From positions 1,046-65,045 of the forward strand of contig JAUSHW010000201.1 of assembly GCA_030648395.1 (NCBI GenBank): a DNA stretch of 64,000 bases, in the 5' to 3' direction. Shown here one piece after another: positions 1 through 64,000 of this stretch. The notes under the pieces were generated by a model, which searched no databases, was not told the DNA's origin, and worked only from the letters and a program-made list of their open reading frames with translations. This stretch comes from Nitrospirales bacterium (GTDB taxonomy: Bacteria; Nitrospirota; Nitrospiria; Nitrospirales; NS-4). Both the position numbers and the translations under genes were made by a program. Positions within the stretch are counted from its first letter, which is position 1. The number at the start of each line of letters is the position of its first letter.

Positions 1-135
1 CGGGGCCGCGGCCTCCTGCTCATCGAGTACGCAGTCCCAGCACTTGGGATTATTCGGCTGACGCGGCTCGCCACAGGGGCAGAGGTCCAGGGGCGAGGTC
101 ACGCCGCGCGGATCGAAGAGGGCCTGTATGGTCAT
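1..135 (-). CDS. hypothetical Cys-rich small protein, 5' part only (runs off left edge)
   Basis: Hand translation from ATG 135..133 gives MTIQALFDPRGVTSPLDLCPCGEPRQPNNPKCWDCVLDEQEAAAP, with no stop before position 1. ATGA overlap with the stop of 132..713. CxC...CxxC spacing. Confidence 0.4.
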   Translation of the reverse strand, partial: MTIQALFDPRGVTSPLDLCPCGEPRQPNNPKCWDCVLDEQEAAAP

Positions 136-713
136 GATTGGGCTCCTTTCGTAAAGACTAACTGGCTCCCGTTCCACGGCGCGTCCGGCGCGAATTCCTT
201 GACGAGGGCGTTGAGCGCAGGCCGGCATGCGGCCCCCGCCGTGTCGTACGCGGCCCTCGCCTCGTCGTACGCGGCCCGCGCCTTGCGGCACGCGGCCCCC
301 GCCTTGCCGTACGCGGCCAACGCCTTGTCGTACGCGGCCCACGCCTTGTCGTACGCGGCCCCCGCCTTGCCGTACGCGGCCCCCGCCTTGCGGCACGCGG
401 CCCCCGCCTTGCCGTACGCGGCCTCCGCCTCGTAGTACGCGGCCCTCGCCTCGTCGTACGCGGCCCGCGCCGTGTTGTACGCGGCCCCCGCCGTACAAAG
501 CGGGAGGGGAATCCGCGCGGTGGGCACGAGACAGATCGCCGCAAGACGGATGGCGCGCTCCTGCTTGGGCTTTTCTTTTCTGGTATCGGCGATCCGTTCC
601 TGGACGTTGGCGCTGTACTCGACGGGCTCGCCGGCGTGATGCAGGAGCGTGAACCAGCCCGTGGAGGGGCCTTCGTACTTTGGTTTGCCTGGGTGGGTTG
701 TATTGGTGGGCAT
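132..713 (-). CDS. AAY-heptad repeat protein, paralog 1
   Basis: ORF track, 193 aa. ATG 713 has AAAGGAG about 7 nt upstream. Conserved ~70-aa N-domain (GWFTLLHHAGEPVEYSANVQERIA), then 13 AAYxxAx heptads, then an LNxLVxEFxPxAPWNG tail. Paralog of 717..1271. Confidence 0.7.
   Translation of the reverse strand: MPTNTTHPGKPKYEGPSTGWFTLLHHAGEPVEYSANVQERIADTRKEKPKQERAIRLAAICLVPTARIPLPLCTAGAAYNTARAAYDEARAAYYEAEAAYGKAGAACRKAGAAYGKAGAAYDKAWAAYDKALAAYGKAGAACRKARAAYDEARAAYDTAGAACRPALNALVKEFAPDAPWNGSQLVFTKGAQS
213..485. repeat. 21-bp tandem repeat array (codes the AAYxxAx heptads) inside 132..713
   Basis: Units such as gccttgccgtacgcggccccc / gccttgtcgtacgcggcccac recur about 13 times head to tail. All six frames stay open across the array. 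Confidence 0.85.
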
Positions 714-716
714 GGG

Positions 717-1271
717 TTAGGCTCCTTTCGTGCTGGTTGCGGGGAAGATCAACGTCGTTCCATTCCAGGGTGCATTCGGCACGAATTCATTGACGAGGGT
801 ATTCAATTCATCCCGGTACGCGGCCCGCGCCCTGTTGTACGCGGTCCACGCCGGGTAACACGCCTTGCCGTACGCGGCCTCCGCCTCGTAGTACGCGGCC
901 CTCGCCTCGTCGTACGCGGCCCGCGCCGTGTTGTACGCGGCCCCCGCCTTGCCGTACGCGGCCCCCGCCTTGCCGTACGCGGCCCCCGCCTTGCCGTACG
1001 CGGCCCACGCCGTGCTGTACACGGCCAACGCCGTGTTGTACGCGGCCCACGCCGTGCTGTACGCGGAGGGAATGCGCGTCGTGGGCACGAGACAGATCGC
1101 CGCAAGACGGATGGCGCGCTCCTGCTTGGGCTTTTTTTTTCTGATATTGGCGATCCGTTCCTGGACGTTGGCGCTGTACTCGACGGGCTCGCCGGCGTGA
1201 TGCAGGAGCGTGAACCAGCCCGTGGAGGGGCCTTCGTACTTTGGTTTGCCTGGGTGTGTGAGATTCTTCAT
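717..1271 (-). CDS. AAY-heptad repeat protein, paralog 2
   Basis: Same N-domain, about 12 heptads and the same tail as paralog 1. Start placed at ATG 1271 (MKNLTHPG; AAGGA RBS; ATGA overlap with 1268..1477) rather than ORF-track 1304. Confidence 0.7.
   Translation of the reverse strand: MKNLTHPGKPKYEGPSTGWFTLLHHAGEPVEYSANVQERIANIRKKKPKQERAIRLAAICLVPTTRIPSAYSTAWAAYNTALAVYSTAWAAYGKAGAAYGKAGAAYGKAGAAYNTARAAYDEARAAYYEAEAAYGKACYPAWTAYNRARAAYRDELNTLVNEFVPNAPWNGTTLIFPATSTKGA
807..1067. repeat. 21-bp tandem repeat array inside 717..1271
   Basis: Same 21-bp unit family as 213..485, including three identical consecutive gccttgccgtacgcggccccc units. The number and order of units differ from paralog 1. 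Confidence 0.85.
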
Positions 1272-1477
1272 GAGGGTCGTCCTTTCTTTGGTTGTGTGGG
1301 GCACGGGCCCGCGCAGGCGGTCACCCGCGCGCGGCCCTCGAGCCGGCGCGTGAGACGGTCACGCATGGCGAGGGCGGTCGATTGTGAGGGATAGGTGCAC
1401 TGGTCCCCGAGGTGTGGGTCTAGCAGGCCGCTTAGGCAGAACGGCACGCGGTTGATTTTGATGTGCTGGGGTCTCAT
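1268..1477 (-). CDS. hypothetical protein (69 aa)
   Basis: Inner part of ORF 1268..1621 (MRPQHIKINRVPFCLSG...). ATGA overlaps at both ends (1474-1477 and 1268-1271) indicate translational coupling. Confidence 0.5.
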   Translation of the reverse strand: MRPQHIKINRVPFCLSGLLDPHLGDQCTYPSQSTALAMRDRLTRRLEGRARVTACAGPCPTQPKKGRPS

Positions 1478-1716
1478 GCGTCTACCTCTAATCCCTCGAG
1501 CGCTTCCGCTCGCAGGCGTTGATCCTCGATCCGTTGCCGCTCGCGCTGGGTCTCCATGTCGGAGAAGAAGGCCTGCTTCTTGGCCTCCTTGTTCTCCCGG
1601 CGTGTGGTACAGGCCGGGCATCCCTGCTCGGGATTGAGGACCACGGTGACACAGTCCGTGCAGACGTAGTCGGTGCCGCCAAAGAGATGGCGTTCGCGCA
1701 GGCCGGGGGCGATCAA
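1474..1716 (-). CDS. hypothetical zinc-ribbon-like protein (80 aa)
   Basis: ORF track. TTG start overlapping the stop of 1713..2000. Two CxxC pairs (CTDC...CPAC) followed by a Glu/Arg-rich helix. Confidence 0.5.
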   Translation of the reverse strand: MIAPGLRERHLFGGTDYVCTDCVTVVLNPEQGCPACTTRRENKEAKKQAFFSDMETQRERQRIEDQRLRAEALEGLEVDA

Positions 1717-2000
1717 CGGGGCACCTTGGCGAGAGCGGCGCGCGCTACCGTTCGAATGCGTAGCAATCGCTTATCGTTACCGCAGGCCGATGTGAGGCGG
1801 TTCCCGATGATGGTAAGCGCCGCCAGCAGCTCCGGCGCGTTGGTGATCAGCGCGCGCGCGGCCTTAATATCCTGTTCATTGTCTCGCGCGGCTTGGCGTT
1901 CTTCGGCGGTTGTGGCGCAGGCAAAGCGCTCTTGCGTGTCACAGTCCGCGAGGTCGAGAACGTTCTCCACTTGGCGTTGAATTTCTGATTGCTTTCTCAT
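1713..2000 (-). CDS. hypothetical protein (95 aa)
   Basis: ORF track. ATG 2000 preceded by GAAAGGA. Confidence 0.55.
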   Translation of the reverse strand: MRKQSEIQRQVENVLDLADCDTQERFACATTAEERQAARDNEQDIKAARALITNAPELLAALTIIGNRLTSACGNDKRLLRIRTVARAALAKVPR

Positions 2001-2054
2001 CTGATTCCTTTCGGCGCCCCGGCCCTTCCGAGCCGGAGCGCGCTGTCGTGGCCG

Positions 2055-2207
2055 CTAGGCCTCGGTCTCCTTGGTGGTAAAGTCTAGGTCAGGATTGGCC
2101 GTTTTGATGGCTTCGGCCGCCTTCGTGTCGCCGGCCGCGCAGGCGGCTGCGTGCTCACGCAGGACGGCGTCCTGTTGCTCCTTCCAACTGTAGCTGGCTC
2201 CTCGCAT
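2055..2207 (-). CDS. hypothetical small protein (50 aa)
   Basis: Below ORF-track cutoff. Hand translation: MRGASYSWKEQQDAVLREHAAACAAGDTKAAEAIKTANPDLDFTTKETEA. GAGGAGGTGA RBS about 8 nt upstream of ATG 2207. Confidence 0.5.
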   Translation of the reverse strand: MRGASYSWKEQQDAVLREHAAACAAGDTKAAEAIKTANPDLDFTTKETEA

Positions 2208-2281
2208 AGTAGAAATCACCTCCTCTCGGTTAAATTCAAGACAACCCGTGAGCCCCTCCGAGCTCGCGAGCTGGTTTGAGT

Positions 2282-2494
2282 TTACCCTTTGATCTTGCCG
2301 CCCGAGGGGCCGCAGTCGCCCCTGATATAGCCGATGAACGCTTCTCGGTTGAAGGCTTCGCTCTGCTCCTGGCAGAAGTCCGCGAGCACGTCGATTAAGA
2401 AGGGCGGTTTATTTTCGAGCTCGCCGTTGCGGTACTTCGTGAGCTGATAGACCCGCACCTTGTCTGCTAGCGCGATGAAGTGTTTTCTGGTCAT
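2282..2494 (-). CDS. hypothetical protein (70 aa)
   Basis: C-terminal part of ORF 2282..2875 from MTRKHFIALADK. ATGA overlap with the stop of 2491..2778. The upstream part of that ORF looks non-coding in this frame. Confidence 0.6.
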   Translation of the reverse strand: MTRKHFIALADKVRVYQLTKYRNGELENKPPFLIDVLADFCQEQSEAFNREAFIGYIRGDCGPSGGKIKG

Positions 2495-2778
2495 GCTGGT
2501 TTTCCTTTCGTGTACTCGGTCACAAAAACTTGAAATTGACCGACCCCGGTTATCGCGTAATAGCAGCCGGCCTTGAGTCTGGCAAGGAACGCGGGAATGG
2601 TCAGGGCGGCCTCGCCCGGCGCCCCGAGCCCGGAGGAGTCTACAAAATAGATTTGGGTTTTTGTAAACCCTTTCGGGTGTTCCATGTCCGACCGGTCGGG
2701 GAACGGTAACAAAGGTTCGGACTTCCACTTGAGTAAGTCCGCCTCGGTCACCTTGTATGGAAGTCTTGGCTTGCTCAT
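2491..2778 (-). CDS. hypothetical protein (95 aa)
   Basis: ORF 2491..2844 trimmed to MSKPRLPYKV (ATG 2778, GGGGGTGGGAG RBS). ATGA overlaps on both sides. Confidence 0.6.
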   Translation of the reverse strand: MSKPRLPYKVTEADLLKWKSEPLLPFPDRSDMEHPKGFTKTQIYFVDSSGLGAPGEAALTIPAFLARLKAGCYYAITGVGQFQVFVTEYTKGKPA

Positions 2779-2969
2779 ACTCCCACCCCCTTTGCATGGC
2801 AGAGGCCTTGCTCGATGAGCGCCGAGGCAGTCCGTCCGAACCATCCCTGAAGACTCCAGGCAAGGCCGGTGTCAATCAGGTATTGCCACGCTTCGATCTG
2901 CTCCTCGCGGCTGGCGTTCTCGCCGCCACAGAAGCCCTCTGCAATTGAAACCGCTGTGAAGTGATCCAT
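2775..2969 (-). CDS. hypothetical protein (64 aa), first gene behind promoter/leader copy 1
   Basis: ORF track. ATG 2969 lies 9 nt after the AAGGAGG contributed by the 118-bp repeat. Confidence 0.6.
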   Translation of the reverse strand: MDHFTAVSIAEGFCGGENASREEQIEAWQYLIDTGLAWSLQGWFGRTASALIEQGLCHAKGVGV

Positions 2970-2978
2970 TGTGCTAGT

Positions 2979-3096
2979 CCTCCTTGGTTGTAGCCGGTGC
3001 CGCTTCCGCCGCGCCGGCCGTGTGGTTTATCAATCCTGCATACCTATAACTGAGTCACTCAGCTATTGTCAAGAGAATTCGAAAATAATTCTCCCT
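2979..3096 (-). promoter_or_regulatory. 118-bp promoter/operator/leader element, copy 1
   Basis: Identical to 4782..4899. On the minus strand: TTGACA (3072..3067), 18-nt spacer holding the perfect palindrome CTGAGTGACTCAG (3050..3062), TATAGG (3048..3043), ~55-nt leader, then AAGGAGG RBS. Confidence 0.65.
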
Positions 3097-3222
3097 TGCC
3101 CCCCAAGTGGTCGCACGTTTAATCGCCCGCTGGCCCTCATGTAACCGCGCTATAGCGTATCGCTGTAAGTGTGCTTGTGTAGCTTTGTCCATCGTTCGCC
3201 CCCTCGGTTCGTTGCGTGTCAT
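3055..3222 (-). CDS. hypothetical small protein with MTRNEP N-terminus (55 aa; alternative start 3192)
   Basis: ORF 3055..3249. ATG 3222 sits 5 nt after the upstream TAA. A second in-frame ATG at 3192 follows GAGGGGG. The 3' end runs into promoter copy 1, so coding status is uncertain. Confidence 0.35.
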   Translation of the reverse strand: MTRNEPRGRTMDKATQAHLQRYAIARLHEGQRAIKRATTWGARENYFRILLTIAE

Positions 3223-3227
3223 GCTGG

Positions 3228-3449
3228 TTACCACTGCCCAAACGTACACACTGGGCCGCGATCGCCATCAAGATGCCGCCGCGAGCGGAAGTGTGCGCTG
3301 ATCTGCTCGGATGTAGTTGTGCTCACAGCGCGATACCACCCTTGTCTCGGCGTACCACCGGCGGCAAGTTGCTGGCAACGCGGGCACGTTAGATCGTACC
3401 GCTTAAACACCCTCTTACAATCATCCGTATGTGTCACTTTGGTTTCCAT
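3228..3449 (-). CDS. hypothetical Cys-containing protein (73 aa)
   Basis: ORF 3228..3512 trimmed to METKVTHTDDCKRVFKRYDLTCPRCQQL (ATG 3449, GAGAGGGGGA RBS inside the repeat element). Confidence 0.55.
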   Translation of the reverse strand: METKVTHTDDCKRVFKRYDLTCPRCQQLAAGGTPRQGWYRAVSTTTSEQISAHFRSRRHLDGDRGPVCTFGQW

Positions 3450-3454
3450 GGTCT

Positions 3455-3531
3455 GCGTCCCCCTCTCGTGCGCCCGTGGCCTAGCCCCTTGTACTGCCCC
3501 CTGTACCACCAAGGGGCAGGGAAGAGGTTAG
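3455..3531 (-). repeat. intercistronic cassette, copy 1 (RBS box + alternative hairpins)
   Basis: gcgtccccctctcgtgcgcccgtggcctag + ccccttgtactgccccctgtaccaccaaggggcagggaaga. The two halves recur at 3892..3921 and 4004..4060. It spans from one gene's stop codon to the next gene's RBS. Confidence 0.8.
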
Positions 3532-3890
3532 CGTAGATAGTTCCATCGCTTTCCGTGAAGCGTCTCCGCGTTGACCGTGAGCACGTTGCCGAGATCGGCC
3601 TTTTTCTTCTTGTTGTAGTCCGGTCGCCCGTAGCCTGAGATATTGAACAATTCACCGTTGACGACATCCACAAGGAACGCGCCGGAGTTCCCACAATCGA
3701 GCGCATGAAACTTTCGCCGCTCGCTGGCGTGCCAGAAGTCTGCGGTATGTGTAAAGCCCTGCTCAGCGTGGCTGATTTTCTCGATGGTGTTAAGGCAGTC
3801 AATCACCCTACCAACTGCTTCATTCACTGTGGCCCGCGTGATTTCGATTGTGCTGTCCATGGTGCCCTCCGTTGGTTCGTTGCGTGTCAT
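3528..3890 (-). CDS. hypothetical protein with MTRNEPTEG N-terminus (120 aa; alternative start 3860)
   Basis: ORF track. ATG 3890 lies 5 nt after GAGAGGGGGA. A second in-frame ATG at 3860 follows GGAGGG. Confidence 0.6.
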   Translation of the reverse strand: MTRNEPTEGTMDSTIEITRATVNEAVGRVIDCLNTIEKISHAEQGFTHTADFWHASERRKFHALDCGNSGAFLVDVVNGELFNISGYGRPDYNKKKKADLGNVLTVNAETLHGKRWNYLR

Positions 3891-3891
3891 C

Positions 3892-4060
3892 GCGTCCCCC
3901 TCTCGTTCGCCCGTGGCCTAGTTTGCTAATTACGCGGGTAAAGGGGAAGGCGCTCTCCCCGTGAGCCTCTAGCGCTCTGCCTAGACATATCGCTTCACCC
4001 CGCCGTGGTCTAGCCCCTTGTACTGCCCCCTGTACCACCAAGGGGCAGGGAAGATGTTAG
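3892..4060 (-). repeat. intercistronic cassette, copy 2, split by an 82-bp insert
   Basis: The same two halves as 3455..3531, separated by 3922..4003. The insert is bracketed by cgtggcctag (3912..3921) and cgtggtctag (4004..4013). Confidence 0.75.
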
Positions 4061-4317
4061 ATTTCTGGTCCTTCGATGAAGTCGCCGTTCTGCAATCGAA
4101 CGATATATTCCCCACTGTCAATGTCCTGTTCAAGCGAACAGGCTTTTCCATCTGCAAATTCACGAATAGAGACTTCCCTGCCAAGGTACTGCTTAGCCAA
4201 CCACATAGGCTTGAGTGATACCGTGTGAGGCTCAATTGTGATAGTGTCCACAAAGAACGGTATGCTTCGTGTGCTTCGTCCCATTTTAATTCCCTCCGTT
4301 GGTTCATTGCGGGTCAT
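4057..4317 (-). CDS. hypothetical protein with MTRNEPTEG N-terminus (86 aa; alternative start 4284)
   Basis: ORF 4057..4359. ATG 4317 lies 5 nt after the upstream TAA (TAAccaccATG). In-frame ATG 4284 follows GGAGGG. Confidence 0.55.
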   Translation of the reverse strand: MTRNEPTEGIKMGRSTRSIPFFVDTITIEPHTVSLKPMWLAKQYLGREVSIREFADGKACSLEQDIDSGEYIVRLQNGDFIEGPEI

Positions 4318-4322
4318 GGTGG

Positions 4323-4544
4323 TTAGATGCCGTGGCTGATTGGGAAACATTCGGGACATTCAGGACATTTGCCGCCGCGATCTTCATAGCCTTCATGCTT
4401 CCCGCCGTTGTCGCTATGTTCGTTGACTAAGCCGCCGACATCGTAGCAATGAGCGCAGAGGCCGATATGCTCATTGTCGCCGCGCCCTGTCGAACGAGTG
4501 AGCTTGTTACAATTGCGGCACTTGTAGCAGCCTGAACCAGCCAT
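4323..4544 (-). CDS. hypothetical multi-Cys zinc-binding-like protein (73 aa)
   Basis: ORF 4323..4724 trimmed to MAGSGCYKCRNC...CAHC...CPECPEC. The start is uncertain (alternative 4580). Overlaps the 3' end of 4507..4773. Confidence 0.45.
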   Translation of the reverse strand: MAGSGCYKCRNCNKLTRSTGRGDNEHIGLCAHCYDVGGLVNEHSDNGGKHEGYEDRGGKCPECPECFPISHGI

Positions 4545-4773
4545 TGACGAGTTCGCACTGTCCGCATGGAAGAGGATCATCTGGTGAGTTGAAATGCCAC
4601 GCTGCATGCCCCGCACTTTCAGTATATTCCAAGATAGAAGCCAATCGCTTGATCGTTTCGACTGGCACGGACACTTCAATGGTTTGCGTACCCTTGCCGT
4701 GCTTCTTTTCGGCCTTAAATCCAAATCTGTAGCCGCCGAATCCTACTACTGATCTACACGTTAAATACGTCAT
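4507..4773 (-). CDS. hypothetical protein (88 aa), first gene behind promoter/leader copy 2
   Basis: ORF 4507..4836 trimmed to MTYLTCRSVVGF. ATG 4773 lies downstream of the repeat-borne AAGGAGG. Confidence 0.6.
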   Translation of the reverse strand: MTYLTCRSVVGFGGYRFGFKAEKKHGKGTQTIEVSVPVETIKRLASILEYTESAGHAAWHFNSPDDPLPCGQCELVNGWFRLLQVPQL

Positions 4774-4781
4774 GTTCGCGC

Positions 4782-4899
4782 CCTCCTTGGTTGTAGCCGG
4801 TGCCGCTTCCGCCGCGCCGGCCGTGTGGTTTATCAATCCTGCATACCTATAACTGAGTCACTCAGCTATTGTCAAGAGAATTCGAAAATAATTCTCCCT
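4782..4899 (-). promoter_or_regulatory. 118-bp promoter/operator/leader element, copy 2
   Basis: Identical by eye to 2979..3096 (offset 1803 bp). TTGACA at 4875..4870, palindrome at 4853..4865, TATAGG at 4851..4846. It sits in the divergent gap between the leftward and rightward blocks. Confidence 0.65.
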
Positions 4900-4973
4900 C
4901 CCGGGGATTTTCACGTCCTGATAGAATAAGAGTTGAATCGCACGTAACCGTTTACTTATCGGAGGTGATGAAC

Positions 4974-5255
4974 ATGGTCCCACAGATGGATGAAGACACA
5001 GAACAGCCCGATCTGAGTGCGGGGTATTGCGTGGAGCTGTACGTGAATGCCGACGGCACGTTCACGGTGAGCGGCCCGAAGCCCCATGAGGCCGAGGCCG
5101 TTGAGGGCGAGACGGAGGCCGCAGGCGGTGCGCCGCTGCCTACGATCGCGGCGGCGCTGAAGGCGATCATGCAGATGGTCCAGGACAACCCCATCGGGCA
5201 GAGCGCGCAGGCGGGCTTCGAGGCCGGCTTCTCGTCCGGCCCAAATCGTGCCTAA
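4974..5255 (+). CDS. hypothetical acidic protein (93 aa)
   Basis: ORF 4869..5255 trimmed to ATG 4974, 8 nt after GGAGG (4961..4965). Confidence 0.6.
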   Translation: MVPQMDEDTEQPDLSAGYCVELYVNADGTFTVSGPKPHEAEAVEGETEAAGGAPLPTIAAALKAIMQMVQDNPIGQSAQAGFEAGFSSGPNRA

Positions 5256-5267
5256 GGAGGAACACGT

Positions 5268-5516
5268 ATGACGACCGCGCATTTGAATTTTGAAGTCAGC
5301 GACGATGGGCTGGTCAATGTGATGGAAGTCTACGAGGGGGGCTTCTCGTTGGAGAACCCGGCGCACTGCTTCGCGCGGGCCTTGATGAAGCACGCGCCCG
5401 AGGTCGGCGCCGATCAGGCCGGCGAGCCGCTGATCGTGGAGACGGCGCGCGCCATTGAGGTGGATGCCCACCCGATTCTGATCCCGGGCTGCGGCCCGGT
5501 GCATGAGGCCTCGTGA
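5268..5516 (+). CDS. hypothetical protein (82 aa)
   Basis: ORF track. TAAGGAGG RBS. Confidence 0.6.
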   Translation: MTTAHLNFEVSDDGLVNVMEVYEGGFSLENPAHCFARALMKHAPEVGADQAGEPLIVETARAIEVDAHPILIPGCGPVHEAS

Positions 5517-5764
5517 GGACCACGCTCGAGCTCACCCCCACCGCGGAGCTCATCGAGGAGCTCGCCAAGCGGTTCGATGTCCTCGTCTTCAATGCCATGA
5601 ATCGCCGGACGATGGAGACGGACGCGGGCCCGATCTCGTCCGTCCGCGCGTGGCGGCTCAAGGGCGATGTCGATCTGTGCGTGAGCCTGTCGGCCGTCAT
5701 CCATGATATGGCGCTCGAGGGCCTCCGGCGTCAGAGCACCGAACTGGACCCGGGCGAGCTGTGA
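5513..5764 (+). CDS. hypothetical protein (83 aa)
   Basis: ORF track. GTGA start-stop overlap. Confidence 0.55.
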   Translation: MRTTLELTPTAELIEELAKRFDVLVFNAMNRRTMETDAGPISSVRAWRLKGDVDLCVSLSAVIHDMALEGLRRQSTELDPGEL

Positions 5765-6318
5765 TCATCCTGACAGCCAAGCGCGAGGCCTTCTGTCTCC
5801 TCCTGGTCGCCGGGAAGACGCTCAATGAGGCCTACCGTCAGAGCCGGCCGGCCGGGGTCATGAATGACCAGACCGCGCAACAGCGCGCGAAGGAGCTGCT
5901 CCGCAATCCCCAGATACTCCGACGGATCGCTGAAATCCGATTGCCGGCCGTGCAGGCCTTCCGCAAGACGTACGAGTACAAGCTCGAGCATGCCCTCGCC
6001 GAGTGTAACGAGGCCCACGCTCTGGCTATGTCATTAGGCCAGCCCAGCGTCATGGTCACTGCCATTCAACTCAAGGCCAAGCTGGCTGGTCTGATTGTCG
6101 ATAAGAAGGAAGAGCGCCACGGGCTACTGGACGACGTGACGACGCGTGATCTCTTACGCATGCGCGCCGAGCTGAAGGCGCGCGAGGCCGTGGTTCGGAA
6201 TGAGGTGATCGACATGGTGGAGGATTCCTCAGAAAAAACAGTTAGGGAATCGGACCGAGGGGGCGTGGCCCGCTTTTCGCTGCCAGCGATGGGGCCCACC
6301 GTGCTGGACAGGTCCTGA
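5761..6318 (+). CDS. terS: terminase small subunit (Terminase_2/P27-like HTH)
   Basis: 185 aa. N-terminus LTAKREAFCLLLVAGKTLNEAYRQS...AQQRAKELLRNPQILRRIAEI follows the LTxKQxxF..Y...A...A.RLL.NP.V...I pattern of small terminases. Same operon as terL. Confidence 0.7.
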   Translation: MIILTAKREAFCLLLVAGKTLNEAYRQSRPAGVMNDQTAQQRAKELLRNPQILRRIAEIRLPAVQAFRKTYEYKLEHALAECNEAHALAMSLGQPSVMVTAIQLKAKLAGLIVDKKEERHGLLDDVTTRDLLRMRAELKAREAVVRNEVIDMVEDSSEKTVRESDRGGVARFSLPAMGPTVLDRS

Positions 6319-6335
6319 CACGGGTGTGACACAAC

Positions 6336-6593
6336 ATGCCTGAAAATTTCGAAAAAATTTCCGCGAGCGAAAAATTACCAGAGGGCAGCGCCGTCCCGCT
6401 CACCTACCAACAGCGCGCGATCGACTTCGCGCAGGCCGTGCTCGCAACCGCCCGCGCGTTTCCCACGCGCCTGACCCCCGAGATCCCCGACAAGGAATAC
6501 GCGGCCGTCGTCGAGCGGGTCAAAGTGGCGGCCGAGTTTCTGATTCGCGAGGGGGTAATGGCGCCCCGTTTTGCACCGGAGCCCCACGCCTAA
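6336..6593 (+). CDS. hypothetical protein (85 aa)
   Basis: ORF track. Confidence 0.5.
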   Translation: MPENFEKISASEKLPEGSAVPLTYQQRAIDFAQAVLATARAFPTRLTPEIPDKEYAAVVERVKVAAEFLIREGVMAPRFAPEPHA

Positions 6594-6790
6594 TGGAAAA
6601 CATCAGCGACATCTACACGATCTGCGGCCAGATGGGTTGGCAGTGGCATTGGCAAACGGTACGACGCTGGTCCTATCAACATCTCCCGGATCTCGGTGAT
6701 GAGGAGGGCGACCTCTGGAATCGGTACGTGCTCTACCTCGGGCCGTTCTTTGCGAGCTGGTCCGTCGCAAAGGATCCCGCGAATGGATAA
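6593..6790 (+). CDS. hypothetical Trp-rich protein (65 aa)
   Basis: ORF track. TAATG overlap with the upstream stop. Confidence 0.5.
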   Translation: MENISDIYTICGQMGWQWHWQTVRRWSYQHLPDLGDEEGDLWNRYVLYLGPFFASWSVAKDPANG

Positions 6791-6947
6791 TCTCGGCGGT
6801 ATCTGCTGGAGCCCGGGCGATCCGGAGGAGACCCTGAACACCATGGAGCAAGTGCTGGACTATCTCAATTCCGAGCGGATTGCCGAGGGCAAGCCGGCCT
6901 ACCGCGGGCTGATTCTGGTGGGCTCGATGGAGAACTATACGACATGA
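6783..6947 (+). CDS. hypothetical protein (54 aa)
   Basis: ORF 6696..6947 trimmed to MDNLGGICWSPGD. ATG 6783 overlaps the stop of 6593..6790. Confidence 0.45.
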   Translation: MDNLGGICWSPGDPEETLNTMEQVLDYLNSERIAEGKPAYRGLILVGSMENYTT

Positions 6948-7126
6948 GACGCCCGCGACCCACGGCCCCCGGCCGGCTCACGAACTACGAGATGGCCGGC
7001 CTGCGTGAGAATCCTCCCCCGCGCCGATTCCCGGACGGCGGACGGTGCCGGTGGACGTATATGTGGGCCAGCGTCTGTGACCCGTTTCATCCGCGTAGCC
7101 AGCAGGAGTGGAACGAGCGGCCGTGA
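6944..7126 (+). CDS. hypothetical protein (60 aa)
   Basis: ORF track. ATGA overlap. Confidence 0.4.
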   Translation: MRRPRPTAPGRLTNYEMAGLRENPPPRRFPDGGRCRWTYMWASVCDPFHPRSQQEWNERP

Positions 7127-7148
7127 CGACGAGCTGAAGGAGGACAGG

Positions 7149-7532
7149 ATGGAACTGAATCTCTATGCCACGAGTGCCCGCCCCGAGGAACGCTTTCACT
7201 GGCAGGCGCCGCAGCCGTGGGTTGCGAGCTGCCGCGGCTGGCGCGGGCTCGTCCGCCGCACGACCTGGACGGATCTCCAGCTCCCCGGCCCATGGAACGA
7301 CCCGGCGCGCTTTACCTCCTGGGTGATCGGGTGGTTCCTGCAGATCTACTACGGGAGCGCCAAGTGTGATGGAAGCCGGACGCAGGATCTGCGAAACGGC
7401 ACGCTCGGCGGAAACGACGGCGAGCGGAGGGGGTACGTCATGACGACGACCCCCTCGGAGCTGCTCGCCGTCCGGTGGCGCGGGAAGGGCCTCGAGCGGA
7501 TCCCGCGCTGGGACAACATGGGCGGGGCCTGA
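7149..7532 (+). CDS. hypothetical Trp-rich protein (127 aa)
   Basis: ORF 7005..7532 trimmed to MELNLYATS. GAAGGAGG RBS 6 nt upstream of ATG 7149. Confidence 0.55.
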   Translation: MELNLYATSARPEERFHWQAPQPWVASCRGWRGLVRRTTWTDLQLPGPWNDPARFTSWVIGWFLQIYYGSAKCDGSRTQDLRNGTLGGNDGERRGYVMTTTPSELLAVRWRGKGLERIPRWDNMGGA

Positions 7533-7544
7533 GTGTGCTACACT
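7533..7544 (+). promoter_or_regulatory. extended -10-like box GTGTGCTACACT immediately upstream of tRNA-Met
   Basis: Member of the recurring TGTGsTAynnT family (see findings). It ends 6 nt before the tRNA 5' end. Confidence 0.4.
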
Positions 7545-7550
7545 GATGAC

Positions 7551-7627
7551 TGCGGGGTGGAGCAGCCTGGTAGCTCGTCTGGCCCATACCCAGAAGGTCG
7601 CTGGTTCAAATCCAGCCCCCGCAACCA
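7551..7627 (+). tRNA. tRNA-Met (CAU), initiator-like, CCA encoded
   Basis: Hand-folded cloverleaf. Acceptor UGCGGGG/CCCCGCA, D arm GAGC-AGCCUGGUA-GCUC, anticodon arm UCUGG-CCCAUAC-CCAGA, T arm GCUGG-UUCAAAU-CCAGC. Outline close to bacterial tRNA-fMet. A11:U24 is present and position 33 is C. Confidence 0.85.
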
Positions 7628-7799
7628 TGACGCCGAGGATCCCGTCCTGTCGACGGGAAAGGCCGCGCGCCACTGGCGAAGCCGGTGCCGTGCGAGAGGC
7701 GAAGGGATCCCGCCCGGGTTGATCACCGGACGTTCGCCGAAAAAAATTATACTATTCTCGATATAATTCGAGGGTCGTTTTATATCATGCACGATATAC

Positions 7800-7874
7800 G
7801 CGAGCGTAACTCAGCGGTAGAGTCGCCGCCTTCCAAGCGGCCGGTCGGGGGTTCAACTCCTCCCGCTCGCTCCA
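7800..7874 (+). tRNA. tRNA-Gly (UCC), CCA encoded
   Basis: Acceptor GCGAGCG/CGCUCGC, D arm ACUC-AGCGGUA-GAGU, anticodon arm GCCGC-CUUCCAA-GCGGC, T arm GGGGG-UUCAACU-CCUCC, discriminator U. Confidence 0.9.
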
Positions 7875-7880
7875 TAACGG

Positions 7881-7955
7881 GCCGGTGTAGCTCAGAGGTA
7901 GAGCGGCTGATTCGTAATCAGCGGGTCGGGGGTTCAACTCCTCCCGCCGGCTCCA
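7881..7955 (+). tRNA. tRNA-Thr (CGU), CCA encoded
   Basis: Acceptor GCCGGUG/CGCCGGC, anticodon arm GCUGA-UUCGUAA-UCAGC. The T arm is identical to that of the adjacent tRNA-Gly. Confidence 0.9.
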
Positions 7956-7982
7956 ACTACTAGGGTACTGGAGGATTAGTAG

Positions 7983-8231
7983 ATGCCTGAGTCACGCGAA
8001 TGCGGCTGCCCGTATCCCGGGCCCCATACCGCGCACTGCCTGGCGCCGCTGGACGGCTGCCGGCCGCGCGGGGGTGATCCCGCGCACGACCATACGTGGA
8101 TTCAAGTACGCGCCGGTGGCTGGCTGATGAAGGCGGTCTGCACGTGCAAGACGATCCGGCGATTCGTCCTCCAGGACTTCAACCGCGAACTCGCGCTCGG
8201 GAAGATGACCCTCCTGCCGAGGCGGGCGTGA
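7983..8231 (+). CDS. hypothetical Cys/His-rich protein (82 aa)
   Basis: ORF track. GGAGGATTAGTAG-ATG RBS. Its stop overlaps the proposed GTG start of terL. Confidence 0.5.
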   Translation: MPESRECGCPYPGPHTAHCLAPLDGCRPRGGDPAHDHTWIQVRAGGWLMKAVCTCKTIRRFVLQDFNRELALGKMTLLPRRA

Positions 8232-9718
8232 CGCCCGATCTGGACCCCGCCCACGGGAACGCCGCCCTCGCGGCCCTCATCGAGAAGCTCCTCGCCCAGC
8301 GGGCCCTTGAATTTTATCAGCCCTATCCGAAACAGAAAGAATTTCATCGCCTCGGGACCACGATCGACGAGCGCCTGCTGATGGCAGCCAATCAAGTGGG
8401 CAAGACCGTCTGTGCCTCGCGCGAGACCGCCTACCACGCCACCGGGAGGTACCCCGACTGGTGGGAGGGCCAGCGCTGGACGCGGCGGACCGTCGGCTGG
8501 ACCGGCTCACCAACCGGGCAGACCTCGCGTGACACGGTGCAGCGCCTGCTCCTCGGACGGACGGAGGATGGCTGGGGGACGGGGGCCATTCCGGAGGCCG
8601 ATATTTTTGACATCAAGCGCGCCAGTGGGAGTGTCCCGAACCAGGTCGAGAGTATTATCGTGAAGTCGGTCTTCGGCGGCGTCTCGACGATTACGCTCAA
8701 GACCTACGACCAGGGCCGCCTCCGGTGGCAGGGGGAGAGCATCGACTACGTCTGGTACGACGAGGAGCCGCCGGAGGATATCTACAGCGAGGGGAAGACG
8801 CGCACGCAGGCCTCCAAGCCACGGGGGACGTTTGTCTACATGACCTTTACGCCCCTGTTGGGCATGACGAGCGTCGTCAACCGGCTGACGAAGGAGAAGC
8901 CCGCGCGCACGCAGGTCATCGGCATGACGATCCACGACGCGCAGCACTACACGGACGAGGAACGCGCGCGGATTATCGCCGGCTATCTGCCGCACGAACG
9001 CGAGGCGCGGGCACTCGGTATTCCCGTGCTCGGCTCCGGCCGGGTGTTCACGATCCCGGAGGAGGAGCTCCGCTGCGAGCCGGTTGCCATTCCGGCGTTC
9101 TGGTATCGAATCAACGGGATGGACTTCGGCTGGGACCATCCGACGGCGAACGCCTGGCTCGCGTGGGACAAGGACAACGACATCATCTACGTCTATGCGG
9201 TTCATCGCCAGCGGGAGACGACCCCGTTGGTGTATGCCGCGGCGATCAAGGCCCGCGGGCCCTGGATCCCGGTGGCGTGGCCGCATGACGGCCTGCAGCA
9301 CGATAAAGGCAGCGGCGTCCAGCTTGCCCAGCAGTACAAGGCCCAGGGTGTGAATATGCTGAAGATGCGCGCGACGCATCCGCCCCTGCCGGGGAAGGAA
9401 GAGGGGAGCGGGGGATTCGGTGTCGAGGCGGGTATCCAGGACATGATCGACCGGATGCAGACCGGCCGCTGGAAGGTGTTCCGGACGTGTGCCGATTGGT
9501 TTGACGAGTATCGCATGTATCATCGGAAGGACGGCCTAATTGTGAAGGAGGGGGATGACCTCATGGCCGCCTCTCGGATCGGGAACATGATGAAACGCTT
9601 CGCGAAAGTAGCCCCCGCACCAGCGCGGCCGGCGGCCCCGCGATTTGTGGTCACGGATCCTTCAATGGGTGTCTTAGGCTCCTTGGCACTGATGATGCTC
9701 GCGGGATTATTTCTATGA
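8228..9718 (+). CDS. terL: terminase large subunit
   Basis: ORF 8096..9718. Start moved to GTG 8228 (GTGA overlap). Walker A AANQVGKT, an acidic WYDEEP stretch that could serve as Walker B, then a nuclease-half pattern (GMDFGWDHP...). Typical length. Confidence 0.9.
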   Translation: MTPDLDPAHGNAALAALIEKLLAQRALEFYQPYPKQKEFHRLGTTIDERLLMAANQVGKTVCASRETAYHATGRYPDWWEGQRWTRRTVGWTGSPTGQTSRDTVQRLLLGRTEDGWGTGAIPEADIFDIKRASGSVPNQVESIIVKSVFGGVSTITLKTYDQGRLRWQGESIDYVWYDEEPPEDIYSEGKTRTQASKPRGTFVYMTFTPLLGMTSVVNRLTKEKPARTQVIGMTIHDAQHYTDEERARIIAGYLPHEREARALGIPVLGSGRVFTIPEEELRCEPVAIPAFWYRINGMDFGWDHPTANAWLAWDKDNDIIYVYAVHRQRETTPLVYAAAIKARGPWIPVAWPHDGLQHDKGSGVQLAQQYKAQGVNMLKMRATHPPLPGKEEGSGGFGVEAGIQDMIDRMQTGRWKVFRTCADWFDEYRMYHRKDGLIVKEGDDLMAASRIGNMMKRFAKVAPAPARPAAPRFVVTDPSMGVLGSLALMMLAGLFL

Positions 9719-9725
9719 GCACAAA

Positions 9726-9737
9726 ATCTGCTATACT
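9726..9737 (+). promoter_or_regulatory. extended -10-like box ATCTGCTATACT
   Basis: TGcTATACT in the 25-nt gap after terL. It would give a near-leaderless transcript for 9747..10052. Confidence 0.3.
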
Positions 9738-9746
9738 AGGAAGTTG

Positions 9747-10052
9747 ATGAAGAACACACCCGAGCAAGAGAAGGCCGCCATCGCCGAGTCTGGCCGCCGA
9801 AGCGCGGCAGCCAGAGCGCCCAAGAAGCCGCCGGCCTGTCCGCCCCACATCTGGTTCCGACAGACGGGGCAGGCCGATCCGGAGGGGACGGTCGTCCTGA
9901 AGTGTCACGGGAGCTGCGCGGGGACGACGACCATTGACCTCGCGACCTGGGACGCGGCCAGCGGTGCAGGGCTTGTTGAGCCGGCACAGGCCGCCAAGGC
10001 GCGGGCCCATATTGACGCAAAACTCGGACTCGCCGTAGTCGGCGGGAAATAA
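9747..10052 (+). CDS. hypothetical protein (101 aa)
   Basis: ORF 9744..10052. ATG 9747 follows AGGAAG. Confidence 0.55.
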   Translation: MKNTPEQEKAAIAESGRRSAAARAPKKPPACPPHIWFRQTGQADPEGTVVLKCHGSCAGTTTIDLATWDAASGAGLVEPAQAAKARAHIDAKLGLAVVGGK

Positions 10053-10064
10053 GGAGGCGGTATC

Positions 10065-10448
10065 ATGGCAGTCCCCAATCCTGTGTTTACGAATACCATC
10101 GGCGAGTCCGACGGGTCGGTCATCCTGGCAACGTGGACGCTGACGACGGCCGATCATACCGGGAAGGGCCTGCTGATTCCCGAGTGGGCGGATCGCACCG
10201 GCCAGTTCGTCGGCACCTGGGGCGGCGCGACGGCGGCCTGGGAGGGGAGCAACGACGACACGGTCTACGGGCCGATGCACAACGCAGCCGGCGCCGCATC
10301 CATTACGGCGACCGCGGACGCGAATGGCGGCCCATTTGGCGTCATCGAGCTCCCGCTCTATATGCGCCCGAAGCTGACCACCGTGGGCGTCGGCGCGACG
10401 ATTGTCTGTACGCTGCTCCTGCGGCGTGCGAATCCCATGCGGTCATAA
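10065..10448 (+). CDS. hypothetical virion-module protein (127 aa)
   Basis: ORF track. TAAGGAGG RBS. Confidence 0.6.
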   Translation: MAVPNPVFTNTIGESDGSVILATWTLTTADHTGKGLLIPEWADRTGQFVGTWGGATAAWEGSNDDTVYGPMHNAAGAASITATADANGGPFGVIELPLYMRPKLTTVGVGATIVCTLLLRRANPMRS

Positions 10449-10460
10449 GGAGGGCTGACA

Positions 10461-11000
10461 ATGGCGGACAATTACAGTGAGCATGTAAGCAATCTCCGCC
10501 GGCTGGCGGTCACCCTGCAGGGGGTCATCGCCGCGGCGGACGCAATGGAGAAGATAGGCTCGATCGAGAATGCGATCACCGAGGCGGAGCGGGCCCGAAG
10601 TGCCACACTGGACGCGAAGCGCCAGGCGGAAGAGGAATTTGAGGCCACGAAGAACGCCATCGCGCAGAACAACCTCGCCGCCGCGGTGACGATCGCGGAC
10701 GCGAAGAAGGAGGTTGAGGCTCGGCTCCAGCGCGCCGACGCTGAGGCGGAGAAGGCTGTCAGCGATGCGAAGGAAGTCGCGCGCCAGGCCGCCGATCGGA
10801 TCACGACGGAGCGGAACGTGGAACTCAACCGGCTGCTCGACGAGATCGAGCGCCAGCGCGGGGAGCTCTTCACGCTCAACGGGCAGGTCCTGGCGGCGAG
10901 GGCGGAGGCGGAGGACGCCGAGCGCGTCCGCGCGGAGAAGCAGAAGGCCCTCGACGCCATCAACGAGTCCATCGCGAAACTACACCCGGTTCGGTTGTGA
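10461..11000 (+). CDS. Ala/Glu-rich coiled-coil protein (179 aa)
   Basis: ORF track. AAGGAGGG RBS. Long heptad-like AExxA/R composition. Directly upstream of a fibre gene, so possibly a fibre assembly or connector protein. Confidence 0.6.
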   Translation: MADNYSEHVSNLRRLAVTLQGVIAAADAMEKIGSIENAITEAERARSATLDAKRQAEEEFEATKNAIAQNNLAAAVTIADAKKEVEARLQRADAEAEKAVSDAKEVARQAADRITTERNVELNRLLDEIERQRGELFTLNGQVLAARAEAEDAERVRAEKQKALDAINESIAKLHPVRL

Positions 11001-11023
11001 GCAGGCAGACGAAGGGCTCGTAA

Positions 11024-12562
11024 GTGGCCGTTAAGCACGCATTCGTCTCCGCCATCGCGGACGAGGCCGACGCGACCCTCGTTCGACCCTCGAACTGGAA
11101 CGACGATCACACGATCGAGGCGGGCACGATTACGCTCGCCATGCAGGCGGATATCGCCACGGCCTCCATTCTCGGGCGAAGCACGGCCGCGACGGGCGTC
11201 ATCGAAGTCCTCTCTGCGGCGACGACGAAGTCCCTCCTCTCGCTCAATCTCGTCGAAAATACCGCCCTCTCCACCTGGGCCGGCAGCACCGCCATCACCA
11301 CGCTCGGGACGATCGCCGCCGCCAGTATCCCCGAGAGTATGCTCACCTTCACGGACATCACGACCGGAAACGCATCCACTTCGAATCACGGTTTTCTCCT
11401 CAAGCTCAGCAATGTCGCCACGCAGTATATGGACGGGACCGGTGCGTGGAGCACGCCAACCGCCTCAGTGACGCTAGATGGCGTCTCAGCCGCCGTTGCC
11501 GACCAAGCTGGCATTGCGAACGCGGACTGGAACATCGTTTGGAACTGGCAAAAGACGACGAACAGCGAGATTGCGTTCACGTTTGGCGAGTCGGTGGCAA
11601 GCACGAACGGCACGTCTACCAGCGGCGTGCCCAATCAAATCCTTGCCAAGTTCATCACGAAGACCGGCAGTACGATGTCTTCGGCGTCGTTCTGGTCGCG
11701 TGGGGTACATGTGTTCAGCGTGTCGCCAACGACGGCGCAACTCCTGTTCACTGATGGTAGCGCGTCGGCTCCCTCAATCGCTGGGTCTAGTGCGCCGACA
11801 ACTGGAATTTCATTTGGCGGCGCGATCAATATAAATAAATCAGGACTACTCGTTTCGAGATGGAATGGCATCGGCCTTGAGATTTTCCAAGCCGGGTCGT
11901 CCTCTCCGCTTGGTGGATACTGGTCTGACCTCGGCATCGCCGCAGGGACACAGCCCACCGCCACACTCTCAACGTTCGGGATGGCCTACGCCGGGTCTGA
12001 CACATCCGGAGCGCAGATAGGTGGCTATAAGGCACGAGGCGGATTCGGTGGGGGCTTTGCCGCCATCACCAGTGGCGACGATATGCTCAAGCTCGTCGGT
12101 GAGGGACGAGTGGGTGGTACAAATGGGTGGCAGATGGGGGCCTTTATATCGCTTACTTCTACTGGGACTATCAGTGATAGCGCCACGGGCATTGGCGGCA
12201 TGATTAAACTCGCGCACGCCATCGTTGGCGCAGAGCCTGTTGTAGTCGCAACCGTTAAGTCTCAGCACATCATCCACAGCGGCACGGCACCCACGATTAC
12301 GGCAGGCGGCGGGACGAACCCCACTATCGTTGGGGCAGACGAAGCCTTTGAAGTCACGATTGGCACCGGCGACGTAGCGACCAGCGTAGAAGTCACCTTC
12401 GGGAATGCCTTCACAACCAACGCCCCGATCTGTGTCGTGCAGTCCGATACGGACATCGTGCCATTTAAGTGTGTTACAACGGTTACAAAGGTCACGATCA
12501 CAGCGACCCTGGCGTTTACCGCAGGGAGTATTCTCCATGTTGTCTGTCGGGGGTGGGAGTAA
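11024..12562 (+). CDS. tail fibre-like protein (512 aa)
   Basis: GTG start. N-terminus FVSAIADEADATLVRPSNWNDDH resembles conserved fibre N-termini. Ser/Thr/Gly/Ala-rich beta-type composition. Followed by a tail-collar protein. Confidence 0.65.
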   Translation: MAVKHAFVSAIADEADATLVRPSNWNDDHTIEAGTITLAMQADIATASILGRSTAATGVIEVLSAATTKSLLSLNLVENTALSTWAGSTAITTLGTIAAASIPESMLTFTDITTGNASTSNHGFLLKLSNVATQYMDGTGAWSTPTASVTLDGVSAAVADQAGIANADWNIVWNWQKTTNSEIAFTFGESVASTNGTSTSGVPNQILAKFITKTGSTMSSASFWSRGVHVFSVSPTTAQLLFTDGSASAPSIAGSSAPTTGISFGGAININKSGLLVSRWNGIGLEIFQAGSSSPLGGYWSDLGIAAGTQPTATLSTFGMAYAGSDTSGAQIGGYKARGGFGGGFAAITSGDDMLKLVGEGRVGGTNGWQMGAFISLTSTGTISDSATGIGGMIKLAHAIVGAEPVVVATVKSQHIIHSGTAPTITAGGGTNPTIVGADEAFEVTIGTGDVATSVEVTFGNAFTTNAPICVVQSDTDIVPFKCVTTVTKVTITATLAFTAGSILHVVCRGWE

Positions 12563-13092
12563 TGGCGAAAGAGGTGCAGCAGTACGATACGGATACCGCC
12601 GGAACACCTGACGGGACAAAGTTTTGGCGCGACGATAGAACATGGGCCGCGCCACCCGGCAGCGGGCCAGCATTTCCCATTGGGTCGGTGTTTATTGCGG
12701 TCGTCGACACGAATCCCGCCACGCTCCTCGGGTACGGAACGTGGAGTGCCATCGCAGCAGGTCGCGTACTGGTCGGACTAGATAGCGGCGATACGGATTT
12801 TGACACCGTAGAGGAAACGGGCGGCGCGAAGACCGTCACGCTGGATACGACGATGATCCCGGCGCATACGCATACGCAAGATGCACACGCACACACGATC
12901 GGTCAGGTCAGGGACGCAACCACCGGAGGGGCAACCACCAACATCGCAAAGACGGCGGATACCTCGTCTACGCTCGGAACGGCGACCGCGACCAACAGCG
13001 CGACCGCCGTGAACCAGAACGCTGGCGGGGGTCTTGCTCATGCTAATGTGCAGCCGTACTTTGTTGTCTATATGTGGAAACGCACGGCGTAA
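12562..13092 (+). CDS. phage tail-collar domain protein (176 aa)
   Basis: ORF 12469..13092 trimmed to MAKEVQQ (TAATG overlap). GGAKTVTLDTTMIPAHTHT and HANVQPYFVVYMW match the tail-collar pattern GG..VTL....P.H.H ... H.N.QPY. Confidence 0.7.
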   Translation: MAKEVQQYDTDTAGTPDGTKFWRDDRTWAAPPGSGPAFPIGSVFIAVVDTNPATLLGYGTWSAIAAGRVLVGLDSGDTDFDTVEETGGAKTVTLDTTMIPAHTHTQDAHAHTIGQVRDATTGGATTNIAKTADTSSTLGTATATNSATAVNQNAGGGLAHANVQPYFVVYMWKRTA

Positions 13093-13111
13093 CGATAAGG
13101 AGAAATAAGCA

Positions 13112-13396
13112 ATGGAGCAGCTCGACCTGACCACGCCGATCAGTGGTCAATCCGTCACGTCCTACAAAGTGCTGCGCCTGAATCTCGGCACCACGCCGCC
13201 GGTCATTGATTGGGCGGTAGTGGATAACAACGGCAAGACGTTCAGTGGCAGCTACAACGGGGCGGAGGGGGCGGCCCTGCTCAGTATCTTGAACACCGCA
13301 AACCTGACGACCAACTCGCTCATTAAGCGGGTCATGACCAAGCTGCAGGCGGACGGATTGATTCCATCAGGGACGGTGAGTGGGATGCCGCAATAA
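13112..13396 (+). CDS. hypothetical protein (94 aa)
   Basis: ORF track. AAGGAG RBS. Confidence 0.55.
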   Translation: MEQLDLTTPISGQSVTSYKVLRLNLGTTPPVIDWAVVDNNGKTFSGSYNGAEGAALLSILNTANLTTNSLIKRVMTKLQADGLIPSGTVSGMPQ

Positions 13397-13397
13397 G

Positions 13398-13538
13398 ATG
13401 GCAACGGCCTTTCAGCTCAGTGCCTTTCAGAATCAGGGGAACGCGCCAAATAATGCGTTCCAGATTGTTGCAATCCTGACGTCTATGATCGTCTGGGTTC
13501 GCCATAACTGCGGGTTCCCTGGACGAAAAGGACGATAA
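13398..13538 (+). CDS. possible AFQ-repeat mini-protein (46 aa)
   Basis: Hand translation: MATAFQLSAFQNQGNAPNNAFQIVAILTSMIVWVRHNCGFPGRKGR. ATG lies 1 nt after the upstream TAA. No RBS. Below ORF-track cutoff. Confidence 0.3.
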   Translation: MATAFQLSAFQNQGNAPNNAFQIVAILTSMIVWVRHNCGFPGRKGR

Positions 13539-13555
13539 TTCCCGCGCAGGGGATT

Positions 13556-13567
13556 GTGTGCTATACT
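13556..13567 (+). promoter_or_regulatory. extended -10-like box GTGTGCTATACT
   Basis: Lies in the only sizeable non-coding gap of the fibre cluster, about 75 nt upstream of ATG 13644. Confidence 0.4.
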
Positions 13568-13643
13568 CTGAAGTAACTCAGACGTCGTTCACTTCTTAGT
13601 TTTCCTTTACAACGGAACACCAGTCACGCAGGGAGGAATCCCC

Positions 13644-14072
13644 ATGGGCCAAGTTTTGTCTTCCGTCAATCAGGCGATCAAGCGACTGATCGGTGTCTGG
13701 GATCGGTGGCTCGTGGATCCGTCCACGAACACCGTCGTCGGAATTGCCAACCCGAACGCCGGCGGGCAGGACACGTTTATCTATCCCATTCAACTCACGG
13801 ACGCGCAGATTGACGCCCCGACGGCCGACATGCTGGCGGACATCCAATCCACCTACGCACTCAACGTGGCCCCCTACACGCGCTATCGGAGCACGGGCTC
13901 CGTGCTGCAGCCCCTCGGGAGCGACGCGGGAGGCGGCTCGTTGGGCGTGCCGTCAGGGATCACGAGTGGGCTCTATACGATTCCGGCGGGCTGGACGCTG
14001 ACGGTCGACGGGCCGTTTGAGGTCTCGGATCCGGGGACGCTCATTGTCGAAGGCACTCTCACGGTTACCTAA
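13644..14072 (+). CDS. hypothetical fibre-associated protein (142 aa)
   Basis: ORF track. GGGAGG RBS. Confidence 0.6.
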   Translation: MGQVLSSVNQAIKRLIGVWDRWLVDPSTNTVVGIANPNAGGQDTFIYPIQLTDAQIDAPTADMLADIQSTYALNVAPYTRYRSTGSVLQPLGSDAGGGSLGVPSGITSGLYTIPAGWTLTVDGPFEVSDPGTLIVEGTLTVT

Positions 14073-14114
14073 ATGCCAGGAGCAGATCAACCAGGAATGC
14101 AGGAGGATTAAGTC

Positions 14115-17036
14115 ATGGCGAGTACACCAGCAATTATCGTTGACGGCGCGACCAACAGCGTCAAAGGGCAGCCGGGGTCCAGCGACGCCGGCGGCGCGGT
14201 CGTTCTTGCAGGCGGGCTCGGGGCCTCCACCTATGCGGGTGGACTGGTTTCCCTGACCGGCGGCGCGGGCACCACAACTGGGGCCGGCGGGGCTGCCAGT
14301 GTGGTCGGCGGCGCGGGCGGGGATGACGCCGTCGGCGGCACGCTGACCCTCACGGCCGGCGCGGCCGGCGGGGGCAATCGTGCGGGAGGGGCGACCACGA
14401 TCGCGGGCGGAGCCGGTAGCGGCACCGGTGCGGGTGGCGCGGCCACGCTCACCGGTGGAGCCAGCGGAACGGGCGCCACGGGCGCGGGCGGTGCCGCAAC
14501 GGTGACGGGCGGCGCGGCCAGTTCGACGAACAATGTGGGCGGCGTGGCCTCGGTCGTCGGCGGCGCGGGAAACGGAACGGGCAACGGTGCTGCGGCGAAG
14601 CTGACCGGCGGCGTCGGCGGAGCCACCTCTGGCGTCGGCGGCGCGTGCACGATCAAGGGCGGCGCGGGCGGAAGCTCGGCGGGAGCGGGCGGCGCGGTGA
14701 CGCTGGACGGTGGCGGGGCCACGGCCGCGGCCACGGCCGGCGGAGCAATTACGATCACAGGCGGATTGTCGACGACCTCTGCCGCGGGCGGCGCGGTGAC
14801 GCTCGTCGGCGGCGGTGTCGGGACGACCGGAATTGGCGGACTGGTCTCCATCACGGGTGGCGTCGGTGGGACGTCGGGTGCGCGTGACGGCGGTGCGGTC
14901 TCGCTGATCGGCGGCGCCACGGGCGCGGCCAGCACGGGCGTCGGCGGCGTGGTCACGATCACCGGCGGTGCGAGCACGGCCGGCGGGGCCAGCGGAGCGG
15001 GCGGTGCGGTCGCCATTACGGGCGGCGCGGCCGGGACGACGAACGCAGCCGGCGGGGCGGCCAGCCTCATTGGCGGTGCGGGATCCGGAACGGGGAACGG
15101 CGGAGCGGTCACGTCCACGGGTGGACTCGGCGGGGCGACCTCCGGAGTCGGCGGGGCCCTGGTCTTCACGGGCGGCGCGGGGGGATCCTCGGCCGGCGCG
15201 GGCGGCGCGGTTTCGCTGATCGGTGGGGCGGCTACGGCCGGCGCCACGGCGGGCGGCGCGGCAAATTTGAAGGGCGGCGCGAGCACAGGATCTGGAACCG
15301 GCGGACTGGTCACCATCACCGGCGGCGCGGGGAGCGCGGCCACGGGTGTCGGCGGCGGGGTCACCGGAGCGGGCGGACTCGGAAATACGACCGGCGCTGG
15401 TGGGGCGGTCTCCTGGACGGGCGGCGCGGGCGGCACGGATGCCGTCGGCGGGACGGCCAGTCTGATCGGCGGCGCGGCCGGCGGTGGAAACCGTGCAGGC
15501 GGTGCAGCCGCTCTGACGGGCGGCGCGGGTGCGGGGACCTCCGACGGCGGAGCCTCCACGGTCACCGGCGGCGCGGGTGGGGCGACCTCCGGTATCGGTG
15601 GGGCGGCCTCCATCGTGGGCGGTGTGGGCGGAACGTCGGCCGGTGCGGGCGGGGCGGCTCTCGTCACGGGCGGCGCGGCCACGGGTGCGGCCACAGCCGG
15701 CGGGGCGGTCACGATCGCGGGCGGACTCTCGACGACCTCTGCGGCAGGTGGTGCGATTACGATCACGGGCGGCGGCGTCGGGACGACCGGAGTCGGCGGA
15801 TCGGTGGCGGTTGCCGGTGGCGTGGGCGGCACCTCGGGTGCGAGGAACGGCGGTGCCGTCTCGGTGATCGGCGGCGCAGGTGGCGCGGCGGGTATCGGAG
15901 ACGGTGGGATTGCCACCTTCAAGGGTGGTGCGAGCGGAACGGGTGCCACGGGCGCGGGCGGTGCGTTAGCCATCACGGGCGGTGCCGCGGCCTCGACGGA
16001 CGGTGCCGGTGGTGCGGGCGTCATCGCGGGCGGCGCGGGCGCGGGCACGGGCGCCGGTGGACTGGTCTCCCTGACGGGCGGCGCGTCCGGTGCGGGCGCG
16101 ACGGGCAACGGTGGCGCCGCAACGTTGAAGGGGGGAGCCTCTCTGTCAACGGCTGGCGACGGTGGGGCGGTGAGCGTGACCGGCGGCCTGGGCACGACGA
16201 CCGGAGCGGGCGGGGCCATCACGGTGACGTCTGGCGCGGGCGGGACGTCCGGTCTGAGCGGCGCGGTGACGATTGCGAGCGGCGCGGGTGGGACGACCTC
16301 GGCGTCGGGTACGCTGACGATTCGCACGGGTGCCGTCACGGCGACGGCCGGTGCGGCTTCCGGAGCCATGACCATTGAAACCTCTGCCGGGGCAACCGGA
16401 GCAACCTCAACGAACGGCGGCGCCTCGGGTGCGATGACCTTACAGACGTTGGCCGGCGGGACGACGGGGACGGGGACCGGCGGCGCGGGCGGACTCATTT
16501 CAATCCTGACGGGCGTCGGCGGTTTGACGACGGGCGTGGGAACCGCGGGCGGAGCCGGCGGTGGCCTGACCGTGACGACGGGCAACGGTGGCGCGGGCTC
16601 AACCCCGACCACGGGCGGTGTGGGCGGCGCGATTGCCGTGACGGCCGGGAACGGTGGCAACGGGACCACGGGCGGTGTGGGCGGCGCGATTGCGCTCGTG
16701 GCCGGTAATGCCGGAACGGGCGGGAACGTCAACGGGGCGAACATCGACCTGACGCCCGGGACGCTGACGGGGACGGCCTTGAACGGGCATGTGCGGATTG
16801 CACCGGCCACGGCGACGCCGGCCAACGGCGTCTCATCCGGGACGATTGCGAGCAAGGTCGGTCTTCTGTTCGGGAGCACGGCCGGATTCGGCATCTACAT
16901 CGGATCGAGCACGCCGTCTCTGACGGCGGCCCAGGGCTCGTTGTATCTGCGGAGTGACGGCTCGAGCACGAGCACGCGGGCGTACATCAATACGGACGGC
17001 GGGACGACCTGGACGGCCGTGACGACCGCCGCATAA
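14115..17036 (+). CDS. Gly/Ala/Thr-rich repetitive fibre protein (973 aa)
   Basis: ORF track. CAGGAGG RBS. Dozens of GGxGG / (T/S)(L/I)(T/I)GG units with long-range internal duplications. C-terminus GSLYLRSDGSSTSTRAYINTDGGTTWTAV resembles fibre-tip motifs. Confidence 0.8.
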   Translation: MASTPAIIVDGATNSVKGQPGSSDAGGAVVLAGGLGASTYAGGLVSLTGGAGTTTGAGGAASVVGGAGGDDAVGGTLTLTAGAAGGGNRAGGATTIAGGAGSGTGAGGAATLTGGASGTGATGAGGAATVTGGAASSTNNVGGVASVVGGAGNGTGNGAAAKLTGGVGGATSGVGGACTIKGGAGGSSAGAGGAVTLDGGGATAAATAGGAITITGGLSTTSAAGGAVTLVGGGVGTTGIGGLVSITGGVGGTSGARDGGAVSLIGGATGAASTGVGGVVTITGGASTAGGASGAGGAVAITGGAAGTTNAAGGAASLIGGAGSGTGNGGAVTSTGGLGGATSGVGGALVFTGGAGGSSAGAGGAVSLIGGAATAGATAGGAANLKGGASTGSGTGGLVTITGGAGSAATGVGGGVTGAGGLGNTTGAGGAVSWTGGAGGTDAVGGTASLIGGAAGGGNRAGGAAALTGGAGAGTSDGGASTVTGGAGGATSGIGGAASIVGGVGGTSAGAGGAALVTGGAATGAATAGGAVTIAGGLSTTSAAGGAITITGGGVGTTGVGGSVAVAGGVGGTSGARNGGAVSVIGGAGGAAGIGDGGIATFKGGASGTGATGAGGALAITGGAAASTDGAGGAGVIAGGAGAGTGAGGLVSLTGGASGAGATGNGGAATLKGGASLSTAGDGGAVSVTGGLGTTTGAGGAITVTSGAGGTSGLSGAVTIASGAGGTTSASGTLTIRTGAVTATAGAASGAMTIETSAGATGATSTNGGASGAMTLQTLAGGTTGTGTGGAGGLISILTGVGGLTTGVGTAGGAGGGLTVTTGNGGAGSTPTTGGVGGAIAVTAGNGGNGTTGGVGGAIALVAGNAGTGGNVNGANIDLTPGTLTGTALNGHVRIAPATATPANGVSSGTIASKVGLLFGSTAGFGIYIGSSTPSLTAAQGSLYLRSDGSSTSTRAYINTDGGTTWTAVTTAA

Positions 17037-17044
17037 GGGGAAGA

Positions 17045-19504
17045 ATGGCCGGAGTCGCAGAACTTCCTCCTGAGATTCAAGAAGCCCTCCAGGACCGCCA
17101 GGTGTTCAGCCAGGCGGTCCTGGATCAGCTTGCGACCGTCCTCGAGGAGAAGCTGAAGAAGGCGGTCACGGATCGGAAGACCAAGGGGATCGAAGCCACA
17201 TGGACGATGGCCGAGGAATCCTACTGCGGGATTGACGAGGCCAACCGCCATGAGTTTAACGAGGGGACGTGGATTAAACCCCTCACGATTAACGCCCCTG
17301 TGCAGACGACCTCCCGCAAGGGAGACCCGAGCGAGAATCCGAAGTCGACCGCCTTCGTGCGGCTCACGAGCCGGTATGTAGACGCCGGGGCGGCAAAAAT
17401 TGGTGAAGTGATCCTCTCCCCGACGGACAAGGCTTTCAATATCAAGCCGATGCCGATGGAGGAACTCGTCGAGGGGATGAAGGATACGAGTCCGGTCCTG
17501 CAGGAAGGTCAGACGCTTCAACGGAACGCTAAGCCGGAAGAGATCCAACCCGGCGAGCAGGGTGCCAACGGGCTCCCGCCTGGGCGTGATCTCCTGACGA
17601 AGGACCTCGCGGAGGAGGCGATCACTCTTCGCGCAAAGTCGGCCGAGAAGGCGGAGACGCGTATCTATAGCTGGCTCACACGCGCCGGCTATACGCGCGA
17701 GATGCGGAAGGTTATCTTTGACGCGGCGCGGATTGGGGTCGGCATCCTGAAGGGCCCCTTCCCCGAGAAGATCCGGGTCATGGCCGTCAAGAAAAATAAG
17801 ACCGACGGGCGCATTGGTCTGATCATCGAGGAGAAGATCGTCCCGACCTGCCGGTGGGTGAACCCCTGGTTCATCTATCCCGATCCGGCGTGTGGGGAGG
17901 ATCTGCATAGCGCGGATTATATTTTTGAGCGCGACGGGCTCTCCCCGAAACAGGTGCGAAAGTTGAAGGGTCTCCCCGGCTACTTGGATCACGAAATTGA
18001 CGCCGTACTCGAGAAGGGCCCCGATAAAACTCGGATTGATTCGCGCGCACCGAACGAGAAGAAGAACGAGGACCAGTTCGAGGCCTGGTACTACTACGGC
18101 CGGATCCCGCGGTCGGCCCTCGAGGCTGGGAATGCCGAGGCGGCCAAACCGATTCCGGCAGACAGGAAATTCGTCGACGCGATCGTGACGATGATCAACG
18201 GGCGACCCATTAAGGTCGTCCTGCAGACGCTGGACTCCGGCGAGGGGATCTATCACTCGGTCCCCTGGATGCGACGGACGGGCTACTGGGCCGGGATCGG
18301 CGTTGCCGAGCAGGTGCAGATGCCCCAGCGGATGATCAACGCCGCCACGCGCGCGATGCTGAATAACGCGGGCGTCTCCGGTGGGCCACAGATTGTCATT
18401 GACCAGGGGGCGATCACGCCCGTCAACGGGCAGTGGTATCTGACGTCCGGGAAGCTCTGGTACAAGTCGACGGAGGGCACGACGGACGACGTCAACAAGG
18501 CCTTCCAGACGTACGACATTCCGAACGTCGTCGACCCGATGATGAAGATCATCAACTACGCCCTCCGATTGGCGGAGGAGTCCACGAGTATCCCGCTGAT
18601 TACCCAGGGGCAGTCGGGGAAGACGACGCCGGAGACGTTCGGGGCGACCCAGCTCCAGAACAACAACGCGAACCAGTTGCTCCGGAGTATTGGTTACTCG
18701 TTCGACGACCATATCACGGAGCCGTTCATTCATCGGTGCTACGAGTGGCTGCTGCTCGATCCGGACGTCCCGGAGGACGAGAAGCAGGAGTTCCTCATTG
18801 ACGCCCACGGGTCGAGTGCCATGGTCGAGCGGGCGATTCAGGATCAGACGATTACGCAGATGTTTCCCGAGCTGCTCGCGAACGCGGGCGCCTTCGGGAT
18901 CAATCCGAAGCGGCTCTTCGCGCAGCTCTGGAAGATGCGCCACCTCGACCCGGCGGAGGTCCAGAATACGCCCGAGGAGCAGCAGAAGATTGACAGCCAA
19001 CAGCCGCCGCCTCCGCCCGCGGTCCAGGTGGCGATGATCAAGGCTCAGACGGCGGAGAAGACCCTCCAGGCGCAGGCGACGCGCGGGCAGGAGGAGGACG
19101 CCCTCGTGCGTGAGATCGAGCAGCTCGACTCGCAGGTCAAGATTGAGATCGAGACGATTCGCGCGCGGACGCAGGAACTGAAGAGCAAGCTCGACACGGA
19201 CCGGGACACGGTCTACGTCGAGGCGGAGACCACGAAGGCCCAGGCGGTCTTCTCTCAGAAGATGGAAGAGCTCCGACTCAAGAAGGAGCTCGCCATCATG
19301 CAGTACGCGAACGAGCACCAGGTCACGATGGAGGGTGTCAAAGCGAAACTGGCCGAGACCGCGATGAAGCTCAAGGTCGAGAAGGAACTCAATGCGGCGG
19401 CGCTGGGGGCGGATCTGCATAAGCATCACACCCCCTCGGCCGACAAGCCACCCGTCCAGGTGGCCGGGAAGGCGCCCAATGGCCGGGCGATGGCACAGGC
19501 ATGA
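17045..19504 (+). CDS. portal protein (putative, N4-size class)
   Basis: 819 aa. Sits directly upstream of a small ORF, an acidic scaffold-like ORF and the capsid gene (portal-scaffold-capsid synteny). C-terminal Gln/Glu coiled coil. No motif-level proof. Confidence 0.7.
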   Translation: MAGVAELPPEIQEALQDRQVFSQAVLDQLATVLEEKLKKAVTDRKTKGIEATWTMAEESYCGIDEANRHEFNEGTWIKPLTINAPVQTTSRKGDPSENPKSTAFVRLTSRYVDAGAAKIGEVILSPTDKAFNIKPMPMEELVEGMKDTSPVLQEGQTLQRNAKPEEIQPGEQGANGLPPGRDLLTKDLAEEAITLRAKSAEKAETRIYSWLTRAGYTREMRKVIFDAARIGVGILKGPFPEKIRVMAVKKNKTDGRIGLIIEEKIVPTCRWVNPWFIYPDPACGEDLHSADYIFERDGLSPKQVRKLKGLPGYLDHEIDAVLEKGPDKTRIDSRAPNEKKNEDQFEAWYYYGRIPRSALEAGNAEAAKPIPADRKFVDAIVTMINGRPIKVVLQTLDSGEGIYHSVPWMRRTGYWAGIGVAEQVQMPQRMINAATRAMLNNAGVSGGPQIVIDQGAITPVNGQWYLTSGKLWYKSTEGTTDDVNKAFQTYDIPNVVDPMMKIINYALRLAEESTSIPLITQGQSGKTTPETFGATQLQNNNANQLLRSIGYSFDDHITEPFIHRCYEWLLLDPDVPEDEKQEFLIDAHGSSAMVERAIQDQTITQMFPELLANAGAFGINPKRLFAQLWKMRHLDPAEVQNTPEEQQKIDSQQPPPPPAVQVAMIKAQTAEKTLQAQATRGQEEDALVREIEQLDSQVKIEIETIRARTQELKSKLDTDRDTVYVEAETTKAQAVFSQKMEELRLKKELAIMQYANEHQVTMEGVKAKLAETAMKLKVEKELNAAALGADLHKHHTPSADKPPVQVAGKAPNGRAMAQA

Positions 19505-19713
19505 TCGACTTTGCTGAGAGCGATAAGCAGTCCGCCACCTGGCGGAAGATGAAGGCGTACCTCAAGGAACTCCTCGAGAGACGACGGGGGGAACTGGAGT
19601 TGAATAAGACGCCCGAGGAGACCGAACGCCTACGCGGGCGTATCGCGGAATTGAAGCATCTCATGAAGATGGATGAGGACCAGGTCATTGAGGATTTATT
19701 GCCGCCTGCTTAA
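19501..19713 (+). CDS. hypothetical helical protein (70 aa)
   Basis: ORF track. ATGA overlap with the portal stop. Confidence 0.55.
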   Translation: MIDFAESDKQSATWRKMKAYLKELLERRRGELELNKTPEETERLRGRIAELKHLMKMDEDQVIEDLLPPA

Positions 19714-19776
19714 GAGCATACGGCCACGGAGCTCCCCCACGCTTACCACGCCGGGGAGGGGAAGGATCAGGACCCT

Positions 19777-20679
19777 ATGACGACCACAGCCACGAAGGAC
19801 GAGGAGCCGATCGTCGAGGACGCGGCCGAGGAGACGGTCTATACACCCGAGGAGCGGGCGGCCTTTGCCTCCGGTTTCGAGGGGAAGAAGACTGCACCGG
19901 AGGACGTCGTCAAGACGGAGGAGGCCACCGCGGAACTACCCGCGAAGGCAGAGGAGGTTCTGCCTGCGAAGCTCGTCGAACTGACCGAGGAGAAGTACCA
20001 GGAGTTGCTGAAGACCGCAACCACTGTCCAGGAGCTGGCGGTGGCGGTCGAGCAGTTCAAGGGCAACGCCTTCGGAAAGATGGGCGGGCTCGAGCGGACG
20101 ATTAAGGGACTGCAGGAGGGAAACACCAGCGGCAAGCCGATGGAACTCTCGCCTGAGGACCTCGCCGAGTTGCGGATGGAATACCCGGAGATGACGATCG
20201 GGCTCGAGAAGGGCCTGACGCGGATCCTGGGGAAGATCAAGACCGGAGGGCCGGCATTTGATCCGGCATCTGTAGAGCCGCTCATCCAGGCGGCCATTGA
20301 CAAAGCCAAGCCGGCCTGGAAGGAAGAGCTCCGGCGCGAGGACGCGACGGAGGCCCTAAGGGAGCGTCATCCCACCTGGGAGACCATTATCGGCCAGGGG
20401 GCCGATACAGACTTCCGAAAGTGGCTGAAGGGAACGAAAACGCCCGAGGAACAGACGAGGATCTTGGACACCTGGAACCCGAAAGCGGCCGGGGACGTGA
20501 TCGACGAATTCCTCGAGCATCAAAAGAAAACCGCCGCGCCTCCGAAGACGTCGGACGCGGAAGGCCGACGATCACGAATGGAGCAGGGCGTGCAACCTCG
20601 AGGGAGCACCCCGCCGGTTCCGAAATCGTCGACTGTTGAGGACGCGTTCCGCGAGGGCTTTAAGACAGGCCGCTCGTGA
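19777..20679 (+). CDS. scaffolding-like protein (300 aa)
   Basis: Acidic, Glu/Lys/Ala-rich and helical. Lies immediately upstream of the capsid gene. Confidence 0.6.
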   Translation: MTTTATKDEEPIVEDAAEETVYTPEERAAFASGFEGKKTAPEDVVKTEEATAELPAKAEEVLPAKLVELTEEKYQELLKTATTVQELAVAVEQFKGNAFGKMGGLERTIKGLQEGNTSGKPMELSPEDLAELRMEYPEMTIGLEKGLTRILGKIKTGGPAFDPASVEPLIQAAIDKAKPAWKEELRREDATEALRERHPTWETIIGQGADTDFRKWLKGTKTPEEQTRILDTWNPKAAGDVIDEFLEHQKKTAAPPKTSDAEGRRSRMEQGVQPRGSTPPVPKSSTVEDAFREGFKTGRS

Positions 20680-20699
20680 GCGCATAAAGGAGATCGACC

Positions 20700-21779
20700 A
20701 TGGCAACGGGAACACAGACGTATGGGCTCAGCACCCAGCGTGTCGGAAAATACAAGGGCGAGATTCTGGCCCACGCCGTCCCGGTGGAGGTGCTCGGGCG
20801 CGAAGGGCGTCAGGTTCGGATGCCGAAGAACAACAGCGACACATACGTCGCGCGGCGCTTCCTGCCGTACGGCGCGAGCTCCACGAGTGCGAGCACGATC
20901 AATCGCTTCTTCTCGGATGGGACCGGTGATCGCGGCAACGTGATCGTGCAGGCCCATCAGACGCAGGAGGGGATCACGAACGCGCCCGAGACGATCACGC
21001 CCATGGACGTGACGGTCGTGATCGTGCAGTATTCCTGCCTGTACGCCTTCACGGACAAGACGTTCGACCTCTACGAGGACGACATCCCGAAGGAGATGAT
21101 CAAGCAGGTCGGCGAGCGGGTGACGCTGGTCAACGAACTGATCGTCTACGGGGTGCTGAAGGCCTGCACGAACGCCTACTATGGCGGAACGGGCACGACG
21201 ATCGCGACGGTCAACGGCGGCCTGACGCTGGGATTGCTGCGGAAGATCACGAAGGGTCTCCAGGCGAACCACGCCAAGCCGGTCAACAAGATGCTCGGCG
21301 CGGGCGGGGACTACGGCACGGACGCCGTGGAGCAGGGGTACACGATCTACTGCCACACGGATCTGGAGCCGGACATCCGGGATCTCCCGGGGTTCACGCC
21401 GACGGTGAAGTACGCCAGCGGCAAGCCGATGAGCGAGTACGAGGTCGGGAAGGTGGAGCGGATGCGCTTCGTGACCTCCCCGGATCTGCCGTCCATTCAG
21501 GACGGGGGTGCGGCCATCGGGAGCACGAACCTGTACTCGACGTCGGATACGTCCTTGGACGTCTATCCCTTCGTCGTCGTGGCGCAGGATGCCTGGAGCC
21601 AGATTGCGGTCCGTGGGATGGAGTCCCTGGATCCGACCTATCTGGCCCCCGGGCAGAAGAGCAAGTCCGATCCGCATGGACAGCGCGGGTACGCCGGCAC
21701 CATCTGGTGGAAGGCGGCGCTCGTGGAGAATCACGGCTGGATGGCGGTCGGCCACGTCGGCGTGAAGAACCTGGTCTGA
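20700..21779 (+). CDS. major capsid protein (HK97-fold, N4 gp56-like by recall)
   Basis: 359 aa. AAAGGAG RBS. Position after the scaffold-like gene. The C-terminal pattern GQRGYAGTIWWKAALVENHGWMAV recalls the N4-gp56 capsid family. Confidence 0.85.
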   Translation: MATGTQTYGLSTQRVGKYKGEILAHAVPVEVLGREGRQVRMPKNNSDTYVARRFLPYGASSTSASTINRFFSDGTGDRGNVIVQAHQTQEGITNAPETITPMDVTVVIVQYSCLYAFTDKTFDLYEDDIPKEMIKQVGERVTLVNELIVYGVLKACTNAYYGGTGTTIATVNGGLTLGLLRKITKGLQANHAKPVNKMLGAGGDYGTDAVEQGYTIYCHTDLEPDIRDLPGFTPTVKYASGKPMSEYEVGKVERMRFVTSPDLPSIQDGGAAIGSTNLYSTSDTSLDVYPFVVVAQDAWSQIAVRGMESLDPTYLAPGQKSKSDPHGQRGYAGTIWWKAALVENHGWMAVGHVGVKNLV

Positions 21780-21809
21780 GTGACGGTCTAACGAAAGGAG
21801 GACCTTCAC

Positions 21810-22310
21810 ATGATTGATACGGTGACACGGTGGCTGGAGGCGTTTGGCGACAAGCGCCACCAGACCGCTCTGAATAAAACGCTCGGCGCGATTGCGGACC
21901 GACTGTCCTGTCAGATGACGGGGACGGCTGGGCTGGTCATTAAGGCGGGCGGCAGTGCGCTGGCGATGTCCAGCGCGACGGTGGCGGCGCACGGGATCGT
22001 GCAAGGGGTCCCGGTCACGATTGCCACCAGCACGGATATGCCCGCGCTGGTGGGGACGATCACGGCCGGGTCCTACAACATCTTCGCGTTCTTCATCGAC
22101 CGCGCGTCAACCCTGACGGTGGCGATGGGTACGGAAGGGACCACGCTCGCGCTGGTTACATTCCCTCCGATTCCGGAGGGGAAGGCGCTCGTGGGTTACA
22201 TCACGGTCACCTACGCGTCGACCTTCACAGGGGGCACGACGCCGTTGGACACGGCCACGACCAAGTACATCAGCGTGGTGGGGGCCTTTGACCCCAGCAT
22301 TCTGCCGTAA
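21810..22310 (+). CDS. hypothetical capsid-associated protein (166 aa)
   Basis: ORF track. GAAAGGAGG RBS. Position suggests a decoration or head-completion role. Confidence 0.55.
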   Translation: MIDTVTRWLEAFGDKRHQTALNKTLGAIADRLSCQMTGTAGLVIKAGGSALAMSSATVAAHGIVQGVPVTIATSTDMPALVGTITAGSYNIFAFFIDRASTLTVAMGTEGTTLALVTFPPIPEGKALVGYITVTYASTFTGGTTPLDTATTKYISVVGAFDPSILP

Positions 22311-22337
22311 TAACGGCAGGGAAAAGGGAGAAGCACA

Positions 22338-22841
22338 ATGGACACAATTCGTTCGGATAACTTCTGCACCACGAGCGGTCTCCTGACCGCGACGGGGGCG
22401 GAGACGGTCTATGACACAACCGTCACGATCTGCTTCTGTGTCAATGGGAAAGCCAAGACGAAGGGGGCCGTTGCGGACCAGGCCACGCCCACGCTGGACT
22501 ACAACACGGGCGCCGCGTTTCCGGCGTTGGTCGGTGGGGCCAGCGTGGCGAACACGCCCGGCCACGGCTGCATCGTGGTCTGGGGGATGATCGCCGACGG
22601 GACGGTGAAGTGCATGATGGGGACGCACGAGTCCCTGGACATGGACGGGAATTTTGTGCACGCCCCGCAGTTCCCGGTGGTCCCGGACCTGGTGACGCCC
22701 TTTGCGTACCAGGTGCTGAAGGCGGGCGCCACGGCCTCGGCCACGGCGATCGTCTTCGGGGATTCGAACTGGAACGCGACCGGGTTCACGAACGCCATCG
22801 TCAACGTCTTCACGTTGCCGAAGCGTCCGCAGGTCGCCTAA
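22338..22841 (+). CDS. hypothetical capsid-associated protein (167 aa)
   Basis: ORF track. AAGGGAG RBS. Similar size and composition to 21810..22310. Confidence 0.55.
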   Translation: MDTIRSDNFCTTSGLLTATGAETVYDTTVTICFCVNGKAKTKGAVADQATPTLDYNTGAAFPALVGGASVANTPGHGCIVVWGMIADGTVKCMMGTHESLDMDGNFVHAPQFPVVPDLVTPFAYQVLKAGATASATAIVFGDSNWNATGFTNAIVNVFTLPKRPQVA

Positions 22842-22855
22842 GTAGGTGAGAATGG

Positions 22856-22881
22856 GGTGTGCCGCAATCACGCGGCACACC
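22856..22881 (+). terminator. perfect 10-bp stem-loop after the capsid genes (no U tract)
   Basis: GGTGTGCCGC-aatcac-GCGGCACACC, 15 nt after the stop of 22338..22841. It could be an attenuator or an RNA-stability element. Confidence 0.4.
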
Positions 22882-22909
22882 TCGGACTCCTCAGGACGAA
22901 GGGAGACGT

Positions 22910-23461
22910 ATGACTACAGGCGCAACACTGACACCCCCGGTTCGCCGGATGTCGAAGCATGAACGGGACTCACGGGAGCACACGCCCGCCCAGCCGGCGG
23001 TCCTACGGCCGGATCTGTCCAATCGGTCGGAGGCGATTCAGCCGATGGATCGTCCGCTGATGAAAGACGAGGCCGAGGGGCTGGCGTTCAACGAGGAAGT
23101 GGTGCGGATTCTGATTCACCGCTCGGACGATGAGGACCTGGCTTCAAACGTGACGGACTTCATCGCCGTGAATGGCATCAAAGCGGAAGTGATTATGCAC
23201 GACGGCCGCTGGCTGGCGCTCGGGTATCTCCCGAAGGGGATTCCGATCTACACCAAGCGGAAGTACGTCGAGCAGCTCGCACGCGCCAAGATGGACAAGA
23301 TCAAGACGCGCGTGGAGGACATCACCGACAGCGCGGGAGCGGGTGGGAAAGAGAACCACGTCGACCGGTTCACGAAGGCGGTTGCGGCCTTCTCGGTCCT
23401 CGAGGACAAAAATCCGAAGGGTGGCGAGTGGCTGTCTCGCTTGCTGCTCCAGCGCTGGTAA
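22910..23461 (+). CDS. hypothetical head-tail module protein (183 aa)
   Basis: ORF 22859..23461 trimmed to MTTGATL. GAAGGGAG RBS. Confidence 0.55.
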   Translation: MTTGATLTPPVRRMSKHERDSREHTPAQPAVLRPDLSNRSEAIQPMDRPLMKDEAEGLAFNEEVVRILIHRSDDEDLASNVTDFIAVNGIKAEVIMHDGRWLALGYLPKGIPIYTKRKYVEQLARAKMDKIKTRVEDITDSAGAGGKENHVDRFTKAVAAFSVLEDKNPKGGEWLSRLLLQRW

Positions 23462-23464
23462 GCG

Positions 23465-24172
23465 ATGTCGGTCCTCTACCCGGAGACGTTCCTTGACCTG
23501 GTCAAGCGCACCTTCATTGAGTGCGGCTGTTCAGGGGAGGCCCCCACGACGGTCGTGGGGGTCACGGGCGAAGCCTCGCGTGTGACCAACTGGGTCTCCT
23601 CGGCCTGGCTGAGTCTGCAGCAGGTCCATGAGGACTGGCAGTTCCTCGAGGCGTCCTTCTCGTTTGCCACGACCGCCGGCCAGGCGACCTATACACCCGT
23701 CCAGGCGGGGATCACCGCGGGGACGTTCGGGCAATGGAAGACCTGGGACGACCTCCCGCGGAACTATCTGACCGCCACCGGGACGGACGACGAATTTGAA
23801 ATGGACGAGGTGAGTTTCGACGCCTGGCGGGCGCTCTACGACTTTGGCGCACTGAAAAATGTGCGGACACGCCCGGTCGTATTCGCGGTGACGCCGGCGA
23901 AGTCGCTCGCGCTGGGACCGTACCCCCTCGTGGGCTATACGGTCACCGGGAAATACTTCACGGCGCCCGTCTCCATGAGTCTCGACGCGGACGTCCCGAC
24001 CCTCCCCCGGCAGTATCTCCTCGCAATCGTGGGCGGCGCGATGATGGAATACGCGGCCTTCAAGGCGTCCTCGGAGGTCTACCAGCGCGGCAAGCAGTGG
24101 CACGACCAGTATGTCGGACGTCTTGAGCACGCGCGTCTGCCGAGAATGCAATCGGGAGGCGCCCTCGCGTGA
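23465..24172 (+). CDS. adaptor / tail tubular protein A-like (235 aa)
   Basis: Call from position and size only: it precedes a ~700-aa protein downstream of the capsid gene, as gp11/gp12 do in T7-type phages. Confidence 0.4.
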   Translation: MSVLYPETFLDLVKRTFIECGCSGEAPTTVVGVTGEASRVTNWVSSAWLSLQQVHEDWQFLEASFSFATTAGQATYTPVQAGITAGTFGQWKTWDDLPRNYLTATGTDDEFEMDEVSFDAWRALYDFGALKNVRTRPVVFAVTPAKSLALGPYPLVGYTVTGKYFTAPVSMSLDADVPTLPRQYLLAIVGGAMMEYAAFKASSEVYQRGKQWHDQYVGRLEHARLPRMQSGGALA

Positions 24173-26301
24173 AATCCAAGACGCTCTACCCCTCGCGCTA
24201 TCGGTCCTCGTCCAAGCAGATGTCGATGCCGACGGTCTCCTACGACACCATTCACTGTGTGGGCGGTCTGGATCAGCTCACGCCCTCCCTCTCACTCAAT
24301 ACAGGGGCGGTGCGCGACGGGCGGAATTTTGAATGCGCGCCCACGCTGAACCAGCAACGCCAACCGACCGGCGGCTATACGCGCACCGGCGGCTACGAGC
24401 GATACAACGGAGAGGCCAGTCCCTCTGACGCGTCCTACCAGGTCATTCAGGTCACGAGTTTTACGAATGTCCCCACGGTCGGGCAGACGCTGACCGGATT
24501 CTCCTCGAGCGCGACGGGGCAGATTATTGCCGTCGTGGAGGCGTCGCTCTACGTCGTCCTGACTAAAATCGTGGGCGCCTTTACCAGCGTTGAGGTGGTG
24601 AAAGTCGGCGCGACGACGATCGGCACGGCCACGAGTACGACGGTCAGCGTCACCGCCCTCCTCAACGCCCAGTACAAGAACCTCGCCGCGGACGTGTACC
24701 GGGCGCTCATCGACGCGGTCCCCGGATCGGGCGAGGTGCGGGGGGTCATTGGGGCGACCTTTAGCGGTGTGGACTGTGTGTACGCCTTCCGCGATAACGC
24801 CGCCGGGACGGCCTGTGACCTCTATCAGGCGAGCGCCAGCGGCTGGACTCAGATTACGCTCTACAACGAAATCAGTTTCACGCTCGGTGGTACGGGGACG
24901 CCTGCAGACGGCGCCACGCTCACGGAGGGCGGCGTGACGGCGACGATCAAGCGCGTTATGCTCCAATCCGGGAGTTGGGCGGCCGGGACGGCGGCGGGGC
25001 GATTTATCGTCACGAACCCGGCCGGTGGGGATTTTAGCGCCGGGGCGGCGACGGCGGGCGCAGTGGGGGTGACCCTCTCCGCAATCCAAACCGCGATCAC
25101 AATCACGGCCGGCGGGGAGTACGAGTTCGATGTCGTCAACTTCTTCGGCCAGGCGGGGACGAAGCGAATCTACGGGGCGGACAATACCAATCGGGGGTTT
25201 GAGTTTGACGGGACGACCTACGCGCCCATCACGACCGGGACGACGAACGATCACCCGAAGTATGTCAAGGCCCATAAGACGCACCTGTTCTGGGCCTTTG
25301 AGAGCTCCGCCATTCATAGCGGGCCGGGGCTTCCCTATACCTACACGGCTCTATCTGGGGGCAGCGAAATTGCGACCGGGGATCTCATCGCGGGATTTCA
25401 AATCCTCCCTGGGATGCAGACCACTGCGGCCATGGCGATCTACGGGAGCGAAACCACCCATATCCTCTACGGGACCACGGCGGCGACCTGGAGTCTGGTC
25501 CCCTTTAATTCGGGTATCGGGGCGCTGGATCACACGGCGCAGAATCTGGCCCAGTCATATATTCTGGATAACGTCGGCCTCTCGAGTCTCCAGACGAGCC
25601 AATCCTACGGCAACTTTGCCCAGTCCTACCTGACGCATAACATTCAGACGTTCATCAATAGCAAGCGCTCGCTCGTCTCCTGTTCGACCGTCTCGCGCGC
25701 GAAGAGCCAGTATCGGCTCTTCTTCACAGACGCGAGCGCGCTCTACGTGACGATCGTCAACGGGAAACTCCTCGGCTCCATGCCGCAGTATTTTGCGGAC
25801 GCCTTCTCGTGTGTCTGGAATCGACGCACGTCCACGGGCGCGGAGGTCACGTACGCGGGTGCCGCGACGGGCGGCTATGTCTTCGAGCTCGATCAGGGCT
25901 CCTCCTTCGACGGCGCGGATATTGACGCCTACATCACGCTCAACTGGAACGCGGTGCGCTCGCCCCAGACGCTGAAGGACTTCCTGCACGCGTCGCTCGA
26001 GATTGATGGAAACTTCTACGCCGCTATCAGCTTTGGGTATGAACTGGGGTATGCCACAACCACCCTCACGCAGCAGACGCCTGTAAATTACGCAACGGGG
26101 TTCTCGGGCGCGCCCGTGTGGGACACGTTCGTCTGGGATAGCTTTACCTGGGACGGGGTGACGCTCTTCCCGACGGAGGTCGACATGACCGGGACGGCGG
26201 AGAATTACCGCATCACCATCCGATCGGGGACGGACTACATCTATCCCTTTACCGTGAATACCATCATCGCGCACTACATTCCGCGGAGAGGAAAACGCTA
26301 A
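24169..26301 (+). CDS. nozzle / tail tubular protein B-like (710 aa)
   Basis: GTGA overlap. The call rests on size and synteny. Beta-rich composition. Confidence 0.45.
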   Translation: MKSKTLYPSRYRSSSKQMSMPTVSYDTIHCVGGLDQLTPSLSLNTGAVRDGRNFECAPTLNQQRQPTGGYTRTGGYERYNGEASPSDASYQVIQVTSFTNVPTVGQTLTGFSSSATGQIIAVVEASLYVVLTKIVGAFTSVEVVKVGATTIGTATSTTVSVTALLNAQYKNLAADVYRALIDAVPGSGEVRGVIGATFSGVDCVYAFRDNAAGTACDLYQASASGWTQITLYNEISFTLGGTGTPADGATLTEGGVTATIKRVMLQSGSWAAGTAAGRFIVTNPAGGDFSAGAATAGAVGVTLSAIQTAITITAGGEYEFDVVNFFGQAGTKRIYGADNTNRGFEFDGTTYAPITTGTTNDHPKYVKAHKTHLFWAFESSAIHSGPGLPYTYTALSGGSEIATGDLIAGFQILPGMQTTAAMAIYGSETTHILYGTTAATWSLVPFNSGIGALDHTAQNLAQSYILDNVGLSSLQTSQSYGNFAQSYLTHNIQTFINSKRSLVSCSTVSRAKSQYRLFFTDASALYVTIVNGKLLGSMPQYFADAFSCVWNRRTSTGAEVTYAGAATGGYVFELDQGSSFDGADIDAYITLNWNAVRSPQTLKDFLHASLEIDGNFYAAISFGYELGYATTTLTQQTPVNYATGFSGAPVWDTFVWDSFTWDGVTLFPTEVDMTGTAENYRITIRSGTDYIYPFTVNTIIAHYIPRRGKR

Positions 26302-27236
26302 TGGCTTTCTATACGCACGGCGGGGTACCGGCTCAGGGGTCTACAGGCGCGTCGGCTGAAATCCGCGCAGAGTTGGATTCCATCGCGGCGAGCTTTGTCC
26401 TCCTTGGCGCGCTGACGGCGGACCGCGCGATCGTCAACAATAGCGGCGGTACCGCACGCACGGTCACGGCCGGGACGCTGGCGCTCCCGTACAATTTTGC
26501 GATTGCCGGGGCCGCGATCACGCTCACGGCGACGGGGACCACGAACGTGACGCTCCCCACGAGTGGGACGCTGCTGGCGACGAACGGCAGTGCCGCCGAC
26601 CTCACGAGTTTCCCGACGTTGAACCAGAATACGACCGGCTCGTCCGCGTCCTGTACGGGGAACGCCGCCACGGTGACTACGAATGCTAACCTGAGCGGGG
26701 ACGTCTCGTCCTCCGGGAATACCACGACGATTGGCTCGCTCAAGGTGACCAACGGGATGATCGCCAATACGACAATCGACCTGGCGGCCAAAGTCACCGG
26801 CGTTTTGCCGACCGCCAACGGCGGGACAGGGATTGCGTACTTCACGGCCGCGGGGCCCACGGCTGCGCGTGTCTATACCTTCCCGGACGCGGCGATGTCG
26901 GTCGGCTATCTGAACATCCCCCAGAACAGTCAGAGCGCGGCGTACGAACTAATACTGACTGACTCAGGGAAGCATATCCTCCACCCCGCGGCGGACACCA
27001 CGGCGCGCATCTGGACGATTCCTGCGAATGGGTCCGTTGCCTTCCCTGTGGGGACGGCGATTACCTTCGTCAACGAAACGCTGGGTGGCGTGATTACGAT
27101 TTCCATTACGTCCGATACGCTCCTCTTCACAGATGGGACAACTGGGAGCCGTAGTCTCGCGGCCAGTTCCATCGCCACGGCGCTCAAGATTACGACGACA
27201 AAATGGATCATCAGCGGCTCCGCGGGGCTGACGTAA
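26301..27236 (+). CDS. tail fibre/spike-like protein (311 aa)
   Basis: TAATG overlap. Thr/Ser/Gly/Ala/Asn-rich. The N-terminus GASAEIRAELDSIAASF resembles fibre anchors. Confidence 0.6.
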   Translation: MAFYTHGGVPAQGSTGASAEIRAELDSIAASFVLLGALTADRAIVNNSGGTARTVTAGTLALPYNFAIAGAAITLTATGTTNVTLPTSGTLLATNGSAADLTSFPTLNQNTTGSSASCTGNAATVTTNANLSGDVSSSGNTTTIGSLKVTNGMIANTTIDLAAKVTGVLPTANGGTGIAYFTAAGPTAARVYTFPDAAMSVGYLNIPQNSQSAAYELILTDSGKHILHPAADTTARIWTIPANGSVAFPVGTAITFVNETLGGVITISITSDTLLFTDGTTGSRSLAASSIATALKITTTKWIISGSAGLT

Positions 27237-27239
27237 GCC

Positions 27240-28067
27240 ATGGGCGCGGCGCAACAAGTCATTCTCGCGGGCGGGGCGCCGAAGACGTACGACATGCTGG
27301 TCGTGGCTGGCGGGGCCTCCGGCGGAAGCAACGAGGCCGGCGGCGGCGGGGCCGGTGGGGTTCATAACTATACTACACAGACGCTCGTCGTGGGTGTGGG
27401 CTACGCCGTCACGGTTGGCGCTGGCGGTGTGGGCGTTACGAACGCGAACGGGAACCCTGGGACGAATTCGGTATTTGCTGGCACGTCCACGCTGACGGCA
27501 GGCGGGGGCGGATACGGCAACGGGGTCCTCGGAAACGGCGGCGCGGGAGGATCTGGCGGTGGTGGCGGCGGCACGACGGCCACGACCGGGGGTGCCGCGA
27601 ACGGCAACGGAACGGGCAACGCGGGCGGCGGCGGCACGCTGGATACCTCGCGTGTCGGCGGCGGTGGCGGCGGGTACACGGCCGCTGGACAGACTGCGAC
27701 GACGAATGGTATTGGAGGGAACGGCGGAGCCGGTCTCACTCTCGACGCTACGACCGCCGGCTTGTCGTCATTTAGTGGCATGACCGTGGTCGCATCGGGC
27801 GGCGGGGGATCTGGAAATGTGACCCCCGGGACCGGTGGAACGGGGGCCGGGAATGCGGTGTATGCCGGCGGCGGCGGGTCTGCCACCTCGTTTGGTTCTG
27901 GCGGGGGCGCGAACGGAGACGGCGGGTCTCCCAGCGGCGCGGGCAAGGCCGGCGTCGTCGTCGTCCGTTATGCCGGCGCGCAGTCCGCGACCGGCGGGAA
28001 CGTGATCACCACCACGGGCGGATTTACCTACCATGTGTTTACGAGCAACGGAACATTTACGCCCTAA
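27240..28067 (+). CDS. glycine-rich domain protein (275 aa)
   Basis: Runs of GGGGxG and NGNG. The ending GKAGVVVVRYAG...GGFTYHVFTSNGTF is typical of phage glycine-rich fibre-module proteins. Confidence 0.65.
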   Translation: MGAAQQVILAGGAPKTYDMLVVAGGASGGSNEAGGGGAGGVHNYTTQTLVVGVGYAVTVGAGGVGVTNANGNPGTNSVFAGTSTLTAGGGGYGNGVLGNGGAGGSGGGGGGTTATTGGAANGNGTGNAGGGGTLDTSRVGGGGGGYTAAGQTATTNGIGGNGGAGLTLDATTAGLSSFSGMTVVASGGGGSGNVTPGTGGTGAGNAVYAGGGGSATSFGSGGGANGDGGSPSGAGKAGVVVVRYAGAQSATGGNVITTTGGFTYHVFTSNGTFTP

Positions 28068-28079
28068 AGGAGATCGACG

Positions 28080-28421
28080 ATGCCACCCGGAGATAACACA
28101 CAACAGGCCGCGACGATTGCCTCCCAGGCGAGCGGGATCTTGAGTCACATCGGGACGCTCGGGTCGCTCATCAATACGATCGGCTTCGCGAATGTCTTGA
28201 TTGCCGGCGGGATGGTGTGGGTCTTTTCCTTCTTTATGGGCTGGGTGCCGAACCCGCTCGTGAGTTCGACGTCGTTCAATACCCACATCGAGAGCCAGGC
28301 TGAGCAAGTTCGGTTTACGAGGGAGATGGTCAAGCAACTGCGCGAGATTAAGTGCGACGGGAAGACCACGCTTCGGGAGACGAAGGACTGCTACAAGCAA
28401 GAGTCCATCGACTGGAAGTAG
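28080..28421 (+). CDS. membrane protein, holin candidate (113 aa)
   Basis: AAAGGAG RBS. Hydrophobic helix FANVLIAGGMVWVFSFFMGWV, then a charged C-terminus. First gene of the lysis cluster. Confidence 0.45.
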   Translation: MPPGDNTQQAATIASQASGILSHIGTLGSLINTIGFANVLIAGGMVWVFSFFMGWVPNPLVSSTSFNTHIESQAEQVRFTREMVKQLREIKCDGKTTLRETKDCYKQESIDWK

Positions 28422-28424
28422 GCC

Positions 28425-28838
28425 ATGCGCCTGACGTTGAACCGCTACCTGTACCACCCGTGGGGGATCTTCTCCCGGTGGATCCGTGACGACGGCAGCC
28501 AACTTATGGTGTCCCTCACGCACGCCTTCGCGGAGGCGGAGACCTGGCTCCCGATCGTCAAACCAGGGGAGTACGTCATGCGGCGGTATCAGAGCCCACA
28601 CTTTGGGCTCGTGTGGGAGATTTGCGACGTCCCGGGGCACACGTATATCCTCGTCCACGCGGGGAATTTCAACCTCGATTCGGAGGGCTGTGAGGTCGTC
28701 GGCGAGGACATCGCCATCGGCGACGATCCGCGGACCCAGGGGCCGGACGAGATGGTCACGAACAGCAAAGCCGCCTTGAAGAAATTCATGGCGGAAACGG
28801 CGGCCGAGGACGTGCTATACTTGACTGTGAACGGATAA
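28425..28838 (+). CDS. DUF5675-like protein in the endolysin slot (137 aa)
   Basis: PGEYVMRRYQSPHFGLVWEICDVPGHTYILVHAGNFNLDSEGCEVVG follows the pattern G.Y.....SP.F......VPG...I.IH.GN...D..GC. It lies between the holin candidate and the spanins. Confidence 0.55.
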   Translation: MRLTLNRYLYHPWGIFSRWIRDDGSQLMVSLTHAFAEAETWLPIVKPGEYVMRRYQSPHFGLVWEICDVPGHTYILVHAGNFNLDSEGCEVVGEDIAIGDDPRTQGPDEMVTNSKAALKKFMAETAAEDVLYLTVNG

Positions 28839-28848
28839 AGGAGACCCC

Positions 28849-28968
28849 ATGAGCGAGATTCAAAAACTTCGGACCTGGTTGAAATGGCAGTGGCTGGATC
28901 ACTGGCCGGAAATCCTGAGGGGCACGGCGATCTTCGTGGTGGGCGCGTATCTCGGCTCGAAGATCTGA
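28849..28968 (+). CDS. 39-aa single-TM mini-protein (holin/antiholin-type candidate)
   Basis: Hand translation: MSEIQKLRTWLKWQWLDHWPEILRGTAIFVVGAYLGSKI. AAAGGAG RBS. TGATG overlap with the Rz-like gene. Confidence 0.45.
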   Translation: MSEIQKLRTWLKWQWLDHWPEILRGTAIFVVGAYLGSKI

Positions 28969-29498
28969 TGCCGATTGGCATCCCCTACGGGCTGCTGATC
29001 AAACTGGCGCTGCTGATTGCACTCGTGGGCGGGATCTTCTTCGCCGGCGCCCACTGGAAGCAGACGCAGTGGGACGCCGCCATCATGGAGCAGTCCGTGA
29101 AGGTGGCCCACGTCATCGTCGAGGTGGCGCAATTAACCGGGACAATTGCCGCGGAGCACGCGCGCACGACCGTGAAGACCGCGGCCCGGCACGAGGCCCT
29201 CAGAAAGGACGTCGCTGACCATGCCCCTACCACTCGAACGATTCGGATCTCTCCTGTTCTTGAGCGTGTGTTTGATGACATTGGCGGCGTGCGCGGACGT
29301 CCAGACGGTGTGCCCGCCCCCGCCGGTCATCCCGCAGCAGCTCCTGACTCACCAGAAGATGGAGCCACGCTCGCTGAGGTCCTTCAGGCCTACGAGTACG
29401 TCAGCGACCACTACGACGCCCTCTGGGACGACTACCACGCCCTAGTGGAGATTATCGTGCAGACGGACGCCATTGTGAAAAAGGGAAGCGGGAACTAA
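28968..29498 (+). CDS. i-spanin (Rz-like)
   Basis: ORF 28884..29498 trimmed to MPIGIPYGLLIKLALLIALVGGIFFAG (N-terminal TM), then a charged helical periplasmic part. It contains an embedded +1-frame lipoprotein ORF. Confidence 0.65.
   Translation: MPIGIPYGLLIKLALLIALVGGIFFAGAHWKQTQWDAAIMEQSVKVAHVIVEVAQLTGTIAAEHARTTVKTAARHEALRKDVADHAPTTRTIRISPVLERVFDDIGGVRGRPDGVPAPAGHPAAAPDSPEDGATLAEVLQAYEYVSDHYDALWDDYHALVEIIVQTDAIVKKGSGN
29221..29445 (+). CDS. o-spanin (Rz1-like lipoprotein), embedded in the +1 frame of the Rz-like gene
   Basis: ORF track, 74 aa. Signal peptide plus lipobox LMTLAAC, followed by Pro-rich CPPPPVIPQQ. Wholly inside 28968..29498 in another frame. Confidence 0.65.
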   Translation: MPLPLERFGSLLFLSVCLMTLAACADVQTVCPPPPVIPQQLLTHQKMEPRSLRSFRPTSTSATTTTPSGTTTTP

Positions 29499-29499
29499 G

Positions 29500-30543
29500 A
29501 TGCCCGACGCGCAAGGAAATCTTCTCCCCGGCGAGGCCGGCTATCAGGCTCCGGGCACCGGCCTGCTCAACTCCACGCCAGGCCAGACGAATGTGACCCC
29601 CGGGGCGCCAATCGTCAACTACACGCCCGCGCTCGCGGAGCCCAAGGCCGCGACCGCGACGGGCTATACGCCCACACCCTACGGCGTCGCACCGAAGCAG
29701 ACGGTCGCTGAGCAGGTCAAGACGATCGTCGGCGAGGACAGTCCGCTGATGCAGCAGGCGGCCACGCGTGCGAAGCAGACGATGGTGGACCGTGGGCTGC
29801 TGAATTCGTCCCTGGCGATTGACGCCGGTCAGAACGCGGTGATCGCCCAGGCCATGCCCATTGCCACGGCCGACGCCGCGACGTACGACCGCGCGGCCAC
29901 GAATACCGCCAATGCCGAGAACGCCTCCAAGGGTATCCTCACGCAGGCGACCAACACGGCCGAGCTACAGAACGCGAACGCGGCGACGAGCGTGGACGTC
30001 TCGAACGCCGGGAATATCAATTTTGCGCTCAATGTGGGCGCCACGGCCGCAAACACCGCCGCGCTCAACAAGGCCCTCGCGGGGATTGACAACGAGGTTA
30101 AACTCCAACTCGGCACGCTCGACGCCCAGAATCGCCAGCTCCTGCAGACGAACGCCAACGCCGCGAATATGTACCAGGAGACGGTCAAGAACATTGCCGC
30201 TATTGCGACCGATCATACGATCAGCGAGGAGGCGAAGAAGACCGCCACGGCCACGCAGATGAATCTCCTGAACGAGGGCCTGCGGACGACCGCGGCCGTC
30301 GCGGCCACCGCGCAGGCGGCCGTCAGCGCGCTGGATCTGAGCTCCTACTTCCAGGACACGAGCGGGAGCCTCTCGGGCTCGCAGACGATCACCCCGGGCG
30401 GCACCTTCGCCGGCCAGGGCGGGCAGAAGTACGCCACGCAGTCCGCCGCGGACAATAGCTGGCCGCGGCCGGCGGATCTTGGGCAGGCCGGGCATCCGTA
30501 TCACTTCGTGGCCGGCACGGGCTGGGTCGCGGGGGCCGAGTGA
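29500..30543 (+). CDS. internal virion/ejection-type protein (347 aa)
   Basis: Ala/Thr/Asn/Gln-rich and low-complexity helical. Position between the lysis cassette and the giant ORF. Confidence 0.5.
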   Translation: MPDAQGNLLPGEAGYQAPGTGLLNSTPGQTNVTPGAPIVNYTPALAEPKAATATGYTPTPYGVAPKQTVAEQVKTIVGEDSPLMQQAATRAKQTMVDRGLLNSSLAIDAGQNAVIAQAMPIATADAATYDRAATNTANAENASKGILTQATNTAELQNANAATSVDVSNAGNINFALNVGATAANTAALNKALAGIDNEVKLQLGTLDAQNRQLLQTNANAANMYQETVKNIAAIATDHTISEEAKKTATATQMNLLNEGLRTTAAVAATAQAAVSALDLSSYFQDTSGSLSGSQTITPGGTFAGQGGQKYATQSAADNSWPRPADLGQAGHPYHFVAGTGWVAGAE

Positions 30544-31010
30544 TCCGCCCGCTCGTTCTGCAGGAGCTGGGGGACTGTGAACCGTTTGCGAAGGCGTTCC
30601 ATGAGGAGCTGCAGCTCCCGGGCGTCTTCTCGATCGAGGCCTTCACGAAGACGTGGACGTTCCTCCTGACGGCGCCAACGGTTGCGGCGGTCATCTTTGG
30701 GCTGTTCGAGGACGACCGACTGATCGGTGGCCTGGGCGCGATGATTGCGGACGATCTGAACACGGGGGCGAGGACGGCGAATGAGATGTTCTGGTTCGTC
30801 GACGCGACCCATCGCAAAGGATCGGGGGCCTTTCGACTGGTTCATGAGTTTGAGCGATGGGGTGATCAGCATGACGCGAGTGACTTCCGCCTGGTGCATA
30901 TGCTGAGCAAGGATGGCCTGCGGTTCGAGAAGATTTACGACCATATGGGCTATCGGCCGATCGAGGTCGCGTACCTCAAGCCGAACCCGCGCTTTCTGAG
31001 GGAGACGTAA
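30540..31010 (+). CDS. GNAT-family N-acetyltransferase-like protein (156 aa)
   Basis: GTGA overlap. HRKGSGAFRLV fits the acetyl-CoA pyrophosphate-binding motif (Q/R)xxGxG/A. Size and beta-alpha pattern fit GNAT. Confidence 0.55.
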   Translation: MIRPLVLQELGDCEPFAKAFHEELQLPGVFSIEAFTKTWTFLLTAPTVAAVIFGLFEDDRLIGGLGAMIADDLNTGARTANEMFWFVDATHRKGSGAFRLVHEFERWGDQHDASDFRLVHMLSKDGLRFEKIYDHMGYRPIEVAYLKPNPRFLRET

Positions 31011-31011
31011 G

Positions 31012-32016
31012 ATGCCTGTCTTTACCACCGCCGCTGTTGCGGTCGCCGCTGCCGTTGCCTCAACGACAGCTATTACGGTTGCCGCGGCCGTAGTTGCCGT
31101 CTCGGCCGCCATTGGTGTCGTCGGCCTGGCCCTGAGTGTCGTCGGGGCGATTACGGGCGATCAGACTATCAGCAAGATCGGGAAGTACATGGGCTACGCC
31201 GGTATCGCCGGCGGCCTCGCGGGCGGGGCCATCGGCGGCATTGGGGCCCTGAGCGCCGGCGCCGAGGGGGGCTTCCTGGCCGGGGCGACGAAACCATTTG
31301 AGACCGTTGCCTCGCTGACCGACCAGGTGTGGAAGAACTACGGGGAGCTGAATCTGTTCACCGGGACGACCTCCATCGCCGACCAGGCCTCGGCCGTCAA
31401 TATCACAAGCGGCGCCGTACCGATGATTCCCGCTGGCACAGGGGAGGCCGGGGCGGGTGTCTTGAATTCACCACCTCCGCTCATCACGGATCAGGCGGCA
31501 ATCGGCACGCATGAAATCGAGCAGGCCGGACAGACGGCCGGACAGACGGCCGGACAGGCGCCCGTCAACCCGCCGCCCGCTGCCGCGCCAGGGGCCCCGA
31601 CGGTTCTTAATACGGACGCCACGACACGCGGAGGCATTCTCAATACAGGAGCTAATCTGACCGTCGGAAATCCCGCGGGCGTGCCAGGGGCGACGAGCCT
31701 TCGCGAGATTACAGCCTCGCCTGGCGGCTTCTTGAAGTGGTTTAATGAGCAGGACGCCTTCACGAAGTACGCCGTCATGCAGGGAGGGGCAGGCCTTGTA
31801 ACGACGGCCGGGAGCACCTTGTCGGGCCTCTACGCGTCCGCCAACGAGAGCGATAAACTCAGGTTTGAACAGGAACGGCAGTCCTTTGTCCAGGCCCAGC
31901 AGGCGGTAATCAATCAGCGTACGGGGACGGCCCCCTCGGTGACGTTCGACAAGCGGCGCGCGGTGGCGGATGCCAGTGGGCGAGTCATTCGCCCGGCCGA
32001 TATGCTGGGCGCATAA
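31012..32016 (+). CDS. membrane-anchored internal virion-type protein (334 aa)
   Basis: The N-terminal ~90 aa are Ala/Val/Gly-rich hydrophobic helices. Contains a 3x12-bp tandem repeat at 31525..31560 (AGQT AGQT AGQA). Confidence 0.55.
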   Translation: MPVFTTAAVAVAAAVASTTAITVAAAVVAVSAAIGVVGLALSVVGAITGDQTISKIGKYMGYAGIAGGLAGGAIGGIGALSAGAEGGFLAGATKPFETVASLTDQVWKNYGELNLFTGTTSIADQASAVNITSGAVPMIPAGTGEAGAGVLNSPPPLITDQAAIGTHEIEQAGQTAGQTAGQAPVNPPPAAAPGAPTVLNTDATTRGGILNTGANLTVGNPAGVPGATSLREITASPGGFLKWFNEQDAFTKYAVMQGGAGLVTTAGSTLSGLYASANESDKLRFEQERQSFVQAQQAVINQRTGTAPSVTFDKRRAVADASGRVIRPADMLGA

Positions 32017-32026
32017 GGGAGCAACC

Positions 32027-32560
32027 ATGGCAAAGGCAATTCAGGATCCCATCCTCAGACAGATTAAGTCCGGCATCGAGGCCAAGATCCCGGCGGACAT
32101 GAAGCGCGACTACCTGGCCGTCGTCACGGCCGGACTCAAGCTGATGTACTCCGACGAGACGCATCACTTTATGCAGGAGTTCCTCGACGGCGTTAAGGCC
32201 AAGGGCGAGGACCCGAAGGCGATCGCCCAGGGGATCGTGAAGCTGGCGACGGTCATCCAGAACGAGAGCAAGCGTCCGGAGATCATCCCGGCCATCTTCC
32301 CGGCGGCGTTGGTCCTCATGTGCTACGCCCTCGAGGATCTCGAGAAGGCCCACGGGGTGGACTTCTCGAAGGAACAGGTGTCCGAGATCACGAAGCTGGT
32401 CATGTTCCAGCTCATGAAGGTCTACAAGATTGACCCGAAACAGATCCACCAGGCGGTGCAGACCGGTGTTCCGAAGCCCGGGCAGGAGCCTGTCGCGCAA
32501 GAGCCTGCGGCGCCGACGGCACCTCCGGGAGGCGGCTTGCTCGCGCAGGCGGAGGTGTAA
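32027..32560 (+). CDS. hypothetical virion-module protein (177 aa)
   Basis: ORF 31970..32560 trimmed to MAKAIQDP. AAGGGAG RBS. Confidence 0.55.
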   Translation: MAKAIQDPILRQIKSGIEAKIPADMKRDYLAVVTAGLKLMYSDETHHFMQEFLDGVKAKGEDPKAIAQGIVKLATVIQNESKRPEIIPAIFPAALVLMCYALEDLEKAHGVDFSKEQVSEITKLVMFQLMKVYKIDPKQIHQAVQTGVPKPGQEPVAQEPAAPTAPPGGGLLAQAEV

Positions 32561-32563
32561 GCG

Positions 32564-33526
32564 ATGAGTCGAGGACTATTAGGCGCACTCAGCGGATTTG
32601 GACGGGGGCTCGAGAAGGTCGGGGAGCTCGCCGGGAAGACGGCCTCGGAGGGGTTTCTCCTGAGCGAGCGGGCGAAGTACGACGAGCTGCGGGATACGCG
32701 GCATGAGAAGTACCAGGTCGCGCGCGAAGAGCTCGCTGAGGGGCGTGCCATCGCGCGCGCAGACGTGGCCGAGGGGCGTGCCGTGGCATCCCAGGGGCGA
32801 GTGTTTGCTCAGGAGCAGGATCGTTGGACGGCCCAGCTCTGGTCGGCCGAGGGGATCAGCGAGGCAAACCGTAAACAGTTGGACGAGCACTTCAAGGCCA
32901 CCACGGAGCATCAGAAGGGGGTGCTTGCCCTGCAGAATCGACAGGTTGATCTCAGCGAAGCACAACTCCGACAGAATGGGACGAAGACGCTCGAACTGAA
33001 GGACGGAACGATTGCCATCTACTCCGTGAACGGCGGGAAGGCAAAGGTGCACGGGCTTCTACTCGGATCGGACGAGAAACCACTTCGTCTCAAGGCGACC
33101 CTCTCAGACGTTGAGAAGTCGCAAATACTCTCCCTCAGGGAGGAGATGACCCACACGATCGACGCGGCCAAGGCCCCCTCGTCGATGGGATGGAGCGACA
33201 CGCAACGGGCTGAGAATAGCGCCCACGTCTCGGAGCTGCAGAAGAAAATTCAAGCCTTTGGCGAGCCGGCGGCTCCCGAGAAGGCCGCGGCGCTCAAACT
33301 TGCCAGTCCGGCCCAGGCGGCGCAATACCGCAAGCAAAATGCAGGCAAGAGCGAGGCCGAACTCAAGGCCGGTGCTGCGAAGGCAGGCTATACGCTCCCG
33401 CCGCTCACACCGAGCGGCGATATACTCAATTCAGGACCCCTTGCTTCGTACACGCCCGCGGAACAGGCTGAAATTGATTCAGCCTACGAGCGCCTGAAGC
33501 AAGGACGCGCCAGCCAACTCCCGTAA
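32564..33526 (+). CDS. coiled-coil protein (320 aa)
   Basis: ORF track. Charged helical repeats (AEGRAIARADVAEGRAVA). Confidence 0.55.
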   Translation: MSRGLLGALSGFGRGLEKVGELAGKTASEGFLLSERAKYDELRDTRHEKYQVAREELAEGRAIARADVAEGRAVASQGRVFAQEQDRWTAQLWSAEGISEANRKQLDEHFKATTEHQKGVLALQNRQVDLSEAQLRQNGTKTLELKDGTIAIYSVNGGKAKVHGLLLGSDEKPLRLKATLSDVEKSQILSLREEMTHTIDAAKAPSSMGWSDTQRAENSAHVSELQKKIQAFGEPAAPEKAAALKLASPAQAAQYRKQNAGKSEAELKAGAAKAGYTLPPLTPSGDILNSGPLASYTPAEQAEIDSAYERLKQGRASQLP

Positions 33527-36500
33527 ATGGGAGACCTCAACCTCAGCGCCTTTGAGACGCCCACAGCCGAACCGGCCGAGGGATTGAATCTCTCTGCCTT
33601 TGAGCCGGCGTCTCCGCCATCCTCGTCCGACGTGCTCCGTGGCGCCACGACGGCCATCAAGCAACTGCCTCAGCTTACCTACGGCCTCGGCGCCGGGTTG
33701 ATGGCGACCAGTCAATCCCTCAAAGAATTTGTCGGGCAAAAATACAGCGGCTACGCGCCGCAAGCTGGCGAAACGACCTTCGATAGCGATCAGCTTGTGA
33801 AGGAGTACCTCGTTGGAAAGTCTCGCGCCTGGGGCGAGGAAATTGCCAAGGAGACAAAAGCGACTGATTCGTTGGTGACGGCGTATGAGCGTGCAAGCGA
33901 GGGGGATTATGGTGCGCTCGTTGATTGGATGCAGTACGGCATTGGATACGGCGGCGTGCAGGTTCTTCAAATGCTCGGCAGCGCAGGCGTCGGCTCCGTG
34001 TTCGGGAAGGCGGCCCTGAAGGAAGTAACAGCCCAGACAGCGGAGCGATTGGTGACGAAAGCCTCCATCGGCCTGGCGGCCGAATCGGGTGGAAAACTCA
34101 CCGGCGAGGCGTTGACGAAAGCTGCGGTTGAACAGGTCGCCTCCAAGATCGGACAATATACAGCCCTCGCCGCCACGGCCACAGGCATGGAGGGCGGTGA
34201 GATTCTCGGTGGAGTGGCCGAGCAATCTGTTGACGAAGGCCGAAGCCTTCGGGGAGACGAACTGGCAAAAGCGTGGGGTGCAACCCTTGCAGCCGGCGCG
34301 CTCGAGTTCGTGGGCGACAAATTCGGCCTTGATCTCGTCACCGGGAAGATAGGGAAGTTTGCTGGAGCGAGGGGGCGGCTCGCGCGCGGAGGCATCCTCG
34401 GGGCCGCCGACGCGGGCGTCGAGAGTGGGACGGAGTTTACTCAGACGCTCGTGGAGGAGGCGGGAAAGGGGCACGATCCATTTACGCTGAAGGCGGTGCG
34501 TGACGCCATCGACGCCGCAGGCCTCGGCGCGATTATGGGAGGCGTCGTCGGCGGGACATCGGGCGCGCTGACCCCCTCCGCCCCGCCGTCTATTACCGGT
34601 ACCGTCCCCCCACTGCCTAAGAGTGGAACTGGAGAAGAGCCGCCGCCCGAGCCTCCTATCATTCCGCCCGACGCGGTTGAGGCTGCGACGGCGTCAATCG
34701 TCCCTCCGCTTCCTGGCATTCTGGATCTGACGCGCGAGCGCGACGACGCGAAGCTCATCGTCCAGGAGATCGCCGAGCGCGTCAATCATCTCGAGTCGAT
34801 TGGTTTGGGCGTTCCGAACTTTCTCCGCGACGAGTTAGAGGCGGCAAACGAGCGCTTCCGCAATCTGAAGGCCGAGCAGGCGACCGTCGTGGAGATTCCG
34901 ACGTCCGTCCTCGCGGCGCCGGATGTCGCGAGCGCCATCACGCAGGCCCAGGCCTTCGTTGACAACCGACCCGCAGCCCCTGCTGGGGAGAACCTTCCAT
35001 TCAGCCGCAGTGAAACCTTTCAATCAGCCTTGGAGTCCCACATTGGCTCCGAGGCCTACACGGAGGCCACCCATGCCGGAGACCAAGCCGCCCTTATTGC
35101 CGCCGTCCGCAACGCCACCGGCTTTGACGACGCCGGGGGGCTCCCCACCCTGCACGGCCTCCCCCTCCGCGCCGTTGCGCCCGAGAGGTTGCCTGACACC
35201 GCTGATACGCCGGGGCAGCTCACACGAGGTCAGTACGACGCCGCCAATCTCTTCCTCGGACTCTTTGGTAAGCGCGCCGTAGTCTTCGAGGACCACCCAG
35301 CGATGGCGGGGTTTGTCGCGCCTGAGGGGGGCGATCAGTCGATCGTCTTCCTCGGCTCGCGGAGCGAGAGCCATCCGCTGGCCGTTGTCGCCCACGAGCT
35401 CGGCCATCTGCTCGAGGGCACGGAGGCCTATCGCGCGTTCCAGGCGGTGCTCCTCGAGAACCTGGACCCGGAAGCCAAACTGGCCGCGCGCGAGCGCCAC
35501 ACGACCGCCAAGACGGACCTGGAACTCTTCAACGAAATCTCCGCGGACGTGAAGGGCGACGCCATGACCGATCCCGCGTTCATGACGAAGCTCGTGGCGC
35601 GGATGCGGGAGAAACTCGGGGACGAGGAGACGAAAGTTCAGGCGCGTACGTTCCTGGACGTCATCCGCGACGTTATTGCGAAGTTTACCGAGCGCATTGG
35701 GATCCGTATGTCCGACGACTACCTGCCCTATATCACGAACCTGGAGAAGATTCACGACGCGCTCGCCATAGCCGTCGCGGAGGCGTACCTGAAGGGCACG
35801 ACGCCCACCGCTGAGAAGGGGAAGCTGAAACTCTCAGAGCGCCAGACCGGTGAGGGCGCGCGCGAAGTCGTCCATCCGGAGGCGGTGGAGAAATTCAGCG
35901 GGCTGGCGTCCGCGCAACGCGATAAACCAGAAGCCGCTATGCTCACGGTACAGATGACCCACGGTGGGGGCGTCCTCAATCCGGTCGTGGAGCACGTCGG
36001 GGATCTGACCCACCGGATGTCGCACCACGCACGGCACGGCACCGCGTACCGCGCCGAGGTGGCGTCGAAGATCGAGCGCGCCCTCGCGGCCCTCACGCAC
36101 CCCTACGGCTTCGAGAAGGAGCACGCGGAGAACCTTCGGAACAACGCCCGCGGATGGACGAAGGAAGGGAAACCCATCTCCACGGCGGATCTCCGCAAGG
36201 CCGTCCACGCCGCCATGGACGAGTACGCCGCGGAGCACCGGAAACTCTCCGTCTACAACCTCCCGCAGTGGCTTGCGCGCGAGGCGGCGGTGGCTGTGGG
36301 CGAGCGGCGCTGGGACGACGCGATCCGACGGCTGAAGGAACTCCACGAGATCGTGAAGTCTGCGGACTACGACCGGCAGGCGCTGGCGGTGAATAGGGAC
36401 AAAAAGGGGACAATTCTCACCTTCGAGGAAATTGGCGAGGTCCTGACGGACGCGGAGAAGCTCGCCCAGCAGAAAGTTTCGTCAGAAAAAGAGACCATTT

Positions 36501-39500
36501 TATCTGACAACGACCTTACCCCCAACGGCCGGCAGGACGATGGTAAGGGCGGTGGATTTGACCTCTACACCACCACTCGCGAACTGCCGGTCTTGACGAA
36601 GAACGACCTCTACCCGCACGCCGCGATCCCGAAGGGCGGGACCGTCAGCCGGCAGACGCTCGAGGCGAGCGGCTATCGGCTAGCCGACGATTTACTCAAT
36701 TCATTGAGTAAGATTCAACTCGCCCCTCGCAAACACCCGGAGCACAAGCGCACCTCCGAGGGGAAGTACGTCGGCGCCCCGCCGGCCGTCGTGAGCCCGG
36801 CGAAGCTCACGAAGCTGCGTGAGATTCTGAAGGGGCTCGCGAAGGAGGGAAAGGCCGGGCGCTTCTGGCATGAGAAGTCGAGCCACGCCATCCTCGATCT
36901 CGCCGAGGGCAACCGGAACCTCGCTGAGAAGATTGTCGGCCTGATTGCGATCTACAGCCCGCGGCAGGGGATCCTCGGGAATATGACCTCCGCCCTGACC
37001 GCCTACTACCAGTGGGCGAACGGCAAGCCGATCACCACGCCCGGACGGAGTGGCCTCGAGCCCGCGTACCGCGCCGAGGCGTGGATGCACGAGAGCGCCA
37101 CCGAGGAGACGATCACTGGGATCAAGCGCTCCAACTTCTACAAGAACCTCATGCGCGTCATCAACCCCGCGGCGCTCGGCACCGAGGCCCAGGGCGTGAC
37201 GGTGGATATGTGGATCGCCCGTGCGATGGGGTACTTCAAGACCACCGTCGGGAAGGCCCAGTATCTCTTCACCGAGCGGGAGATCAAGCACCTCGCGTCG
37301 ACCCTCGGGTGGGAACCGCAGCAGGCCCAGGCCGCCGTCTGGGTGGCCGTCCGGAGTCGGATACAGGCCCCGGTCGAGCGGGACGGGGTGATGACGACCC
37401 TCTATGAGGCGACCCGGAAGGACGCGGTCACTCGCGGATGGCTCGAGAGGGTCACGAACTACTCCAAATCCGGCCAGGCCTATACGCACCACAAGGCGGT
37501 CGACGCAGAGCGCGGGCGCGCCTTTGAACGCCTCCTCCTCCAGCGGGCGTTGAAGCTCGATTCGGTCGAGATCGACAGTCTGGACTTCTCCGACGCGCTC
37601 AAGCAGCGCACCGCGCAGATCTCCTGGGAGGCCACCCCCGGGAAGACGTCCCTCATCCTCCCCGGCATCCACGGCGCGACGCTCGGCCAGCAGGCGGAGT
37701 ATCTCGCCGCGGTCGACGCGGCCTTGCGGGGGGATTATGGACAGGATCTCATTGCCGAGAAGTTGAACCTCGCCGGCGCGAACACCATCTTCGGCCCCGG
37801 GGCCTGGCAGGGGAACATCACGGTCGGCGCCCAGACGCGGACGGCCATCGGACTCCAGACGGACGCCGACGGTCTTCAGCGCGTCTCGGACGACGCCCGT
37901 GCCCTGATCAACCTCTATGCCGATATCCGCGGCTATACGATGAGCCAGGAGGGGGTCTATTGGGCCTATCCCTTCTACGAGGAGACGAAAGCCAAGGCGA
38001 ACGGCGTCCGGCTCCTCTTCGGCCGCGCGCTCGATACGACAGAAATGGGTAGCCTCTATCGGGCCATTATGGACGTCGCCGGGCATGACGAGTGGGCCCC
38101 GGCGTACACGGAGGACGGCGCGTTTATTTTGAATTTCAAGACCGAGGATCATCTCGCGTTTCAGAAGACGATTAAAGAGGCGGTCGGCCGACTGCCGGAC
38201 GAACTGTCGGCCACGATGAAGACCTTCCGCTCGGACGGCGACGCGCGGATGAATGATTGGAAGGAGTCCCCCCATGGCGAGAGTTATCGAGAGCGGATCG
38301 GTGCCGAAGGAGGACCCGATGTTCTCCAGTGGAGTGCGGATCTACGGCAAGCCGTCGTTGGCGTCAACGAGCACTTCAGCGAGCGATACGACTGGGGGAA
38401 TCCCGGAGAAGCCTACCCCGAAGCCGCTGAAGTAGAGACCCAGCAGACGGACGTCAGCCCGAGTACCGGGCACGATATCCGCTTCGCCCCGCGGAACTTC
38501 CCCGTCGCCTACCAGCGCATGGCAGACGAGTACGACGCGGCACCCGTCTTGGATAAGGCGGCCATCCCTGCGTGGAACGCCCTGCGAGATGATACCGCGC
38601 GGCGCTACAAGGAGATCCTTCTCAAGGTCCACGTCGAACGGGTCACCGGGCAGCCTTACACGGACGCAACCAGTATGATCGCCGACATTGCGAAGGGCTC
38701 GTTCAAAGTCACCACCGATTACAGTGAGCACCCGGTCTGGACCGTCGAGGAAAATGTGCAGTTCCGCGTGGTGCACGATTACCTCGGGCACTTTAAGACC
38801 GGGTATGACTTTAGTCTCTATGGCGAGCAGCGCGCCTACGCCGCCCACGCTGAGTTGCTGACAGACCCGCTGGCGAAGCAGGCCCTCAAGGTCGAGGTCT
38901 ACGGGCAGGCCGCGGCAGCCGTGTCACACGACGGCGTCTTCCAGGTCCAGAAGATTTTCCTCCCGAAGCCGGACGTTCGTAATTTTGACGCCGAGTGGGC
39001 CGCGCAGAGTGGCGGCCAGAAAATGGCCGAAGAACGCGGTCTCAACATGACCGGCAACGAGTACCTGACGCGTATTGAACGTGCTCGGGCGACTGGGATA
39101 GGGCAAGGCCGGCTGCCTAGAGACATCCGCTTCGCCCCCCGCGACGCGACGCCGCCCTACGGTCTGAAGACGCTCCCCAAGGGCGCGAAGGTGCCGCGGG
39201 TGCAGTGGGATAAGGATGAACTGCGCGAGAACGAGGACGCCCTGCGGGACGATTACGCCCAGACCGGCCCGAACGAACTCGAGCACACGATCTATCCGAC
39301 CGTCTACCGTGCTTGGGTGCCAATGGATGACGTGCCGAGGGCCCGCATCGCCGACCGCGCGCAGGATCGCGCCAAGGGTGGATACGACTGGAGTGAATAT
39401 AAAAAGACCGGGGTCTTCCCGCCGGTGACCATTCAGCTCCACCCGAACGGCGTCGCAACCTCCCTCGACGACGGCAACCATCGCGTGCGCTATTGGCGCG

Positions 39501-42500
39501 AGCACAAGTTTACGCACGTCCCGGCCTGGATTGTCGACTTCCGTCCGGACAGCCCTGCCCGCCCTGGGACGCTCGCGGAGTACAAGAAGCAGCACCCGGA
39601 ACTCAAGTTCGCGCCCCGTAAGCAGCCTGTCTTCTACTCCGCGCTGCAGAAGGTTCTGAGCGAGCGGATGCCCGTCTCCGCCTCGGGTGAGCAGGTGAAG
39701 GGGATCCTGAACGCCCCGGGCGTGAAGCAGGACGAGATTAAATGGTCCGGAGTCCTGGACTACCTCGAGGCGCGGAAGCTGAAGACCATCTCGCGCGACT
39801 CCCTCCTTGCCTGGCTCAAGAAGAACGAGGTCAAGATCGTCGAGGTCATGAAGTCCGGCGAGAGCGCGGAGGATCTGCCGTCGCTGCAAGAGTTTAAACG
39901 CGACTATTACGAATCAGAGATCGTGCCCGAGGATCCGTCGTATATCGAAGAAGAAACAACGCGGCTCCGGGATATGCGGCGCCAGGATCTGGAGATCGAG
40001 GGCGGCTATACGACGGAAGAAATTGAGGACGAGGTTTCCAAGATCGAGTACGAGCAGGACGACTACGCTAGCGAGCAAGAAACCCGGCACCGGACGTACC
40101 CCTTCCGCATTCTCGGACGCGAGGTGGAGTTTAAAGTGAGTGTCTACGACGATGTCGTCCCTATGACAAGCGGGAGGAAAGCAAAATTCCTCGGCGATCT
40201 CAAGAAGGATGGGACGCTCGAAGAGGACGGCTACGGGCCCGCCTTCAACCGGTTCTCTGAGGCCAACGAGGCAGCCTACGAATACTTCGTCGGGAAGGCC
40301 AAGGCACAGGCCGAAGAGAGCGCCCCCAAGTACCCGGGTTCCACGCTCAAGGGGCCGAATACAGATTATCGGGAGTTGCTGCTGACGTTTGAGCCGGCAT
40401 TAGCAAAGACCATCGCCGAGCGCGCAAAGAAACTTCACAATACACTGATGGGCATCCACAATCAGATTGCGGCCGCGAAGGATCCAGGAACGACGAAGAA
40501 ACCCTCTGTTGAAGTGCTGAACCTTCAGCGGGATGCCGATCGTATCCGTCGTGAAATTCAACTTGCGCGCGAGAAAGAGCCGTCAAAATTTACCTCCTCC
40601 CACTGGGACGAGGAGAACATCCTCGCGCACATTCGCTACGACACGCGGACGGACGCGGCCGGGAAGCGGACGCTGTTTATCGAGGAGATCCAGAGCGATT
40701 GGCATCAGAAGGGGCGGGAGGAGGGGTACACAAAGGACACGACAGGCTGGACAGCAAAATCCCTTTCCGAACCAGAGGCGGGATTTACATCATGGGAAAT
40801 TCACGACGCCGCCGGCAACTATATTACGGGAATCGTTGGCGGCAGCGAAGAATCCGCTATTCGCAAAGCCGCAGAAGGCGTCCCCCAGGCCCCCTTCTCC
40901 AAGTCCTGGCACGAGCTCGCGCTCAAGCGGATGCTCCGCCTCGCGGCGGACGAGGGCTACGACCAGCTCGCGTGGACGACCGGGCGGCAGCAGAATGAGC
41001 GGTATCGGCTGTCGAAGTATGTTTCGAGGGTCGTCTATGATAACGGCATCCTCAACGCGAGTGATTTAAGTGGGCGAAAGGTCTTCGCGGAAGAGGTAAG
41101 CGAGAATGATCTTGCCAAGCATATTGGGAAAGAGGCCGCAGAGAAACTTATTGCGATGACTCCCGACGAAGACGGTCTCAGGATTCTCGAAGGCCTCGAC
41201 CTCGAGATCGGCGGCTCGGGCATGGTGGGCTTCTACGACCAGATGCTCCCGCGGTTCCTCGACAAGTACCTCAAACGGTGGGGCGTGACAGTCGGGACGG
41301 CGGTGTTTGATTTTGTGCCAAGTGGCCAGAAAAAGCTCTATAGTACGCCATCACAAAATGCGGCAGGGGTTGCCCACGCCATCCCCATCACAACGGAGAT
41401 GAAGGCCTCCGTCCAGGGCGAGTCCCAGCCGCAGTTCGCGCCGCGCTCGAAGCAGACCCAGACGCCCGAGTTTAAGAAGTGGTTCGGGGACAGCAAGGTG
41501 GTCGACACCCAGGGCTCGCCTTTAGTGGTGTATCACGGGACGACGAACGCGGCCGCTATTGCCCAATTCGAGTTAAGGGGCGAGGCCGCGGCATTTCACT
41601 TTACAGCAGATCCTGCGTACGCGTCTAAATATGCCAAAGGAATTACGAGCGCCGCAAAAGCGGGTAATGAAAGATCTGCCGCGGTGCTCCCTGTTTATTT
41701 GAAAATTGAAAATCCTTTCTTTACATGGAAAGGGACGGACACTTATTTTTTAAGTCCAGAAAAGATCAAGGAACTCGCTAAACATGGTTTTGACGGCGTA
41801 ATTCAAAGCGTATTGCTCGCTCCTCCTAACCCTGTAAACCACGCGAGGGCTGTAGAAACAGCAAGTGAACTTGTCGTCTTCTCCCCCACCCAAATCAAAT
41901 CCGCCACCGGCAACCGTGGCACGTTTGACTCAGAGAATCCCGATATCCGGTTTGCGCCGAGGAAGGCAACGCCGCCGTACGGCCTACGCGAGGATCAGCT
42001 CCCTCATGGTGCAAAGGTGCCGAACGTGGATTGGAATCAGGAAGACCTCGTAGCAGGTATAGGGGAGTTGAGGAGACAGACGCCGAAGACACTTGCAAAG
42101 GGATACGAAACTATTTATTCCGGGATCTACGGTGTCAGAAAAGGTTTTACACCAATCGTCTCTCGCGCGTTTGTTCCTGTCAATCGCGTGCCAAAAGAAC
42201 ATATTTCCTATGAAGACGAGTATATGGATGAGTACGATTGGCAGTCTCTAAAAGACGCGGCGACGCTCCCGCCGGCAACCGTCGTTCTGTTTAATAATGG
42301 CCCGAAATTACTCGAAGACGGTAATCACCGCGTCCGTCATTGGCGTGAAGAAGGGATGACCCATATCCCCGCGTGGATCGTCGACTTCCGCAAAGGCGCC
42401 AAGCCGGTCTTCGCCCCCCGCACCGCGCCCACCTATACCGTCCCCGAGCCGACACGGACCGACAAAGTTCGGCGCGTGCTCCAGGACAAGAATATCGACA

Positions 42501-45082
42501 TTGCGAAGTTCGTCGCGGCCGTTAAGGAGACCGTCGCCGATCTGCACGATGACCTGAATCCCGTCCTGCACGAGGAGATGTTCCACGCCCGCGCGGCCCA
42601 GGCCACGACCGACTTCCTGACCGATGAACTCGAGCCGCTGGTGAAGGACCTCGCCCTGCGCCAGGGGACCCAGGGCGGCCTGAACGCCTACCTGCACGCG
42701 CGCCACGCCGCGGAGGCCAACGCGCGCCTGAAGACGCTCAATCCCAAACTCGAGAAGAACGAGGCCCTCTCGGGCATGTCCGACACGGAGGCGCGGACGA
42801 TCCTCGACGATACCGCGAACGACAAGTACGCCGCCCTTGCGCTCAAGATCGACGCGATCGTCAACAAGACCCGCGACCTCATGGTGAGCTACGGCCTGGA
42901 ATCCGAGGCCCGTGTCGCCGAGTGGCGAACCCTCTACCAGCACTACATCCCGCTTCGGCGCGAGGGGCACGAGGAGGAGGGGATCCCCACCGGCACCGGG
43001 CGCTCCGTCCGCGGCTCGATGGTGAAGGAGCGCCTTGGATCCACCGCCGCGGTGGACGAGATCCTCGGCAATCTCGCCCTGGCGCGCGAGGCCACGATCA
43101 CCCGCGGCGAGAAGATGCGCCCGGTCATTGCAATGGCTGGCCTCCTGATGGCGCACCCCAACAAAGAGATCGCGCACCTCGCGAAGCCGGCGCCGATTAC
43201 CATCATGAATCCGATTACCGGACTACCGGAGGTCCTCCCGGGCGACCTCGGGGACTACAAGGTCCCCCGCGTCCGACGGATCGACCCGGCCACTGGGGTC
43301 GTCAAGGAATTCCCCGATCCCACCTATAAGGGGCGTGACAATGTCGTCAACTTCCGGATCAAGGGCGTCGACTACGCCATTATCTTCAACGAACGCAACG
43401 AGCGCGCGATGGAGATCGCGAAGGCGTTCAAAGATCTCGACACCGCCGCGCTGAATATCTACGTCGCGCAGGTCGCGAAGGTCACCCGCTGGATTGCGTC
43501 CGTGAACACCCAGTACAATCCCATCTTCGGGATCATCAACTTCGTCCGCGACGTGCCCTTTGCCATGCTCACGCTGACGAGCACGCCGCTGCACGGGAAG
43601 CAGGTCGAGGTCCTGGCGAACACCGTCAAACTCATGAGCGGGATCTACCAGGATGCCCGGGCCGTCCGTCGGGGGGAGCACCCAACCTCACCCGCGGCGG
43701 CCATGTGGGAGCGCTTCGAGCACGTCGGCGGACCGACCGGCTACCGGGACCTCTTCACCACCGCCGGGGATCGGGCGAAGGAGATCGAGAAGCTCCTCGA
43801 CCCCTCCACGCTCCGCATGGCCTGGAACGCCGGCGGCGGGAAGGCCATCGCCGACTGGCTCTCGGATTACAACAAGACCATGGAGAACGCCGTCCGCCTG
43901 GGGGTCTTTAAGAGCGCCGTCGACATGGGGATCTCCGACATCCAGGCGGCCAGCTACGCGAAGAACATCACCGTCAACTTTAACAAGAAGGGGCAGATCG
44001 GGGCCTTCCTCGGCGCCCTCTATGCCTTCTTTAACGCCTCCATTCAGGGCGTCGCGCGCATTCACGAGACGCTCTTCGAGAAGGACAGCCTGGCCCTCAG
44101 CGCGATCGGGAAACGCGTCGTCGCCGGTGGCGTCGCCCTCGGCGTCATCCAGACGGTCGTCCTGGCGCTGGCCGGGTTCGACGACCAGGAGCCCCCGGAG
44201 TACATCAAGGAGAAGAACCTCGTCGTCCCGCTCCCGGGCGGGAAATACGTGAACATCCCCTACCCGCTCGGCTTCAACGTCCTCCCCTCGATCGGCCGGC
44301 TGACGATGGAGACGTTCATCTACGGGCGTCCTCTGGACCGGGCCTATAGCCTCGCGGCGACACTCGGCGGGGCCCTCTCGCCGGTCGGCGGGGCCGTCAG
44401 TTGGGCCCAGCTCCTGAGCCCCACCGTGACCGACCCGCTCGTCGCCCTGGGGGAGAACAAGGACTGGACCGGGAAGCCCATCTTCAAGGAAGACCGGGAT
44501 GCCCTGGCGCCCACCCCCGGACATAGCCGCCGGCGGGACACGGCGACCCCCTGGGCCATCTTCCTGTCCCGGGCGATCAACTACCTCAGCGGCGGGACGG
44601 AGTACAAGCCGGGGATTGCCAGCCCGACGCCGGACGCGATCGACTACCTCATCACCCAGGCCACCGGAGGCGTCGGCCGGGAGATCTCCAAGACCGTTCA
44701 GGTAGGCCAGGGACTCGTCACCGGAGAGGACGTCCCGGAGTACAAGGTGCCCCTCTACGGCCGTTTCGTCGGCGCGACCGAGGGCCTGGCGGCCACACGG
44801 GGGCGCTTCTACGAGAACCTCAAGCAAATTAACGCCCACGAGCTTGAAATCAAGGGGCGCCTGAAGGCGCACGAGCCGATCGGGGACTACCGCCTCAAGA
44901 ACCCCCTGACGCGGATGATCGACGCCGGCAATCAGACCGAGCGCGCCGTCCAGGAACTCGTCCGCCAGAAGCACCTCATGGTCAGGCAGGGCGCCTCGGC
45001 CGAGAAGGTCCGCCTCATGGAGGAGCGGATCGGGGCCATCATGGGCCGGTTCAACGCCCAGGTCCAAGCACTTAGTAAATAA
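33527..45082 (+). CDS. giant multi-domain 'polyvalent' virion protein (3,851 aa)
   Basis: Single uninterrupted ORF whose ATG lies immediately after the upstream TAA. Contains HELGH, two DGNHR ParB-like modules, a WFGDSKVVD..VVYHGT module, an IEEIQSDWHQ module, and a C-terminal TM region with PLYGRFVG (PLxRFG-like). It occupies the T7 gp16 / N4 gp50 position. Confidence 0.9.
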   Translation: MGDLNLSAFETPTAEPAEGLNLSAFEPASPPSSSDVLRGATTAIKQLPQLTYGLGAGLMATSQSLKEFVGQKYSGYAPQAGETTFDSDQLVKEYLVGKSRAWGEEIAKETKATDSLVTAYERASEGDYGALVDWMQYGIGYGGVQVLQMLGSAGVGSVFGKAALKEVTAQTAERLVTKASIGLAAESGGKLTGEALTKAAVEQVASKIGQYTALAATATGMEGGEILGGVAEQSVDEGRSLRGDELAKAWGATLAAGALEFVGDKFGLDLVTGKIGKFAGARGRLARGGILGAADAGVESGTEFTQTLVEEAGKGHDPFTLKAVRDAIDAAGLGAIMGGVVGGTSGALTPSAPPSITGTVPPLPKSGTGEEPPPEPPIIPPDAVEAATASIVPPLPGILDLTRERDDAKLIVQEIAERVNHLESIGLGVPNFLRDELEAANERFRNLKAEQATVVEIPTSVLAAPDVASAITQAQAFVDNRPAAPAGENLPFSRSETFQSALESHIGSEAYTEATHAGDQAALIAAVRNATGFDDAGGLPTLHGLPLRAVAPERLPDTADTPGQLTRGQYDAANLFLGLFGKRAVVFEDHPAMAGFVAPEGGDQSIVFLGSRSESHPLAVVAHELGHLLEGTEAYRAFQAVLLENLDPEAKLAARERHTTAKTDLELFNEISADVKGDAMTDPAFMTKLVARMREKLGDEETKVQARTFLDVIRDVIAKFTERIGIRMSDDYLPYITNLEKIHDALAIAVAEAYLKGTTPTAEKGKLKLSERQTGEGAREVVHPEAVEKFSGLASAQRDKPEAAMLTVQMTHGGGVLNPVVEHVGDLTHRMSHHARHGTAYRAEVASKIERALAALTHPYGFEKEHAENLRNNARGWTKEGKPISTADLRKAVHAAMDEYAAEHRKLSVYNLPQWLAREAAVAVGERRWDDAIRRLKELHEIVKSADYDRQALAVNRDKKGTILTFEEIGEVLTDAEKLAQQKVSSEKETILSDNDLTPNGRQDDGKGGGFDLYTTTRELPVLTKNDLYPHAAIPKGGTVSRQTLEASGYRLADDLLNSLSKIQLAPRKHPEHKRTSEGKYVGAPPAVVSPAKLTKLREILKGLAKEGKAGRFWHEKSSHAILDLAEGNRNLAEKIVGLIAIYSPRQGILGNMTSALTAYYQWANGKPITTPGRSGLEPAYRAEAWMHESATEETITGIKRSNFYKNLMRVINPAALGTEAQGVTVDMWIARAMGYFKTTVGKAQYLFTEREIKHLASTLGWEPQQAQAAVWVAVRSRIQAPVERDGVMTTLYEATRKDAVTRGWLERVTNYSKSGQAYTHHKAVDAERGRAFERLLLQRALKLDSVEIDSLDFSDALKQRTAQISWEATPGKTSLILPGIHGATLGQQAEYLAAVDAALRGDYGQDLIAEKLNLAGANTIFGPGAWQGNITVGAQTRTAIGLQTDADGLQRVSDDARALINLYADIRGYTMSQEGVYWAYPFYEETKAKANGVRLLFGRALDTTEMGSLYRAIMDVAGHDEWAPAYTEDGAFILNFKTEDHLAFQKTIKEAVGRLPDELSATMKTFRSDGDARMNDWKESPHGESYRERIGAEGGPDVLQWSADLRQAVVGVNEHFSERYDWGNPGEAYPEAAEVETQQTDVSPSTGHDIRFAPRNFPVAYQRMADEYDAAPVLDKAAIPAWNALRDDTARRYKEILLKVHVERVTGQPYTDATSMIADIAKGSFKVTTDYSEHPVWTVEENVQFRVVHDYLGHFKTGYDFSLYGEQRAYAAHAELLTDPLAKQALKVEVYGQAAAAVSHDGVFQVQKIFLPKPDVRNFDAEWAAQSGGQKMAEERGLNMTGNEYLTRIERARATGIGQGRLPRDIRFAPRDATPPYGLKTLPKGAKVPRVQWDKDELRENEDALRDDYAQTGPNELEHTIYPTVYRAWVPMDDVPRARIADRAQDRAKGGYDWSEYKKTGVFPPVTIQLHPNGVATSLDDGNHRVRYWREHKFTHVPAWIVDFRPDSPARPGTLAEYKKQHPELKFAPRKQPVFYSALQKVLSERMPVSASGEQVKGILNAPGVKQDEIKWSGVLDYLEARKLKTISRDSLLAWLKKNEVKIVEVMKSGESAEDLPSLQEFKRDYYESEIVPEDPSYIEEETTRLRDMRRQDLEIEGGYTTEEIEDEVSKIEYEQDDYASEQETRHRTYPFRILGREVEFKVSVYDDVVPMTSGRKAKFLGDLKKDGTLEEDGYGPAFNRFSEANEAAYEYFVGKAKAQAEESAPKYPGSTLKGPNTDYRELLLTFEPALAKTIAERAKKLHNTLMGIHNQIAAAKDPGTTKKPSVEVLNLQRDADRIRREIQLAREKEPSKFTSSHWDEENILAHIRYDTRTDAAGKRTLFIEEIQSDWHQKGREEGYTKDTTGWTAKSLSEPEAGFTSWEIHDAAGNYITGIVGGSEESAIRKAAEGVPQAPFSKSWHELALKRMLRLAADEGYDQLAWTTGRQQNERYRLSKYVSRVVYDNGILNASDLSGRKVFAEEVSENDLAKHIGKEAAEKLIAMTPDEDGLRILEGLDLEIGGSGMVGFYDQMLPRFLDKYLKRWGVTVGTAVFDFVPSGQKKLYSTPSQNAAGVAHAIPITTEMKASVQGESQPQFAPRSKQTQTPEFKKWFGDSKVVDTQGSPLVVYHGTTNAAAIAQFELRGEAAAFHFTADPAYASKYAKGITSAAKAGNERSAAVLPVYLKIENPFFTWKGTDTYFLSPEKIKELAKHGFDGVIQSVLLAPPNPVNHARAVETASELVVFSPTQIKSATGNRGTFDSENPDIRFAPRKATPPYGLREDQLPHGAKVPNVDWNQEDLVAGIGELRRQTPKTLAKGYETIYSGIYGVRKGFTPIVSRAFVPVNRVPKEHISYEDEYMDEYDWQSLKDAATLPPATVVLFNNGPKLLEDGNHRVRHWREEGMTHIPAWIVDFRKGAKPVFAPRTAPTYTVPEPTRTDKVRRVLQDKNIDIAKFVAAVKETVADLHDDLNPVLHEEMFHARAAQATTDFLTDELEPLVKDLALRQGTQGGLNAYLHARHAAEANARLKTLNPKLEKNEALSGMSDTEARTILDDTANDKYAALALKIDAIVNKTRDLMVSYGLESEARVAEWRTLYQHYIPLRREGHEEEGIPTGTGRSVRGSMVKERLGSTAAVDEILGNLALAREATITRGEKMRPVIAMAGLLMAHPNKEIAHLAKPAPITIMNPITGLPEVLPGDLGDYKVPRVRRIDPATGVVKEFPDPTYKGRDNVVNFRIKGVDYAIIFNERNERAMEIAKAFKDLDTAALNIYVAQVAKVTRWIASVNTQYNPIFGIINFVRDVPFAMLTLTSTPLHGKQVEVLANTVKLMSGIYQDARAVRRGEHPTSPAAAMWERFEHVGGPTGYRDLFTTAGDRAKEIEKLLDPSTLRMAWNAGGGKAIADWLSDYNKTMENAVRLGVFKSAVDMGISDIQAASYAKNITVNFNKKGQIGAFLGALYAFFNASIQGVARIHETLFEKDSLALSAIGKRVVAGGVALGVIQTVVLALAGFDDQEPPEYIKEKNLVVPLPGGKYVNIPYPLGFNVLPSIGRLTMETFIYGRPLDRAYSLAATLGGALSPVGGAVSWAQLLSPTVTDPLVALGENKDWTGKPIFKEDRDALAPTPGHSRRRDTATPWAIFLSRAINYLSGGTEYKPGIASPTPDAIDYLITQATGGVGREISKTVQVGQGLVTGEDVPEYKVPLYGRFVGATEGLAATRGRFYENLKQINAHELEIKGRLKAHEPIGDYRLKNPLTRMIDAGNQTERAVQELVRQKHLMVRQGASAEKVRLMEERIGAIMGRFNAQVQALSK
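35393..35407 (+). other. HExxH zincin motif (HELGH) within the giant ORF
   Basis: Context: SESHPLAVVAHELGHLLEGTEAY. In frame (aa 623-627). Confidence 0.6.
39122..39546 (+). repeat. internal protein-level repeat 1: DIRFAPRxATPPYGL + ParB-like DGNHRVR(Y/H)WRE..H(V/I)PAWIVDFR
   Basis: Collinear with 41942..42391. DDGNHR at 39467..39484. Confidence 0.75.
41453..41935 (+). other. ART-like 'polyvalent' module (TPEFKKWFGDSKVVD...PLVVYHGT) inside the giant ORF
   Basis: This motif string is the hallmark I recall for the ADP-ribosyltransferase-like domain of phage/plasmid polyvalent proteins. The region is visibly more AT-rich than its flanks. Confidence 0.5.
41942..42391 (+). repeat. internal protein-level repeat 2 (PPYGL + ParB-like DGNHR)
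   Basis: PDIRFAPRKATPPYGLREDQLPHGAKVPNVDW ... LEDGNHRVRHWREEGMTHIPAWIVDFR. EDGNHR at 42314..42331. Confidence 0.75.
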
Positions 45083-45085
45083 CGC

Positions 45086-45114
45086 TTGACTTTTCCGCCG
45101 TCGTTTGCTATCCT
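45086..45114 (+). promoter_or_regulatory. sigma70-type promoter TTGACT-N17-TATCCT (with TG extension)
   Basis: Lies in the 53-nt gap after the giant ORF, upstream of 45136..45426. Confidence 0.5.
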
Positions 45115-45135
45115 GTACCCCAACCTGGAGGGCGT

Positions 45136-45426
45136 ATGAAGATCGGGCGCCACTATATCGGCAAGATCGTCGAAGTCCGCTGGCTCGATCCGAACTACGG
45201 AAAGTGCGACCTCGCCTCCTTGAAAAAAGGGCGCTCGGCGCTTGCCGTGTGGCGCGAGTTTGGCATGATCCACGACATCACCGACGGGGTGATCATCCTG
45301 GTCCACTCCTACGGGACGCTCAACGAAAACCCCGACAAGGACGACGAGGTCTGCTCGACGGCGCTCCCCGAGGAGCTCATTGAGTCCATCCGAGTGCTCC
45401 TCCCCGAACCCACGGAGATCAAATAG
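45136..45426 (+). CDS. hypothetical protein (96 aa)
   Basis: ORF track. GGAGGG RBS. Confidence 0.6.
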   Translation: MKIGRHYIGKIVEVRWLDPNYGKCDLASLKKGRSALAVWREFGMIHDITDGVIILVHSYGTLNENPDKDDEVCSTALPEELIESIRVLLPEPTEIK

Positions 45427-45427
45427 T

Positions 45428-46654
45428 ATGGCACAGAAAACCCTCACGGATGGTCAATGCCAGGAGGCGGTCGACGCCTACGCGACGCACGGAAACCATC
45501 CGGCTGCCGCGGCCTCATTACGAATCCCTGAGGCCACGTTCTATAATCGCTATCTACGAGCGAAGAACCTCGGATTCAAGCCCTCAAAAGGCGTGCAGGA
45601 TCTGGAGAATCCGAAGCACCTCCTCGCCCAGATCAAGGAGCTGCAGACCGATCTCAAGAAGGCCCAGGCGACGGAGATCAATCACGAGATTATCCAGTCA
45701 AAGATTATCGAGCTCAAGCACGGAATTGCTACCGTCACGCCGCCGACGTGGCTGCTCTCGAAGCGCGCCCCCAGCTCCTCCCCCGGTGTGCCCACCCTAC
45801 TCTGTTCAGATTGGCATGTGGGGGAGGTCGTCACCCCGTCGCAGATTGGCGGCGTCAATGCCTACAATATGACGATCTTCCGCCAGCGGGTCCGCGTGCT
45901 GCTCGACTCGACCATTAAACTCCTTCGCATCATCAGCCCGAAGATGGACTACCCCGGGATTGTCCTCCCGCTCGGCGGAGACATGGTGAGCGGGGATATT
46001 CACGAAGAACTGCGGGCGACCAACGAACTGCGGACGATGCCCACCGTCCTCGTCCTCTACGGCGTCCTCATGTGGCTGATCGACGAACTCCTGCAGCACT
46101 TCCCGGCCGTCTTCATTCCCTGTGTCAGTGGCAACCACGGGCGGGATACTATGAAAATTTGGAACAAGGACCGGAACGCTACCTCGTTTGATTGGCTGCT
46201 CTATAGTTTCCTCGCCAAGCACTACGAGGGGAATCCGCGCGTGATCTTTCAGATCCCCAACGGCCCCGATGCGTACTACAAGGTCTACCAACACCGGTAT
46301 TTGCTGACCCATCTGGACCAGTTCCGCGGTGGCGACGGGATGATTGGCGCCCTCGGGCCGATCATCCGCGGGGATCATAAGAAGCGCTCCCGGAACGCCC
46401 AGGTCGGTCAGGAGTATGACACCCTCATCGGCGGCCACTGGCACCAGCTCATTCAGCTCACACGCCTTATTGTGAACGGCTCCCTCAAGGGATACTGCGA
46501 GTACGCCTACGCGAACAACTTCCCCTTCGAGCCGCCACAGCAAGCCCTCTGGCTCACGCACCCTAAGTATGGGATCACGTACCGTATGCCGGTCTACGTG
46601 GAGACCACGCAACTCAATATCGCCCCCACGTCCTGGGTCAGTGTGCCGGCATGA
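45428..46654 (+). CDS. calcineurin-like metallophosphoesterase with N-terminal HTH-like region (408 aa)
   Basis: ORF 45380..46654 trimmed to MAQKTL. Motifs CSDWHVG, GGDMVSGDIH, SGNHG and GGHWH match the MPP signature D.H / GD / GNH / GH.H. Confidence 0.75.
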   Translation: MAQKTLTDGQCQEAVDAYATHGNHPAAAASLRIPEATFYNRYLRAKNLGFKPSKGVQDLENPKHLLAQIKELQTDLKKAQATEINHEIIQSKIIELKHGIATVTPPTWLLSKRAPSSSPGVPTLLCSDWHVGEVVTPSQIGGVNAYNMTIFRQRVRVLLDSTIKLLRIISPKMDYPGIVLPLGGDMVSGDIHEELRATNELRTMPTVLVLYGVLMWLIDELLQHFPAVFIPCVSGNHGRDTMKIWNKDRNATSFDWLLYSFLAKHYEGNPRVIFQIPNGPDAYYKVYQHRYLLTHLDQFRGGDGMIGALGPIIRGDHKKRSRNAQVGQEYDTLIGGHWHQLIQLTRLIVNGSLKGYCEYAYANNFPFEPPQQALWLTHPKYGITYRMPVYVETTQLNIAPTSWVSVPA

Positions 46655-47058
46655 CCGACGCCCAGGACCGCGAACGTGCCGGCAACCGCCTCTTTATCTG
46701 GCTCTGCATTGGAGTGATCTACGCCGTCCTCCTGTCCACCTGCTGGCAGCCGCAACCGGCCTTCGCCTGTGACCAGTTTCCCATCCTCGGCCCGGAGCAA
46801 CAGGTGGGCGAGCCCACGAATCAGGCTGACGGACTGGTGGTGGTCGAGTTCGATCGAGACGGGGACGGGGTCGTGGATCACGCCCTGCTGTTCCAGCGCG
46901 GATCGACGGGCACGATGCTGAAGTGGCCGCTCTTCTACGCCTACGGCAAGAAGGGCGCCCATCGTCTGTACGTGGATAAGGGATCCCCCCATCCCATGGG
47001 GCGCTGTGAGGATATCGTCCCGAAGGATCGGTACTACAGCCCGAAAGAGCAGGCCTAA
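46651..47058 (+). CDS. secreted or membrane-anchored protein with DxDxDG loop (135 aa)
   Basis: ATGA overlap. N-terminal hydrophobic helix LFIWLCIGVIYAVLL. DRDGDGVVD resembles an EF-hand-type Ca-binding loop. Confidence 0.5.
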   Translation: MTDAQDRERAGNRLFIWLCIGVIYAVLLSTCWQPQPAFACDQFPILGPEQQVGEPTNQADGLVVVEFDRDGDGVVDHALLFQRGSTGTMLKWPLFYAYGKKGAHRLYVDKGSPHPMGRCEDIVPKDRYYSPKEQA

Positions 47059-47063
47059 TAAAA

Positions 47064-47085
47064 AGGGCCAGCCGAGGCTGACCCT
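47064..47085. terminator. bidirectional stem-loop between convergent blocks
   Basis: AGGGCCAGC-cgag-GCTGACCCT (9 bp, one C.A mismatch). It is flanked by A5 on one side, giving a T-run for the minus-strand transcript, and by a weaker TCTCT tract for the plus strand. Confidence 0.55.
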
Positions 47086-47118
47086 TCTCTCCCTACTCTG
47101 TTCCCCGTCTACTCGACG

Positions 47119-47757
47119 CTATGGGCTAGTCTTCCCGGCCGGCCAGGATCCGCGAGAGAGCGGCGCCAGGCCGGCGTCCTCGAGCTCCTTCTGCAGAAGC
47201 GCCAGTACCCGCCAGGCCGCCTTCGCCGTATGCCGCGTACCGTCCGTGTCGATTGATCCGCGCTCCATGAGGTGACGGACGATCGTATCCGCCTCGTCGG
47301 TCGACTTGCCGCGCGCCCAGTGAATGGGTTCGCCCGGATTGTGCTGATCGTTCCCAATCTTCGAGACCTTCGCCACCTCCGCCAGCGCCGCCGGGAAGTA
47401 GTCCAGGCACCCGGTCATGAGCGGGATCGCCTTGCGCGCGGCCGCGTCAGTGGGAAGGACCGAAGGGGCGCCGACCTCTTGACCGTCAGGAACGCGAGAC
47501 CAGATCACTGGATCAGGGACGTCTAGGTTGCCACTTCTCGCGGTAGGTCCATCGCCGCGGCAGATATGCTCGAACGAGAAGACTACCATCTCCCCGCACA
47601 GGGGGCAAATCGTTGCGCTCATTTCGTACTCCCCCGCTTCGTCGGCCGCCCGCGCCGCAGTCGAATCGAGCGTGCGGCGGTCTCCACCGTCGGGCACCCA
47701 ACCGGACTGCAGTGCGACTCGTGGCTCTTCTTCCGCCGGCGATGGCACGCCGTGCAT
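47119..47757 (-). CDS. dATP/dGTP pyrophosphohydrolase-like domain protein (212 aa; alternative start 47622)
   Basis: The C-terminal half RKAIPLMTGCLDYFPAALAEVAKVSKIGNDQHN...DTIVRHLMERGSIDTDGTRHTAKAAWRVLALLQ matches my recollection of that phage family. CPLCG...C zinc-like N-terminus. Confidence 0.55.
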   Translation of the reverse strand: MHGVPSPAEEEPRVALQSGWVPDGGDRRTLDSTAARAADEAGEYEMSATICPLCGEMVVFSFEHICRGDGPTARSGNLDVPDPVIWSRVPDGQEVGAPSVLPTDAAARKAIPLMTGCLDYFPAALAEVAKVSKIGNDQHNPGEPIHWARGKSTDEADTIVRHLMERGSIDTDGTRHTAKAAWRVLALLQKELEDAGLAPLSRGSWPAGKTSP

Positions 47758-47770
47758 CGCATATTACTGA

Positions 47771-48031
47771 TCATGACCGCCTCCTCGTCACCCCTTTATG
47801 AATAACCATCGCGAGCAGCGCCCCGCAGGCCCCGCCGACGCCGGTCGCCAGCCCGAGCCAGACGGTATCCGCCCGCACAATCATCAGCACCATCGCCACC
47901 TCGAGTAACCCCATACCGATTGACGTCGGGATCACCCAGATGTATTCCTTGTGCACCACGTTCAGTTGCTGGAAGGCCTTCAGGAAAATGTAGGCAAAGG
48001 AGAAGACCGCCATCGTAACCCAGTAGTTCAT
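47771..48031 (-). CDS. three-TM small membrane protein (86 aa)
   Basis: ORF 47771..48265 trimmed to MNYWVTMAVFSFAYIFL. GGAAGGTGA RBS. Confidence 0.6.
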   Translation of the reverse strand: MNYWVTMAVFSFAYIFLKAFQQLNVVHKEYIWVIPTSIGMGLLEVAMVLMIVRADTVWLGLATGVGGACGALLAMVIHKGVTRRRS

Positions 48032-48198
48032 TCCGAGATCACCTTCCTGAGCGCCAGCAGATGCCCGCAGAACTTCACGATGGCCGGCATGGTATGGCGG
48101 CACACCATCTCCTGTTCGGCAAACAGCTCCTGGAATTCCTGTTGCGTCATGGTAATTTGAACGGGCTCCTTCGTGCCCGGGGCGTAGGTGCTCGTCAC
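48028..48198 (-). CDS. possible small protein (56 aa from GTG 48198, or 40 aa from ATG 48150)
   Basis: Hand translation: ...MTQQEFQELFAEQEMVCRHTMPAIVKFCGHLLALRKVISE. GTGA and ATGA overlaps with both neighbours. Confidence 0.35.
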   Translation of the reverse strand: MTSTYAPGTKEPVQITMTQQEFQELFAEQEMVCRHTMPAIVKFCGHLLALRKVISE

Positions 48199-48470
48199 TT
48201 CCGCGTCCGATCGGTCGACAGGCCGGCGCCCTTCCCGAAGCAGCGGTCGGAGATCCCCTTCGCATCCGCGAGCACGTCGGCCGAGTGACGACTGAAGGGG
48301 TAGGGATTGTTGACCTGGGAGCAGCTCACGAGGAACCCCTTATCGAGCTCCTCGATCAGGGCCGTGCGCTTCATGTTCAGCGCCGCCGCCGGCCTGCTCG
48401 CCACGTCCATGAGGAGCCAGCCGCCCCCGAAACTCACCACACCGATCACAGGGAGCCACCAGTTCTTCAT
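48195..48470 (-). CDS. N-terminally anchored small protein (91 aa)
   Basis: ORF 48195..48524 trimmed to MKNWWLPVIGVVSFGGGWLLM. ATGA overlap with 48467..48715. Confidence 0.55.
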   Translation of the reverse strand: MKNWWLPVIGVVSFGGGWLLMDVASRPAAALNMKRTALIEELDKGFLVSCSQVNNPYPFSRHSADVLADAKGISDRCFGKGAGLSTDRTRK

Positions 48471-48715
48471 GCCCGCACCGCCGGCTTCCCGCGGCGCAGG
48501 AGCAATCCCCGGCCACGATTCCATTTCTCAGCGCCACGATCGCGCAGTCTTGAGCAGGGCACCCAACGCACCCTGTCTGCACCACTCTTTCGGTGTGCCG
48601 CCCTGTAGCCCTTCGGGAACGTCGCGCTTGCCCGAGGTTCCCGAGGAAACACCGGCTCGCACGAGAGAAGAAACTTGAAGAATCCGACATCCCCAATTGC
48701 TTTTAATCCCGCCAT
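48467..48715 (-). CDS. hypothetical basic protein (82 aa)
   Basis: ORF track. GAGGGA RBS. ATGA coupling to the next gene. The Arg-rich composition lowers confidence. Confidence 0.4.
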   Translation of the reverse strand: MAGLKAIGDVGFFKFLLSCEPVFPREPRASATFPKGYRAAHRKSGADRVRWVPCSRLRDRGAEKWNRGRGLLLRRGKPAVRA

Positions 48716-48737
48716 AGGTCCCTCACTTTCAAACGCA

Positions 48738-48749
48738 ATGGTAGCACAC
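48738..48749 (-). promoter_or_regulatory. extended -10-like box GTGTGCTACCAT (minus strand)
   Basis: Lies in the 48-nt gap between the helicase stop and 48715. Confidence 0.35.
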
Positions 48750-48763
48750 CGCTCATATCCGTG

Positions 48764-57459: not shown

Positions 57460-57816
57460 TTAGAGCGCCTTCAGATCGGCGCTGACCGCGTCGTACTGCT
57501 CCGGCTTGAGCTGGCTCCCGAGCGTGACGCCGTGCTTCGCGAGCACCGCCACGACGGCCTCGCGGCCCTTCGCGGCGACGGTGTCCTTGATGAGCTTCCC
57601 CACCGGCGCGTAGGGCGTCTCGGGCGTCTTCGGGGCCTCGGTCTGTGCGGGGGCGGCCTTCGGCTCGTCTTTCTTCTTGCTCTCCCTCTTCGCGGCGGGT
57701 TCCTCCACAGCCTTCGTCGGCAACGACAGCGTCTGGACGATCTCCTGGCCGATCAGCGCGCGCAACTGCGTGCGAACCTCCTCGGCATTTGCTCCTTCAA
57801 CGTGTACGGAAACCAT
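57460..57816 (-). CDS. hypothetical Lys/Ala/Pro-rich protein (118 aa), first gene of the leftward replication operon
   Basis: ORF 57460..57966 trimmed to MVSVHVEGANAEEV. GGAGGG RBS. Confidence 0.55.
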   Translation of the reverse strand: MVSVHVEGANAEEVRTQLRALIGQEIVQTLSLPTKAVEEPAAKRESKKKDEPKAAPAQTEAPKTPETPYAPVGKLIKDTVAAKGREAVVAVLAKHGVTLGSQLKPEQYDAVSADLKAL

Positions 57817-57860
57817 AGGACGGGCCCTCCTGCATAAAAGGTTATTCAACTGTTGGAGGC

Positions 57861-57890
57861 ATCTTAGCATGGCGCGCAGGATTGTGTCAA
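57861..57890 (-). promoter_or_regulatory. sigma70-type promoter TTGACA-N18-TAAGAT (leftward)
   Basis: Reverse complement of tgtcaa (57885..57890) and atctta (57861..57866), about 45 nt upstream of ATG 57816. Confidence 0.5.
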
Positions 57891-57921
57891 GGATTATTTT
57901 CATGATGGGGAGATTTTCGGC

Positions 57922-57950
57922 TTGACTTCCCCCGTCTCCTATGGTAGCAT
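57922..57950 (+). promoter_or_regulatory. sigma70-type promoter TTGACT-N17-TAGCAT (rightward)
   Basis: Upstream of 57961. The same bases read on the minus strand give TGCTACCAT, another copy of the extended -10 family. Confidence 0.45.
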
Positions 57951-57960
57951 CCTGCTCATT

Positions 57961-58155
57961 ATGCACCTCTCCAAACGCAAGATGCTCGGACTGCGGCGGC
58001 TCCGTCGACTCCAGGCCGCTACCGCCATCCTGAGTGCTATGGTTGCTTCGGCGCCAATGTGTGATAGGACTGCTGTAAATAAAGACGCGTGGGCGGGAGT
58101 TGCTTTAGACTTTGCCGACGCCCTTATTATGCGCGTGAAGAAGGAGCCCGCTTGA
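57961..58155 (+). CDS. small protein with signal-peptide-like N-terminus (64 aa)
   Basis: ORF 57922..58155 trimmed to MHLSKRKMLGLRRLRRLQAATAILSAMVASA. Confidence 0.4.
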   Translation: MHLSKRKMLGLRRLRRLQAATAILSAMVASAPMCDRTAVNKDAWAGVALDFADALIMRVKKEPA

Positions 58156-58691
58156 TGATTCGCCCCATCCTCACCGACGGCCATCCACTCTTGCGGAAAG
58201 TCGCACCGCCCGTCAATCTTCTGGAGATCCCCGGGCCGATGATCCAGGGCTTGCTCCGCGACATGATGGAAACCATGCACGCCGCGCACGGCATTGGCCT
58301 CGCGGCGCCGCAGATCGGTTCCCCGCTGCGGCTGGTTGTCATGGGGAACGTAAAGGCCGACGGCGGGGCGCGAGGCTTTCCCGCTCGGGTGCTGATCAAT
58401 CCGGTGCTCCTCTCTCAGACCACGACGATTCTCCAGACCAACCGAGAGGGCTGCCTCTCGGTGCCCGGGTGGTGCGGGGACGTGGCCCGCCCGCTTGGTC
58501 TTGAGGTCCAGTATCTCGATGAGAAGGGGGCCACGCAGCGCGTCAAAATGAATGGCCTCGAGGCGGCCTGCCTGCTGCACGAGGCCGATCACCTCGATGG
58601 GATTCTTTTTATTGATAAGCTCGAGGGGGAGAAGATCGCCCAGCCGCGCCTCGTCGCGCGGCCTGAGTTCGAGAGACCGGAGGGCCAATGA
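58155..58691 (+). CDS. def: peptide deformylase
   Basis: ORF 58089..58691 trimmed to MIRPIL (AAGGAG RBS, TGATG overlap). All three PDF motifs are present: GIGLAAPQIG, EGCLSVPG, HEADHLDG. Confidence 0.9.
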   Translation: MIRPILTDGHPLLRKVAPPVNLLEIPGPMIQGLLRDMMETMHAAHGIGLAAPQIGSPLRLVVMGNVKADGGARGFPARVLINPVLLSQTTTILQTNREGCLSVPGWCGDVARPLGLEVQYLDEKGATQRVKMNGLEAACLLHEADHLDGILFIDKLEGEKIAQPRLVARPEFERPEGQ

Positions 58692-58855
58692 GACATTTTA
58701 AACTGACGCTCCGAAAGGCACTGGATTACATTGAAGAGGCCGTGAACGAGGTCCGCGAGCCACACCAGAAGAGCGCGGAGGAGGTGGATCGCGCCCTGCA
58801 ACGGCTCGACGGATGGATTGCTGGCGTCAGAGATGGCATGCGAGGGCGCGGATGA
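58688..58855 (+). CDS. hypothetical helical mini-protein (55 aa)
   Basis: Hand translation: MRHFKLTLRKALDYIEEAVNEVREPHQKSAEEVDRALQRLDGWIAGVRDGMRGRG. ATGA overlaps at both ends. Confidence 0.5.
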   Translation: MRHFKLTLRKALDYIEEAVNEVREPHQKSAEEVDRALQRLDGWIAGVRDGMRGRG

Positions 58856-59079
58856 GCCGCTCACGGAAACTCACCCTCGGGGCCTACGCCCTGCTCCGGC
58901 GGGGGAATCTGGCCCGCCTCGCACGGGCCCTGGATCTTCCCCCGTCCGTTGTCTCAGCCTGGGCTCATCGGCGCCGGCCGGTCCCGGTGCGGCACTGTCT
59001 CGCGATTGAGCAGCAGACGGCCGGGCTCGTTCGCGCGGAGACGCTCCGGCCGGACGTCTCGTGGCGGAGGACGGCCTGA
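58852..59079 (+). CDS. Cro/YdaS-like HTH DNA-binding protein (75 aa)
   Basis: ORF 58813..59079 trimmed to MSRSRKL. LARALDLPPSVVSAWAHRRRPVPVRHCLAIEQQTAGLVRAETLRPD fits the YdaS/Cro pattern. Confidence 0.65.
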   Translation: MSRSRKLTLGAYALLRRGNLARLARALDLPPSVVSAWAHRRRPVPVRHCLAIEQQTAGLVRAETLRPDVSWRRTA

Positions 59080-59336
59080 TGCCCGAAATAATGAACCCGC
59101 AGGCGTTTGTGGACAAGTGGGGCGAGAACCGCTGGCCTGTAATTAAAACCAAAGAGATGACCGCCGACCTGACCGCCCTGCTCGCCCAGCGCGAGGCGGA
59201 GGTCAGGGAGGCGTGCGCGACGGTGGCGGAGAAGTGCGGCAAGGTTTACTTCAGTGACCCACCACGAATTAATCCTATTGCCGAGTCAATAGCCGCCGCG
59301 ATCCGCAGCCTGACGAGCCGGACGGGAGGGGCGTAA
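59079..59336 (+). CDS. hypothetical protein (85 aa)
   Basis: ORF 59061..59336 trimmed to MPEIMNPQ (TGATG overlap). Confidence 0.5.
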   Translation: MPEIMNPQAFVDKWGENRWPVIKTKEMTADLTALLAQREAEVREACATVAEKCGKVYFSDPPRINPIAESIAAAIRSLTSRTGGA

Positions 59337-59337
59337 G

Positions 59338-59727
59338 GTGATAGAGATTCCTGAAGTTACTCCAGATGTCTATGCCCCTGGAACATGGCAAAGGTATTTG
59401 CATTACACACCCGAACCGGAGTGCAGACCGTATTGGTCTGTGATTGTTTGGTGTAAAGAATGCGGGAACCCAATGAACCTTATTAACCACACGATTGCGG
59501 AAGATGGAGTAGTGACACCCTCCGTAGGACATCCACTCCCTGAAACTTGTGCGTGGCATCCTAATTTGAAATTAGTTGGTTGGAAAGTATTACCAACTCC
59601 CGCCCCTCCAAGTTTATCTACTTGTGAACGCTGTCACAGAACAGCACATTTTATTGGTGGGTGGGGAACATGGTCAGGAGGAAGCGGAATTATTTGCAGT
59701 GAGTGTTTCACTACGAGAGGGGCGTGA
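59338..59727 (+). CDS. Cys/Trp-rich protein in the lower-GC island (129 aa)
   Basis: GTG start after GGGAGGGG. Cys pairs CKECG, CERC and CSEC. Visibly AT-richer codons than its neighbours. Confidence 0.55.
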   Translation: MIEIPEVTPDVYAPGTWQRYLHYTPEPECRPYWSVIVWCKECGNPMNLINHTIAEDGVVTPSVGHPLPETCAWHPNLKLVGWKVLPTPAPPSLSTCERCHRTAHFIGGWGTWSGGSGIICSECFTTRGA

Positions 59728-59879
59728 TGATGAAGTGTAAGGAGTGTGGCAAGCGGGCGTCTATACTGGTGAGTAGGCGTTCTCCGTTTTCTAGGCAATG
59801 GCCGCTATGCCGTAAGGACGCTAACAACGAAACAGTTGTGATGAAATGGACATGGTACGATGGCAAGGAGGCCCCATGA
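59727..59879 (+). CDS. 50-aa CxxC...C mini-protein
   Basis: Hand translation: MMKCKECGKRASILVSRRSPFSRQWPLCRKDANNETVVMKWTWYDGKEAP. TGATG and ATGA overlaps. Confidence 0.4.
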   Translation: MMKCKECGKRASILVSRRSPFSRQWPLCRKDANNETVVMKWTWYDGKEAP

Positions 59880-59986
59880 CGCCGACGCTGACGCGCTTTC
59901 CGTGGTGGGCCTTGGGCGCAGGATTACTCTTTATGGTGGGCCTCGACCGGCTGGCAGGAAAGGTGGTGGGCAGATGGAGAAGCTGA
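59876..59986 (+). CDS. 36-aa single-TM mini-protein
   Basis: Hand translation: MTPTLTRFPWWALGAGLLFMVGLDRLAGKVVGRWRS. ATGA overlap. Confidence 0.35.
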   Translation: MTPTLTRFPWWALGAGLLFMVGLDRLAGKVVGRWRS

Positions 59987-60240
59987 CGCGCTACGTTGGT
60001 ACGCTTCCTAAATGCGGGGGCGTCCATTCAACTCGTACAAGCGATCAGGTGTACGTCCTTTATTCCGACGTGGAGCCGCTGCTGGCCTTTGTCGAGGCGT
60101 GGGATGTGTTTGAAAAATCGTTGACTGATAGAGTGTCAATGCACGAGCAGGGTTTATTGTATGACACCATTCTAGCCGCACGGCGCAGGCTGGAGGAGGC
60201 CGCCCTCCTTGAACGCATCAAGGAATTGGAGAAAGGCTAA
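59974..60240 (+). CDS. hypothetical protein (88 aa)
   Basis: ORF 59860..60240 trimmed to MEKLTRYVG. Confidence 0.5.
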   Translation: MEKLTRYVGTLPKCGGVHSTRTSDQVYVLYSDVEPLLAFVEAWDVFEKSLTDRVSMHEQGLLYDTILAARRRLEEAALLERIKELEKG

Positions 60241-60244
60241 CGAC

Positions 60245-60556
60245 ATGGACGCAGCAGCGACGGCGGCGGTGCGGGCGCGGCTAGAAGATATTGACCAACT
60301 CACGGGCGAGTCCTATGATCTTATTTCTGAAAGTGAGAGGCGAACCAACTATATCAATGCCTGTCGAATTGCAAGAAGCATGGAAGCCGAGCGTAACGCG
60401 CTGGCGCGGCGGGTGACGTGGCTGGAGGAAGGCAAGCAAGCGGCATTGTTTGTAAAGCAACAGCGCGAAAACACATCGGCAGGATCACTTTCAGAAATTG
60501 AAGCGGTGACACATTTACTCGACTGGCTGGCCCGCGAGCCGAAGGAGACGACATGA
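60245..60556 (+). CDS. hypothetical coiled-coil protein (103 aa)
   Basis: ORF 60209..60556 trimmed to MDAAATAAV. GGAGAAAGG RBS. Confidence 0.5.
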   Translation: MDAAATAAVRARLEDIDQLTGESYDLISESERRTNYINACRIARSMEAERNALARRVTWLEEGKQAALFVKQQRENTSAGSLSEIEAVTHLLDWLAREPKETT

Positions 60557-60843
60557 CCCCTAACACGGCGGCGATCCGGGCCGACGCCGACCAGGAGACC
60601 ATTGCGCGGCTGCGGGAGGCACTTAACATTGACAGACTCGTAGATAAATTTCTTGCATGGCCGTTGCCGGAGAGCGTCTGTAGTGATCTCTGCGCCACCA
60701 AGCAAAACTATCCGCACCGCTCAGGTACGAATTTACTGTCTGCTGACGAGGCAAAGAAGATGCTCGAATACTTGTTACGGCAGGCCCTCGGCGGGGAGCT
60801 CTTGACATCCCCCTCCAATCCTGGTATCCTGCCGCCGCAATGA
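60553..60843 (+). CDS. hypothetical protein (96 aa)
   Basis: ORF track. ATGA overlap. Confidence 0.55.
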   Translation: MTPNTAAIRADADQETIARLREALNIDRLVDKFLAWPLPESVCSDLCATKQNYPHRSGTNLLSADEAKKMLEYLLRQALGGELLTSPSNPGILPPQ

Positions 60844-61226
60844 CGCCTGTTACACGCCGCGGGCTGCTGAAGGGACTCCTCGGACTGACCGCCCTGTCGG
60901 CCATCGGGCCGGTACTCCCGGCGGTGTTGCCGGTGGCGGCCGCGGTACCGGCTCTCGCGACGGTCAACGGCGGACTGACGCTTGCGCATCTCAGAAAAAT
61001 TGCGTGCGATCTTCAGGCCAACGCGGCCCCCATGCTGGACGAGGGCTATTTTATCGGGCATTACGAGTCCTTCCGCTTTATCACCGCCAACGAGTTCTAC
61101 GCCCCGCCTCCGCGTGCCGGCGGGCTGCGGTTCACGAAGGACGGCGCCGAGGTGAACCCGCGGGAGTACTTCGGGCCGGATCGCGTGTGGAGATCTACGA
61201 AGGAGCATGCCCTTGACATTCTCTAA
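60840..61226 (+). CDS. Tat-signal protein carrying a major-capsid-protein-like segment (128 aa)
   Basis: N-terminus TRRGLLKGLLGLTALSA...AVPALA is a twin-arginine signal with an AxA site. The following ATVNGGLTLAHLRKIACDLQANAAP matches capsid residues ATVNGGLTLGLLRKITKGLQANHAKP (20700..21779). Confidence 0.6.
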   Translation: MTPVTRRGLLKGLLGLTALSAIGPVLPAVLPVAAAVPALATVNGGLTLAHLRKIACDLQANAAPMLDEGYFIGHYESFRFITANEFYAPPPRAGGLRFTKDGAEVNPREYFGPDRVWRSTKEHALDIL

Positions 61227-61240
61227 ACATGTGGTATACT
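61213..61240 (+). promoter_or_regulatory. strong sigma70-type promoter TTGACA-N16-(TGg)TATACT
   Basis: Overlaps the last codons of 60840..61226. It drives the mini-ORF/terminator unit. Confidence 0.6.
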
Positions 61241-61303
61241 GGATGCTTGCGATCTGGACCCTGGTTTCGGCGCACCGTCTCATCGAACGAAAGGAGGCAC
61301 CCC

Positions 61304-61330
61304 ATGCGTTGCACTCACGAGAGCAACTGA
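61304..61330 (+). CDS. 8-aa leader-type mini-ORF (MRCTHESN)
   Basis: AAAGGAGG RBS 7 nt upstream. Lies between the promoter and the intrinsic terminator. Confidence 0.35.
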   Translation: MRCTHESN

Positions 61331-61371
61331 GCTCCCTTTACAAGTACACTGATACTTCACTAACGGCAACA

Positions 61372-61409
61372 GGGGCCGGCGTTCTCTCGAAGGGCGCCGG
61401 CCTTTTTGT
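61372..61409 (+). terminator. rho-independent terminator
   Basis: GGCCGGCG-13 nt loop-CGCCGGCC followed by TTTTT. Confidence 0.75.
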
Positions 61410-61418
61410 GTGTACGGT

Positions 61419-61616
61419 ATGATACTCCGTCAGGGGTGGCGCCGGCATCGTCTTGGTTACCGCTGGATCTATGTGTTTACCTATTGCCTCAACGGCTTCT
61501 ACGTGAGGCGTACACTCCTGCCGGCTGAGATCCGCGCGGCCAAATTCAATGCCTGGGAGGCCGAGGAGCGGGAGGCCGTCTGTCTTGCTCGGCGGCACTG
61601 TGGGATTCTCTCGTGA
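61419..61616 (+). CDS. hypothetical basic protein (65 aa)
   Basis: ORF 61410..61616 trimmed to MILRQGWRRH. GTGA overlap with the primase start. Confidence 0.45.
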   Translation: MILRQGWRRHRLGYRWIYVFTYCLNGFYVRRTLLPAEIRAAKFNAWEAEEREAVCLARRHCGILS

Positions 61617-63931
61617 GTGACCGCTGGGGAGCCTCCCAAGAAGACTGGACCCACTGGTCGAGGACGCTCGGCCTCACCGAGGACCTGCTCCCGGTCGTCT
61701 GTAATCCCCACGCGCCGCTGCACGCCGCCTCGAAGGTCACCTCCATCGGCAAGCTCCCCTCGCGCTACGTCTCAGGCGGCGCCCTGTGTGGCATCCCGGC
61801 GTGGACGTCACTCCACGCCACCCCGGGGCAGGTCGAGGACTGGGGCCGGGAGCCGGACTATGGGCTCTGCCTCCAGACACGGCGGGTTCGCGCGCTGGAC
61901 GTGGACGTCACCGATCCGGAGCAGGCGGAACAGATTCTCCTCCAGCTCGCGGGTCCTCTTCTCGGCTATCGTCGTACGCGATCGGACTCGAGCAAATTTC
62001 TTCTCCTCTTCAGACTTGACGGAGACTGGGGGAAGCGTACGCTCGAGGTCGAGCACGGCATCATTGAATTCCTCGCCAACGGCCAGCAGTGCGTCGTCGC
62101 CGGTACCCACAAGGACGGCGCGCGCTACGAGTGGACTCCCTCACGGCCGGATTCAATCCCCACGCTGACCGCTGACCAATTCGAGCAGCTCTGGTCGGAC
62201 CTCGTGCTCCTCTTCCTCAAGCCCGGCGGGCAGACGACCGAGGCCCGTGTGCGGCGGGCGCGTGGCGTGCATGATCGTCAGTTACCGACTGACCCCGCGA
62301 CCATCACGATCGGCGATCCGGTCGTGTACTTCCTCGAGCGACGCGGGCTCCTCCTTCCTGACTCGGATGCGGGCCATTGCTATGTCACCTGCCCATGGGC
62401 CTCCGACCATACCGCCGGGGGAGACCCCACGGCCAGTTGCTGGTTCCCTGCGGGGACGGGGTCGTTTGACCAGGGCTGGTATCGGTGCCTTCACGCGCAC
62501 TGCGCCTCGCGCTCACAGATGGACTTCCTCTCGGCGATCGGCTACGCGACGGATGGCTTCGAGGCCCCGGAGGGGGGCCCCTCACGCCTCGGCGGGCCGC
62601 TGGACACGGAGGCTCAGGCCGCGCTGGCGGCCCTGGGGGTGGATCTGGCATCGGACCTGGCGGCCCCGCCGCGGGGCGCCGATCCGGATCCCCTGCCGCC
62701 GTTCGAGCGCGACCTCCAGACCTCCTGGATTCGGTGCGTGGAGCGGAACGTGGTGCTCGCGGTCCGCCGGCCGGATCTCTGCGGCGTGCGGGTGCTCTAC
62801 GATACCTTCACGGACGCGCTCCTGGCCGAGCGCGACGGCGTCCGCCGGCCGTTTCGCGATGAGGACTATACGGCCATCGCGCTGGCGCTCCGGGGGCAGA
62901 TTGGGGGCGTGATGAAGGGCTTCGGGCCGGGGGACATCCCGAAGGAGGCGCTCCGTGCCGCGGTGGCGTTCGTGGGGCGCGAGTCGGCGGTGGACTCGGC
63001 GCAGGAGTGGCTCGCCACGCTCCCGGCGTGGGACGGGGTGCCGCGGGTGGCGGGCTTCTGCACGGACTACCTCGGCTGCCCGGCGTCGGACTATGCCCGG
63101 GCGGTCGGACGGTACTGGTGGACGGCCCAGGCCGGACGGGTGCTCGATCCCGGGTGCCAGGCCGACATGGCCGTCGTGCTGATTGCCGGGCAGGGGACGG
63201 GGAAGACCTCCACGCTGCGGGCCCTCGTCCCCGAGGCGCGGCAGTATGTGGAACTCAATCTGATGGACCGGGACGAGGACCTCTCGCGCCGCATGCGGGG
63301 CGTGCTCGTGGGCGAGATGGCGGAGCTGCGCGGGATCAACAGCCGGGAGATGGAGAGCATTAAGGCCTGGATCAGCCGCCGGGAGGAGAGCTGGGTCCCG
63401 AAGTATAAGGAGTTCGCGACCACGTTCCCCCGGCGCCTGGTCCTCGTGGGGACCTCGAACCAGGAGGAGTTCCTCGCCGACGAGACCGGGAACCGCCGCT
63501 GGCTGCCGATTGTGGTCGGACTGCGGCAGGACGTGGACGCCATCGCGCGGGATCGGGACCAGTTGTGGGCCGAGGGGCGGCTGCTCTTCGAGGTCGGACT
63601 GCTGGACGACGGCATGGGGGTCCTGTGGCGGGACGCGGAGACGCTGGCGAAGCTCGAGCATGAGCAGTTTCGTCTGGTCGATCCCTGGGAGGGGGCGGTT
63701 CGTCAGTGGCTCGCGGAGGGCGGATTGAAGGCGGACCGGCCGGCGGATCGGGAGTGGATCACGGCGGACGACGTCCTCCACGAGGCGATACGTGTTGAAG
63801 ATCGTCAAATCAAGATGGCGGAGTATTTTCGGATTGGTAAAATACTGCATGCGATTGGTTACCAACGCGTGCCAAAACGCATTGACGGCGTCGTTAAGAA
63901 GGTTTGGGTGAAGAAAAGTGGACTTTTGTAA
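61613..63931 (+). CDS. bifunctional primase-polymerase / VirE(D5)-type helicase (772 aa)
   Basis: AEP motifs RALDVDVTD and VVAGTHKDG. Zn-like CPWASDHT...C..HC. Walker A AGQGTGKTS, Walker B LVGEMAEL, and RRWLPIVV typical of VirE/D5_N helicases. Confidence 0.85.
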   Translation: MSDRWGASQEDWTHWSRTLGLTEDLLPVVCNPHAPLHAASKVTSIGKLPSRYVSGGALCGIPAWTSLHATPGQVEDWGREPDYGLCLQTRRVRALDVDVTDPEQAEQILLQLAGPLLGYRRTRSDSSKFLLLFRLDGDWGKRTLEVEHGIIEFLANGQQCVVAGTHKDGARYEWTPSRPDSIPTLTADQFEQLWSDLVLLFLKPGGQTTEARVRRARGVHDRQLPTDPATITIGDPVVYFLERRGLLLPDSDAGHCYVTCPWASDHTAGGDPTASCWFPAGTGSFDQGWYRCLHAHCASRSQMDFLSAIGYATDGFEAPEGGPSRLGGPLDTEAQAALAALGVDLASDLAAPPRGADPDPLPPFERDLQTSWIRCVERNVVLAVRRPDLCGVRVLYDTFTDALLAERDGVRRPFRDEDYTAIALALRGQIGGVMKGFGPGDIPKEALRAAVAFVGRESAVDSAQEWLATLPAWDGVPRVAGFCTDYLGCPASDYARAVGRYWWTAQAGRVLDPGCQADMAVVLIAGQGTGKTSTLRALVPEARQYVELNLMDRDEDLSRRMRGVLVGEMAELRGINSREMESIKAWISRREESWVPKYKEFATTFPRRLVLVGTSNQEEFLADETGNRRWLPIVVGLRQDVDAIARDRDQLWAEGRLLFEVGLLDDGMGVLWRDAETLAKLEHEQFRLVDPWEGAVRQWLAEGGLKADRPADREWITADDVLHEAIRVEDRQIKMAEYFRIGKILHAIGYQRVPKRIDGVVKKVWVKKSGLL

Positions 63932-64000
63932 CCGCTGTAACCGCCAGAATTCAGGTTATGGAAGTAAAAAGGTGACGGTATAGCTATAGGGGCTATATAG

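Follow-up and report, generated by a model that had tools for sequence, protein, structure and literature searches.

TALE repeats are near-identical and differ at only a few hypervariable residues. Proteins of the DksA/TraR type, of which phage-encoded examples exist, have a zinc-finger globular part and a coiled-coil hairpin. The Alacoil, or alanine zipper, was defined after PMC3037368, citing Gernert et al. 1995, and its helices are packed exceptionally close, about 7.5-8.5 A apart; the representatives considered here are ROP, the Lac repressor tetramerisation helix, the colicin E3/E9 receptor-binding hairpin and the alanine-zipper region of Lpp. In the NeuO poly-psi of prophage CUS-3, the number of RLKTQDS heptads is changed by slipped-strand mispairing; natural alleles carry 1-31 heptads, and the heptad number tunes the activity of the protein (PMC3046976).

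Two adjacent genes were analyzed near the edge of the window, by which is meant the whole 64-kb stretch of DNA that was examined and that is itself phage. It is reasonably probable that they are tandem paralogs of an early gene family of uncultured phages, in which a small head carries a repeat-encoded hairpin rod with an alanine core.

Comparison with described systems

The proposed rod shares with the Alacoils the recurrence of Ala every seven residues in the core and may share their antiparallel helix pairing, which is predicted here. In contrast to the Alacoils, the phage family has Ala at both a and d and a third Ala at c, its units are near-identical and tandemly encoded, its length varies between close relatives, and the rod sits between the two parts of a small globular head. 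Across 116 proteins, positions 2 and 6 of the heptad show the regular Ala, one in every seven residues at a or d, that defines the Alacoil core. The Alanine_zipper model (PF11839) gave weak sub-threshold matches in 9 of 88 family members, with a best E-value of 2e-4, and none for the window proteins. The NCBIfam model for Lpp/OprI lipoproteins (NF040598) scored 24 and 19 bits, below its cut-off of 43, and no N-terminal signal or lipobox was found in the sequences.

NeuO is likewise a phage-encoded protein whose heptad number varies by way of a DNA tandem repeat, and such variation between close relatives was seen here in 12 of 13 pairs. However, the NeuO DNA unit is 7 nt and its slippage also flips the frame on and off, whereas the 21-nt unit of the phage family never leaves the frame. 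Located at the N-terminus, the basic NeuO heptads lack order in the crystal, do not form a coiled coil and are attached to a known acetyltransferase fold, while the array of the phage family is internal, Ala-rich and confidently predicted to be helical, and is attached to an undescribed head.

The likeness to TALE proteins lies in units that are homogenized at the DNA level, with the differences concentrated in a few exposed codons, here those of positions 4, 5 and 7. The parallel concerns the pattern of evolution alone: the TALE unit has 34 aa as opposed to 7, there is no homology, and the unit-by-unit reading of a target belongs to the TALE side.

With DksA/TraR, the family would share a small, probably zinc-binding globular part made from N- and C-terminal segments and a protruding two-helix hairpin. 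The C4 CxxC-x17-CxxC finger and the conserved acidic tip of DksA/TraR are both lacking in the phage family, and no zf-dskA_traR Pfam match was obtained with the window proteins or the 88 members. A DksA-like factor was rejected on the grounds of the missing finger and tip motifs, a different ligand pattern (H...H-x3-[C/H]-x2-C) and a hairpin length that varies several-fold. A hairpin so variable could not serve to reach one fixed site in the polymerase channel. The family with the HH head is undescribed, while repeat-driven variation of a coiled coil as such is already known.

The two tandem genes and their 21-bp arrays

Paralog 1 (132..713, minus strand, 193 aa) comprises a head N-domain, a heptad array and a C-tail, and is 100% identical to the NCBI MAG protein Q7R68_10795 (database protein P0001). 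Paralog 2 (717..1271, minus strand, 184 aa counted from the ATG) is identical to Q7R68_10800 (P0002); its mechanical ORF, with an upstream GTG start, extends to 1304. Overall, the two proteins are 70% identical. The N-domain of paralog 1 (aa 1-69; 507..713, minus strand) carries H25, H26, E32, R40, K48, E52 and R56, which are family-invariant alignment columns, and that of paralog 2 (aa 1-68; 1068..1271, minus strand) matches it at 185/192 nt and 60/64 aa. The C-tail of paralog 1, NALVKEFAPDAPWNGSQLVFTKGAQS (135..212, minus strand), contains W180 and G182, which are conserved across the family. The tail of paralog 2, NTLVNEFVPNAPWNGTTLIFPATSTKGA (720..803, minus strand), has only ~70% nucleotide identity with it; comparison of LNALVKEFAPDAPWNG with LNTLVNEFVPNAPWNG gave 42/60 identical nt across 20 codons.

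Tandem Repeats Finder detected one 21-bp array at 229-492 in paralog 1 (12.6 copies, 86% matches, score 360) and another at 861-1066 in paralog 2 (9.8 copies, 87% matches, score 251); these are the sole large tandem arrays within the 64 kb. Read in frame, the array of paralog 1 (213..506, minus strand) consists of 12 clean AAYxxAx heptads at 234-485, flanked by the degenerate units LPLCTAG and AACRPAL, and that of paralog 2 (804..1067, minus strand) consists of 10 in-register heptads (858-1067) followed by YPAW, a shift in register of four residues, and two more units in the shifted register (804-857), although the exact number and order of units are provisional in this short-read MAG contig. 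The sequence-only reading had described tandem paralogs on 21-bp repeats with a shared N-domain and C-tail and with 13 and about 12 heptads, some of them identical at the DNA level. This description was borne out by the repeat-finder arrays, the unit table and the nucleotide comparison of the N-domains, which are near-identical, and of the tails, which are similar; the DNA-identical unit GCCGCGTACGGCAAGGCGGGG is present six times.

Furthermore, the four-unit block AAYNTAR-AAYDEAR-AAYYEAE-AAYGKAG, which forms units 2-5 of paralog 1 (402..485, minus strand), has a second copy (AAYNTAR AAYDEAR AAYYEAE AAYGKA-) as units 7-10 of paralog 2 (858..941, minus strand). The two copies are identical at 82/84 nt. 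This recurrence, at different positions in the two paralogs, shows block transfer or unequal exchange between the arrays.

Two small ORFs lie upstream in the same operon (1474-1716 and 1268-1477, together spanning 1268..1716, minus strand), as read from the sequence and the ORF list. ATGA start/stop overlaps connect ORF 1474-1716, ORF 1268-1477 and paralog 2, and a Pfam search gave neither of the small ORFs a family match. The two paralogs had been placed at the end of the operon; however, the start of a further gene was found downstream (1..135, minus strand), with its ATG at 133-135 in an ATGA overlap with the paralog 1 stop, and this gene leaves the window at its edge. The N-domain and tail of the minus-strand frame recur, conserved, in hundreds of metagenomic proteins that are independent of each other, which identifies this frame as the coding one. 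The reverse-strand ORFs in the GC-rich repeats were rejected because they lack conservation elsewhere.

A large family of early phage proteins

The window proteins have 116 homologs, all metagenomic and none with Pfam domains, and their nearest non-self relatives had E = 1e-29 or better. With an N-domain profile, an exhaustive representative search identified 1,982 clusters (50% identity) when the limit was set to E<=1e-3, and 1,157 under the stricter limit of E<=1e-10. This search was the informative one; in a word-indexed protein database a profile search with the N-domain alignment returned two truncated proteins only. The family signature consists of HH-x(4-5)-E, R and K-x3-E-x3-R in the N-domain and of W-[DN]-G in the C-tail, and both window proteins retain H25, H26, E32, R40, K48, E52, R56, W180 and G182. 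The comparisons strongly support placing the window genes in this family, which is large and uncurated and consists of small early proteins encoded by uncultured phages.

The linkers of 142 representatives differed widely: 24 had almost none, 35 had clearly 7-periodic linkers of several flavors, and 83 had long linkers that were weakly periodic or non-periodic. Repeat numbers cover the range of 4 to 14 or more evenly, no single length being favored. What the family conserves is the head, and the AAYxxAx array is one among several interchangeable linker types.

Searches of Pfam, PHROGs, NCBIfam and PADLOC with the window proteins, 88 family members and linker-less members yielded only coiled-coil noise below thresholds (tail fibre or tape measure, SMC, Rad50, JetC, LmuB, PspA and Alanine_zipper). 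This lack of a match in the curated family searches agrees with the earlier statement that no characterized family with this repeat was known. In the INPHARED phage collection, neither DNA nor protein searches gave a match, and no cultured relative was available. Sequence-profile searches of the PDB, with the full family or the N-domain alone, gave nothing under E = 0.05, and literature searches on the heptad strings gave nothing relevant. TPR, the name given by JGI to some homologs, was rejected since the period is 7 aa, not 34; none of the Pfam TPR profiles passed, and the single TPR-S match (E = 0.007) came from 1 of 88 members. A DNA mimic was also rejected, the units being neutral to basic and not acidic.

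The family genes are always on phage contigs, either among small early genes or adjoining replication/recombination genes, and two or three paralogs per phage were present at 5 of 20 loci. When the neighboring genes of the 20 loci were clustered, no conserved partner gene was obtained, only additional paralogs of the same family. The gene position in related phages is compatible with the idea, raised in the sequence-only reading, of a function in host takeover or anti-defence.

Predicted structure of the head and the rod

The AlphaFold model of paralog 1 had a pLDDT of 95 and a pTM of 0.82. The model has strands at 19-22 and 31-34 and helices at 37-47 and 50-59 in the N-domain, two long helices at 70-112 and 118-174, and beta-bridges in the tail, at 180 and 184-185, that bridge back. 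The central AAYGKAG unit provides the predicted hairpin turn (aa 113-117), the tip being just another repeat unit. The array is accordingly modelled as an antiparallel two-helix hairpin, which is predicted to return the C-tail to the N-domain, and we infer a hairpin rather than a domain-swapped dimer. Of the variable-length, Ala/Tyr-striped helix expected earlier, the helicity is predicted with high confidence and the variable length stands, but a two-helix hairpin takes the place of one long helix. The model of a short member, P0107, has one long helix (53-89, 37 residues) and a short one, with a pTM of 0.57. The hairpin within one chain is thus one of several topologies that fit the data, and the same contact between head and tail would be made in an antiparallel domain-swapped dimer.

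A compact head would be formed by the N-terminal ~55 residues, as a beta-hairpin and two short helices, together with the C-terminal ~25 residues that carry the W-x-G motif. The rod between these two head segments would be an antiparallel two-helix coiled coil of AAYxxAx heptads, of the Alacoil or alanine-zipper type. In the 116 proteins, Ala occupies position 2 in 91% of the heptad units and position 6 in 92%; these two positions have the lowest entropy and lie 51 degrees apart on the helical wheel; the highest entropy is at positions 7 and 4, on the side of the wheel opposite positions 2 and 6. Ala2 and Ala6 may therefore be pictured as a tight core flanked by Tyr3 and Lys5, with positions 4 and 7, together with position 1, facing the solvent. 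Foldseek searches of both models against the PDB and BFVD found generic helical hairpins, with a best E of 0.03, and nothing for the short model. The sole structural neighbors were long helical hairpins such as the R-domains of colicins E2/E3/E9 and the AcrA/MacA hairpins, none of them significant.

A full set of putative metal ligands, consisting of an H two residues before the HH and a tail H-x3-[C/H]-x2-C, was present in 137 of 220 sequences. Among the 220 sequences Cys and His are swapped at one ligand position, and where the N-domain His is missing the tail ligands are mostly missing too. Judged from sequence patterns, from which the zinc geometry and the core packing were both deduced, a His/His/Cys(His)/Cys zinc site probably staples the tail to the N-domain in most members. 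The window copies have lost all putative ligands: the four positions are L, V, A/V and A, with V, A and A at the canonical H/C/C positions in the tail of paralog 1. They fall in a ligand-less subgroup with an N-terminal extension, alongside P0007, P0035 and P0023.

Turnover of the repeat units

Close relatives were defined as pairs with at least 90% identical N-domains and at least 85% identical tails. All 13 such pairs differed in linker length, 12 of them by exact multiples of 7 residues (1-6 heptads), in a comparison that is biased in that clustering at 90% merges relatives of equal length. The ongoing slippage or unequal recombination suggested for the window is supported by this result, which shows units being gained and lost in the family, and neither identical arrays in all relatives nor a confident assignment to a known family of repeats was found. 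At least 24 contigs, drawn from several runs, carry the protein P0078 in identical form, so that short heterogeneous arrays can be stable.

Pairwise comparison of the 22 window units gave 9 synonymous vs. 605 nonsynonymous codon differences. The 21-mer of the window varies solely at nt 8, 10, 11, 13, 14, 19 and 20; the variable bases are first and second positions of three codons, and the third positions are fixed. The pattern of silent sites is fixed within a genome and particular to it, and the silent sites are homogenized inside the arrays. Between units, pN exceeded pS in 15 of 16 arrays, the exception being L002 (pS>pN), a comparison of repeat units that is distinct from a formal site-model test. 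Slipped-strand mispairing or unequal recombination, acting both within a gene and between paralogs, would add whole units to the 21-bp repeats and remove them. Under such turnover the silent sites would remain identical, while the exposed codons would retain or acquire differences.

Alternative explanations

The possibility was considered that the head does all the work and that the array is a neutral, slippage-prone linker, a product of selfish or neutral expansion, with length and surface residues that selection does not act on. All that the central region would need is to be helical and to bring the tail back to the head. The linker can be nearly missing, non-repetitive or made of quite different heptads, indicating that no particular array is required, and the even spread of repeat number is also as expected for a neutral linker. 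However, neutral divergence after homogenization predicts pN ~ pS, and not the nonsynonymous excess seen in 15 of 16 arrays and, at 605 vs. 9, in the window. The variable codons are moreover the solvent-facing ones, and paralogs with differing arrays are repeatedly kept side by side; on balance, a purely neutral linker is unlikely. A domain-swapped dimer is rather doubtful as well. In such a dimer each chain would contribute one long helix and two antiparallel chains would make a dumbbell, each head combining the N-domain of one chain with the tail of the other, possibly in a heterodimer of the paralogs. Alacoil-type sequences classically give antiparallel dimers or tetramers (PMC3037368, citing Gernert et al. 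1995), P0107 was modelled, at low pTM, with a single 37-residue helix, and the paralogs come in pairs. The monomer model of paralog 1 is nevertheless a confident hairpin (pTM 0.82), and linker-less members must close the head inside one chain. Additionally, the arrays of paralogs from the same phage differ greatly in length (~24 vs. 8 heptads in L006, 13-14 vs. 12 in the window), which argues against obligate heterodimers.

In the lambda O gene, the iterons of a replication origin are embedded in the gene. The 21-bp repeats could similarly act as DNA, as iterons or protein-binding sites of a gene-embedded origin for which the coding heptads are secondary. The unit corresponds to two helical turns, its size and copy number are like those of iteron arrays, and the gene lies in or adjoins replication modules in several phages. 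This explanation is nonetheless very unlikely in view of the heptad being kept despite different codons (GCC GCG TAC GAC AAG in the window, GCT GCT TAT GGC AAA in L002, GCG GCC TCC GAC AAG in L003), of fixed third positions combined with variable first and second positions of three codons, a protein-level pattern, and of the many family members without any DNA repeat. Mis-assembly of the arrays or of the paralog pair from short reads was considered because the contig is from a MAG and the genes have in common about 190 nt (96% identity) as well as the 84-nt block, which are able to confuse assemblers. It is highly improbable given that the same architecture, including adjacent paralog pairs, occurs in hundreds of assemblies that were made independently, in different projects and with different assemblers; at risk are only the exact unit count and order of this contig. 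A diversity-generating retroelement, or a similar targeted hypermutation, might be thought to diversify the exposed codons, since most variable unit bases are adenines in the hypothetical template GCC GCG TAC AAC AAG GCG AGG and position 7 toggles NGG codons (R, W, G) family-wide. The adenine coincidence is trivial, however, the Ala codons being the invariant ones, and non-adenine positions vary too (T to C in codon 3 of L004, G at nt 20). Only tandem units are present and not a template/variable repeat pair. No reverse-transcriptase motif was found in any frame of the window and no reverse-transcriptase Pfam match in six related loci with precomputed annotation, which leaves a retroelement extremely improbable.

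Discussion

The preferred reading is that of a head with a repeat-encoded hairpin rod, in which the head would serve as the conserved module for binding and the rod as an extension of variable length and surface, apparently under diversifying selection. The analyses establish or strongly support the domain layout, the helicity, the gain and loss of units in multiples of seven residues, the homogenization of silent sites with a nonsynonymous excess, and the recurrent paralogy. Gene position, the expansion of paralogs and the diversifying unit surfaces suggest that the proteins perhaps have a role in phage-host interaction during early infection, for example in host takeover or anti-defence.

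A more speculative proposal, which we consider improbable as it stands, is that the heptad hairpin is a natural, rapidly reprogrammable binding scaffold with two or three exposed diversifying residues per unit on a rigid Ala-core rod. Shuffling of the 21-bp units and the presence of several paralogs would then supply a repertoire of rods that recognize or block polymorphic host targets, such as defence sensors or periodic cellular polymers, and the head would be the effector or the anchor. The logic would be like that of the TALE hypervariable residues or the repeats of variable lymphocyte receptors, but in a coiled coil and in phages at early infection.

The family comprises ~2,000 clusters at 50% identity, occurs solely in uncultured phages and has no entry in any curated resource queried. 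Its very confident predicted fold combines a head without a detectable structural relative and a rod of variable length, and it offers an unusually clear case of DNA tandem repeats that build and remodel a folded protein element. If the length or the surface of the rod matters, these proteins would represent a new class of evolvable phage effectors and a modular coiled-coil scaffold for protein engineers. If they are irrelevant, the family would be a good model for the tolerance of slippage-prone linkers in small proteins.

The paralogous genes and their arrays

The left end of the window holds a tightly packed minus-strand operon in which two paralogous ORFs, at 132-713 (paralog 1, 193 aa) and 717-1271 (paralog 2, 184 aa counted from ATG), lie 3 nt apart. 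The paralogs connect to their neighbours through start/stop overlaps of the form ATGA (132-135, 1268-1271 and 1474-1477). The sequence-only reading had placed the pair at the end of the operon, a position without support because the operon in the window runs on beyond paralog 1. Tandem Repeats Finder located 21-bp arrays at 229-492 (12.6 copies, 86% matches) and 861-1066 (9.8 copies, 87% matches), and no other sizeable tandem arrays across the 64 kb. Read in frame, gene 1 passes from LPLCTAG through twelve AAYxxAx or AACxxAx units to AACRPAL, and gene 2 through ten units and YPAW to a pair of units whose register is shifted. The N-domains are identical at 185 of 192 nt and the tails at just 42 of 60. 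ORFs, repeat detection and in-frame reading thus confirmed neighbouring genes with near-identical N-domains and 21-bp heptad arrays. As also claimed, some units are perfectly identical in DNA: the unit GCCGCGTACGGCAAGGCGGGG is present six times. Both genes also contain a four-unit block (82/84 nt identical), placed differently in the two arrays.

The window is a phage genome. It encodes a T4-type large terminase (8096-9718), an SU10-like portal (17045-19504), an SNF2 helicase (48764-50290), a DUF2800/PD-(D/E)XK nuclease (56063-57316) and a Prim-Pol/VapE primase-helicase (61613-63931); a plus-strand cluster of three tRNA genes (Met-CAT, Gly-TCC, Thr-CGT; 7551-7955) lies directly upstream of the terminase. 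No relatives were found in the INPHARED collection. The structural module holds one 3,851-aa ORF (33527-45082, plus strand). A plus-strand ORF of 973 aa (14115-17036) closely precedes the portal gene in a region of 75% GC; it encodes a protein with Gly/Ala/Thr-rich repeats (GGAGxGTGAGGAxTLTGG...), had no Pfam match and is opposed by a long mirror ORF (14231-16894).

The sole neighbour with any family match is a small minus-strand early-region ORF at 2775-2969 (DUF7417, PF24192, E = 3.6e-10). The minus-strand early region also contains a direct repeat of 127 nt (2970-3096 and 4773-4899, 1.8 kb apart, 97% identical), for which Rfam gave no match. A 37-nt module (3186-3222, 3854-3890 and 4281-4317; 84-97% identical, third copy 62%) overlies the 5' end of each of three consecutive minus-strand ORFs, all starting MTRNEP or similar, and two of these ORFs are closely preceded by modules of 30 and 58 nt (3455-3531 vs 3892-4060, 84-97% identical), a pattern that suggests duplicated promoter, leader or gene-start cassettes.

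Family extent and architecture

The paralog 1 query matched 116 proteins, all metagenomic and all without Pfam domains, that share an N-domain (consensus xWHxHHxxLxE...R..YI...KP..E...RLRL..PV.G.LP), a heptad run and a tail (...LHA.ECP.CPWDG.TIFP). An N-domain-only profile, searched exhaustively against 1.84 billion representatives, retrieved 1,982 clusters at E<=1e-3 and 1,157 at E<=1e-10. Within a set of 142 top representatives, the stretch linking N-domain and tail was nearly absent in 24, clearly 7-periodic in 35, and longer with weak or no periodicity in 83. Several flavours of 7-periodic array were represented (AAYDKAx, QKYDEAR, KKWDEAY, AEWDKAR, ADYDKAD, EEYARAR, TKWEEAE). Related loci from IMG/VR and GTDB MAGs covered the same range, the array being missing in L009 and the linker non-repetitive in L010 and L013. 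Since the linker may be absent, non-repetitive or varied, the conserved entity is the head, that is, N-domain plus tail, and the window's AAYxxAx array is the form that an expandable linker takes in one lineage.

In three metagenomic proteins (P0069, P0075, P0112), AAYDEAR/AAYDKAW arrays follow an unrelated N-domain (MCxFISWIE...GHGAI...) and the C-terminus is different, which means that the heptad array acts as a module shared across protein families. In four others (P0135, P0161, P0180, P0218), the head is fused to N-terminal pentapeptide repeats, identified by Qnr/HetL-like NCBIfam matches for P0161 and read from the sequence for the rest. The heptad hairpin is absent there, as if one rod-like module had replaced the other. 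Family members were also seen on GTDB MAG contigs (L011-L016) binned as Paceibacterota, Yanofskybacteria and Saccharibacteria (Candidate Phyla Radiation) and Desulfobulbia; these low-GC versions carry RAYDEAR or QAYDKAx heptads, not AAYDKAx.

No significant match was obtained in Pfam, PHROGs, NCBIfam or PADLOC, in PDB sequence-profile searches, in Foldseek searches of PDB and BFVD, or among cultured phages, in agreement with the earlier statement that no characterised family with this repeat is known. The non-significant matches were all coiled-coil noise or generic helical hairpins (colicin E2/E3/E9 receptor-binding domains, AcrA/MacA, SH3BP5). The label 'TPR repeat protein' given by JGI to some homologs is unsupported, and a literature search on heptad strings returned nothing relevant.

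In all cases the family gene lay on a phage contig, surrounded by small early genes lacking annotation or beside replication/recombination genes. Neighbours include DNA polymerase A, a methyltransferase, a clamp-loader-like ATPase and RecA in L002; integrase, YqaJ, RecT and Rep_O in L019; an rIIB-like gene in L018; and, in L001, putative PD-(D/E)XK nuclease-like and possible primase-like ORFs recognized by eye. All-against-all comparison of the surrounding ORFs in 20 loci revealed no conserved partner gene. Besides the window, four of these loci have extra copies: an adjacent pair in L002 (8001-8450, 8447-8866), a pair in L006 (5182-5904, 240 aa with about 24 heptads, vs 5986-6444, 152 aa with 8), two copies in L018 (4841-6525) and three in L010 (4319-7110). 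The heads are closely similar within the first three loci and divergent among the L010 copies.

Predicted structure and a putative zinc site

Paralog 1 was modelled by AlphaFold2 with the family alignment (mean pLDDT 95.0, pTM 0.82). The N-domain has strands at 19-22 and 31-34 and helices at 37-47 and 50-59; the array forms long helices at 70-112 and 118-174, with the turn inside the central AAYGKAG unit, and the tail contributes bridges at residues 180 and 184-185. The model thus predicts an antiparallel hairpin for the array, by which the tail is returned to the N-domain. The earlier picture of a variable-length Ala/Tyr helix holds as to helicity and variable length, but the single helix gives way to a predicted two-helix hairpin. 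A heptad wheel places Ala2 and Ala6 side by side; these are the least variable positions (91-92% Ala) and are flanked by Tyr3 and Lys5, and position 4 and position 7 (R/W/G, highest entropy) occupy the opposite face. Judged by sequence pattern, this is the signature of Alacoil or alanine-zipper coiled coils (PMC3037368, citing Gernert et al. 1995), the closest structural class. The short member P0107 was modelled with one 37-residue helix and a short one (pLDDT 91.6, pTM 0.57), which keeps an antiparallel domain-swapped dimer alive as an alternative topology, if an unlikely one.

Four residues occur together in 137/220 family sequences: an N-domain His placed two positions ahead of the invariant HH, a tail His, Cys/His at +4 and Cys +3 further. 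Variant spacings (CGC, C-x7-C) were seen, and where the N-domain His is absent the tail ligands are mostly absent as well. Because Cys/His interchange and correlated loss are typical of structural zinc sites, a zinc staple between tail and N-domain is probable. Its putative ligands are lost in the window copies, which have L, V, A/V and A there and, like P0007, P0035 and P0023, fall in a subgroup that carries an extension at the N-terminus. All other invariants are kept (H25 H26 E32 R40 K48 E52 R56 W180 G182).

Evolution of the heptad array

Linker length differed in 13/13 close-relative pairs, by exact multiples of seven residues (1 to 6 heptads) in 12, in a sample biased toward variable pairs because 90% database clustering merges equal-length relatives. 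This sustains the proposal of ongoing unit gain and loss; neither arrays identical in all relatives nor a known repeat family was encountered. The five units of the protein P0078 are rather dissimilar, and at least 24 contigs carry this protein in identical form, so array instability probably scales with unit identity and number.

The 22 window units vary at nucleotides 8, 10, 11, 13, 14, 19 and 20 of the 21-mer, and their pairwise codon differences comprise 605 nonsynonymous and 9 synonymous. pN exceeded pS in 15/16 arrays from different loci (sign test, about p = 0.0005). Silent sites are fixed within each gene and differ between genomes (GCC GCG TAC ... GCG in the window, GCC GCC TAC in L001 and L004, GCT GCT TAT in L002, GCG GCC in L003), from which it follows that the units undergo concerted evolution and that the heptad is conserved as protein rather than as a DNA motif. 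DNA-level iterons are very unlikely on this account, the heptad being kept across genomes with different silent sites.

Position 7 is R in 297 units, W in 259 and G in 188, and its codon is NGG in every locus whose DNA was read, making the three residues single-step neighbours. The NGG pattern raised the idea of a diversity-generating retroelement. This was rejected as extremely improbable, since no reverse transcriptase motif was present in the window and no reverse transcriptase in the annotated related loci, no template/variable repeat pair was found, and non-adenine sites vary too. The window contig is a short-read MAG assembly (NCBI 'Nitrospirales bacterium', 65,739 bp), a caveat on the array observation, and an assembly artefact is judged highly improbable. 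A neutral, slippage-prone linker is a more serious competitor, though a rather unlikely one.

It is well supported that the proteins of both paralogs fold and belong to a phage family not previously described, that the array is a helical, Ala-core element of variable length, and that whole units are gained, lost and exchanged as it evolves, silent sites being homogenised and exposed residues diversifying. In evolutionary mechanism, the nearest known parallel is the poly-psi heptad domain of NeuO, a prophage enzyme in which slippage alters heptad number and tunes activity (PMC3046976); NeuO differs in its 7-nt unit with frame switching, disordered heptads and known catalytic fold. TALE repeats, likewise near-identical units differing at few exposed codons, offer an analogy only. 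Repeat-driven coiled-coil variation is already known, and what is new is its occurrence on an undescribed head domain. The head would be a conserved interaction module and the rod a selected variable extension, in a setting that may be early phage-host interaction. Large and cleanly delimited, the family is striking in its evolution.

Follow-up and report, generated by a model that had tools for sequence, protein, structure and literature searches.

Two identical copies of a 118-bp promoter/leader module flank a block of six small genes in the DNA of an uncultivated phage, and we consider it likely that this module originally headed the conserved leftward gene block, whose small genes are probably expressed early, and that its second copy came in together with a foreign 1.7-kb cassette through recombination at the module. 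The stretch analysed (64,000 nt, hereafter the window) belongs to a short-read metagenome-assembled contig of 65,739 bp which was binned as Nitrospirales; a megablast of window positions 2000-6000 against GenBank phages gave no match. The segments 2979-3096 and 4782-4899 agree at all 118 of 118 positions, as the initial annotation had claimed. The identity ends abruptly on both sides, with zero extension into unrelated flanks, and both copies have the same orientation, so that they are direct and not inverted repeats. The elements of this region are as follows:

2775..2969, minus strand: first gene of the conserved leftward block, encoding a DUF7417 protein (Pfam PF24192, E = 3.6e-10)
2979..3096, minus strand: copy A of the module (promoter, dyad, leader and Shine-Dalgarno sequence), predicted to drive the DUF7417 gene and the conserved leftward block
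3097..4781, minus strand: inserted cassette with six small open reading frames (ORFs)
3055-3222, minus strand: c6, last ORF of the cassette
3228-3449, minus strand: c5, cassette ORF
3528-3890, minus strand: c4, cassette ORF
4057-4317, minus strand: c3, cassette ORF
4323-4544, minus strand: c2, cassette ORF
4507-4773, minus strand: c1, cassette ORF
4782..4899, minus strand: copy B, the same module as copy A, predicted to drive c1-c6 and located in the divergent region beside gpR1
4974..5255, plus strand: gpR1, first rightward gene, with homologues P0001-P0005 and synteny with the related contig L082

The comparison with relatives carries most of the argument. Two copies of the module are present in the 64-kb window, while the fetched DNA of each of five related lineages holds a single one, located between gpR1, which anchors the divergent region across all relatives, and the first leftward gene. 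Two of these relatives, L082 and L093, show synteny with the window. In each of them the one promoter aligns with copy A as well as with copy B, and it has the genes of the DUF7417 side on its left and gpR1 on its right. The left flank of the single promoter of L082 matches copy A, where the alignment continues into the DUF7417 gene, and its right flank matches copy B (L082 9816-9917 aligned to window 4780-4883); window positions 3097-4780 stay unaligned in both L082 and L093. Indeed, the cassette is missing in all four relatives with DNA downstream of the leader, the sequence of the fifth (L001) ending earlier. The proposal that related phages might lack 3097..4781 was thus borne out, with one promoter and no cassette. 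Searches with the cassette genes gave no match in L082, L083 and L084, and in the same three contigs the leftward genes open with one that is 77% identical to the DUF7417 gene.

Composition and gene content set the cassette apart as well. Its GC content is 54.6%, compared with 62.8% for the window. The homologue search with c1 returned c1 itself only, and the family of c4 was found in unrelated phage contigs and gene clusters that have neither the promoter nor the other cassette genes. The cassette genes thus appear to be ORFan-like or to stem from families scattered over unrelated phage contigs. A relative without the cassette, flanks that match copy A on one side and copy B on the other, a deviant GC content and ORFan-like genes together suggest that the duplication marks the insertion of a cassette, or its reciprocal deletion, through recombination at the promoter/leader; that the cassette was gained here, and not lost elsewhere, is our inference.

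According to this reading, a cassette of foreign small genes would have entered at the module and brought its own module copy along. This might have happened by integration of a circle, consisting of module and cassette, into the resident module, or by unequal exchange between two phages with a common module followed by different genes. Conversely, recombination between the two direct copies would remove the cassette as a circle and bring back the single-copy arrangement of the relatives. Of the two rearrangements that the initial annotation had derived from the repeats, deletion stands and inversion drops out because the repeats are direct; duplication or excision of a circle would be permitted too. 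The perfect identity had been attributed to gene conversion or strong selection. Selection cannot account for 118/118 identical positions, since the 5' part of the leader drifts freely between lineages; gene conversion, or a recent duplication or insertion, is required. Nor do the two copies head "two early operons": the genes form one co-directional leftward block with the cassette inserted at its head, so that transcripts from copy B would cover c1-c6 and probably read on into the genes of copy A. No terminator was detected after c6, and no strong terminator between the cassette and copy A. The terminator-like elements within the cassette are hairpin repeats with 10-bp stems at 3474-3531 and 4003-4060 that have no U tract. 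The c6 ORF enters copy A by 42 nt, and its stop codon is the TGA within the palindrome.

The module itself would begin, in the direction of transcription, with an A/T-rich stretch, followed by a promoter of the sigma-70 type (TTGACA-18 nt-TATAGG), by a dyad for protein binding that occupies the spacer and reaches into the -10 region, by a leader with a GNRA-capped hairpin, and by a strong Shine-Dalgarno sequence. Its parts are located in copy A and copy B, respectively, at:

3073..3093 and 4876..4896, minus strand: A/T-rich, UP-like region with the 7-bp inverted repeat GAGAATT-N7-AATTCTC, abutting the -35 hexamer
3072-3067 and 4875-4870, minus strand: -35 hexamer TTGACA, with TTGAC invariant in six of six lineages
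3062-3050 and 4865-4853, minus strand: dyad core CTGAGTGACTCAG, two 6-nt arms around one central base, inside the 18-nt spacer
3046..3066 and 4849..4869, minus strand: operator-like extended dyad ATAGCTGAG-TGA-CTCAGTTAT, with 8 of 9 arm positions matching, overlapping the -10 hexamer
3048-3043 and 4851-4846, minus strand: -10-like hexamer TATAGG, with TATA invariant in six of six lineages
2992..3019 and 4795..4822, minus strand: leader RNA hairpin with a GGAA (GNRA) tetraloop, a predicted fold 6 nt upstream of the Shine-Dalgarno sequence
2985-2979 and 4788-4782, minus strand: Shine-Dalgarno sequence AAGGAGG, the final bases of the repeat, at which the identity stops

The relatives read TTGAC(A/T) at the -35 position, and the spacer, 18 nt in each copy, measures 17-18 nt across the six lineages (17 in L001). 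Four lineages have TATAGG as their -10 hexamer, whereas L093 has TATAAA and L088 has TATACA. The anatomy proposed by the initial annotation gains from the -35, TATA and spacing conserved in five related lineages, and is weakened at one point by the missing terminal T of TATAGG. The final T is lacking in all six lineages and a consensus promoter scan made no call on TATAGG, which makes both the strength of the promoter and its sigma factor uncertain. Taken together, the conserved features agree with a promoter of the sigma-70 type that contains an operator-like dyad and is followed by a structured leader, and transcription is predicted to start near 3035-3037 (copy A) and 4838-4840 (copy B).

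The dyad has a 6+1+6 core that extends to 9+3+9. Allowing at most two mismatches, CTGAGTGACTCAG occurs in the window at both promoter copies and at one near-match (26955) only, and the six strand-hits compare with 1.03 expected, a number reached in none of 100 shuffles. The palindrome, which the initial annotation had taken for the shared operator, was found outside coding sequence in the window only at the two promoter copies, to which the motif GTTATAGGT is confined too. The symmetry is perfect in this phage only; in four relatives (L082, L089, L093 and L088) the right arm takes the same imperfect form, ACTCTG. Five lineages have G, A, A, T or C as the central base. The spacer is identical at 15 of 18 positions in L082, L089 and L088, a count that leaves out the similar-looking spacer of L093, and the spacer of L001 differs from those of the other lineages. 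The dyad overlaps the core promoter and the conservation of the spacer indicates purifying selection, as in an operator. Both copies would fire and answer to one common dyad-binding regulator, putatively a repressor, for which the following gene product is the sole recognizable candidate among the about 50 window proteins scanned:

58852..59079, plus strand: YdaS/Cro-like helix-turn-helix protein (PF15943, E = 8e-15)

This protein is 76% identical to its orthologue in L082; other DNA-binding families were not detected among the same set of about 50 proteins. At 57966-58089, the second divergent region, which precedes the pdf/Cro operon, the search gave a single CTGAGTG half-site, which is not above chance.

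The conservation of the leader is uneven. Its early part, adjacent to the conserved spacer, is about 40% identical between lineages (7-11 of 24 positions), whereas the hairpin is identical at 22 of 26 positions (gapped alignment) in L082 and L089, and its GC-GGAA-GC core is present in six of six lineages, with one compensatory pair. An Rfam search with the leader returned nothing at E <= 1, and no additional copies of the hairpin core GCGGAAGCG were found above chance. The AAGGAGG sequence lies 9 nt from the start codon in copy A (ATG at 2969) and 8 nt in copy B (ATG at 4773). Depending on the lineage, the gene behind this leader and Shine-Dalgarno sequence is the DUF7417 gene, c1 or the MSHEIYKEKF gene of L089 and L093; three different first genes behind one leader make the leader/Shine-Dalgarno sequence a recurrent mosaic junction. 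A pattern requiring the -10 context gave no match in GTDB genomes or JGI metagenomes, and a lineage-specific leader word gave none in IMG/VR. Two candidates were rejected as chance matches, L081 (IMG/VR), which has no similarity in the -10 or the leader, and L094 (a Pirellulales MAG), where the match lies within a conserved motif of a ComM/YifB-like gene.

Other explanations concern either the duplication or the dyad. As the source is a metagenome-assembled contig, two strain variants sharing the promoter might have been threaded in series through the common 118 bp; k=31 Logan contigs do break at the repeat, and the genes behind the leader do differ between strains, as judged from the relatives. 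We regard such an assembly artefact as quite unlikely. A simple variant bubble rejoins downstream, whereas here the far end of the cassette (c6) connects with the module on its upstream side, a junction for which real reads are needed, and the c6 ORF passes smoothly into copy A. The repeat is shorter than a typical read and hence resolvable. Moreover, in the independent assembly of SRR13727527 two Logan contigs begin exactly 30 nt (k-1) inside copies B and A (L087 being the one in copy B), which is how a true two-in, two-out repeat shows in the assembly graph. It is very unlikely that the repeats are integron-like sites for site-specific recombination, with the dyad as recombinase site and the promoter role secondary: although dyad-containing direct repeats flank a cassette of foreign ORFs, and the junction behind the leader has been reused by different genes across lineages, no integrase or recombinase family was detected among the window proteins scanned, the single-copy relatives keep the entire promoter anatomy, and the identity spans 118 bp, which is typical of homologous exchange and not of a short core site. 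Finally, the preferred reading might be extended to an active, self-propagating cassette system outside the T4-type phages, in which the module would leave with its ORFans as mini-circles and re-insert at the resident modules of related phages, the dyad together with clusters of CTGAGT half-sites 100-150 bp upstream would form a shared control or recombination site, and the GNRA hairpin would act in a nut-like manner to carry transcription through the internal hairpins. We consider this extension doubtful, and with only two copies a genome-wide cassette system finds no support.

As for the dyad, it might be the site of an activator (MerR type) or of a host global regulator which remodels an over-long spacer and a weak -10 and so switches the promoter on. 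Its position inside the 18-nt spacer, a -10 that is non-consensus in every lineage, and the fact that no classical cI-type repressor was recognized among the proteins scanned would agree with this. Activation is nevertheless unlikely: the spacers of MerR-type promoters measure 19-20 nt, compared with 18 nt here (17 nt in L001), the centre of the dyad lies closer to the -10 and the dyad overlaps it, which fits occlusion, and a MerR-family protein was absent among the proteins scanned. It seems extremely improbable that the palindrome is an N4-type hairpin promoter (5-bp stem, 3-nt loop) read by a virion RNA polymerase within a 3851-aa protein, the TTGACA and TATAGG hexamers being incidental. 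CTGAG-TGA-CTCAG does show the geometry of N4 promoters (N4 P2 hairpin), the element heads an early-looking block, N4-like capsids are distant relatives of the capsid protein, and the structural block includes the gene of a giant protein. However, that giant protein (33527-45082) carries the polyvalent-protein domains ART-PolyVal, LPD38 and DUF7178, neither a PDB sequence nor an RNA polymerase family of Pfam matches it, and a search with its first 2600 aa gave no N4-like phage. In the stem, the four relatives L082, L089, L093 and L088 have the same T-T mismatch (CTGAG...CTCTG) with no compensating change, so that it is the sequence that is conserved and not the pairing; moreover, the -35 and TATA elements are invariant at the correct spacing, with one copy per relative in the fetched DNA. 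A T7-like promoter (GACTCA..TATAGG) was considered as well and rejected, as no phage RNA polymerase was found and the motif is limited to the two copies.

The closest known case is that of the PeSLs (promoter-early stem-loops), regulatory cassettes of the T4-type phages RB49 and phi1 (Arbiol et al., 2010, PMC2839356; Comeau et al., 2014, PMC4122927). Two PeSL copies flanking ORFans in one phage and a single copy in a relative were shown experimentally (PMC2839356); recombination between copies deletes or inserts the ORFans, with crossovers mapped between the -10 and the ATG, and mini-circles arising from such recombination are a further mark of PeSLs. Like a PeSL, the present unit is a composite repeat of about 100 bp that reaches from upstream of a sigma-70-like early promoter (here predicted) to the Shine-Dalgarno sequence, and two copies surround ORFans here, with a single copy and no ORFans in L082 and L093. 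Unlike the PeSL phages, the phage described here is not a T4-type myovirus and has a capsid that is distantly N4-like; it carries two copies, compared with the dozens of PeSLs spread through hyperplastic regions, and the unit has an operator-like spacer dyad and a conserved GNRA leader hairpin instead of a GC-rich terminator stem-loop upstream of the promoter. The cassette also resembles the morons of lambdoid and other temperate phages, which are extra DNA with its own promoter and a deviant GC content between elements that are adjacent in relatives. It differs from a moron in its six ORFs, in having no clear terminator, and in a promoter that is an exact copy of the resident one, which points to homology-driven insertion.

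Parallels for single parts of the module can be found in other phages. A dyad site in the spacer and -10 of a (putative) early promoter recalls lambda OL/OR and P22 Arc at Pant, and the phage has a gene for a Cro/YdaS-like helix-turn-helix protein, as in repressor/Cro systems. Unlike those, there is one dyad per promoter and not a tripartite operator, there is no divergent cI-cro switch, and the promoter region of the Cro-like gene's own operon has no such dyad. The hairpin with its small GNRA-type loop, conserved in the leader though the flanks have diverged, is reminiscent of lambda nut/boxB, but no N-like protein was identified, the small ORFs having no family assignment, and the hairpin stands directly before the Shine-Dalgarno sequence, so that control of translation or of mRNA stability is as possible as a nut-like role.

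The region thus offers a clean natural example of how blocks of small early genes may be swapped with a conserved promoter/leader as the joint, here in an uncultivated groundwater lineage of phages; so far, experiments have documented this process mainly for the PeSLs of T4-type phages. Since recombination at a shared module is a known route of phage genome shuffling, the finding is fairly ordinary; its value is practical and confirmatory, and the understanding of phage regulation and evolution is unchanged by it. The practical side is a compact, comparatively validated promoter/operator/leader unit for a host group without genetic tools, presumably Nitrospirales, with which the contig was binned.

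The 7-bp inverted repeat abutting the -35 hexamer had been overlooked in the initial annotation. It folds weakly (-7.5 kcal/mol, z -1.3); GAGAATT-N7-AATTCTC is not kept by the relatives, but the A-rich character upstream of the -35 is.

The segments 2979-3096 (copy A) and 4782-4899 (copy B) are identical at 118 of 118 bases and the identity ends sharply on both sides in unrelated flanks, which bears out the initial annotation on this point. Apart from shorter repeats inside the cassette that they flank (3097-4781, six small minus-strand ORFs, c1-c6), the pair is the sole long non-coding exact repeat of the window. Each copy contains the following elements.

Elements of copies A and B, in order on the minus strand
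First element: A/T-rich stretch with a 7-bp inverted repeat, GAGAATT-N7-AATTCTC
After the A/T-rich stretch: TTGACA, the -35
Between TTGACA and TATAGG: 18-nt spacer with CTGAGTGACTCAG
After the spacer: TATAGG, the -10
Between TATAGG and AAGGAGG: 63-nt stretch with a GC-rich hairpin and GGAA loop
End of the copy: AAGGAGG, with ATG 8-9 nt further on

The inverted repeat in the A/T-rich stretch is missing from the initial annotation. TATAGG lacks the consensus terminal T and was not called by a simple promoter scan. At up to two mismatches, the palindrome occurs in the window only in both copies and in one near-match at 26955; six strand-hits were counted against 1.03 expected, and six were reached in none of 100 shuffles. 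The dyad widens to 9-nt arms, with eight of nine positions matching, and overlaps the -10.

We assign only a small probability to the duplication being an assembly artefact from a strain-variant bubble. Two Logan contigs from an independent assembly (run SRR13727527) match the window and start exactly 30 nt (k-1, k=31) inside copy B (4870) and copy A (3008). Such break points are expected of a genuine repeat that is entered by two paths and left by two. In a strain-variant bubble, the distal end of the cassette would not become joined to the module's upstream end.

Relatives were gathered via homologues of gpR1 (4974-5255), the first rightward gene beside copy B, and by DNA pattern scans, which yielded five lineages: L082/L083/L084 (groundwater contigs of up to 65.6 kb), L093, L089, L088 and L001. 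In the fetched DNA of each relative the element is present once only; it lies in the divergent region, with gpR1 on one side and the first leftward gene on the other.

Conservation of the element relative to the window (alignments)
-35: TTGAC invariant
-35/-10 spacing: 18 nt; 17 nt in L001
-10: TATA invariant, final two positions GG, AA or CA
Spacer: L082, L089 and L088 match at 15 of 18 positions; by eye, L093 is similar
Central dyad base: G, A, A, T and C across five lineages with the common spacer
Leader, first 24 nt: 7-11 of 24 positions match
GGAA-loop hairpin: 22 of 26 positions match in L082 and L089 (gapped alignment)

The palindrome, initially described as perfect, is so in the window only; in four relatives the right arm reads ACTCTG, and L001 differs in its spacer. 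In L088, and also in L001 with its truncated leader, the GC-GGAA-GC core with its flanking G-G mismatch recurs before the Shine-Dalgarno sequence, and one compensatory pair is found in the hairpin among the lineages. Such conservation is expected for a sigma-70-type promoter whose spacer doubles as a predicted binding site and whose leader folds into a functional structure.

In every lineage, CTGAGT/ACTCAG half-sites (background about 0.4 per kb) cluster 100-150 bp upstream of the -35, within the opening codons of gpR1 (L089 360-400, L082 10000-10030, L088 385-400, window about 5010-5015), and L089 has two 24-bp tandem units, each with a near-copy of its own operator. They could serve as auxiliary operator sites, or simply reflect a (D/N)SVTQ motif repeated in the coding sequence. 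At 4900-4973 (+), the expected place of the rightward promoter, the window has TGATAGAAT, of the extended -10 type; instead of it, L082 (9930-9990), L089, L093 and L088 have the near-palindrome CTCTnAnGATATCnTnAGAG, part of which is present in the window in the opposite orientation.

The window is a tailed-phage genome, with the following landmarks.

Landmarks of the phage genome
8096-9718: large terminase
17045-19504: portal
20700-21779: major capsid
33527-45082, plus strand: 3851-aa polyvalent protein with ART-PolyVal (ADP-ribosyltransferase), LPD38 and DUF7178, and a stretch matching an endolysin-annotated PHROG

Further recognisable genes encode a DNA polymerase, DUF2800 nuclease, SNF2 helicase, VapE primase, peptide deformylase and YdaS/Cro-like protein. 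With identities of 51% to an uncultured Caudoviricetes record, about 32% to StenR_269, DES1 and Rollin, and 22% to N4-like phages, the capsid has only distant relatives among known phages; the window sequence is absent from GenBank phages and was not returned by IMG/VR pattern scans with patterns matching both copies. Two of the cassette proteins have identical NCBI entries, which stem from a 65,739-bp contig of a MAG labelled Nitrospirales bacterium.

The 5-bp stem and 3-nt loop of the dyad, together with a giant virion protein, the polyvalent protein that is probably injected along with the DNA, recall the hairpin promoters of N4. We rejected this reading, since no RNA polymerase similarity and no N4-like match were found in that protein, an uncompensated stem mismatch is kept in the relatives and the sigma-70 hexamers are invariant. 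Likeness to T7-class promoters (GACTCA..TATAGG) fails as well: searches turned up no phage RNA polymerase, and copies A and B are the sole sites of the motif. With a spacer of 17-18 nt, a MerR-type site is unlikely.

Both copies would act as sigma-70-type promoters, with predicted starts near 3035-3037 and 4838-4840, and both would be controlled by a dimeric protein that binds the dyad and thereby occludes the -10. The YdaS/Cro-like protein (58852-59079), 76% conserved in L082, has the only recognisable helix-turn-helix among about 50 window proteins scanned, and is a candidate regulator of the dyad and nothing more. Because no strong terminator lies in between (the only internal hairpins, at 3474-3531 and 4003-4060, are without U tracts), transcripts from copy B would be expected to read through c1-c6 into the copy A genes. 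For the leader hairpin, which has no Rfam match, roles as a nut-like site, as a translational operator or in stabilising the mRNA are conceivable.

L082 and L093 keep synteny with the window along most of their length, and the one promoter that each has can be aligned with copy A as well as with copy B: on the left it is flanked by the conserved leftward genes found behind copy A (the DUF7417 gene in L082), on the right by gpR1, like copy B. L082, L083 and L084 hold no counterpart of any of the six cassette ORFs (3055-4773), but do hold counterparts, at 38-77% identity, of genes downstream of copy A. The initial annotation had proposed to check related phages for loss of the cassette, and the comparison shows an insertion/deletion polymorphism between lineages. 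The cassette has 54.6% GC against 62.8% in the window; a homologue search with c1 found nothing besides c1 itself, and members of the c4 family are found on other contigs, in small-gene clusters that are unrelated and lack the promoter of the module. The leader and Shine-Dalgarno sequence are a recurrent mosaic joint, because in L089 and L093 they stand before yet another first gene, the third of them and unrelated to the others.

The simplest account of the two copies is that a module-plus-cassette unit recombined into a resident module, which would leave the cassette flanked by a copy at either end; an exchange between these direct repeats would excise it again. Inversion, which had been suggested alongside deletion, is not expected since the repeats are direct. 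Likewise, of the two causes initially offered for the identity, strong selection falls away, because the 5' part of the leader drifts freely between lineages: the duplication is recent, or the copies were homogenised by gene conversion. The initial observation is confirmed and its interpretation partly supported.

The cassette has its own reused junction sequences, since a 58-nt and a 30-nt block recur behind c4 and c3. The 58-nt repeat (3474-3531 and 4003-4060, 97% identical) directly follows both stop codons and folds as a 10-bp GC-rich hairpin without a U tract; the 30-nt block (3455-3484 and 3892-3921) comes after it and holds the ribosome-binding site of the next gene. In the second repeat copy, about 80 nt bordered by CTAGNCCACGG are inserted between the blocks. 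A motif of about 26 nt, ATGAC(A/C)CGCAA(C/T)GAACC..GAGGG, stands ahead of c6, c4 and c3 (3186-3222, 3854-3890 and 4281-4317, minus strand), in frame as MTRNEP(T/R)(E/G)G, 10-11 codons ahead of a second ATG, at which c4 (110 aa) starts in the NCBI annotation. An N-terminal peptide common to these genes and a translation-initiation linker used repeatedly are two possible readings of the motif.

Among described systems, the PeSL cassettes of T4-type phages come closest. Each PeSL is a composite of about 100 bp with early promoter, stem-loop and Shine-Dalgarno sequence; PeSLs border ORFans, relatives have a single copy at the same site, and inter-copy recombination yields mini-circles (PMC2839356). 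Topology and promoter-to-Shine-Dalgarno extent are common to both, but our module has no upstream terminator stem-loop, occurs in two copies only, and has an operator-like dyad and a leader hairpin, undescribed for PeSLs. Like a moron, the cassette is inserted, deviant in composition and carries a promoter; unlike in a moron, this promoter duplicates the resident one exactly. We file the locus as a repeated regulatory module mediating cassette exchange, which works like a PeSL outside the PeSL family. The duplicated module is a real and well-explained feature of a kind already known.

Several other loci were observed. Tandem paralogous genes at 132-713 and 717-1304 (-) consist of long arrays of 7-residue AAYxxAx repeats (21-nt period), with an ortholog in L082 (6656-7148). 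Between the terminase region and the portal, a 75% GC island encodes a 973-aa ORF (14115-17036, +) of degenerate Gly/Ala-rich repeats, with no match in Pfam or PHROG. The large terminase has 540 aa in the window versus 779 aa in L082/L083 (L082 12759-15098); the missing block of about 860 nt (L082 12940-13804) may be an intein or inserted domain. A 68-nt stretch of the capsid gene (21202-21269) resembles 60955-61022 in a small ORF upstream of the primase (72% identity overall, 27/28 in the first 28 nt). The peptide deformylase (58089-58691, +; PF01327, E = 2e-44), which L082 and L093 also have, belongs to the same rightward block as the YdaS/Cro-like gene and is encoded two genes upstream of it, a 55-aa ORF separating the two.

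Follow-up and report, generated by a model that had tools for sequence, protein, structure and literature searches.

Three small genes in an acquired phage island (genes c, d and ORF f) begin with copies of one short cassette, which we interpret, with moderate confidence, as a portable translation-initiation and gene-junction module that was copied onto these mutually unrelated genes by local recombination or gene conversion. The cassette looks like a reusable gene-start junction rather than a functional peptide tag, and like a fairly ordinary feature. In the window (the whole 64-kb stretch of DNA analysed here), its core, ATGACNCGCAAYGAACC, occurs three times against 0.06 expected, still three times with two mismatches allowed, and none of 100 shuffled sequences gave three matches. 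All three copies lie on the minus strand within a span of 1.1 kb, and each is followed by a G-rich Shine-Dalgarno (SD) sequence and then by a second, in-frame ATG 10-11 codons on. The cassette is 26-37 nt long and reads ATGACNCGCAAYGAACC and then AACGGAGGG or GAGGGGG, so that an additional ATG upstream is joined, through an A/C-rich stretch free of structure, to a strong ribosome-binding site.

The pairs of upstream and second in-frame start codons (ATG1 and ATG2, Table 1) proposed in an earlier sequence-only reading were all confirmed on the minus strand, and the stretch between them is free of stop codons in every copy. It reads ACC CGC AAT GAA CCA ACG GAG GGA ATT AAA in copy 1, ACA CGC AAC GAA CCA ACG GAG GGC ACC in copy 2, and ACA CGC AAC GAA CCG AGG GGG CGA ACG in copy 3. 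Other elements of that description held in part: the TAAcca(s)c prefix ascribed to all three genes is present in copies 1 and 3, but copy 2 follows ...GAGAGGGGGACGCG, which is a different element, a repeated SD module; GGAGGG is replaced by GAGGGGG in copy 3; and the shared peptide, although MTRNEP is found in all three copies, continues in copy 3 with RGRT and not TEGT. Nor are the three genes consecutive, as had been stated, since the cassette-free gene e (3449-3228) sits between d and f.

Table 1. Positions of the island, its genes and its repeated elements within the window.
Feature	Position	Strand	Description
Promoter module copy A	4773-4899	minus	97% identical repeat of copy B
Island, genes a-f	3097-4772	minus	Between the two promoter copies; 54.5% GC vs 63% elsewhere
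Gene b	4323-4544	minus	Cys-rich, zinc-ribbon-like, 73 aa; phrog_3633; TAA 5 nt before ATG1 of copy 1
Cassette copy 1, gene c	4282-4325	minus	TAA stop of gene b (4325-4323), CCACC, ATG1 at 4317, ATG2 at 4284
Gene c	4057-4317	minus	75 aa (start at 4284) or 86 aa (start at 4317)
Hairpin repeat copy 1	4003-4060	minus	Just past the stop of gene c; fold -26.9 kcal/mol
SD repeat copy 1	3892-3921	minus	CTAGGCCACGGGCGAACGAGAGGGGGACGC; SD for ATG1 of cassette copy 2
Cassette copy 2, gene d	3858-3890	minus	ATG1 at 3890, ATG2 at 3860; 30-nt SD repeat upstream, no stop codon
Gene d	3528-3890	minus	110 aa (start at 3860) or 120 aa (start at 3890)
Hairpin repeat copy 2	3474-3531	minus	Just past the stop of gene d; fold -32.5 kcal/mol
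SD repeat copy 2	3455-3484	minus	SD for gene e
Gene e	3228-3449	minus	Cys-rich, 73 aa, no cassette; TAA 5 nt before ATG1 of copy 3
Cassette copy 3, ORF f	3190-3230	minus	TAA stop of gene e (3230-3228), CCAGC, ATG1 at 3222, ATG2 at 3192
ORF f	3055-3222	minus	45 aa (start at 3192) or 55 aa (start at 3222)
Promoter module copy B	2970-3096	minus	Drives gene g (DUF7417, 2969-2775)

The island that carries the cassette, about 1.8 kb in size, is, to judge by its sequence, a horizontally and recently acquired insertion in a phage early operon. Two related phages with complete genomes, L132 and L135, lack genes a-f, and the 127-nt promoter module that brackets them here is single-copy in alignments of the relatives L132, L135 and L008. 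Besides the cassette, the island contains a 58-nt hairpin repeat and a 30-nt SD repeat, the two copies of each being 97% identical; taken over all of them, the junction repeats within the island are 92-100% identical.

Within the cassette, the conserved G-rich block does provide the second ATG with an SD, as had been proposed, and a strong one, with duplex energies of -10.0, -10.0 and -10.9 kcal/mol in copies 1, 2 and 3, comparable to those of genes a, e, g and h (-11 to -12). In each copy, 4-7 nt separate the end of this block from ATG2. ATG1 is without an SD in copies 1 and 3 (-1.7 and -3.5 kcal/mol, respectively), where it lies 5 nt past the preceding TAA stop, and it has a strong SD of its own in copy 2 (-11.1 kcal/mol, 4-5 nt upstream). 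Use of the upstream ATG is mechanistically possible, as it could draw on this separate SD in copy 2 and on the nearby stop codons in copies 1 and 3. The cassette RNA folds less well than shuffled sequence (z = +1.2 to +1.3; of 200 shuffles, 182-188 were as stable or more so) and has no match in Rfam, and an RNA structure or riboswitch-like element was rejected on these grounds. No promoter-like site was found inside the cassette, and leaderless transcripts starting from ATG1 were rejected because, on reading the sequence, no -10-like element was seen at an appropriate spacing.

Comparison with homologues identifies ATG2 as the family-conserved start. All 21 gene d homologues and both clear gene c homologues start at or near ATG2, and MTRNEP is carried by none of either group (0/21 and 0/2). 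The gene c homologues, P0025 (76% identity, 75 aa) and P0026 (55%, 74 aa), begin with MG(F/Y)ST, which corresponds to ATG2, and the DNA upstream of the closest one reads TAAcAACCAAGGGGGGcagcATGGGA, that is, a stop, an SD and an ATG without the ATGACCCGCAAT part. Gene d is a member of a conserved family of small proteins whose C-terminal motif reads GELYNIKGYGRPDYNKKxKADLGNV...KRWNYLR, and PGAP annotated it in its 110-aa form (MDO8547839.1). For ORF f, no credible homologue was found among 1.84 billion representatives, and the only two matches were taken as spurious, as both fell within internally repetitive proteins. Since its last 14 codons and stop come from promoter repeat B, ORF f is probably a truncated remnant.

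The cassette-bearing proteins are unrelated to one another and hydrophilic, and their translations show no hydrophobic segment. The genes directly upstream of two of the copies, b and e, have no significant family assignment and are mutually unrelated. A segmental duplication of the pairs b + c and e + f was ruled out, given that b is unrelated to e and c to d.

The cassette is absent from the related phages L132-L136, L008 and L089, although relatives have reiterated junctions of their own; in L089, ACCAAGGGGGGyAGCATG is repeated before two adjacent genes. Searches for the exact core gave seven single matches in IMG/VR, and a peptide-degenerate pattern gave none in IMG/VR, 20 single matches in JGI metagenomes and 12 in GTDB genomes. 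These outside matches look random, having neither the TAACC prefix nor a second in-frame ATG, and in many of them the reading frame is broken by stop codons. Matches in L001 and L007 (MTRNEPLEEG) were set aside as short broken ORFs. At the nucleotide level, the locus showed no similarity to INPHARED phages, and searches of IMG/VR with the 5'UTR and the hairpin DNA returned one random coding match and no match, respectively. The Logan contig that represents this phage (L137) is interrupted at the promoter repeat and supplied no independent copy of the island. With three copies in one genome and none elsewhere, the conservation of the cassette may reflect recent copying and not function.

As a junction module, the cassette would combine four parts: an ATG at a site where ribosomes are already present (5 nt past a stop in copies 1 and 3, 4-5 nt past a separate strong SD in copy 2); five A/C-rich codons devoid of secondary structure; a strong G-rich SD; and, in frame with the first ATG, the start codon that is the gene's own and is conserved in its family. 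Newly arriving 30S subunits would bind the SD and start at ATG2 to give the conserved protein, and ribosomes that terminate upstream, or that are bound to the upstream SD of copy 2, may start in frame at ATG1. Because ATG1 is in frame with the gene, any such use would add a harmless extension of 10-11 residues and would not cause out-of-frame interference; the N-terminal extension is best read as tolerated and not selected. The module would have spread by recombination. Three points stand against this model. First, differences confined to synonymous third positions would not be expected of an element that acts purely as RNA or DNA. Second, the L089 homologue couples without need of ATG1. Third, as noted above, recent copying may account for the conservation.

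The alternative that we take most seriously, although we consider it unlikely, is that the cassette is a neutral recombination scar, with nothing beyond ordinary SD function, in which ATGACNCGCAAYGAACC is left over from the 5' end of a gene that began MTRNEP and was displaced. Incoming genes with their own SD and ATG would have recombined at the A/C-rich ...AACCAA-GG(A/G)GG SD microhomology, and the hybrid junction would then have spread by gene conversion. In agreement with such a route, the 3' half of the cassette resembles the TIR motif of other genes, namely AACCAAGGAGG, present in the two promoter modules, and ACCAAGGGGG(G), present in L089 as well as L124, and what the closest gene c homologue lacks is the 5' half only. 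The recent insertion of the island and the near-identity of its junction repeats fit recent events as well, and gene i begins with a similar junction, AAACCAGCATGAC, at which the ATG is the real start. However, a scar does not readily explain why the frame and open reading to ATG2 are kept in all three copies, why the substitutions are synonymous only, or why ATG1 is always accessible to ribosomes, after a stop or after an SD. The first of these objections counts for less than it seems, as copies 2 and 3 share their frame by descent and only one independent frame-keeping event is left.

The sequence-only reading had proposed that each gene could yield two isoforms and that the peptide itself may be under selection; on this view, MTRNEP(TEG) would be a shared functional tag under purifying selection, serving in targeting, regulation or turnover. 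We regard this as quite improbable. Its factual basis was reproduced: copies 1 and 2 differ at three positions over 27 nt, all of them third-codon and synonymous, and the substitutions within MTRNEP (codons 2-6) are likewise third-position and synonymous in 3/3 cases. The SD for ATG1 of gene d is as good as that for its ATG2, ATG1 of c and f is positioned for termination-reinitiation, and d-family genes of L088, L124 and L128 have an in-frame ATG within 12 codons upstream, for which the base rate in the window is 4/35. But the upstream regions of those other d-family genes code for unrelated peptides, the cassette peptide is found on no gene c or d homologue, and no protein-coding context with the cassette appears in IMG/VR, JGI metagenomes or GTDB genomes. 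Copy 3 alters three of the next four residues, three of its codons differing non-synonymously from the others (TEG to RGR), and it belongs to ORF f, the probable remnant. The synonymous-only pattern rests on three substitutions, with a post hoc P of about 0.015, and fails in copy 3; the purely non-coding repeats of the same island are equally conserved (97%), and the ATGACCCGCAAT part is missing from the closest c homologue. Selection on the peptide is therefore unsupported. A fuller version, in which ATG1 is a genuine start and a portable dual-start module places a common MTRNEP tag, under purifying selection, on three unrelated early proteins, with tagged and untagged isoforms made in a set ratio through the internal SD, appears slightly more doubtful still; its logic would be analogous to that of the T4 capsid-targeting sequence, with an internal SD added.

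Finally, it is very improbable that the cassette is a site for a trans-acting regulator (a T4 RegA/RegB-type repressor or endoribonuclease, or a small RNA) co-regulating translation initiation of the three genes: although the conserved sequence covers the SD and start region of three genes that share an early operon, is single-stranded and accessible, and follows directly on the small Cys-rich proteins b and e in two copies, the analysis identified no candidate regulator, b and e share neither kinship nor a significant family assignment, there are three sites only, the SD half has diverged in copy 3, and relatives contain nothing comparable.

Among known systems, the junction module invites comparison with the start-associated sequences (SAS) of Cluster K mycobacteriophages, a 13-bp consensus (GGGATAGGAGCCC, with up to two deviations) present in 11-19 copies per genome in the non-structural arm and conserved across subclusters (Pope et al., 2011; PMC3203893). 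SAS lie 3-7 bp upstream of the starts of unrelated non-structural genes, contain an SD core, share one orientation and have a proposed role in translation initiation (PMC3203893). The cassette is, like SAS, a short, asymmetric, single-orientation repeat with an SD core before the starts of unrelated genes, and an upstream stop is sometimes found inside SAS. Spacing, SD core and orientation correspond, the SD part of the cassette lying 4-7 nt before ATG2 and all copies being on the minus strand, but the cassette does not match the 13-bp consensus. It also differs in having three copies within 1.1 kb of one genome, in being absent from relatives, in its greater length (26-37 nt) and in its upstream in-frame ATG.

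Termination-reinitiation coupling was reportedly described by Adhin and van Duin in 1990, and synthetic bicistronic designs are said to have been introduced by Mutalik et al. in 2013. In termination-reinitiation coupling, the downstream gene depends for its translation on that of the upstream gene. In a bicistronic design, a short leader frame carries the SD of the main start, initiation is independent of the sequence of the downstream gene, and the stop of the leader overlaps the main ATG. The leader codons of the cassette similarly contain the SD for the main start, but its leader is in frame and free of stops, so that a start at ATG1 would extend the protein. The geometry of termination-reinitiation, TAA-N5-ATG1, is found in copies 1 and 3, whereas copy 2 has its own SD and no preceding stop. 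Should use of ATG1 be demonstrated, the cassette would represent a naturally occurring, in-frame equivalent of engineered bicistronic leaders, and might then be useful in practice for initiation that does not depend on context.

The capsid targeting sequence of T4 internal proteins is a short conserved N-terminal peptide on unrelated small proteins encoded in a hypervariable locus (PMC3012670). Tags of this type stay on homologues at the locus across related phages, their carriers are packaged, and the prohead protease cleaves them off. MTRNEP is, in the same way, a short N-terminal peptide common to otherwise unrelated small phage proteins, but c and d homologues and related genomes lack it, conservation in copy 3 covers six residues only, a strong SD and a family-conserved start follow the peptide, and its carriers here are early-operon proteins. 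Holin genes with dual starts, such as lambda S107/S105, have two in-frame starts 1-3 codons apart, both of them used, and encode a membrane protein. Two in-frame starts could yield two products from each cassette-bearing gene as well; however, here they are 10-11 codons apart and lie on hydrophilic proteins that have no relationship to one another.

Short repeats linked to gene starts in variable, ORFan-rich phage regions are known as a class but little understood, and the cassette is one more example of them. The island illustrates how unrelated small genes can be assembled through a few reusable junctions (promoter, hairpin, SD and coupling start). For annotation, the cassette accounts for ambiguous start-codon calls and pinpoints the family-conserved start.

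A further parallel is provided by the PeSL (promoter-early stem-loop) cassettes of T4-type phages, reiterated regulatory junctions in ORFan-rich hyperplastic regions (Arbiol et al., 2010; PMC2839356). Each reaches from the stop of one gene to the SD and start codon of the following one, and recombination between them brings about modular shuffling (PMC2839356). The MTRNEP cassette has neither promoter nor stem-loop and represents only the translational part of such a junction. The 127-nt promoter repeat fits PeSL well: its sigma-70-like promoter consists of TTGACA, 18 nt with the palindrome CTGAGTGACTCAG between the hexamers, and TATAGG, followed by a conserved 5'UTR and an end made up of the SD and ATG, and, as with PeSL, the a-f island that it brackets is an indel between this phage and its sisters. 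L132 has one promoter copy only, and this drives the DUF7417 orthologue directly. N4-like hairpin promoters, suspected from a 3851-aa ORF in the window, were rejected, as this ORF is a polyvalent protein (LPD38, ART-PolyVal) and not a virion RNA polymerase.

The cassette is a real but local repeat. Reading of the minus strand confirmed the coordinates of all six ATGs and showed the upstream (ATG1) and second (ATG2) start codons to be in frame, at distances of 11, 10 and 10 codons. Across the 64 kb, the core ATGACNCGCAAYGAACC has exactly three matches with two mismatches permitted, where 0.06 are expected by chance and no shuffle gave three, and a repeat finder independently returned a 37-nt family spanning all three sites. 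Other details of the sequence-only reading required amendment. The TAACCAsC prefix is present at copies 4317 and 3222 and absent at copy 3890, which is preceded by another repeated element with the 3' end GAGAGGGGGACGCG; the GGAGGG ascribed to every copy is GAGGGGG in copy 3222; the common peptide does not extend past MTRNEP, which is followed by RGRT in copy 3222 and by TEGT in the others; and the genes, described as consecutive, are interrupted by gene e, which carries no cassette and sits between gene d and ORF f. In IMG/VR, JGI metagenomes and GTDB genomes, neither the exact core nor a peptide-degenerate version produced more than scattered single matches, none with the prefix, a second ATG or a similar context.

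Features of the cassette locus, numbered in operon order, and of other sites
Order	Feature	Position	Strand	Remark
1	Promoter module A, 127 nt	4899-4773	minus	direct repeat with module B, 97% identity; the pair brackets the 1.8-kb low-GC island
2	Gene a	4773-4507	minus	
3	Gene b	4544-4323	minus	
4	Cassette 1 and gene c	ATG1 4317, ATG2 4284	minus	
5	58-nt hairpin repeat	4060-4003	minus	-27 kcal/mol, no U tract
5	30-nt SD repeat		minus	
6	Cassette 2 and gene d	ATG1 3890, ATG2 3860	minus	
7	58-nt hairpin repeat	3531-3474	minus	-32 kcal/mol, no U tract
7	30-nt SD repeat		minus	
8	Gene e	3449-3228	minus	
9	Cassette 3 and ORF f	ATG1 3222, ATG2 3192	minus	
10	Promoter module B, 127 nt	3096-2970	minus	
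11	Gene g		minus	DUF7417
	CTAG(G/A)CCACGG(G)CG box	4013-4000, 3921-3908, 3484-3471	minus	three occurrences
	tRNA-Met(CAT)	7551-7627	plus	between putative small and large terminase genes
	tRNA-Gly(TCC)	7800-7874	plus	as above
	tRNA-Thr(CGT)	7881-7955	plus	as above
	3851-aa polyvalent protein	33527-45082	plus	DUF7178, ART-PolyVal (ADP-ribosyltransferase) and LPD38 domains
	d-family upstream ATG, contig L088	759-797		
	d-family upstream ATG, contig L124	2923-2961		
	d-family upstream ATG, contig L128	about 2986-3003		

The proposal that the conserved block serves as a Shine-Dalgarno (SD) sequence for ATG2 was borne out by strong anti-SD duplexes at all three sites (-10.0, -10.0 and -10.9 kcal/mol, spacing 4-7 nt); the other operon starts (a, e, g and h) reach -11 to -12 kcal/mol. 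At genes c and f, ATG1 has no SD (-1.7 and -3.5 kcal/mol) and lies 5 nt past the TAA of the preceding gene, and at gene d it has a strong SD of its own (-11.1 kcal/mol) within the SD repeat, which serves gene e as well, so that ATG1 is invariably placed where ribosomes arrive, past a stop or past an SD. The cassette RNA showed no structure, was less stable than its shuffles (z = +1.2 to +1.3; 182-188 of 200 shuffles gave an equal or better fold) and matched no Rfam family, and its 5' half is approximately 80% A+C. Taken together, SD strength, ATG1 placement, lack of structure and the A+C-rich 5' half make the cassette look like an accessible translation-initiation region.

The homologues of genes c and d show ATG2 to be the conserved start. 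Gene d belongs to a family of proteins of approximately 100 amino acids (21 homologues, 19 invariant alignment columns), none of whose 21 homologues carries the MTRNEP extension; their N-termini align at ATG2 or just past it, a G-rich SD lies immediately 5' of the aligned start at each of nine d-family loci inspected as DNA, and the PGAP annotation of gene d is the short form. Both clear homologues of gene c (75 and 74 amino acids) begin MG(F/Y)ST, the ATG2 position. Upstream of the closer one (76% identity, contig L089) the DNA reads TAAcAACCAAGGGGGGcagcATGGGA, a stop, SD and ATG lacking the ATGACCCGCAAT part, and 12 codons ahead of the second there is a stop in frame. The extension is thus confined to this island. 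The cassette-carrying proteins show no relationship to one another, nor do the proteins encoded upstream of the cassettes. ORF f is probably a truncated remnant, since its final 14 codons and stop derive from promoter module B and no credible homologue was found among 1.84 billion representative proteins.

A divergent promoter region near 4900 marks the start of the leftward operon to which the locus belongs, and the genes of this operon are small. The divergently transcribed neighbour gene led to the genomes of two related phages, both apparently complete and both from Hainich groundwater: L132/L133, of 65.6 kb, and L135/L136, of 59 kb. These relatives hold orthologues of genes g, i, j and l and none of genes a-f. 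Their promoter module is single-copy and runs TTGACA, CTGAGTnACTCnG, TATAGG or TATAAA, a 5'UTR beginning GCCGGCGCGGCGGAAGCGGCAC, and SD; in L132 it directly drives the orthologue of gene g. The 127-nt module of the window, which is partly conserved in L008, comprises TTGACA-N18-TATAGG, whose two hexamers flank the perfect palindrome CTGAGTGACTCAG, together with a conserved 5'UTR and the SD AACCAAGGAGG. Because genes a-f are absent from the relatives, their segment has a GC content of 54.5% (63% in the remaining genome) and the promoter is single-copy in the relatives, the cassettes lie in an insertion of 1.8 kb that is lineage-specific and compositionally foreign and is flanked by the two copies of the promoter module; it could be excised if these copies recombined.

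The insertion holds further near-identical junction repeats (97% identity). The 58-nt hairpin lies directly past the stops of c and d and is followed by a CTAG box; at the c-d junction two boxes stand about 80 nt apart, as if an insertion or deletion had occurred there. A similar hairpin, then GGGCTAG, is found in the unrelated contig L089, together with CTAGGCCGTGGCG. The relatives have reiterated junctions of their own (repeats of 38 and 40 nt located where genes meet), and L089 has ACCAAGGGGGGyAGCATG ahead of two adjacent genes. The cassette 3' half, GAACCAACGGAGGG, resembles the A/C-rich, G-run SD context ahead of several other genes, including AACCAAGGAGG in both promoter modules and ACCAAGGGGG, present in L089 and ahead of the L124 d-family gene.

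The cassette may act as a portable junction for initiation and coupling. Ribosomes initiating de novo at the SD and ATG2 would yield the conserved protein, and those ending at the upstream TAA, or bound to the upstream SD of copy 2, may begin at ATG1; since ATG1 is in frame, the product would be slightly extended and still functional. Termination-reinitiation coupling and synthetic bicistronic leaders resemble this proposed working, although the leader of the cassette is in frame. Within the island, the cassette would have spread by recombination or gene conversion at common SD-type microhomology, as would the promoter, hairpin and SD modules. Less likely rival readings are a functionless recombination scar, a functional N-terminal tag and a regulator binding site.

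Selection on the peptide itself, suggested in the sequence-only reading, is unsupported. Over 27 nt, copies 1 and 2 do show three differences, each of them synonymous and in a third codon position; the last (GGA/GGC) stands at the edge of similarity. Across codons 2-6 of the three copies, 3/3 substitutions are synonymous; because a random single change has a 24% chance of being synonymous, P is about 0.015, a post hoc value with n=3. Copy 3 has non-synonymous changes in three of the four codons after MTRNEP, yet keeps a G-rich SD. Non-coding repeats of the island are conserved equally or better, so the high identity needs no peptide-level selection, and since copies 2 and 3 have a common block reaching through ATGGACA, just one frame relationship is independent. 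An in-frame ATG within 15 codons upstream of an SD-led ATG occurs at 4/35 other window sites. Such ATGs are commoner in the d family, where several genes from unrelated phage contigs have them 2-12 codons ahead of the start led by the SD, with peptides unrelated to MTRNEP (ATGATGATGATGAACAACAAAACCAAGGGGGAAATCATG in L124, MATEPKQGGART-M in L088). Translation from ATG1 is plausible, above all for gene d; a dual-isoform system or functional N-terminal tag, which the synonymous differences might favor, is unlikely given homologues without the extension and the diverged copy 3.

We classify the cassette with the known reiterated start-associated or junction sequences of phage accessory regions. Closest among described kinds are the Cluster K mycobacteriophage start-associated sequences (PMC3203893), which follow the same logic of position and orientation but differ in sequence, copy number and conservation and lack an upstream ATG. 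The surroundings are best modelled on the PeSL cassettes of T4-type phages (PMC2839356), a description that suits the 127-nt promoter repeat, whereas the MTRNEP cassette has neither promoter nor stem-loop. Analogy with the T4 capsid-targeting sequence (PMC3012670) fails because the homologues lack the MTRNEP peptide.

The window is a phage genome, encoding a large terminase (8096-9718; best deposited-phage match Rhizobium phage RHph_N2, 54% identity), a portal, a primase/VapE protein, three tRNAs and the polyvalent protein, which is probably an ejected multi-domain protein; three of its proteins are identical to PGAP proteins MDO8547838-40. Genes a and b share 38 nt in different frames, an overlap flanked on either side by CxxC motifs, and could be a single zinc-ribbon gene with a frameshift, whether programmed or due to a sequencing error; of the 219 positions in the phrog_3633 profile, gene b matches 19-61 only. 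In its acceptor and T arms the tRNA-Met is very similar to bacterial initiator tRNA, yet it has a U1:A72 pair. Cassette codons ACG, GGA and ATG match the anticodons of the three tRNAs, probably by coincidence. Adjacent paralogous genes at 1304-717 and 713-132 (minus) consist mostly of 21-nt tandem repeats encoding Ala-rich heptads (AAYGKAG, AAYDEAR), and the same operon in L132 has a gene with 16 comparable units (6627-7271). The large terminase of L132 (12759-15098) has 779 amino acids, compared with 485-540 in L135 (12985-14442) and the window, which suggests an insertion of approximately 290 amino acids, possibly an intein.

Follow-up and report, generated by a model that had tools for sequence, protein, structure and literature searches.

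The window analysed here, a 64 kb stretch (64,000 nucleotides) from a Nitrospirales bacterium, carries a podovirus-like structural module (terminase-portal-major head protein), at the distal end of which lies a giant open reading frame (ORF). The genes for the large terminase, the portal/adaptor and the major head protein are located upstream of it on the same strand, and the scanned ORFs of the window include no prohead protease. The Pfam search identified ART-PolyVal, DUF7178 and LPD38 domains in the giant ORF, and at least four further modules are defined by homology (Table 1). The ART-PolyVal match (PF18760) scores 69.1 bits against a Pfam gathering cut-off of 31.2. In combining many unrelated domains, an LPD among them, with a phage origin, evident from the terminase, portal and head genes, the giant ORF belongs to the "polyvalent proteins" of phages and conjugative elements described by Iyer et al. 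2017 (PMC5512222). By analogy, its product is probably a virion-packaged ejection/effector protein: the homologous giants gp47 of phi24B (bioRxiv 10.64898/2026.04.10.717836) and gp69 of JC1 (PMC9144972) are abundant in purified virions by mass spectrometry.

Table 1. Modules and junction peptides of the giant ORF (nucleotide positions in the window; aa, residues of the giant ORF; P0001, P0025, homologous proteins).
Feature	Position (nt)	Strand	Basis or remark
Giant ORF, 3851 aa	33527..45082	+	ORF list, Pfam, PHROG families of giant phage proteins
HELGH (aa 623-627), putative zincin metallopeptidase active-site motif	35393..35407	+	sequence
Variant junction peptide LAPR (iqLAPRkh, aa 1065-1068)	36719..36730	+	upstream of DUF7178
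DUF7178 domain (aa 1107-1278)	36845..37360	+	Pfam E=2.9e-10
FAPR-1 (aa 1653)	38483..38494	+	context STGHDIRFAPRNF; aligned P0001 peptide GHPLFSPK
Cassette A (aa 1657-1868, with VHDYLGH)	38495..39130	+	widespread module, phrog_3170
FAPR-2 (aa 1869)	39131..39142	+	context LPRDIRFAPRDATPPYGL; aligned P0001 peptide DVRFSPQ
"ParB-like" cassette 1 (aa 1873-2027, DGNHRV motif)	39143..39607	+	47% identical to cassette 2
FAPR-3 (aa 2028)	39608..39619	+	context HPELKFAPRKQPVFYSAL; P0001 peptide TVLFSPGAWFSAL; homolog blocks start 2029-2033
Cassette C (aa 2032-2636, with IEEIQSDWHQ)	39620..41434	+	homology blocks
FAPR-4 (aa 2637)	41435..41446	+	context ESQPQFAPRSKQTQTPEF; P0001 QPLFSP…SFAPQ; P0025 PRFAPAPAENTPEF
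ART-PolyVal domain (aa 2660-2800)	41504..41926	+	Pfam E=8.5e-19
FAPR-5 (aa 2809)	41951..41962	+	context FDSENPDIRFAPRKATPPYGL; conserved C-terminal tail of ART family
"ParB-like" cassette 2 (aa 2813-2961)	41963..42409	+	homolog blocks 2805-2961
FAPR-6 (aa 2962)	42410..42421	+	context GAKPVFAPRTAPTYTV; junction into C-terminal module
C-terminal module (aa 2966-3851)	42422..45079	+	includes LPD38
LPD38 (aa 3554-3743)	44186..44755	+	Pfam E=4e-34

The C-terminal module has homologs in 7966 representative proteins (E≤1e-3), its carriers including 933W/Stx phages, phages of Ralstonia, Burkholderia and Vibrio, Bacillus phage Dartukuta and the Methanosarcina virus MetMV. Homology blocks of cassette A (1631/1666-1812/1829) are shared with about 20 homologs and with mycobacteriophages. 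The ART domain has a confident AlphaFold core (pLDDT 85-96), for which the best Foldseek matches, though weak, are tankyrase/PARP catalytic domains. The label "ParB-like", given to the two duplicated cassettes in the sequence-only reading, is not sustained: neither copy matches a Pfam family at E≤1 or a PDB sequence, the structure model of the region is of low confidence, and the DGNHRV motif is the sole basis for the name. Each duplicate is preceded by DIRFAPRxATPPYGL and followed by a further FAPR.

All six in-frame FAPR peptides of the sequence-only reading are present, in the contexts quoted there, and a six-frame reading of the window gives no further copy. Composition predicts 0.046 copies, and in 2000 residue shuffles of the giant protein no 4-mer of any kind reached six copies (maximum, five). 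The tripeptide APR occurs at seven places only, the six FAPR sites and the variant LAPR, against 1.5 expected, and the giant ORF is unique among the 150 closest representatives in having six identical copies. Since two pairs of sites flank the duplicated cassette, the independent sites number at least four, still far above chance expectation. Synonymous codons vary among the 12-nt cores (TTC/TTT, GCC/GCG, CCG/CCC, CGG/CGC/CGT/AGG), and selection therefore acts on the peptide and not on the DNA; the 72-nt flanks are 31-53% identical, which is random for this GC content.

The proposal that FAPR marks cassette junctions is supported by the homologs, whose alignment blocks match FAPR sites both where they begin (2029-2033, 2639-2649, 2960) and where they stop (2807-2816, 2955-2965). 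P0001, an ortholog with 40% identity, retains F-[S/A]-P at all four shared junctions amid gappy neighbouring sequence, and its AFRK aligns weakly with LAPR at an indel breakpoint. Module gains and losses between relatives are located at the motif: in P0009 the module-C tail (…GMPLFSRQATP) runs directly into the C-terminal module, where the giant ORF has ART and the second ParB-like cassette intercalated, each with its own FAPR. The indels would be expected where every cassette brings a C-terminal tail of its own. Standalone ART proteins start directly after the motif position. The further claim that each FAPR immediately precedes a recognisable module holds for the homology-block boundaries but not for three of the landmarks named, which follow their FAPR only after about 96 residues (VHDYLGH, aa 1749), 357 (IEEIQSDWHQ, aa 2385) and 780 (the YGRFVG/PLxRFG element, aa 3744).

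FAPR is thus a real, non-random and peptide-selected motif, and its module boundaries adjoin disorder-prone spacers. All seven sites (six FAPR and LAPR) border a segment in the top 2% of disorder propensity (P ~2e-4 for six of six), LAPR being followed by a top-1% segment. As conserved short peptides in exposed spacers between modules, the sites resemble those of autoprocessing effector polyproteins such as MARTX. AlphaFold is uninformative at four of the six FAPR sites. At the other two, the expected location in disordered linkers is seen in part: FAPR-4 is coil, with pLDDT climbing from 43 to 67 directly ahead of the ART fold, and at FAPR-5, after the ART domain, P-R-K falls below 50, whereas D-I-R-F (pLDDT ≥50) looks ordered.

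A motif census in homologous giants, suggested by the earlier reading, revealed related peptides at equivalent junctions in hundreds of other proteins. FAPR is this protein's dialect of a more general peptide, aromatic-Ser/Ala-(Pro)-Arg/Lys, a widespread end-of-module tag that unrelated domain families bear at their C-terminal edge. In the ART family the motif stands at +7 after the domain end in 33 of 133 copies, against a background of ~0.4% per residue, and the column profile shows I2807 at 92%, F/Y at position 2809 at 40% and S/A at position 2810 at 52%; short ART proteins of a single domain have it at their end too, and 16 cases lie at -6 to -11 before ART starts (2.7 expected). The module-C family ends in the tag GxPLF[S/A]. 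Its tail, ITxxM[KR]xx[VI]xxGxP[LQ]F[S/A/Q], is conserved in P0001, P0002, P0009 and P0021/29 and reads IT-x-x-M-K-x-x-V-x-G-x-x-P-Q-F in the giant ORF. Upstream of the shared C-terminal module, the motif occurs within 45 aa in 71 of 147 related giants (48%, against an 8% background), independent of the upstream domain type; aligned equivalents of FAPR-6 are PLFSR (P0009), DIRFSR (Dartukuta), YYSRT (933W) and KFQRQ (MetMV). Taken over all proteins, C-termini carry the motif no more often than expected (12 cases against 13.5). A weaker form is also present in megaplasmid and phage-plasmid proteins.

The tag is conserved in relatives in protein-specific dialects. Between the giant ORF and P0001 the change is concerted (A..R to S..x), and with the giant ORF excluded, reuse of the same variant within a protein was observed 15 times against 5.6±2.4 in permutations, a value reached in 1 of 5000. 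Such per-protein dialects suggest one shared reader. The tag itself is apparently undescribed, the literature searched containing no account of the aromatic-S/A-(P)-R peptide or of its dialects.

The location of the sites beside disorder-prone spacers and the reuse of a protein's own variant both count in favour of a processing site, and cleavage of the tag is plausible. We tentatively favour, at somewhat less than an even chance, a virion-delivered string of cassettes in which the tags are common sites freeing separate effectors. In this reading, effector cassettes are strung onto the conserved C-terminal module with its LPD38, and six of them terminate in a short peptide under selection, F-A-P-R in every case, before a flexible spacer; the tag would serve for both recognition and cleavage, and the polyprotein would be split in the head or after ejection, in a manner analogous to the release of MARTX effectors by cuts in inter-domain linkers. 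The cuts would be made by the putative cis-encoded zincin-type peptidase, a plausible candidate whose HELGH motif is conserved as HEALH in P0001, or by another single protease. On the pattern of thermolysin-type zincins, the cut would be expected directly N-terminal to the Phe of the tag (hydrophobic P1').

Several observations weigh against cleavage. The peptidase assignment is weak, as the HELGH region gives a marginal, below-cut-off match to Pfam Peptidase_M48 (E=0.12) and no PDB sequence match. Zincin-like metallopeptidase domains are frequent among polyvalent proteins but not a requirement of the class. Co-occurrence of motif and HExxH across homologs is loose: P0036, P0022 and P0006 bear the motif without HExxH, only P0001 shares the peptidase type of the giant ORF, and JC1 gp69 possesses HExxH motifs and the C-terminal module without a recurring junction motif. 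In P1 DdrB, the sole motif-like site (WFSIR at 547) is incompatible with the reported ~76 kDa product. Furthermore, single-domain ART proteins end in the motif with nothing to release, and the ART-family D-I-R-F, as modelled, resembles an ordered domain edge and not a free linker.

Part of this evidence would be accommodated if the peptide were structural punctuation that is never cut, its aromatic residue capping the preceding domain and Pro/Arg opening a flexible spacer, so that cassettes fold, or refold after ejection, independently within an intact protein. The pLDDT step at FAPR-5 and the tailed single-domain ART proteins agree with such a role, as do the strongly conserved F-D-P-x-N-P-D-I before the motif in the ART family, ending in I2807, and a motif distance that is fixed from the upstream domain and variable (5-20 aa) to the downstream one. 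The available parts of the phi24B and JC1 proteomics texts likewise report no fragments of the giant protein. The same cap is not expected, however, for folds as unrelated as ART, module C, the ParB-like cassettes, LPD1 and others, while the six identical copies and the dialect test point to one shared reader, and the concerted switch from FAPR to FSP is hard to square with independent packing; we consider punctuation unlikely on balance. The reader could also be a non-protease partner for which the tag is a docking motif, be it a packaging or scaffolding factor, the portal (the tag then being a multivalent head-targeting signal) or a host factor after entry. Co-evolution with one reader would be in keeping with the dialects; homologs are packaged in virions, and the small standalone ART proteins, which would need a head-targeting signal for injection, bear the motif. 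Nevertheless, docking appears improbable: six copies per polypeptide would be redundant for targeting, no candidate partner was found, protein C-termini show no enrichment, and weaker motif forms extend to megaplasmid and phage-plasmid proteins.

Two further explanations concern the origin of the repeats. The sequence-only reading had suggested a recombination-friendly linker, in which the repeat provides microhomology for in-frame cassette shuffling at the DNA level. The indels located at the motif are as this would predict, but cassette-borne tails would account for them as well; codons differ among the six cores, the flanks are no more similar than random, and 12 nt are too short for homologous recombination, all of which makes it very improbable. 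That the copies have no function, arising by chance and by repeated duplication of a single cassette together with its flanking sequence, can be given almost no credence. It draws on the two site pairs flanking the duplicated cassette, yet DIRFAPRxATPPYGL is perfectly kept while the duplicates are only 47% identical, and the motif is conserved at non-duplicated junctions of distant relatives; together with the chance statistics, this conservation refutes it.

To return to the processing-site reading, a broader version would make the tag a cleavage code of phage polyvalent proteins, with protease and junction dialect co-evolving in each phage and a "cluster bomb" polyprotein cut at every tag after ejection, freeing anti-host effectors. 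We regard this as possible but rather doubtful. If true, the processing hypothesis of 2017 would become a mechanism with defined sites, open to test, in a family that numbers thousands of members. Iyer et al. 2017 (PMC5512222) had independently suggested that polyvalent proteins are processed by their own zincin-like metallopeptidases, without naming a site; the word "linker" is absent from that text, and in its accessible part no cleavage or junction motif is named.

Among known systems, the polyvalent proteins of that account resemble the giant ORF as very large multidomain proteins of a phage structural module that combine ART-PolyVal and LPD38 with an HExxH region, whereas the aromatic-S/A-(P)-R tag and its dialects are absent from its accessible part. 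The giant ejection proteins of 933W/phi24B- and Bcep22-type podoviruses (phi24B gp47, 933W p72, "DarB-like" JC1 gp69) share the C-terminal module with LPD38 at 24-30% identity, a gene position at the end of the morphogenesis module and detection in virions by mass spectrometry; 933W p72 also has YSxR peptides at Pfam domain edges. These giants carry other cargo cassettes, none has six identical copies, JC1 gp69 lacks a recurring junction peptide, and processing is not reported in the accessible parts of their published descriptions. The Dar proteins of P1 (DarB, DdrB) are head-packaged anti-restriction polyvalent proteins, and DdrB, with an identical HELGH motif, is the one documented polyvalent case of proteolytic processing. 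They differ in having no recurring junction motif, the single WFSIR of DdrB mismatching its product size, and the myovirus P1 has a distinct function for head processing.

The T4 internal proteins and Alt are injected effectors, an ADP-ribosyltransferase among them, whose capsid-targeting sequences are cut by the gp21 prohead protease. The T4 motif is an N-terminal (L/I)-x-E on separate small proteins, read by this dedicated enzyme. The likeness lies in a short consensus peptide that a single phage protease recognises on the T4 proteins; in the giant ORF, by contrast, each module of one polyprotein bears the tag on its C-terminal side, and the ORFs scanned include no prohead protease. In MARTX toxins, the cleavage sites consist of a hydrophobic residue followed by a small one. 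MARTX proteins (PMC2900308; PMC2780291) are secreted bacterial toxins and not phage virion proteins, have no sequence relationship to the giant ORF and employ an InsP6-activated cysteine protease in place of a putative zincin; their cleavage is demonstrated, whereas that of the giant ORF is one we infer. They are nonetheless giant modular delivery proteins with a cis-encoded protease, in which a conserved translocation part is combined with variable cargo and the cut sites lie in the spacers between effector domains.

Six-frame translation of the window recovered the six in-frame FAPR tetrapeptides described in the sequence-only reading, in the contexts DIRFAPR (FAPR-1, -2 and -5), LKFAPR, PQFAPR and PVFAPR, and placed every FAPR of the window inside the giant ORF. 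Residue composition predicts 0.046 copies, and no 4-mer of any kind reached six copies in 2000 shuffles of the giant protein. The tripeptide APR occurs seven times, namely at these six sites and in the variant iqLAPRkh at aa 1065 (LAPR-1065). The two 'ParB-like' modules are duplicates (47% identical), both preceded by DIRFAPRxATPPYGL and followed by FAPR; the sites are thus partly dependent, but at least four are independent, which is far beyond chance.

Features of the window and of the giant ORF (aa numbers refer to the giant ORF)
Feature	Location	Strand	Remarks
Large terminase	window 8096-9718	+	
973-aa ORF	window 14115-17036	+	directly upstream of portal gene; zero Pfam/PHROG matches
Portal/adaptor	window 17045-19504	+	
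Major head protein	window 20700-21779	+	
275-aa ORF, Gly_rich_2 domain	window 27240-28067	+	Pfam E=2.4e-12; inside structural module
Giant ORF	window 33527-45082	+	3851 aa
FAPR-1 to FAPR-6	aa 1653, 1869, 2028, 2637, 2809, 2962 (window 38483, 39131, 39608, 41435, 41951, 42410)	+	
DUF7178	aa 1107-1278	+	Pfam
Module C	aa 2032-2636		
ART-PolyVal	aa 2660-2800	+	Pfam
ParB2 (second 'ParB-like' cassette)	aa 2813-2961		
C-terminal module	aa 2966-3851		
LPD38	aa 3554-3743	+	Pfam

The proposal that these sites are cassette junctions is supported by BLAST against 36 homologs, where block edges coincide with the FAPR sites (starts at 2029-2033, 2639-2649 and 2960; ends at 2807-2816 and 2955-2965). Each FAPR had also been placed immediately in front of a recognisable module; this holds for module boundaries, but not for the motifs VHDYLGH, IEEIQSDWHQ and PLxRFG/YGRFVG, which follow their respective FAPR at distances of 96, 357 and about 780 residues. 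In the closest homolog, the ortholog P0001 (40% identity), the F-[S/A]-P core is present at four of four shared junctions within gappy surroundings: GHPLFSPK aligns with GHDIRFAPR of the giant ORF, DVRFSPQ with DIRFAPRD, TVLFSPG with ELKFAPRK, and QPLFSP…SFAPQ with QPQFAPRS. The two proteins also differ by a ~580-residue indel between LAPR-1065 and FAPR-1653, where the local alignment is weak. In the homolog P0009, the module-C tail (…ITDAMREKVSRDGMPLFSRQATP) joins the C-terminal module directly, whereas in the giant ORF the ART domain and ParB2 are inserted between the two, each with its own FAPR.

Exact F[AS]PR is missing in 33 of the first 36 homologs, and the relaxed [FY][AS]P is not enriched overall among them (45 versus 38). 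Since raw counts were unrevealing, aligned junctions were examined instead, and FAPR is one dialect of a looser, family-wide tag, aromatic-Ser/Ala-(Pro)-Arg/Lys. Among 114 ART-PolyVal proteins the ART domain is followed by …GNxGTFDxxNPDIR[F/Y][S/A]x[R], and 33 of 133 copies have the strict motif at exactly 7 residues past the domain end (background about 0.4% per residue). The ART alignment profile shows 92% conservation of I2807, 40% F or Y at position 2809 and 52% S or A at position 2810. Standalone ART proteins start with M-x(1-5)-QT-xTPxFKxWFG, and in multidomain proteins [F/Y/L]-[S/A]-x-[R/K] lies 6-11 residues upstream of this start point in 16 cases (2.7 expected). The module-C family, in turn, terminates in GxP[L/Q]F[S/A/Q]. 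Upstream of the C-terminal module, [F/Y/W]-[S/A]-(P)-[R/K] occurs within 45 residues in 71 of 147 related giants (48%, against a background of 8%), peaking at -5 to -15 and regardless of the domain in front of it (ART, module C, ParB-like or other). In p72 of phage 933W, YSxR peptides stand at the LPD5 start, 8 residues past LPD1, and in the stretch that separates MuF_C from the C-terminal module; the tag peptides of p72 are LYSLR (1074), FYSRK (1461) and YYSRT (~1895). The distance to the upstream domain is fixed and that to the downstream one variable, which assigns the tag to the C-terminal edge of each cassette. There was no motif enrichment at protein C-termini.

Other junction peptides were also encountered. 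The homolog P0032 carries [F/Y]-N-P-x-H-D-E-x-G-R-F-[S/A] three times within aa 40-590, and the homolog P0139 carries it once (aa ~120-150), just upstream of its ART domain; this peptide has an R-F-[S/A] core in common with DIRF[S/A]. The Pseudomonas aeruginosa plasmid p382, a 278-kb megaplasmid, encodes at 6994-21996 a 5000-aa 'LPD23 domain-containing protein' in which ART-PolyVal-type tails recur at least six times (NRGTF/NSGEFD matches: six; YHGT: eight), several of them in tandem with very short spacers (NILL, NILH, DIRH, NILYSF, DIRYQM). In a plasmid census, all nine records with ART-PolyVal were typed as non-mobilizable.

Within a protein, one and the same tag variant tends to recur: FAPR in the giant ORF, FSP in P0001, [F/Y]AP in P0025, YSxR in 933W, FMP in P0146, P0117 and P0052, and F[S/A]PK in P0173. 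A permutation test left out the giant ORF and tandem ART tails. In it, the ART-tail tripeptide of a protein was met again elsewhere in that protein 15 times (5.6 ± 2.4 expected), a value reached by one of 5000 permutations. Among the 150 closest representatives, six identical copies are unique to the giant ORF, the maximum is three P-containing variants per protein, and the P-containing dialect is not enriched overall (79 versus 84). Uniformity within a protein and divergence between proteins, without DNA identity, is the pattern that would be expected from co-evolution with a single reader.

Selection at the FAPR sites acts on the peptide rather than on the DNA. The six 12-nt cores differ synonymously, and identity across their 72-nt surroundings is 31-53%, a random level at 63% GC; both observations argue against the suggested recombination-friendly linker at the DNA level. 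As to whether FAPR lies in disordered linkers, a single-sequence AlphaFold model of aa 1601-2730 was uninformative (mean pLDDT 38). With an 88-row alignment, the ART core was confident (pLDDT 85-96), FAPR-4 was predicted as coil just before the ART fold, and FAPR-5 fell below 50 at P-R-K but stayed at 50 or above at D-I-R-F; ParB2 and FAPR-6 (pLDDT about 30) were uninformative. On a simple propensity scale, each of the seven sites has a top-2% disorder-propensity segment of the giant protein no more than 25-30 residues away, a proximity found at 24% of positions by chance (P about 2e-4 for six of six).

By the definition of Iyer et al. 2017 (PMC5512222), the giant ORF encodes a 'polyvalent protein'. 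With terminase, portal/adaptor and major head protein genes upstream on the same strand, it stands at the end of a podovirus-like structural module; a scan of 20 neighbouring ORFs revealed no prohead protease. A cluster of three tRNA genes (Met-CAT, Gly-TCC, Thr-CGT; 7551-7955) sits just upstream of the large terminase gene, and the ORFs at 11024-12562, 24169-26301, 29500-30543, 31012-32016 and 32564-33526 are without Pfam or PHROG annotation. On the minus strand, ORFs as long as 524 aa lie antisense to the giant ORF (36701-38275, 38924-39889, 43688-45067); such ORFs are expected in DNA of 63% GC, and these are probably non-coding.

PHROGs families of giant phage proteins match aa 2964-3844, and an exhaustive search for the C-terminal module returned 7,966 representative relatives. 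The module is common to giant proteins of 933W/phi24B-type Stx phages and is also present in Ralstonia, Burkholderia and Vibrio phages, in Bacillus phage Dartukuta and in the archaeal virus MetMV; it therefore crosses the bacteria/archaea divide. In the Methanosarcina virus MetMV record, a 3002-aa protein encoded at 2599-11607 shares 37% identity with the module over its C-terminal ~870 residues. A protein identical to the giant ORF product (P0157, 3851 aa, 100% identity) is present in a representative library of 1.84 billion proteins; megablast against 50,697 phage records gave no match, an NCBIfam scan no family, and an exact look-up of the window's major head protein in the contig index no entry. 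The N-terminal part (aa 1-~360, window 33527-34600) contains Gly/Ala-rich hydrophobic stretches, e.g. GIGYGGVQVLQMLGSAGVGSVFG, and is kept in P0001 (37% identity); these segments may be membrane-active or form helical bundles. The C-terminal module holds a second hydrophobic stretch, VVAGGVALGVIQTVVLALAGF. The homologs phi24B gp47 (bioRxiv 10.64898/2026.04.10.717836) and JC1 gp69 (PMC9144972) were detected in purified virions, and gp47 was proposed to be an ejection protein.

The evidence best fits a tag under selection that closes each module, precedes a flexible spacer and would be recognised by one shared partner. Cleavage at the tags would be the most economical putative function: metallopeptidase processing of polyvalent proteins was proposed by Iyer et al. 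(PMC5512222), a HELGH motif (aa 623-627) is encoded in cis, and the layout is MARTX-like. The weak peptidase assignment itself counts against cleavage, the HELGH region having Peptidase_M48 (E=0.12) as its sole Pfam match. The 'ParB-like' cassettes have no Pfam match at E<=1 and no PDB sequence match; both labels of the sequence-only reading are weakly supported.

The main rival, a structural cap and linker that stays uncleaved, has to be weighed against this, as does the further possibility of a docking motif for packaging or for a host partner. Several observations speak against cleavage: some motif-bearing proteins are without HExxH, single-domain ART proteins carry the tag too, JC1 gp69 has no recurring junction motif, and P1 DdrB does not fit, with no fitting sites in DdrB, DarB or DarA as a positive control for processing. 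Across homologs, the motif correlates loosely with HExxH or peptidase type, and the correlation does not discriminate. A further idea, that a cut after Phe would imitate the C-terminal tail of SSB (DDDIPF), was dropped.

Both the class of protein and the idea of its processing are already known. Literature searches for FAPR, DIRFS, DIRYS, IRFSR and similar strings returned nothing relevant, and the literature searched does not describe the recurrent junction tag, its spread across the family or the per-protein dialects. Polyvalent proteins rank among the largest and most widespread phage proteins, and how such a giant protein is organised in the capsid is a question posed by the authors of the phi24B study (bioRxiv 10.64898/2026.04.10.717836). 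A position-specific conserved junction peptide provides precise, testable sites in this very large, poorly understood family, to be mutated or sought in proteomic data, a rule for parsing polyvalent proteins into cassettes, and a handle on the protease or partner that reads them. With cleavage at the sites, the giant ORF product would be a viral polyprotein made by a DNA phage, and every freed module would be a candidate anti-defence effector; without it, the tag would still be useful for marking domain boundaries in annotation and in the engineering of modular cargo proteins. MARTX toxins carry a cis protease whose cut falls behind a hydrophobic residue in the spacers between effectors. The layout of the giant ORF parallels theirs, with tags in inter-module spacers and, in cis, a putative protease that may cut there.
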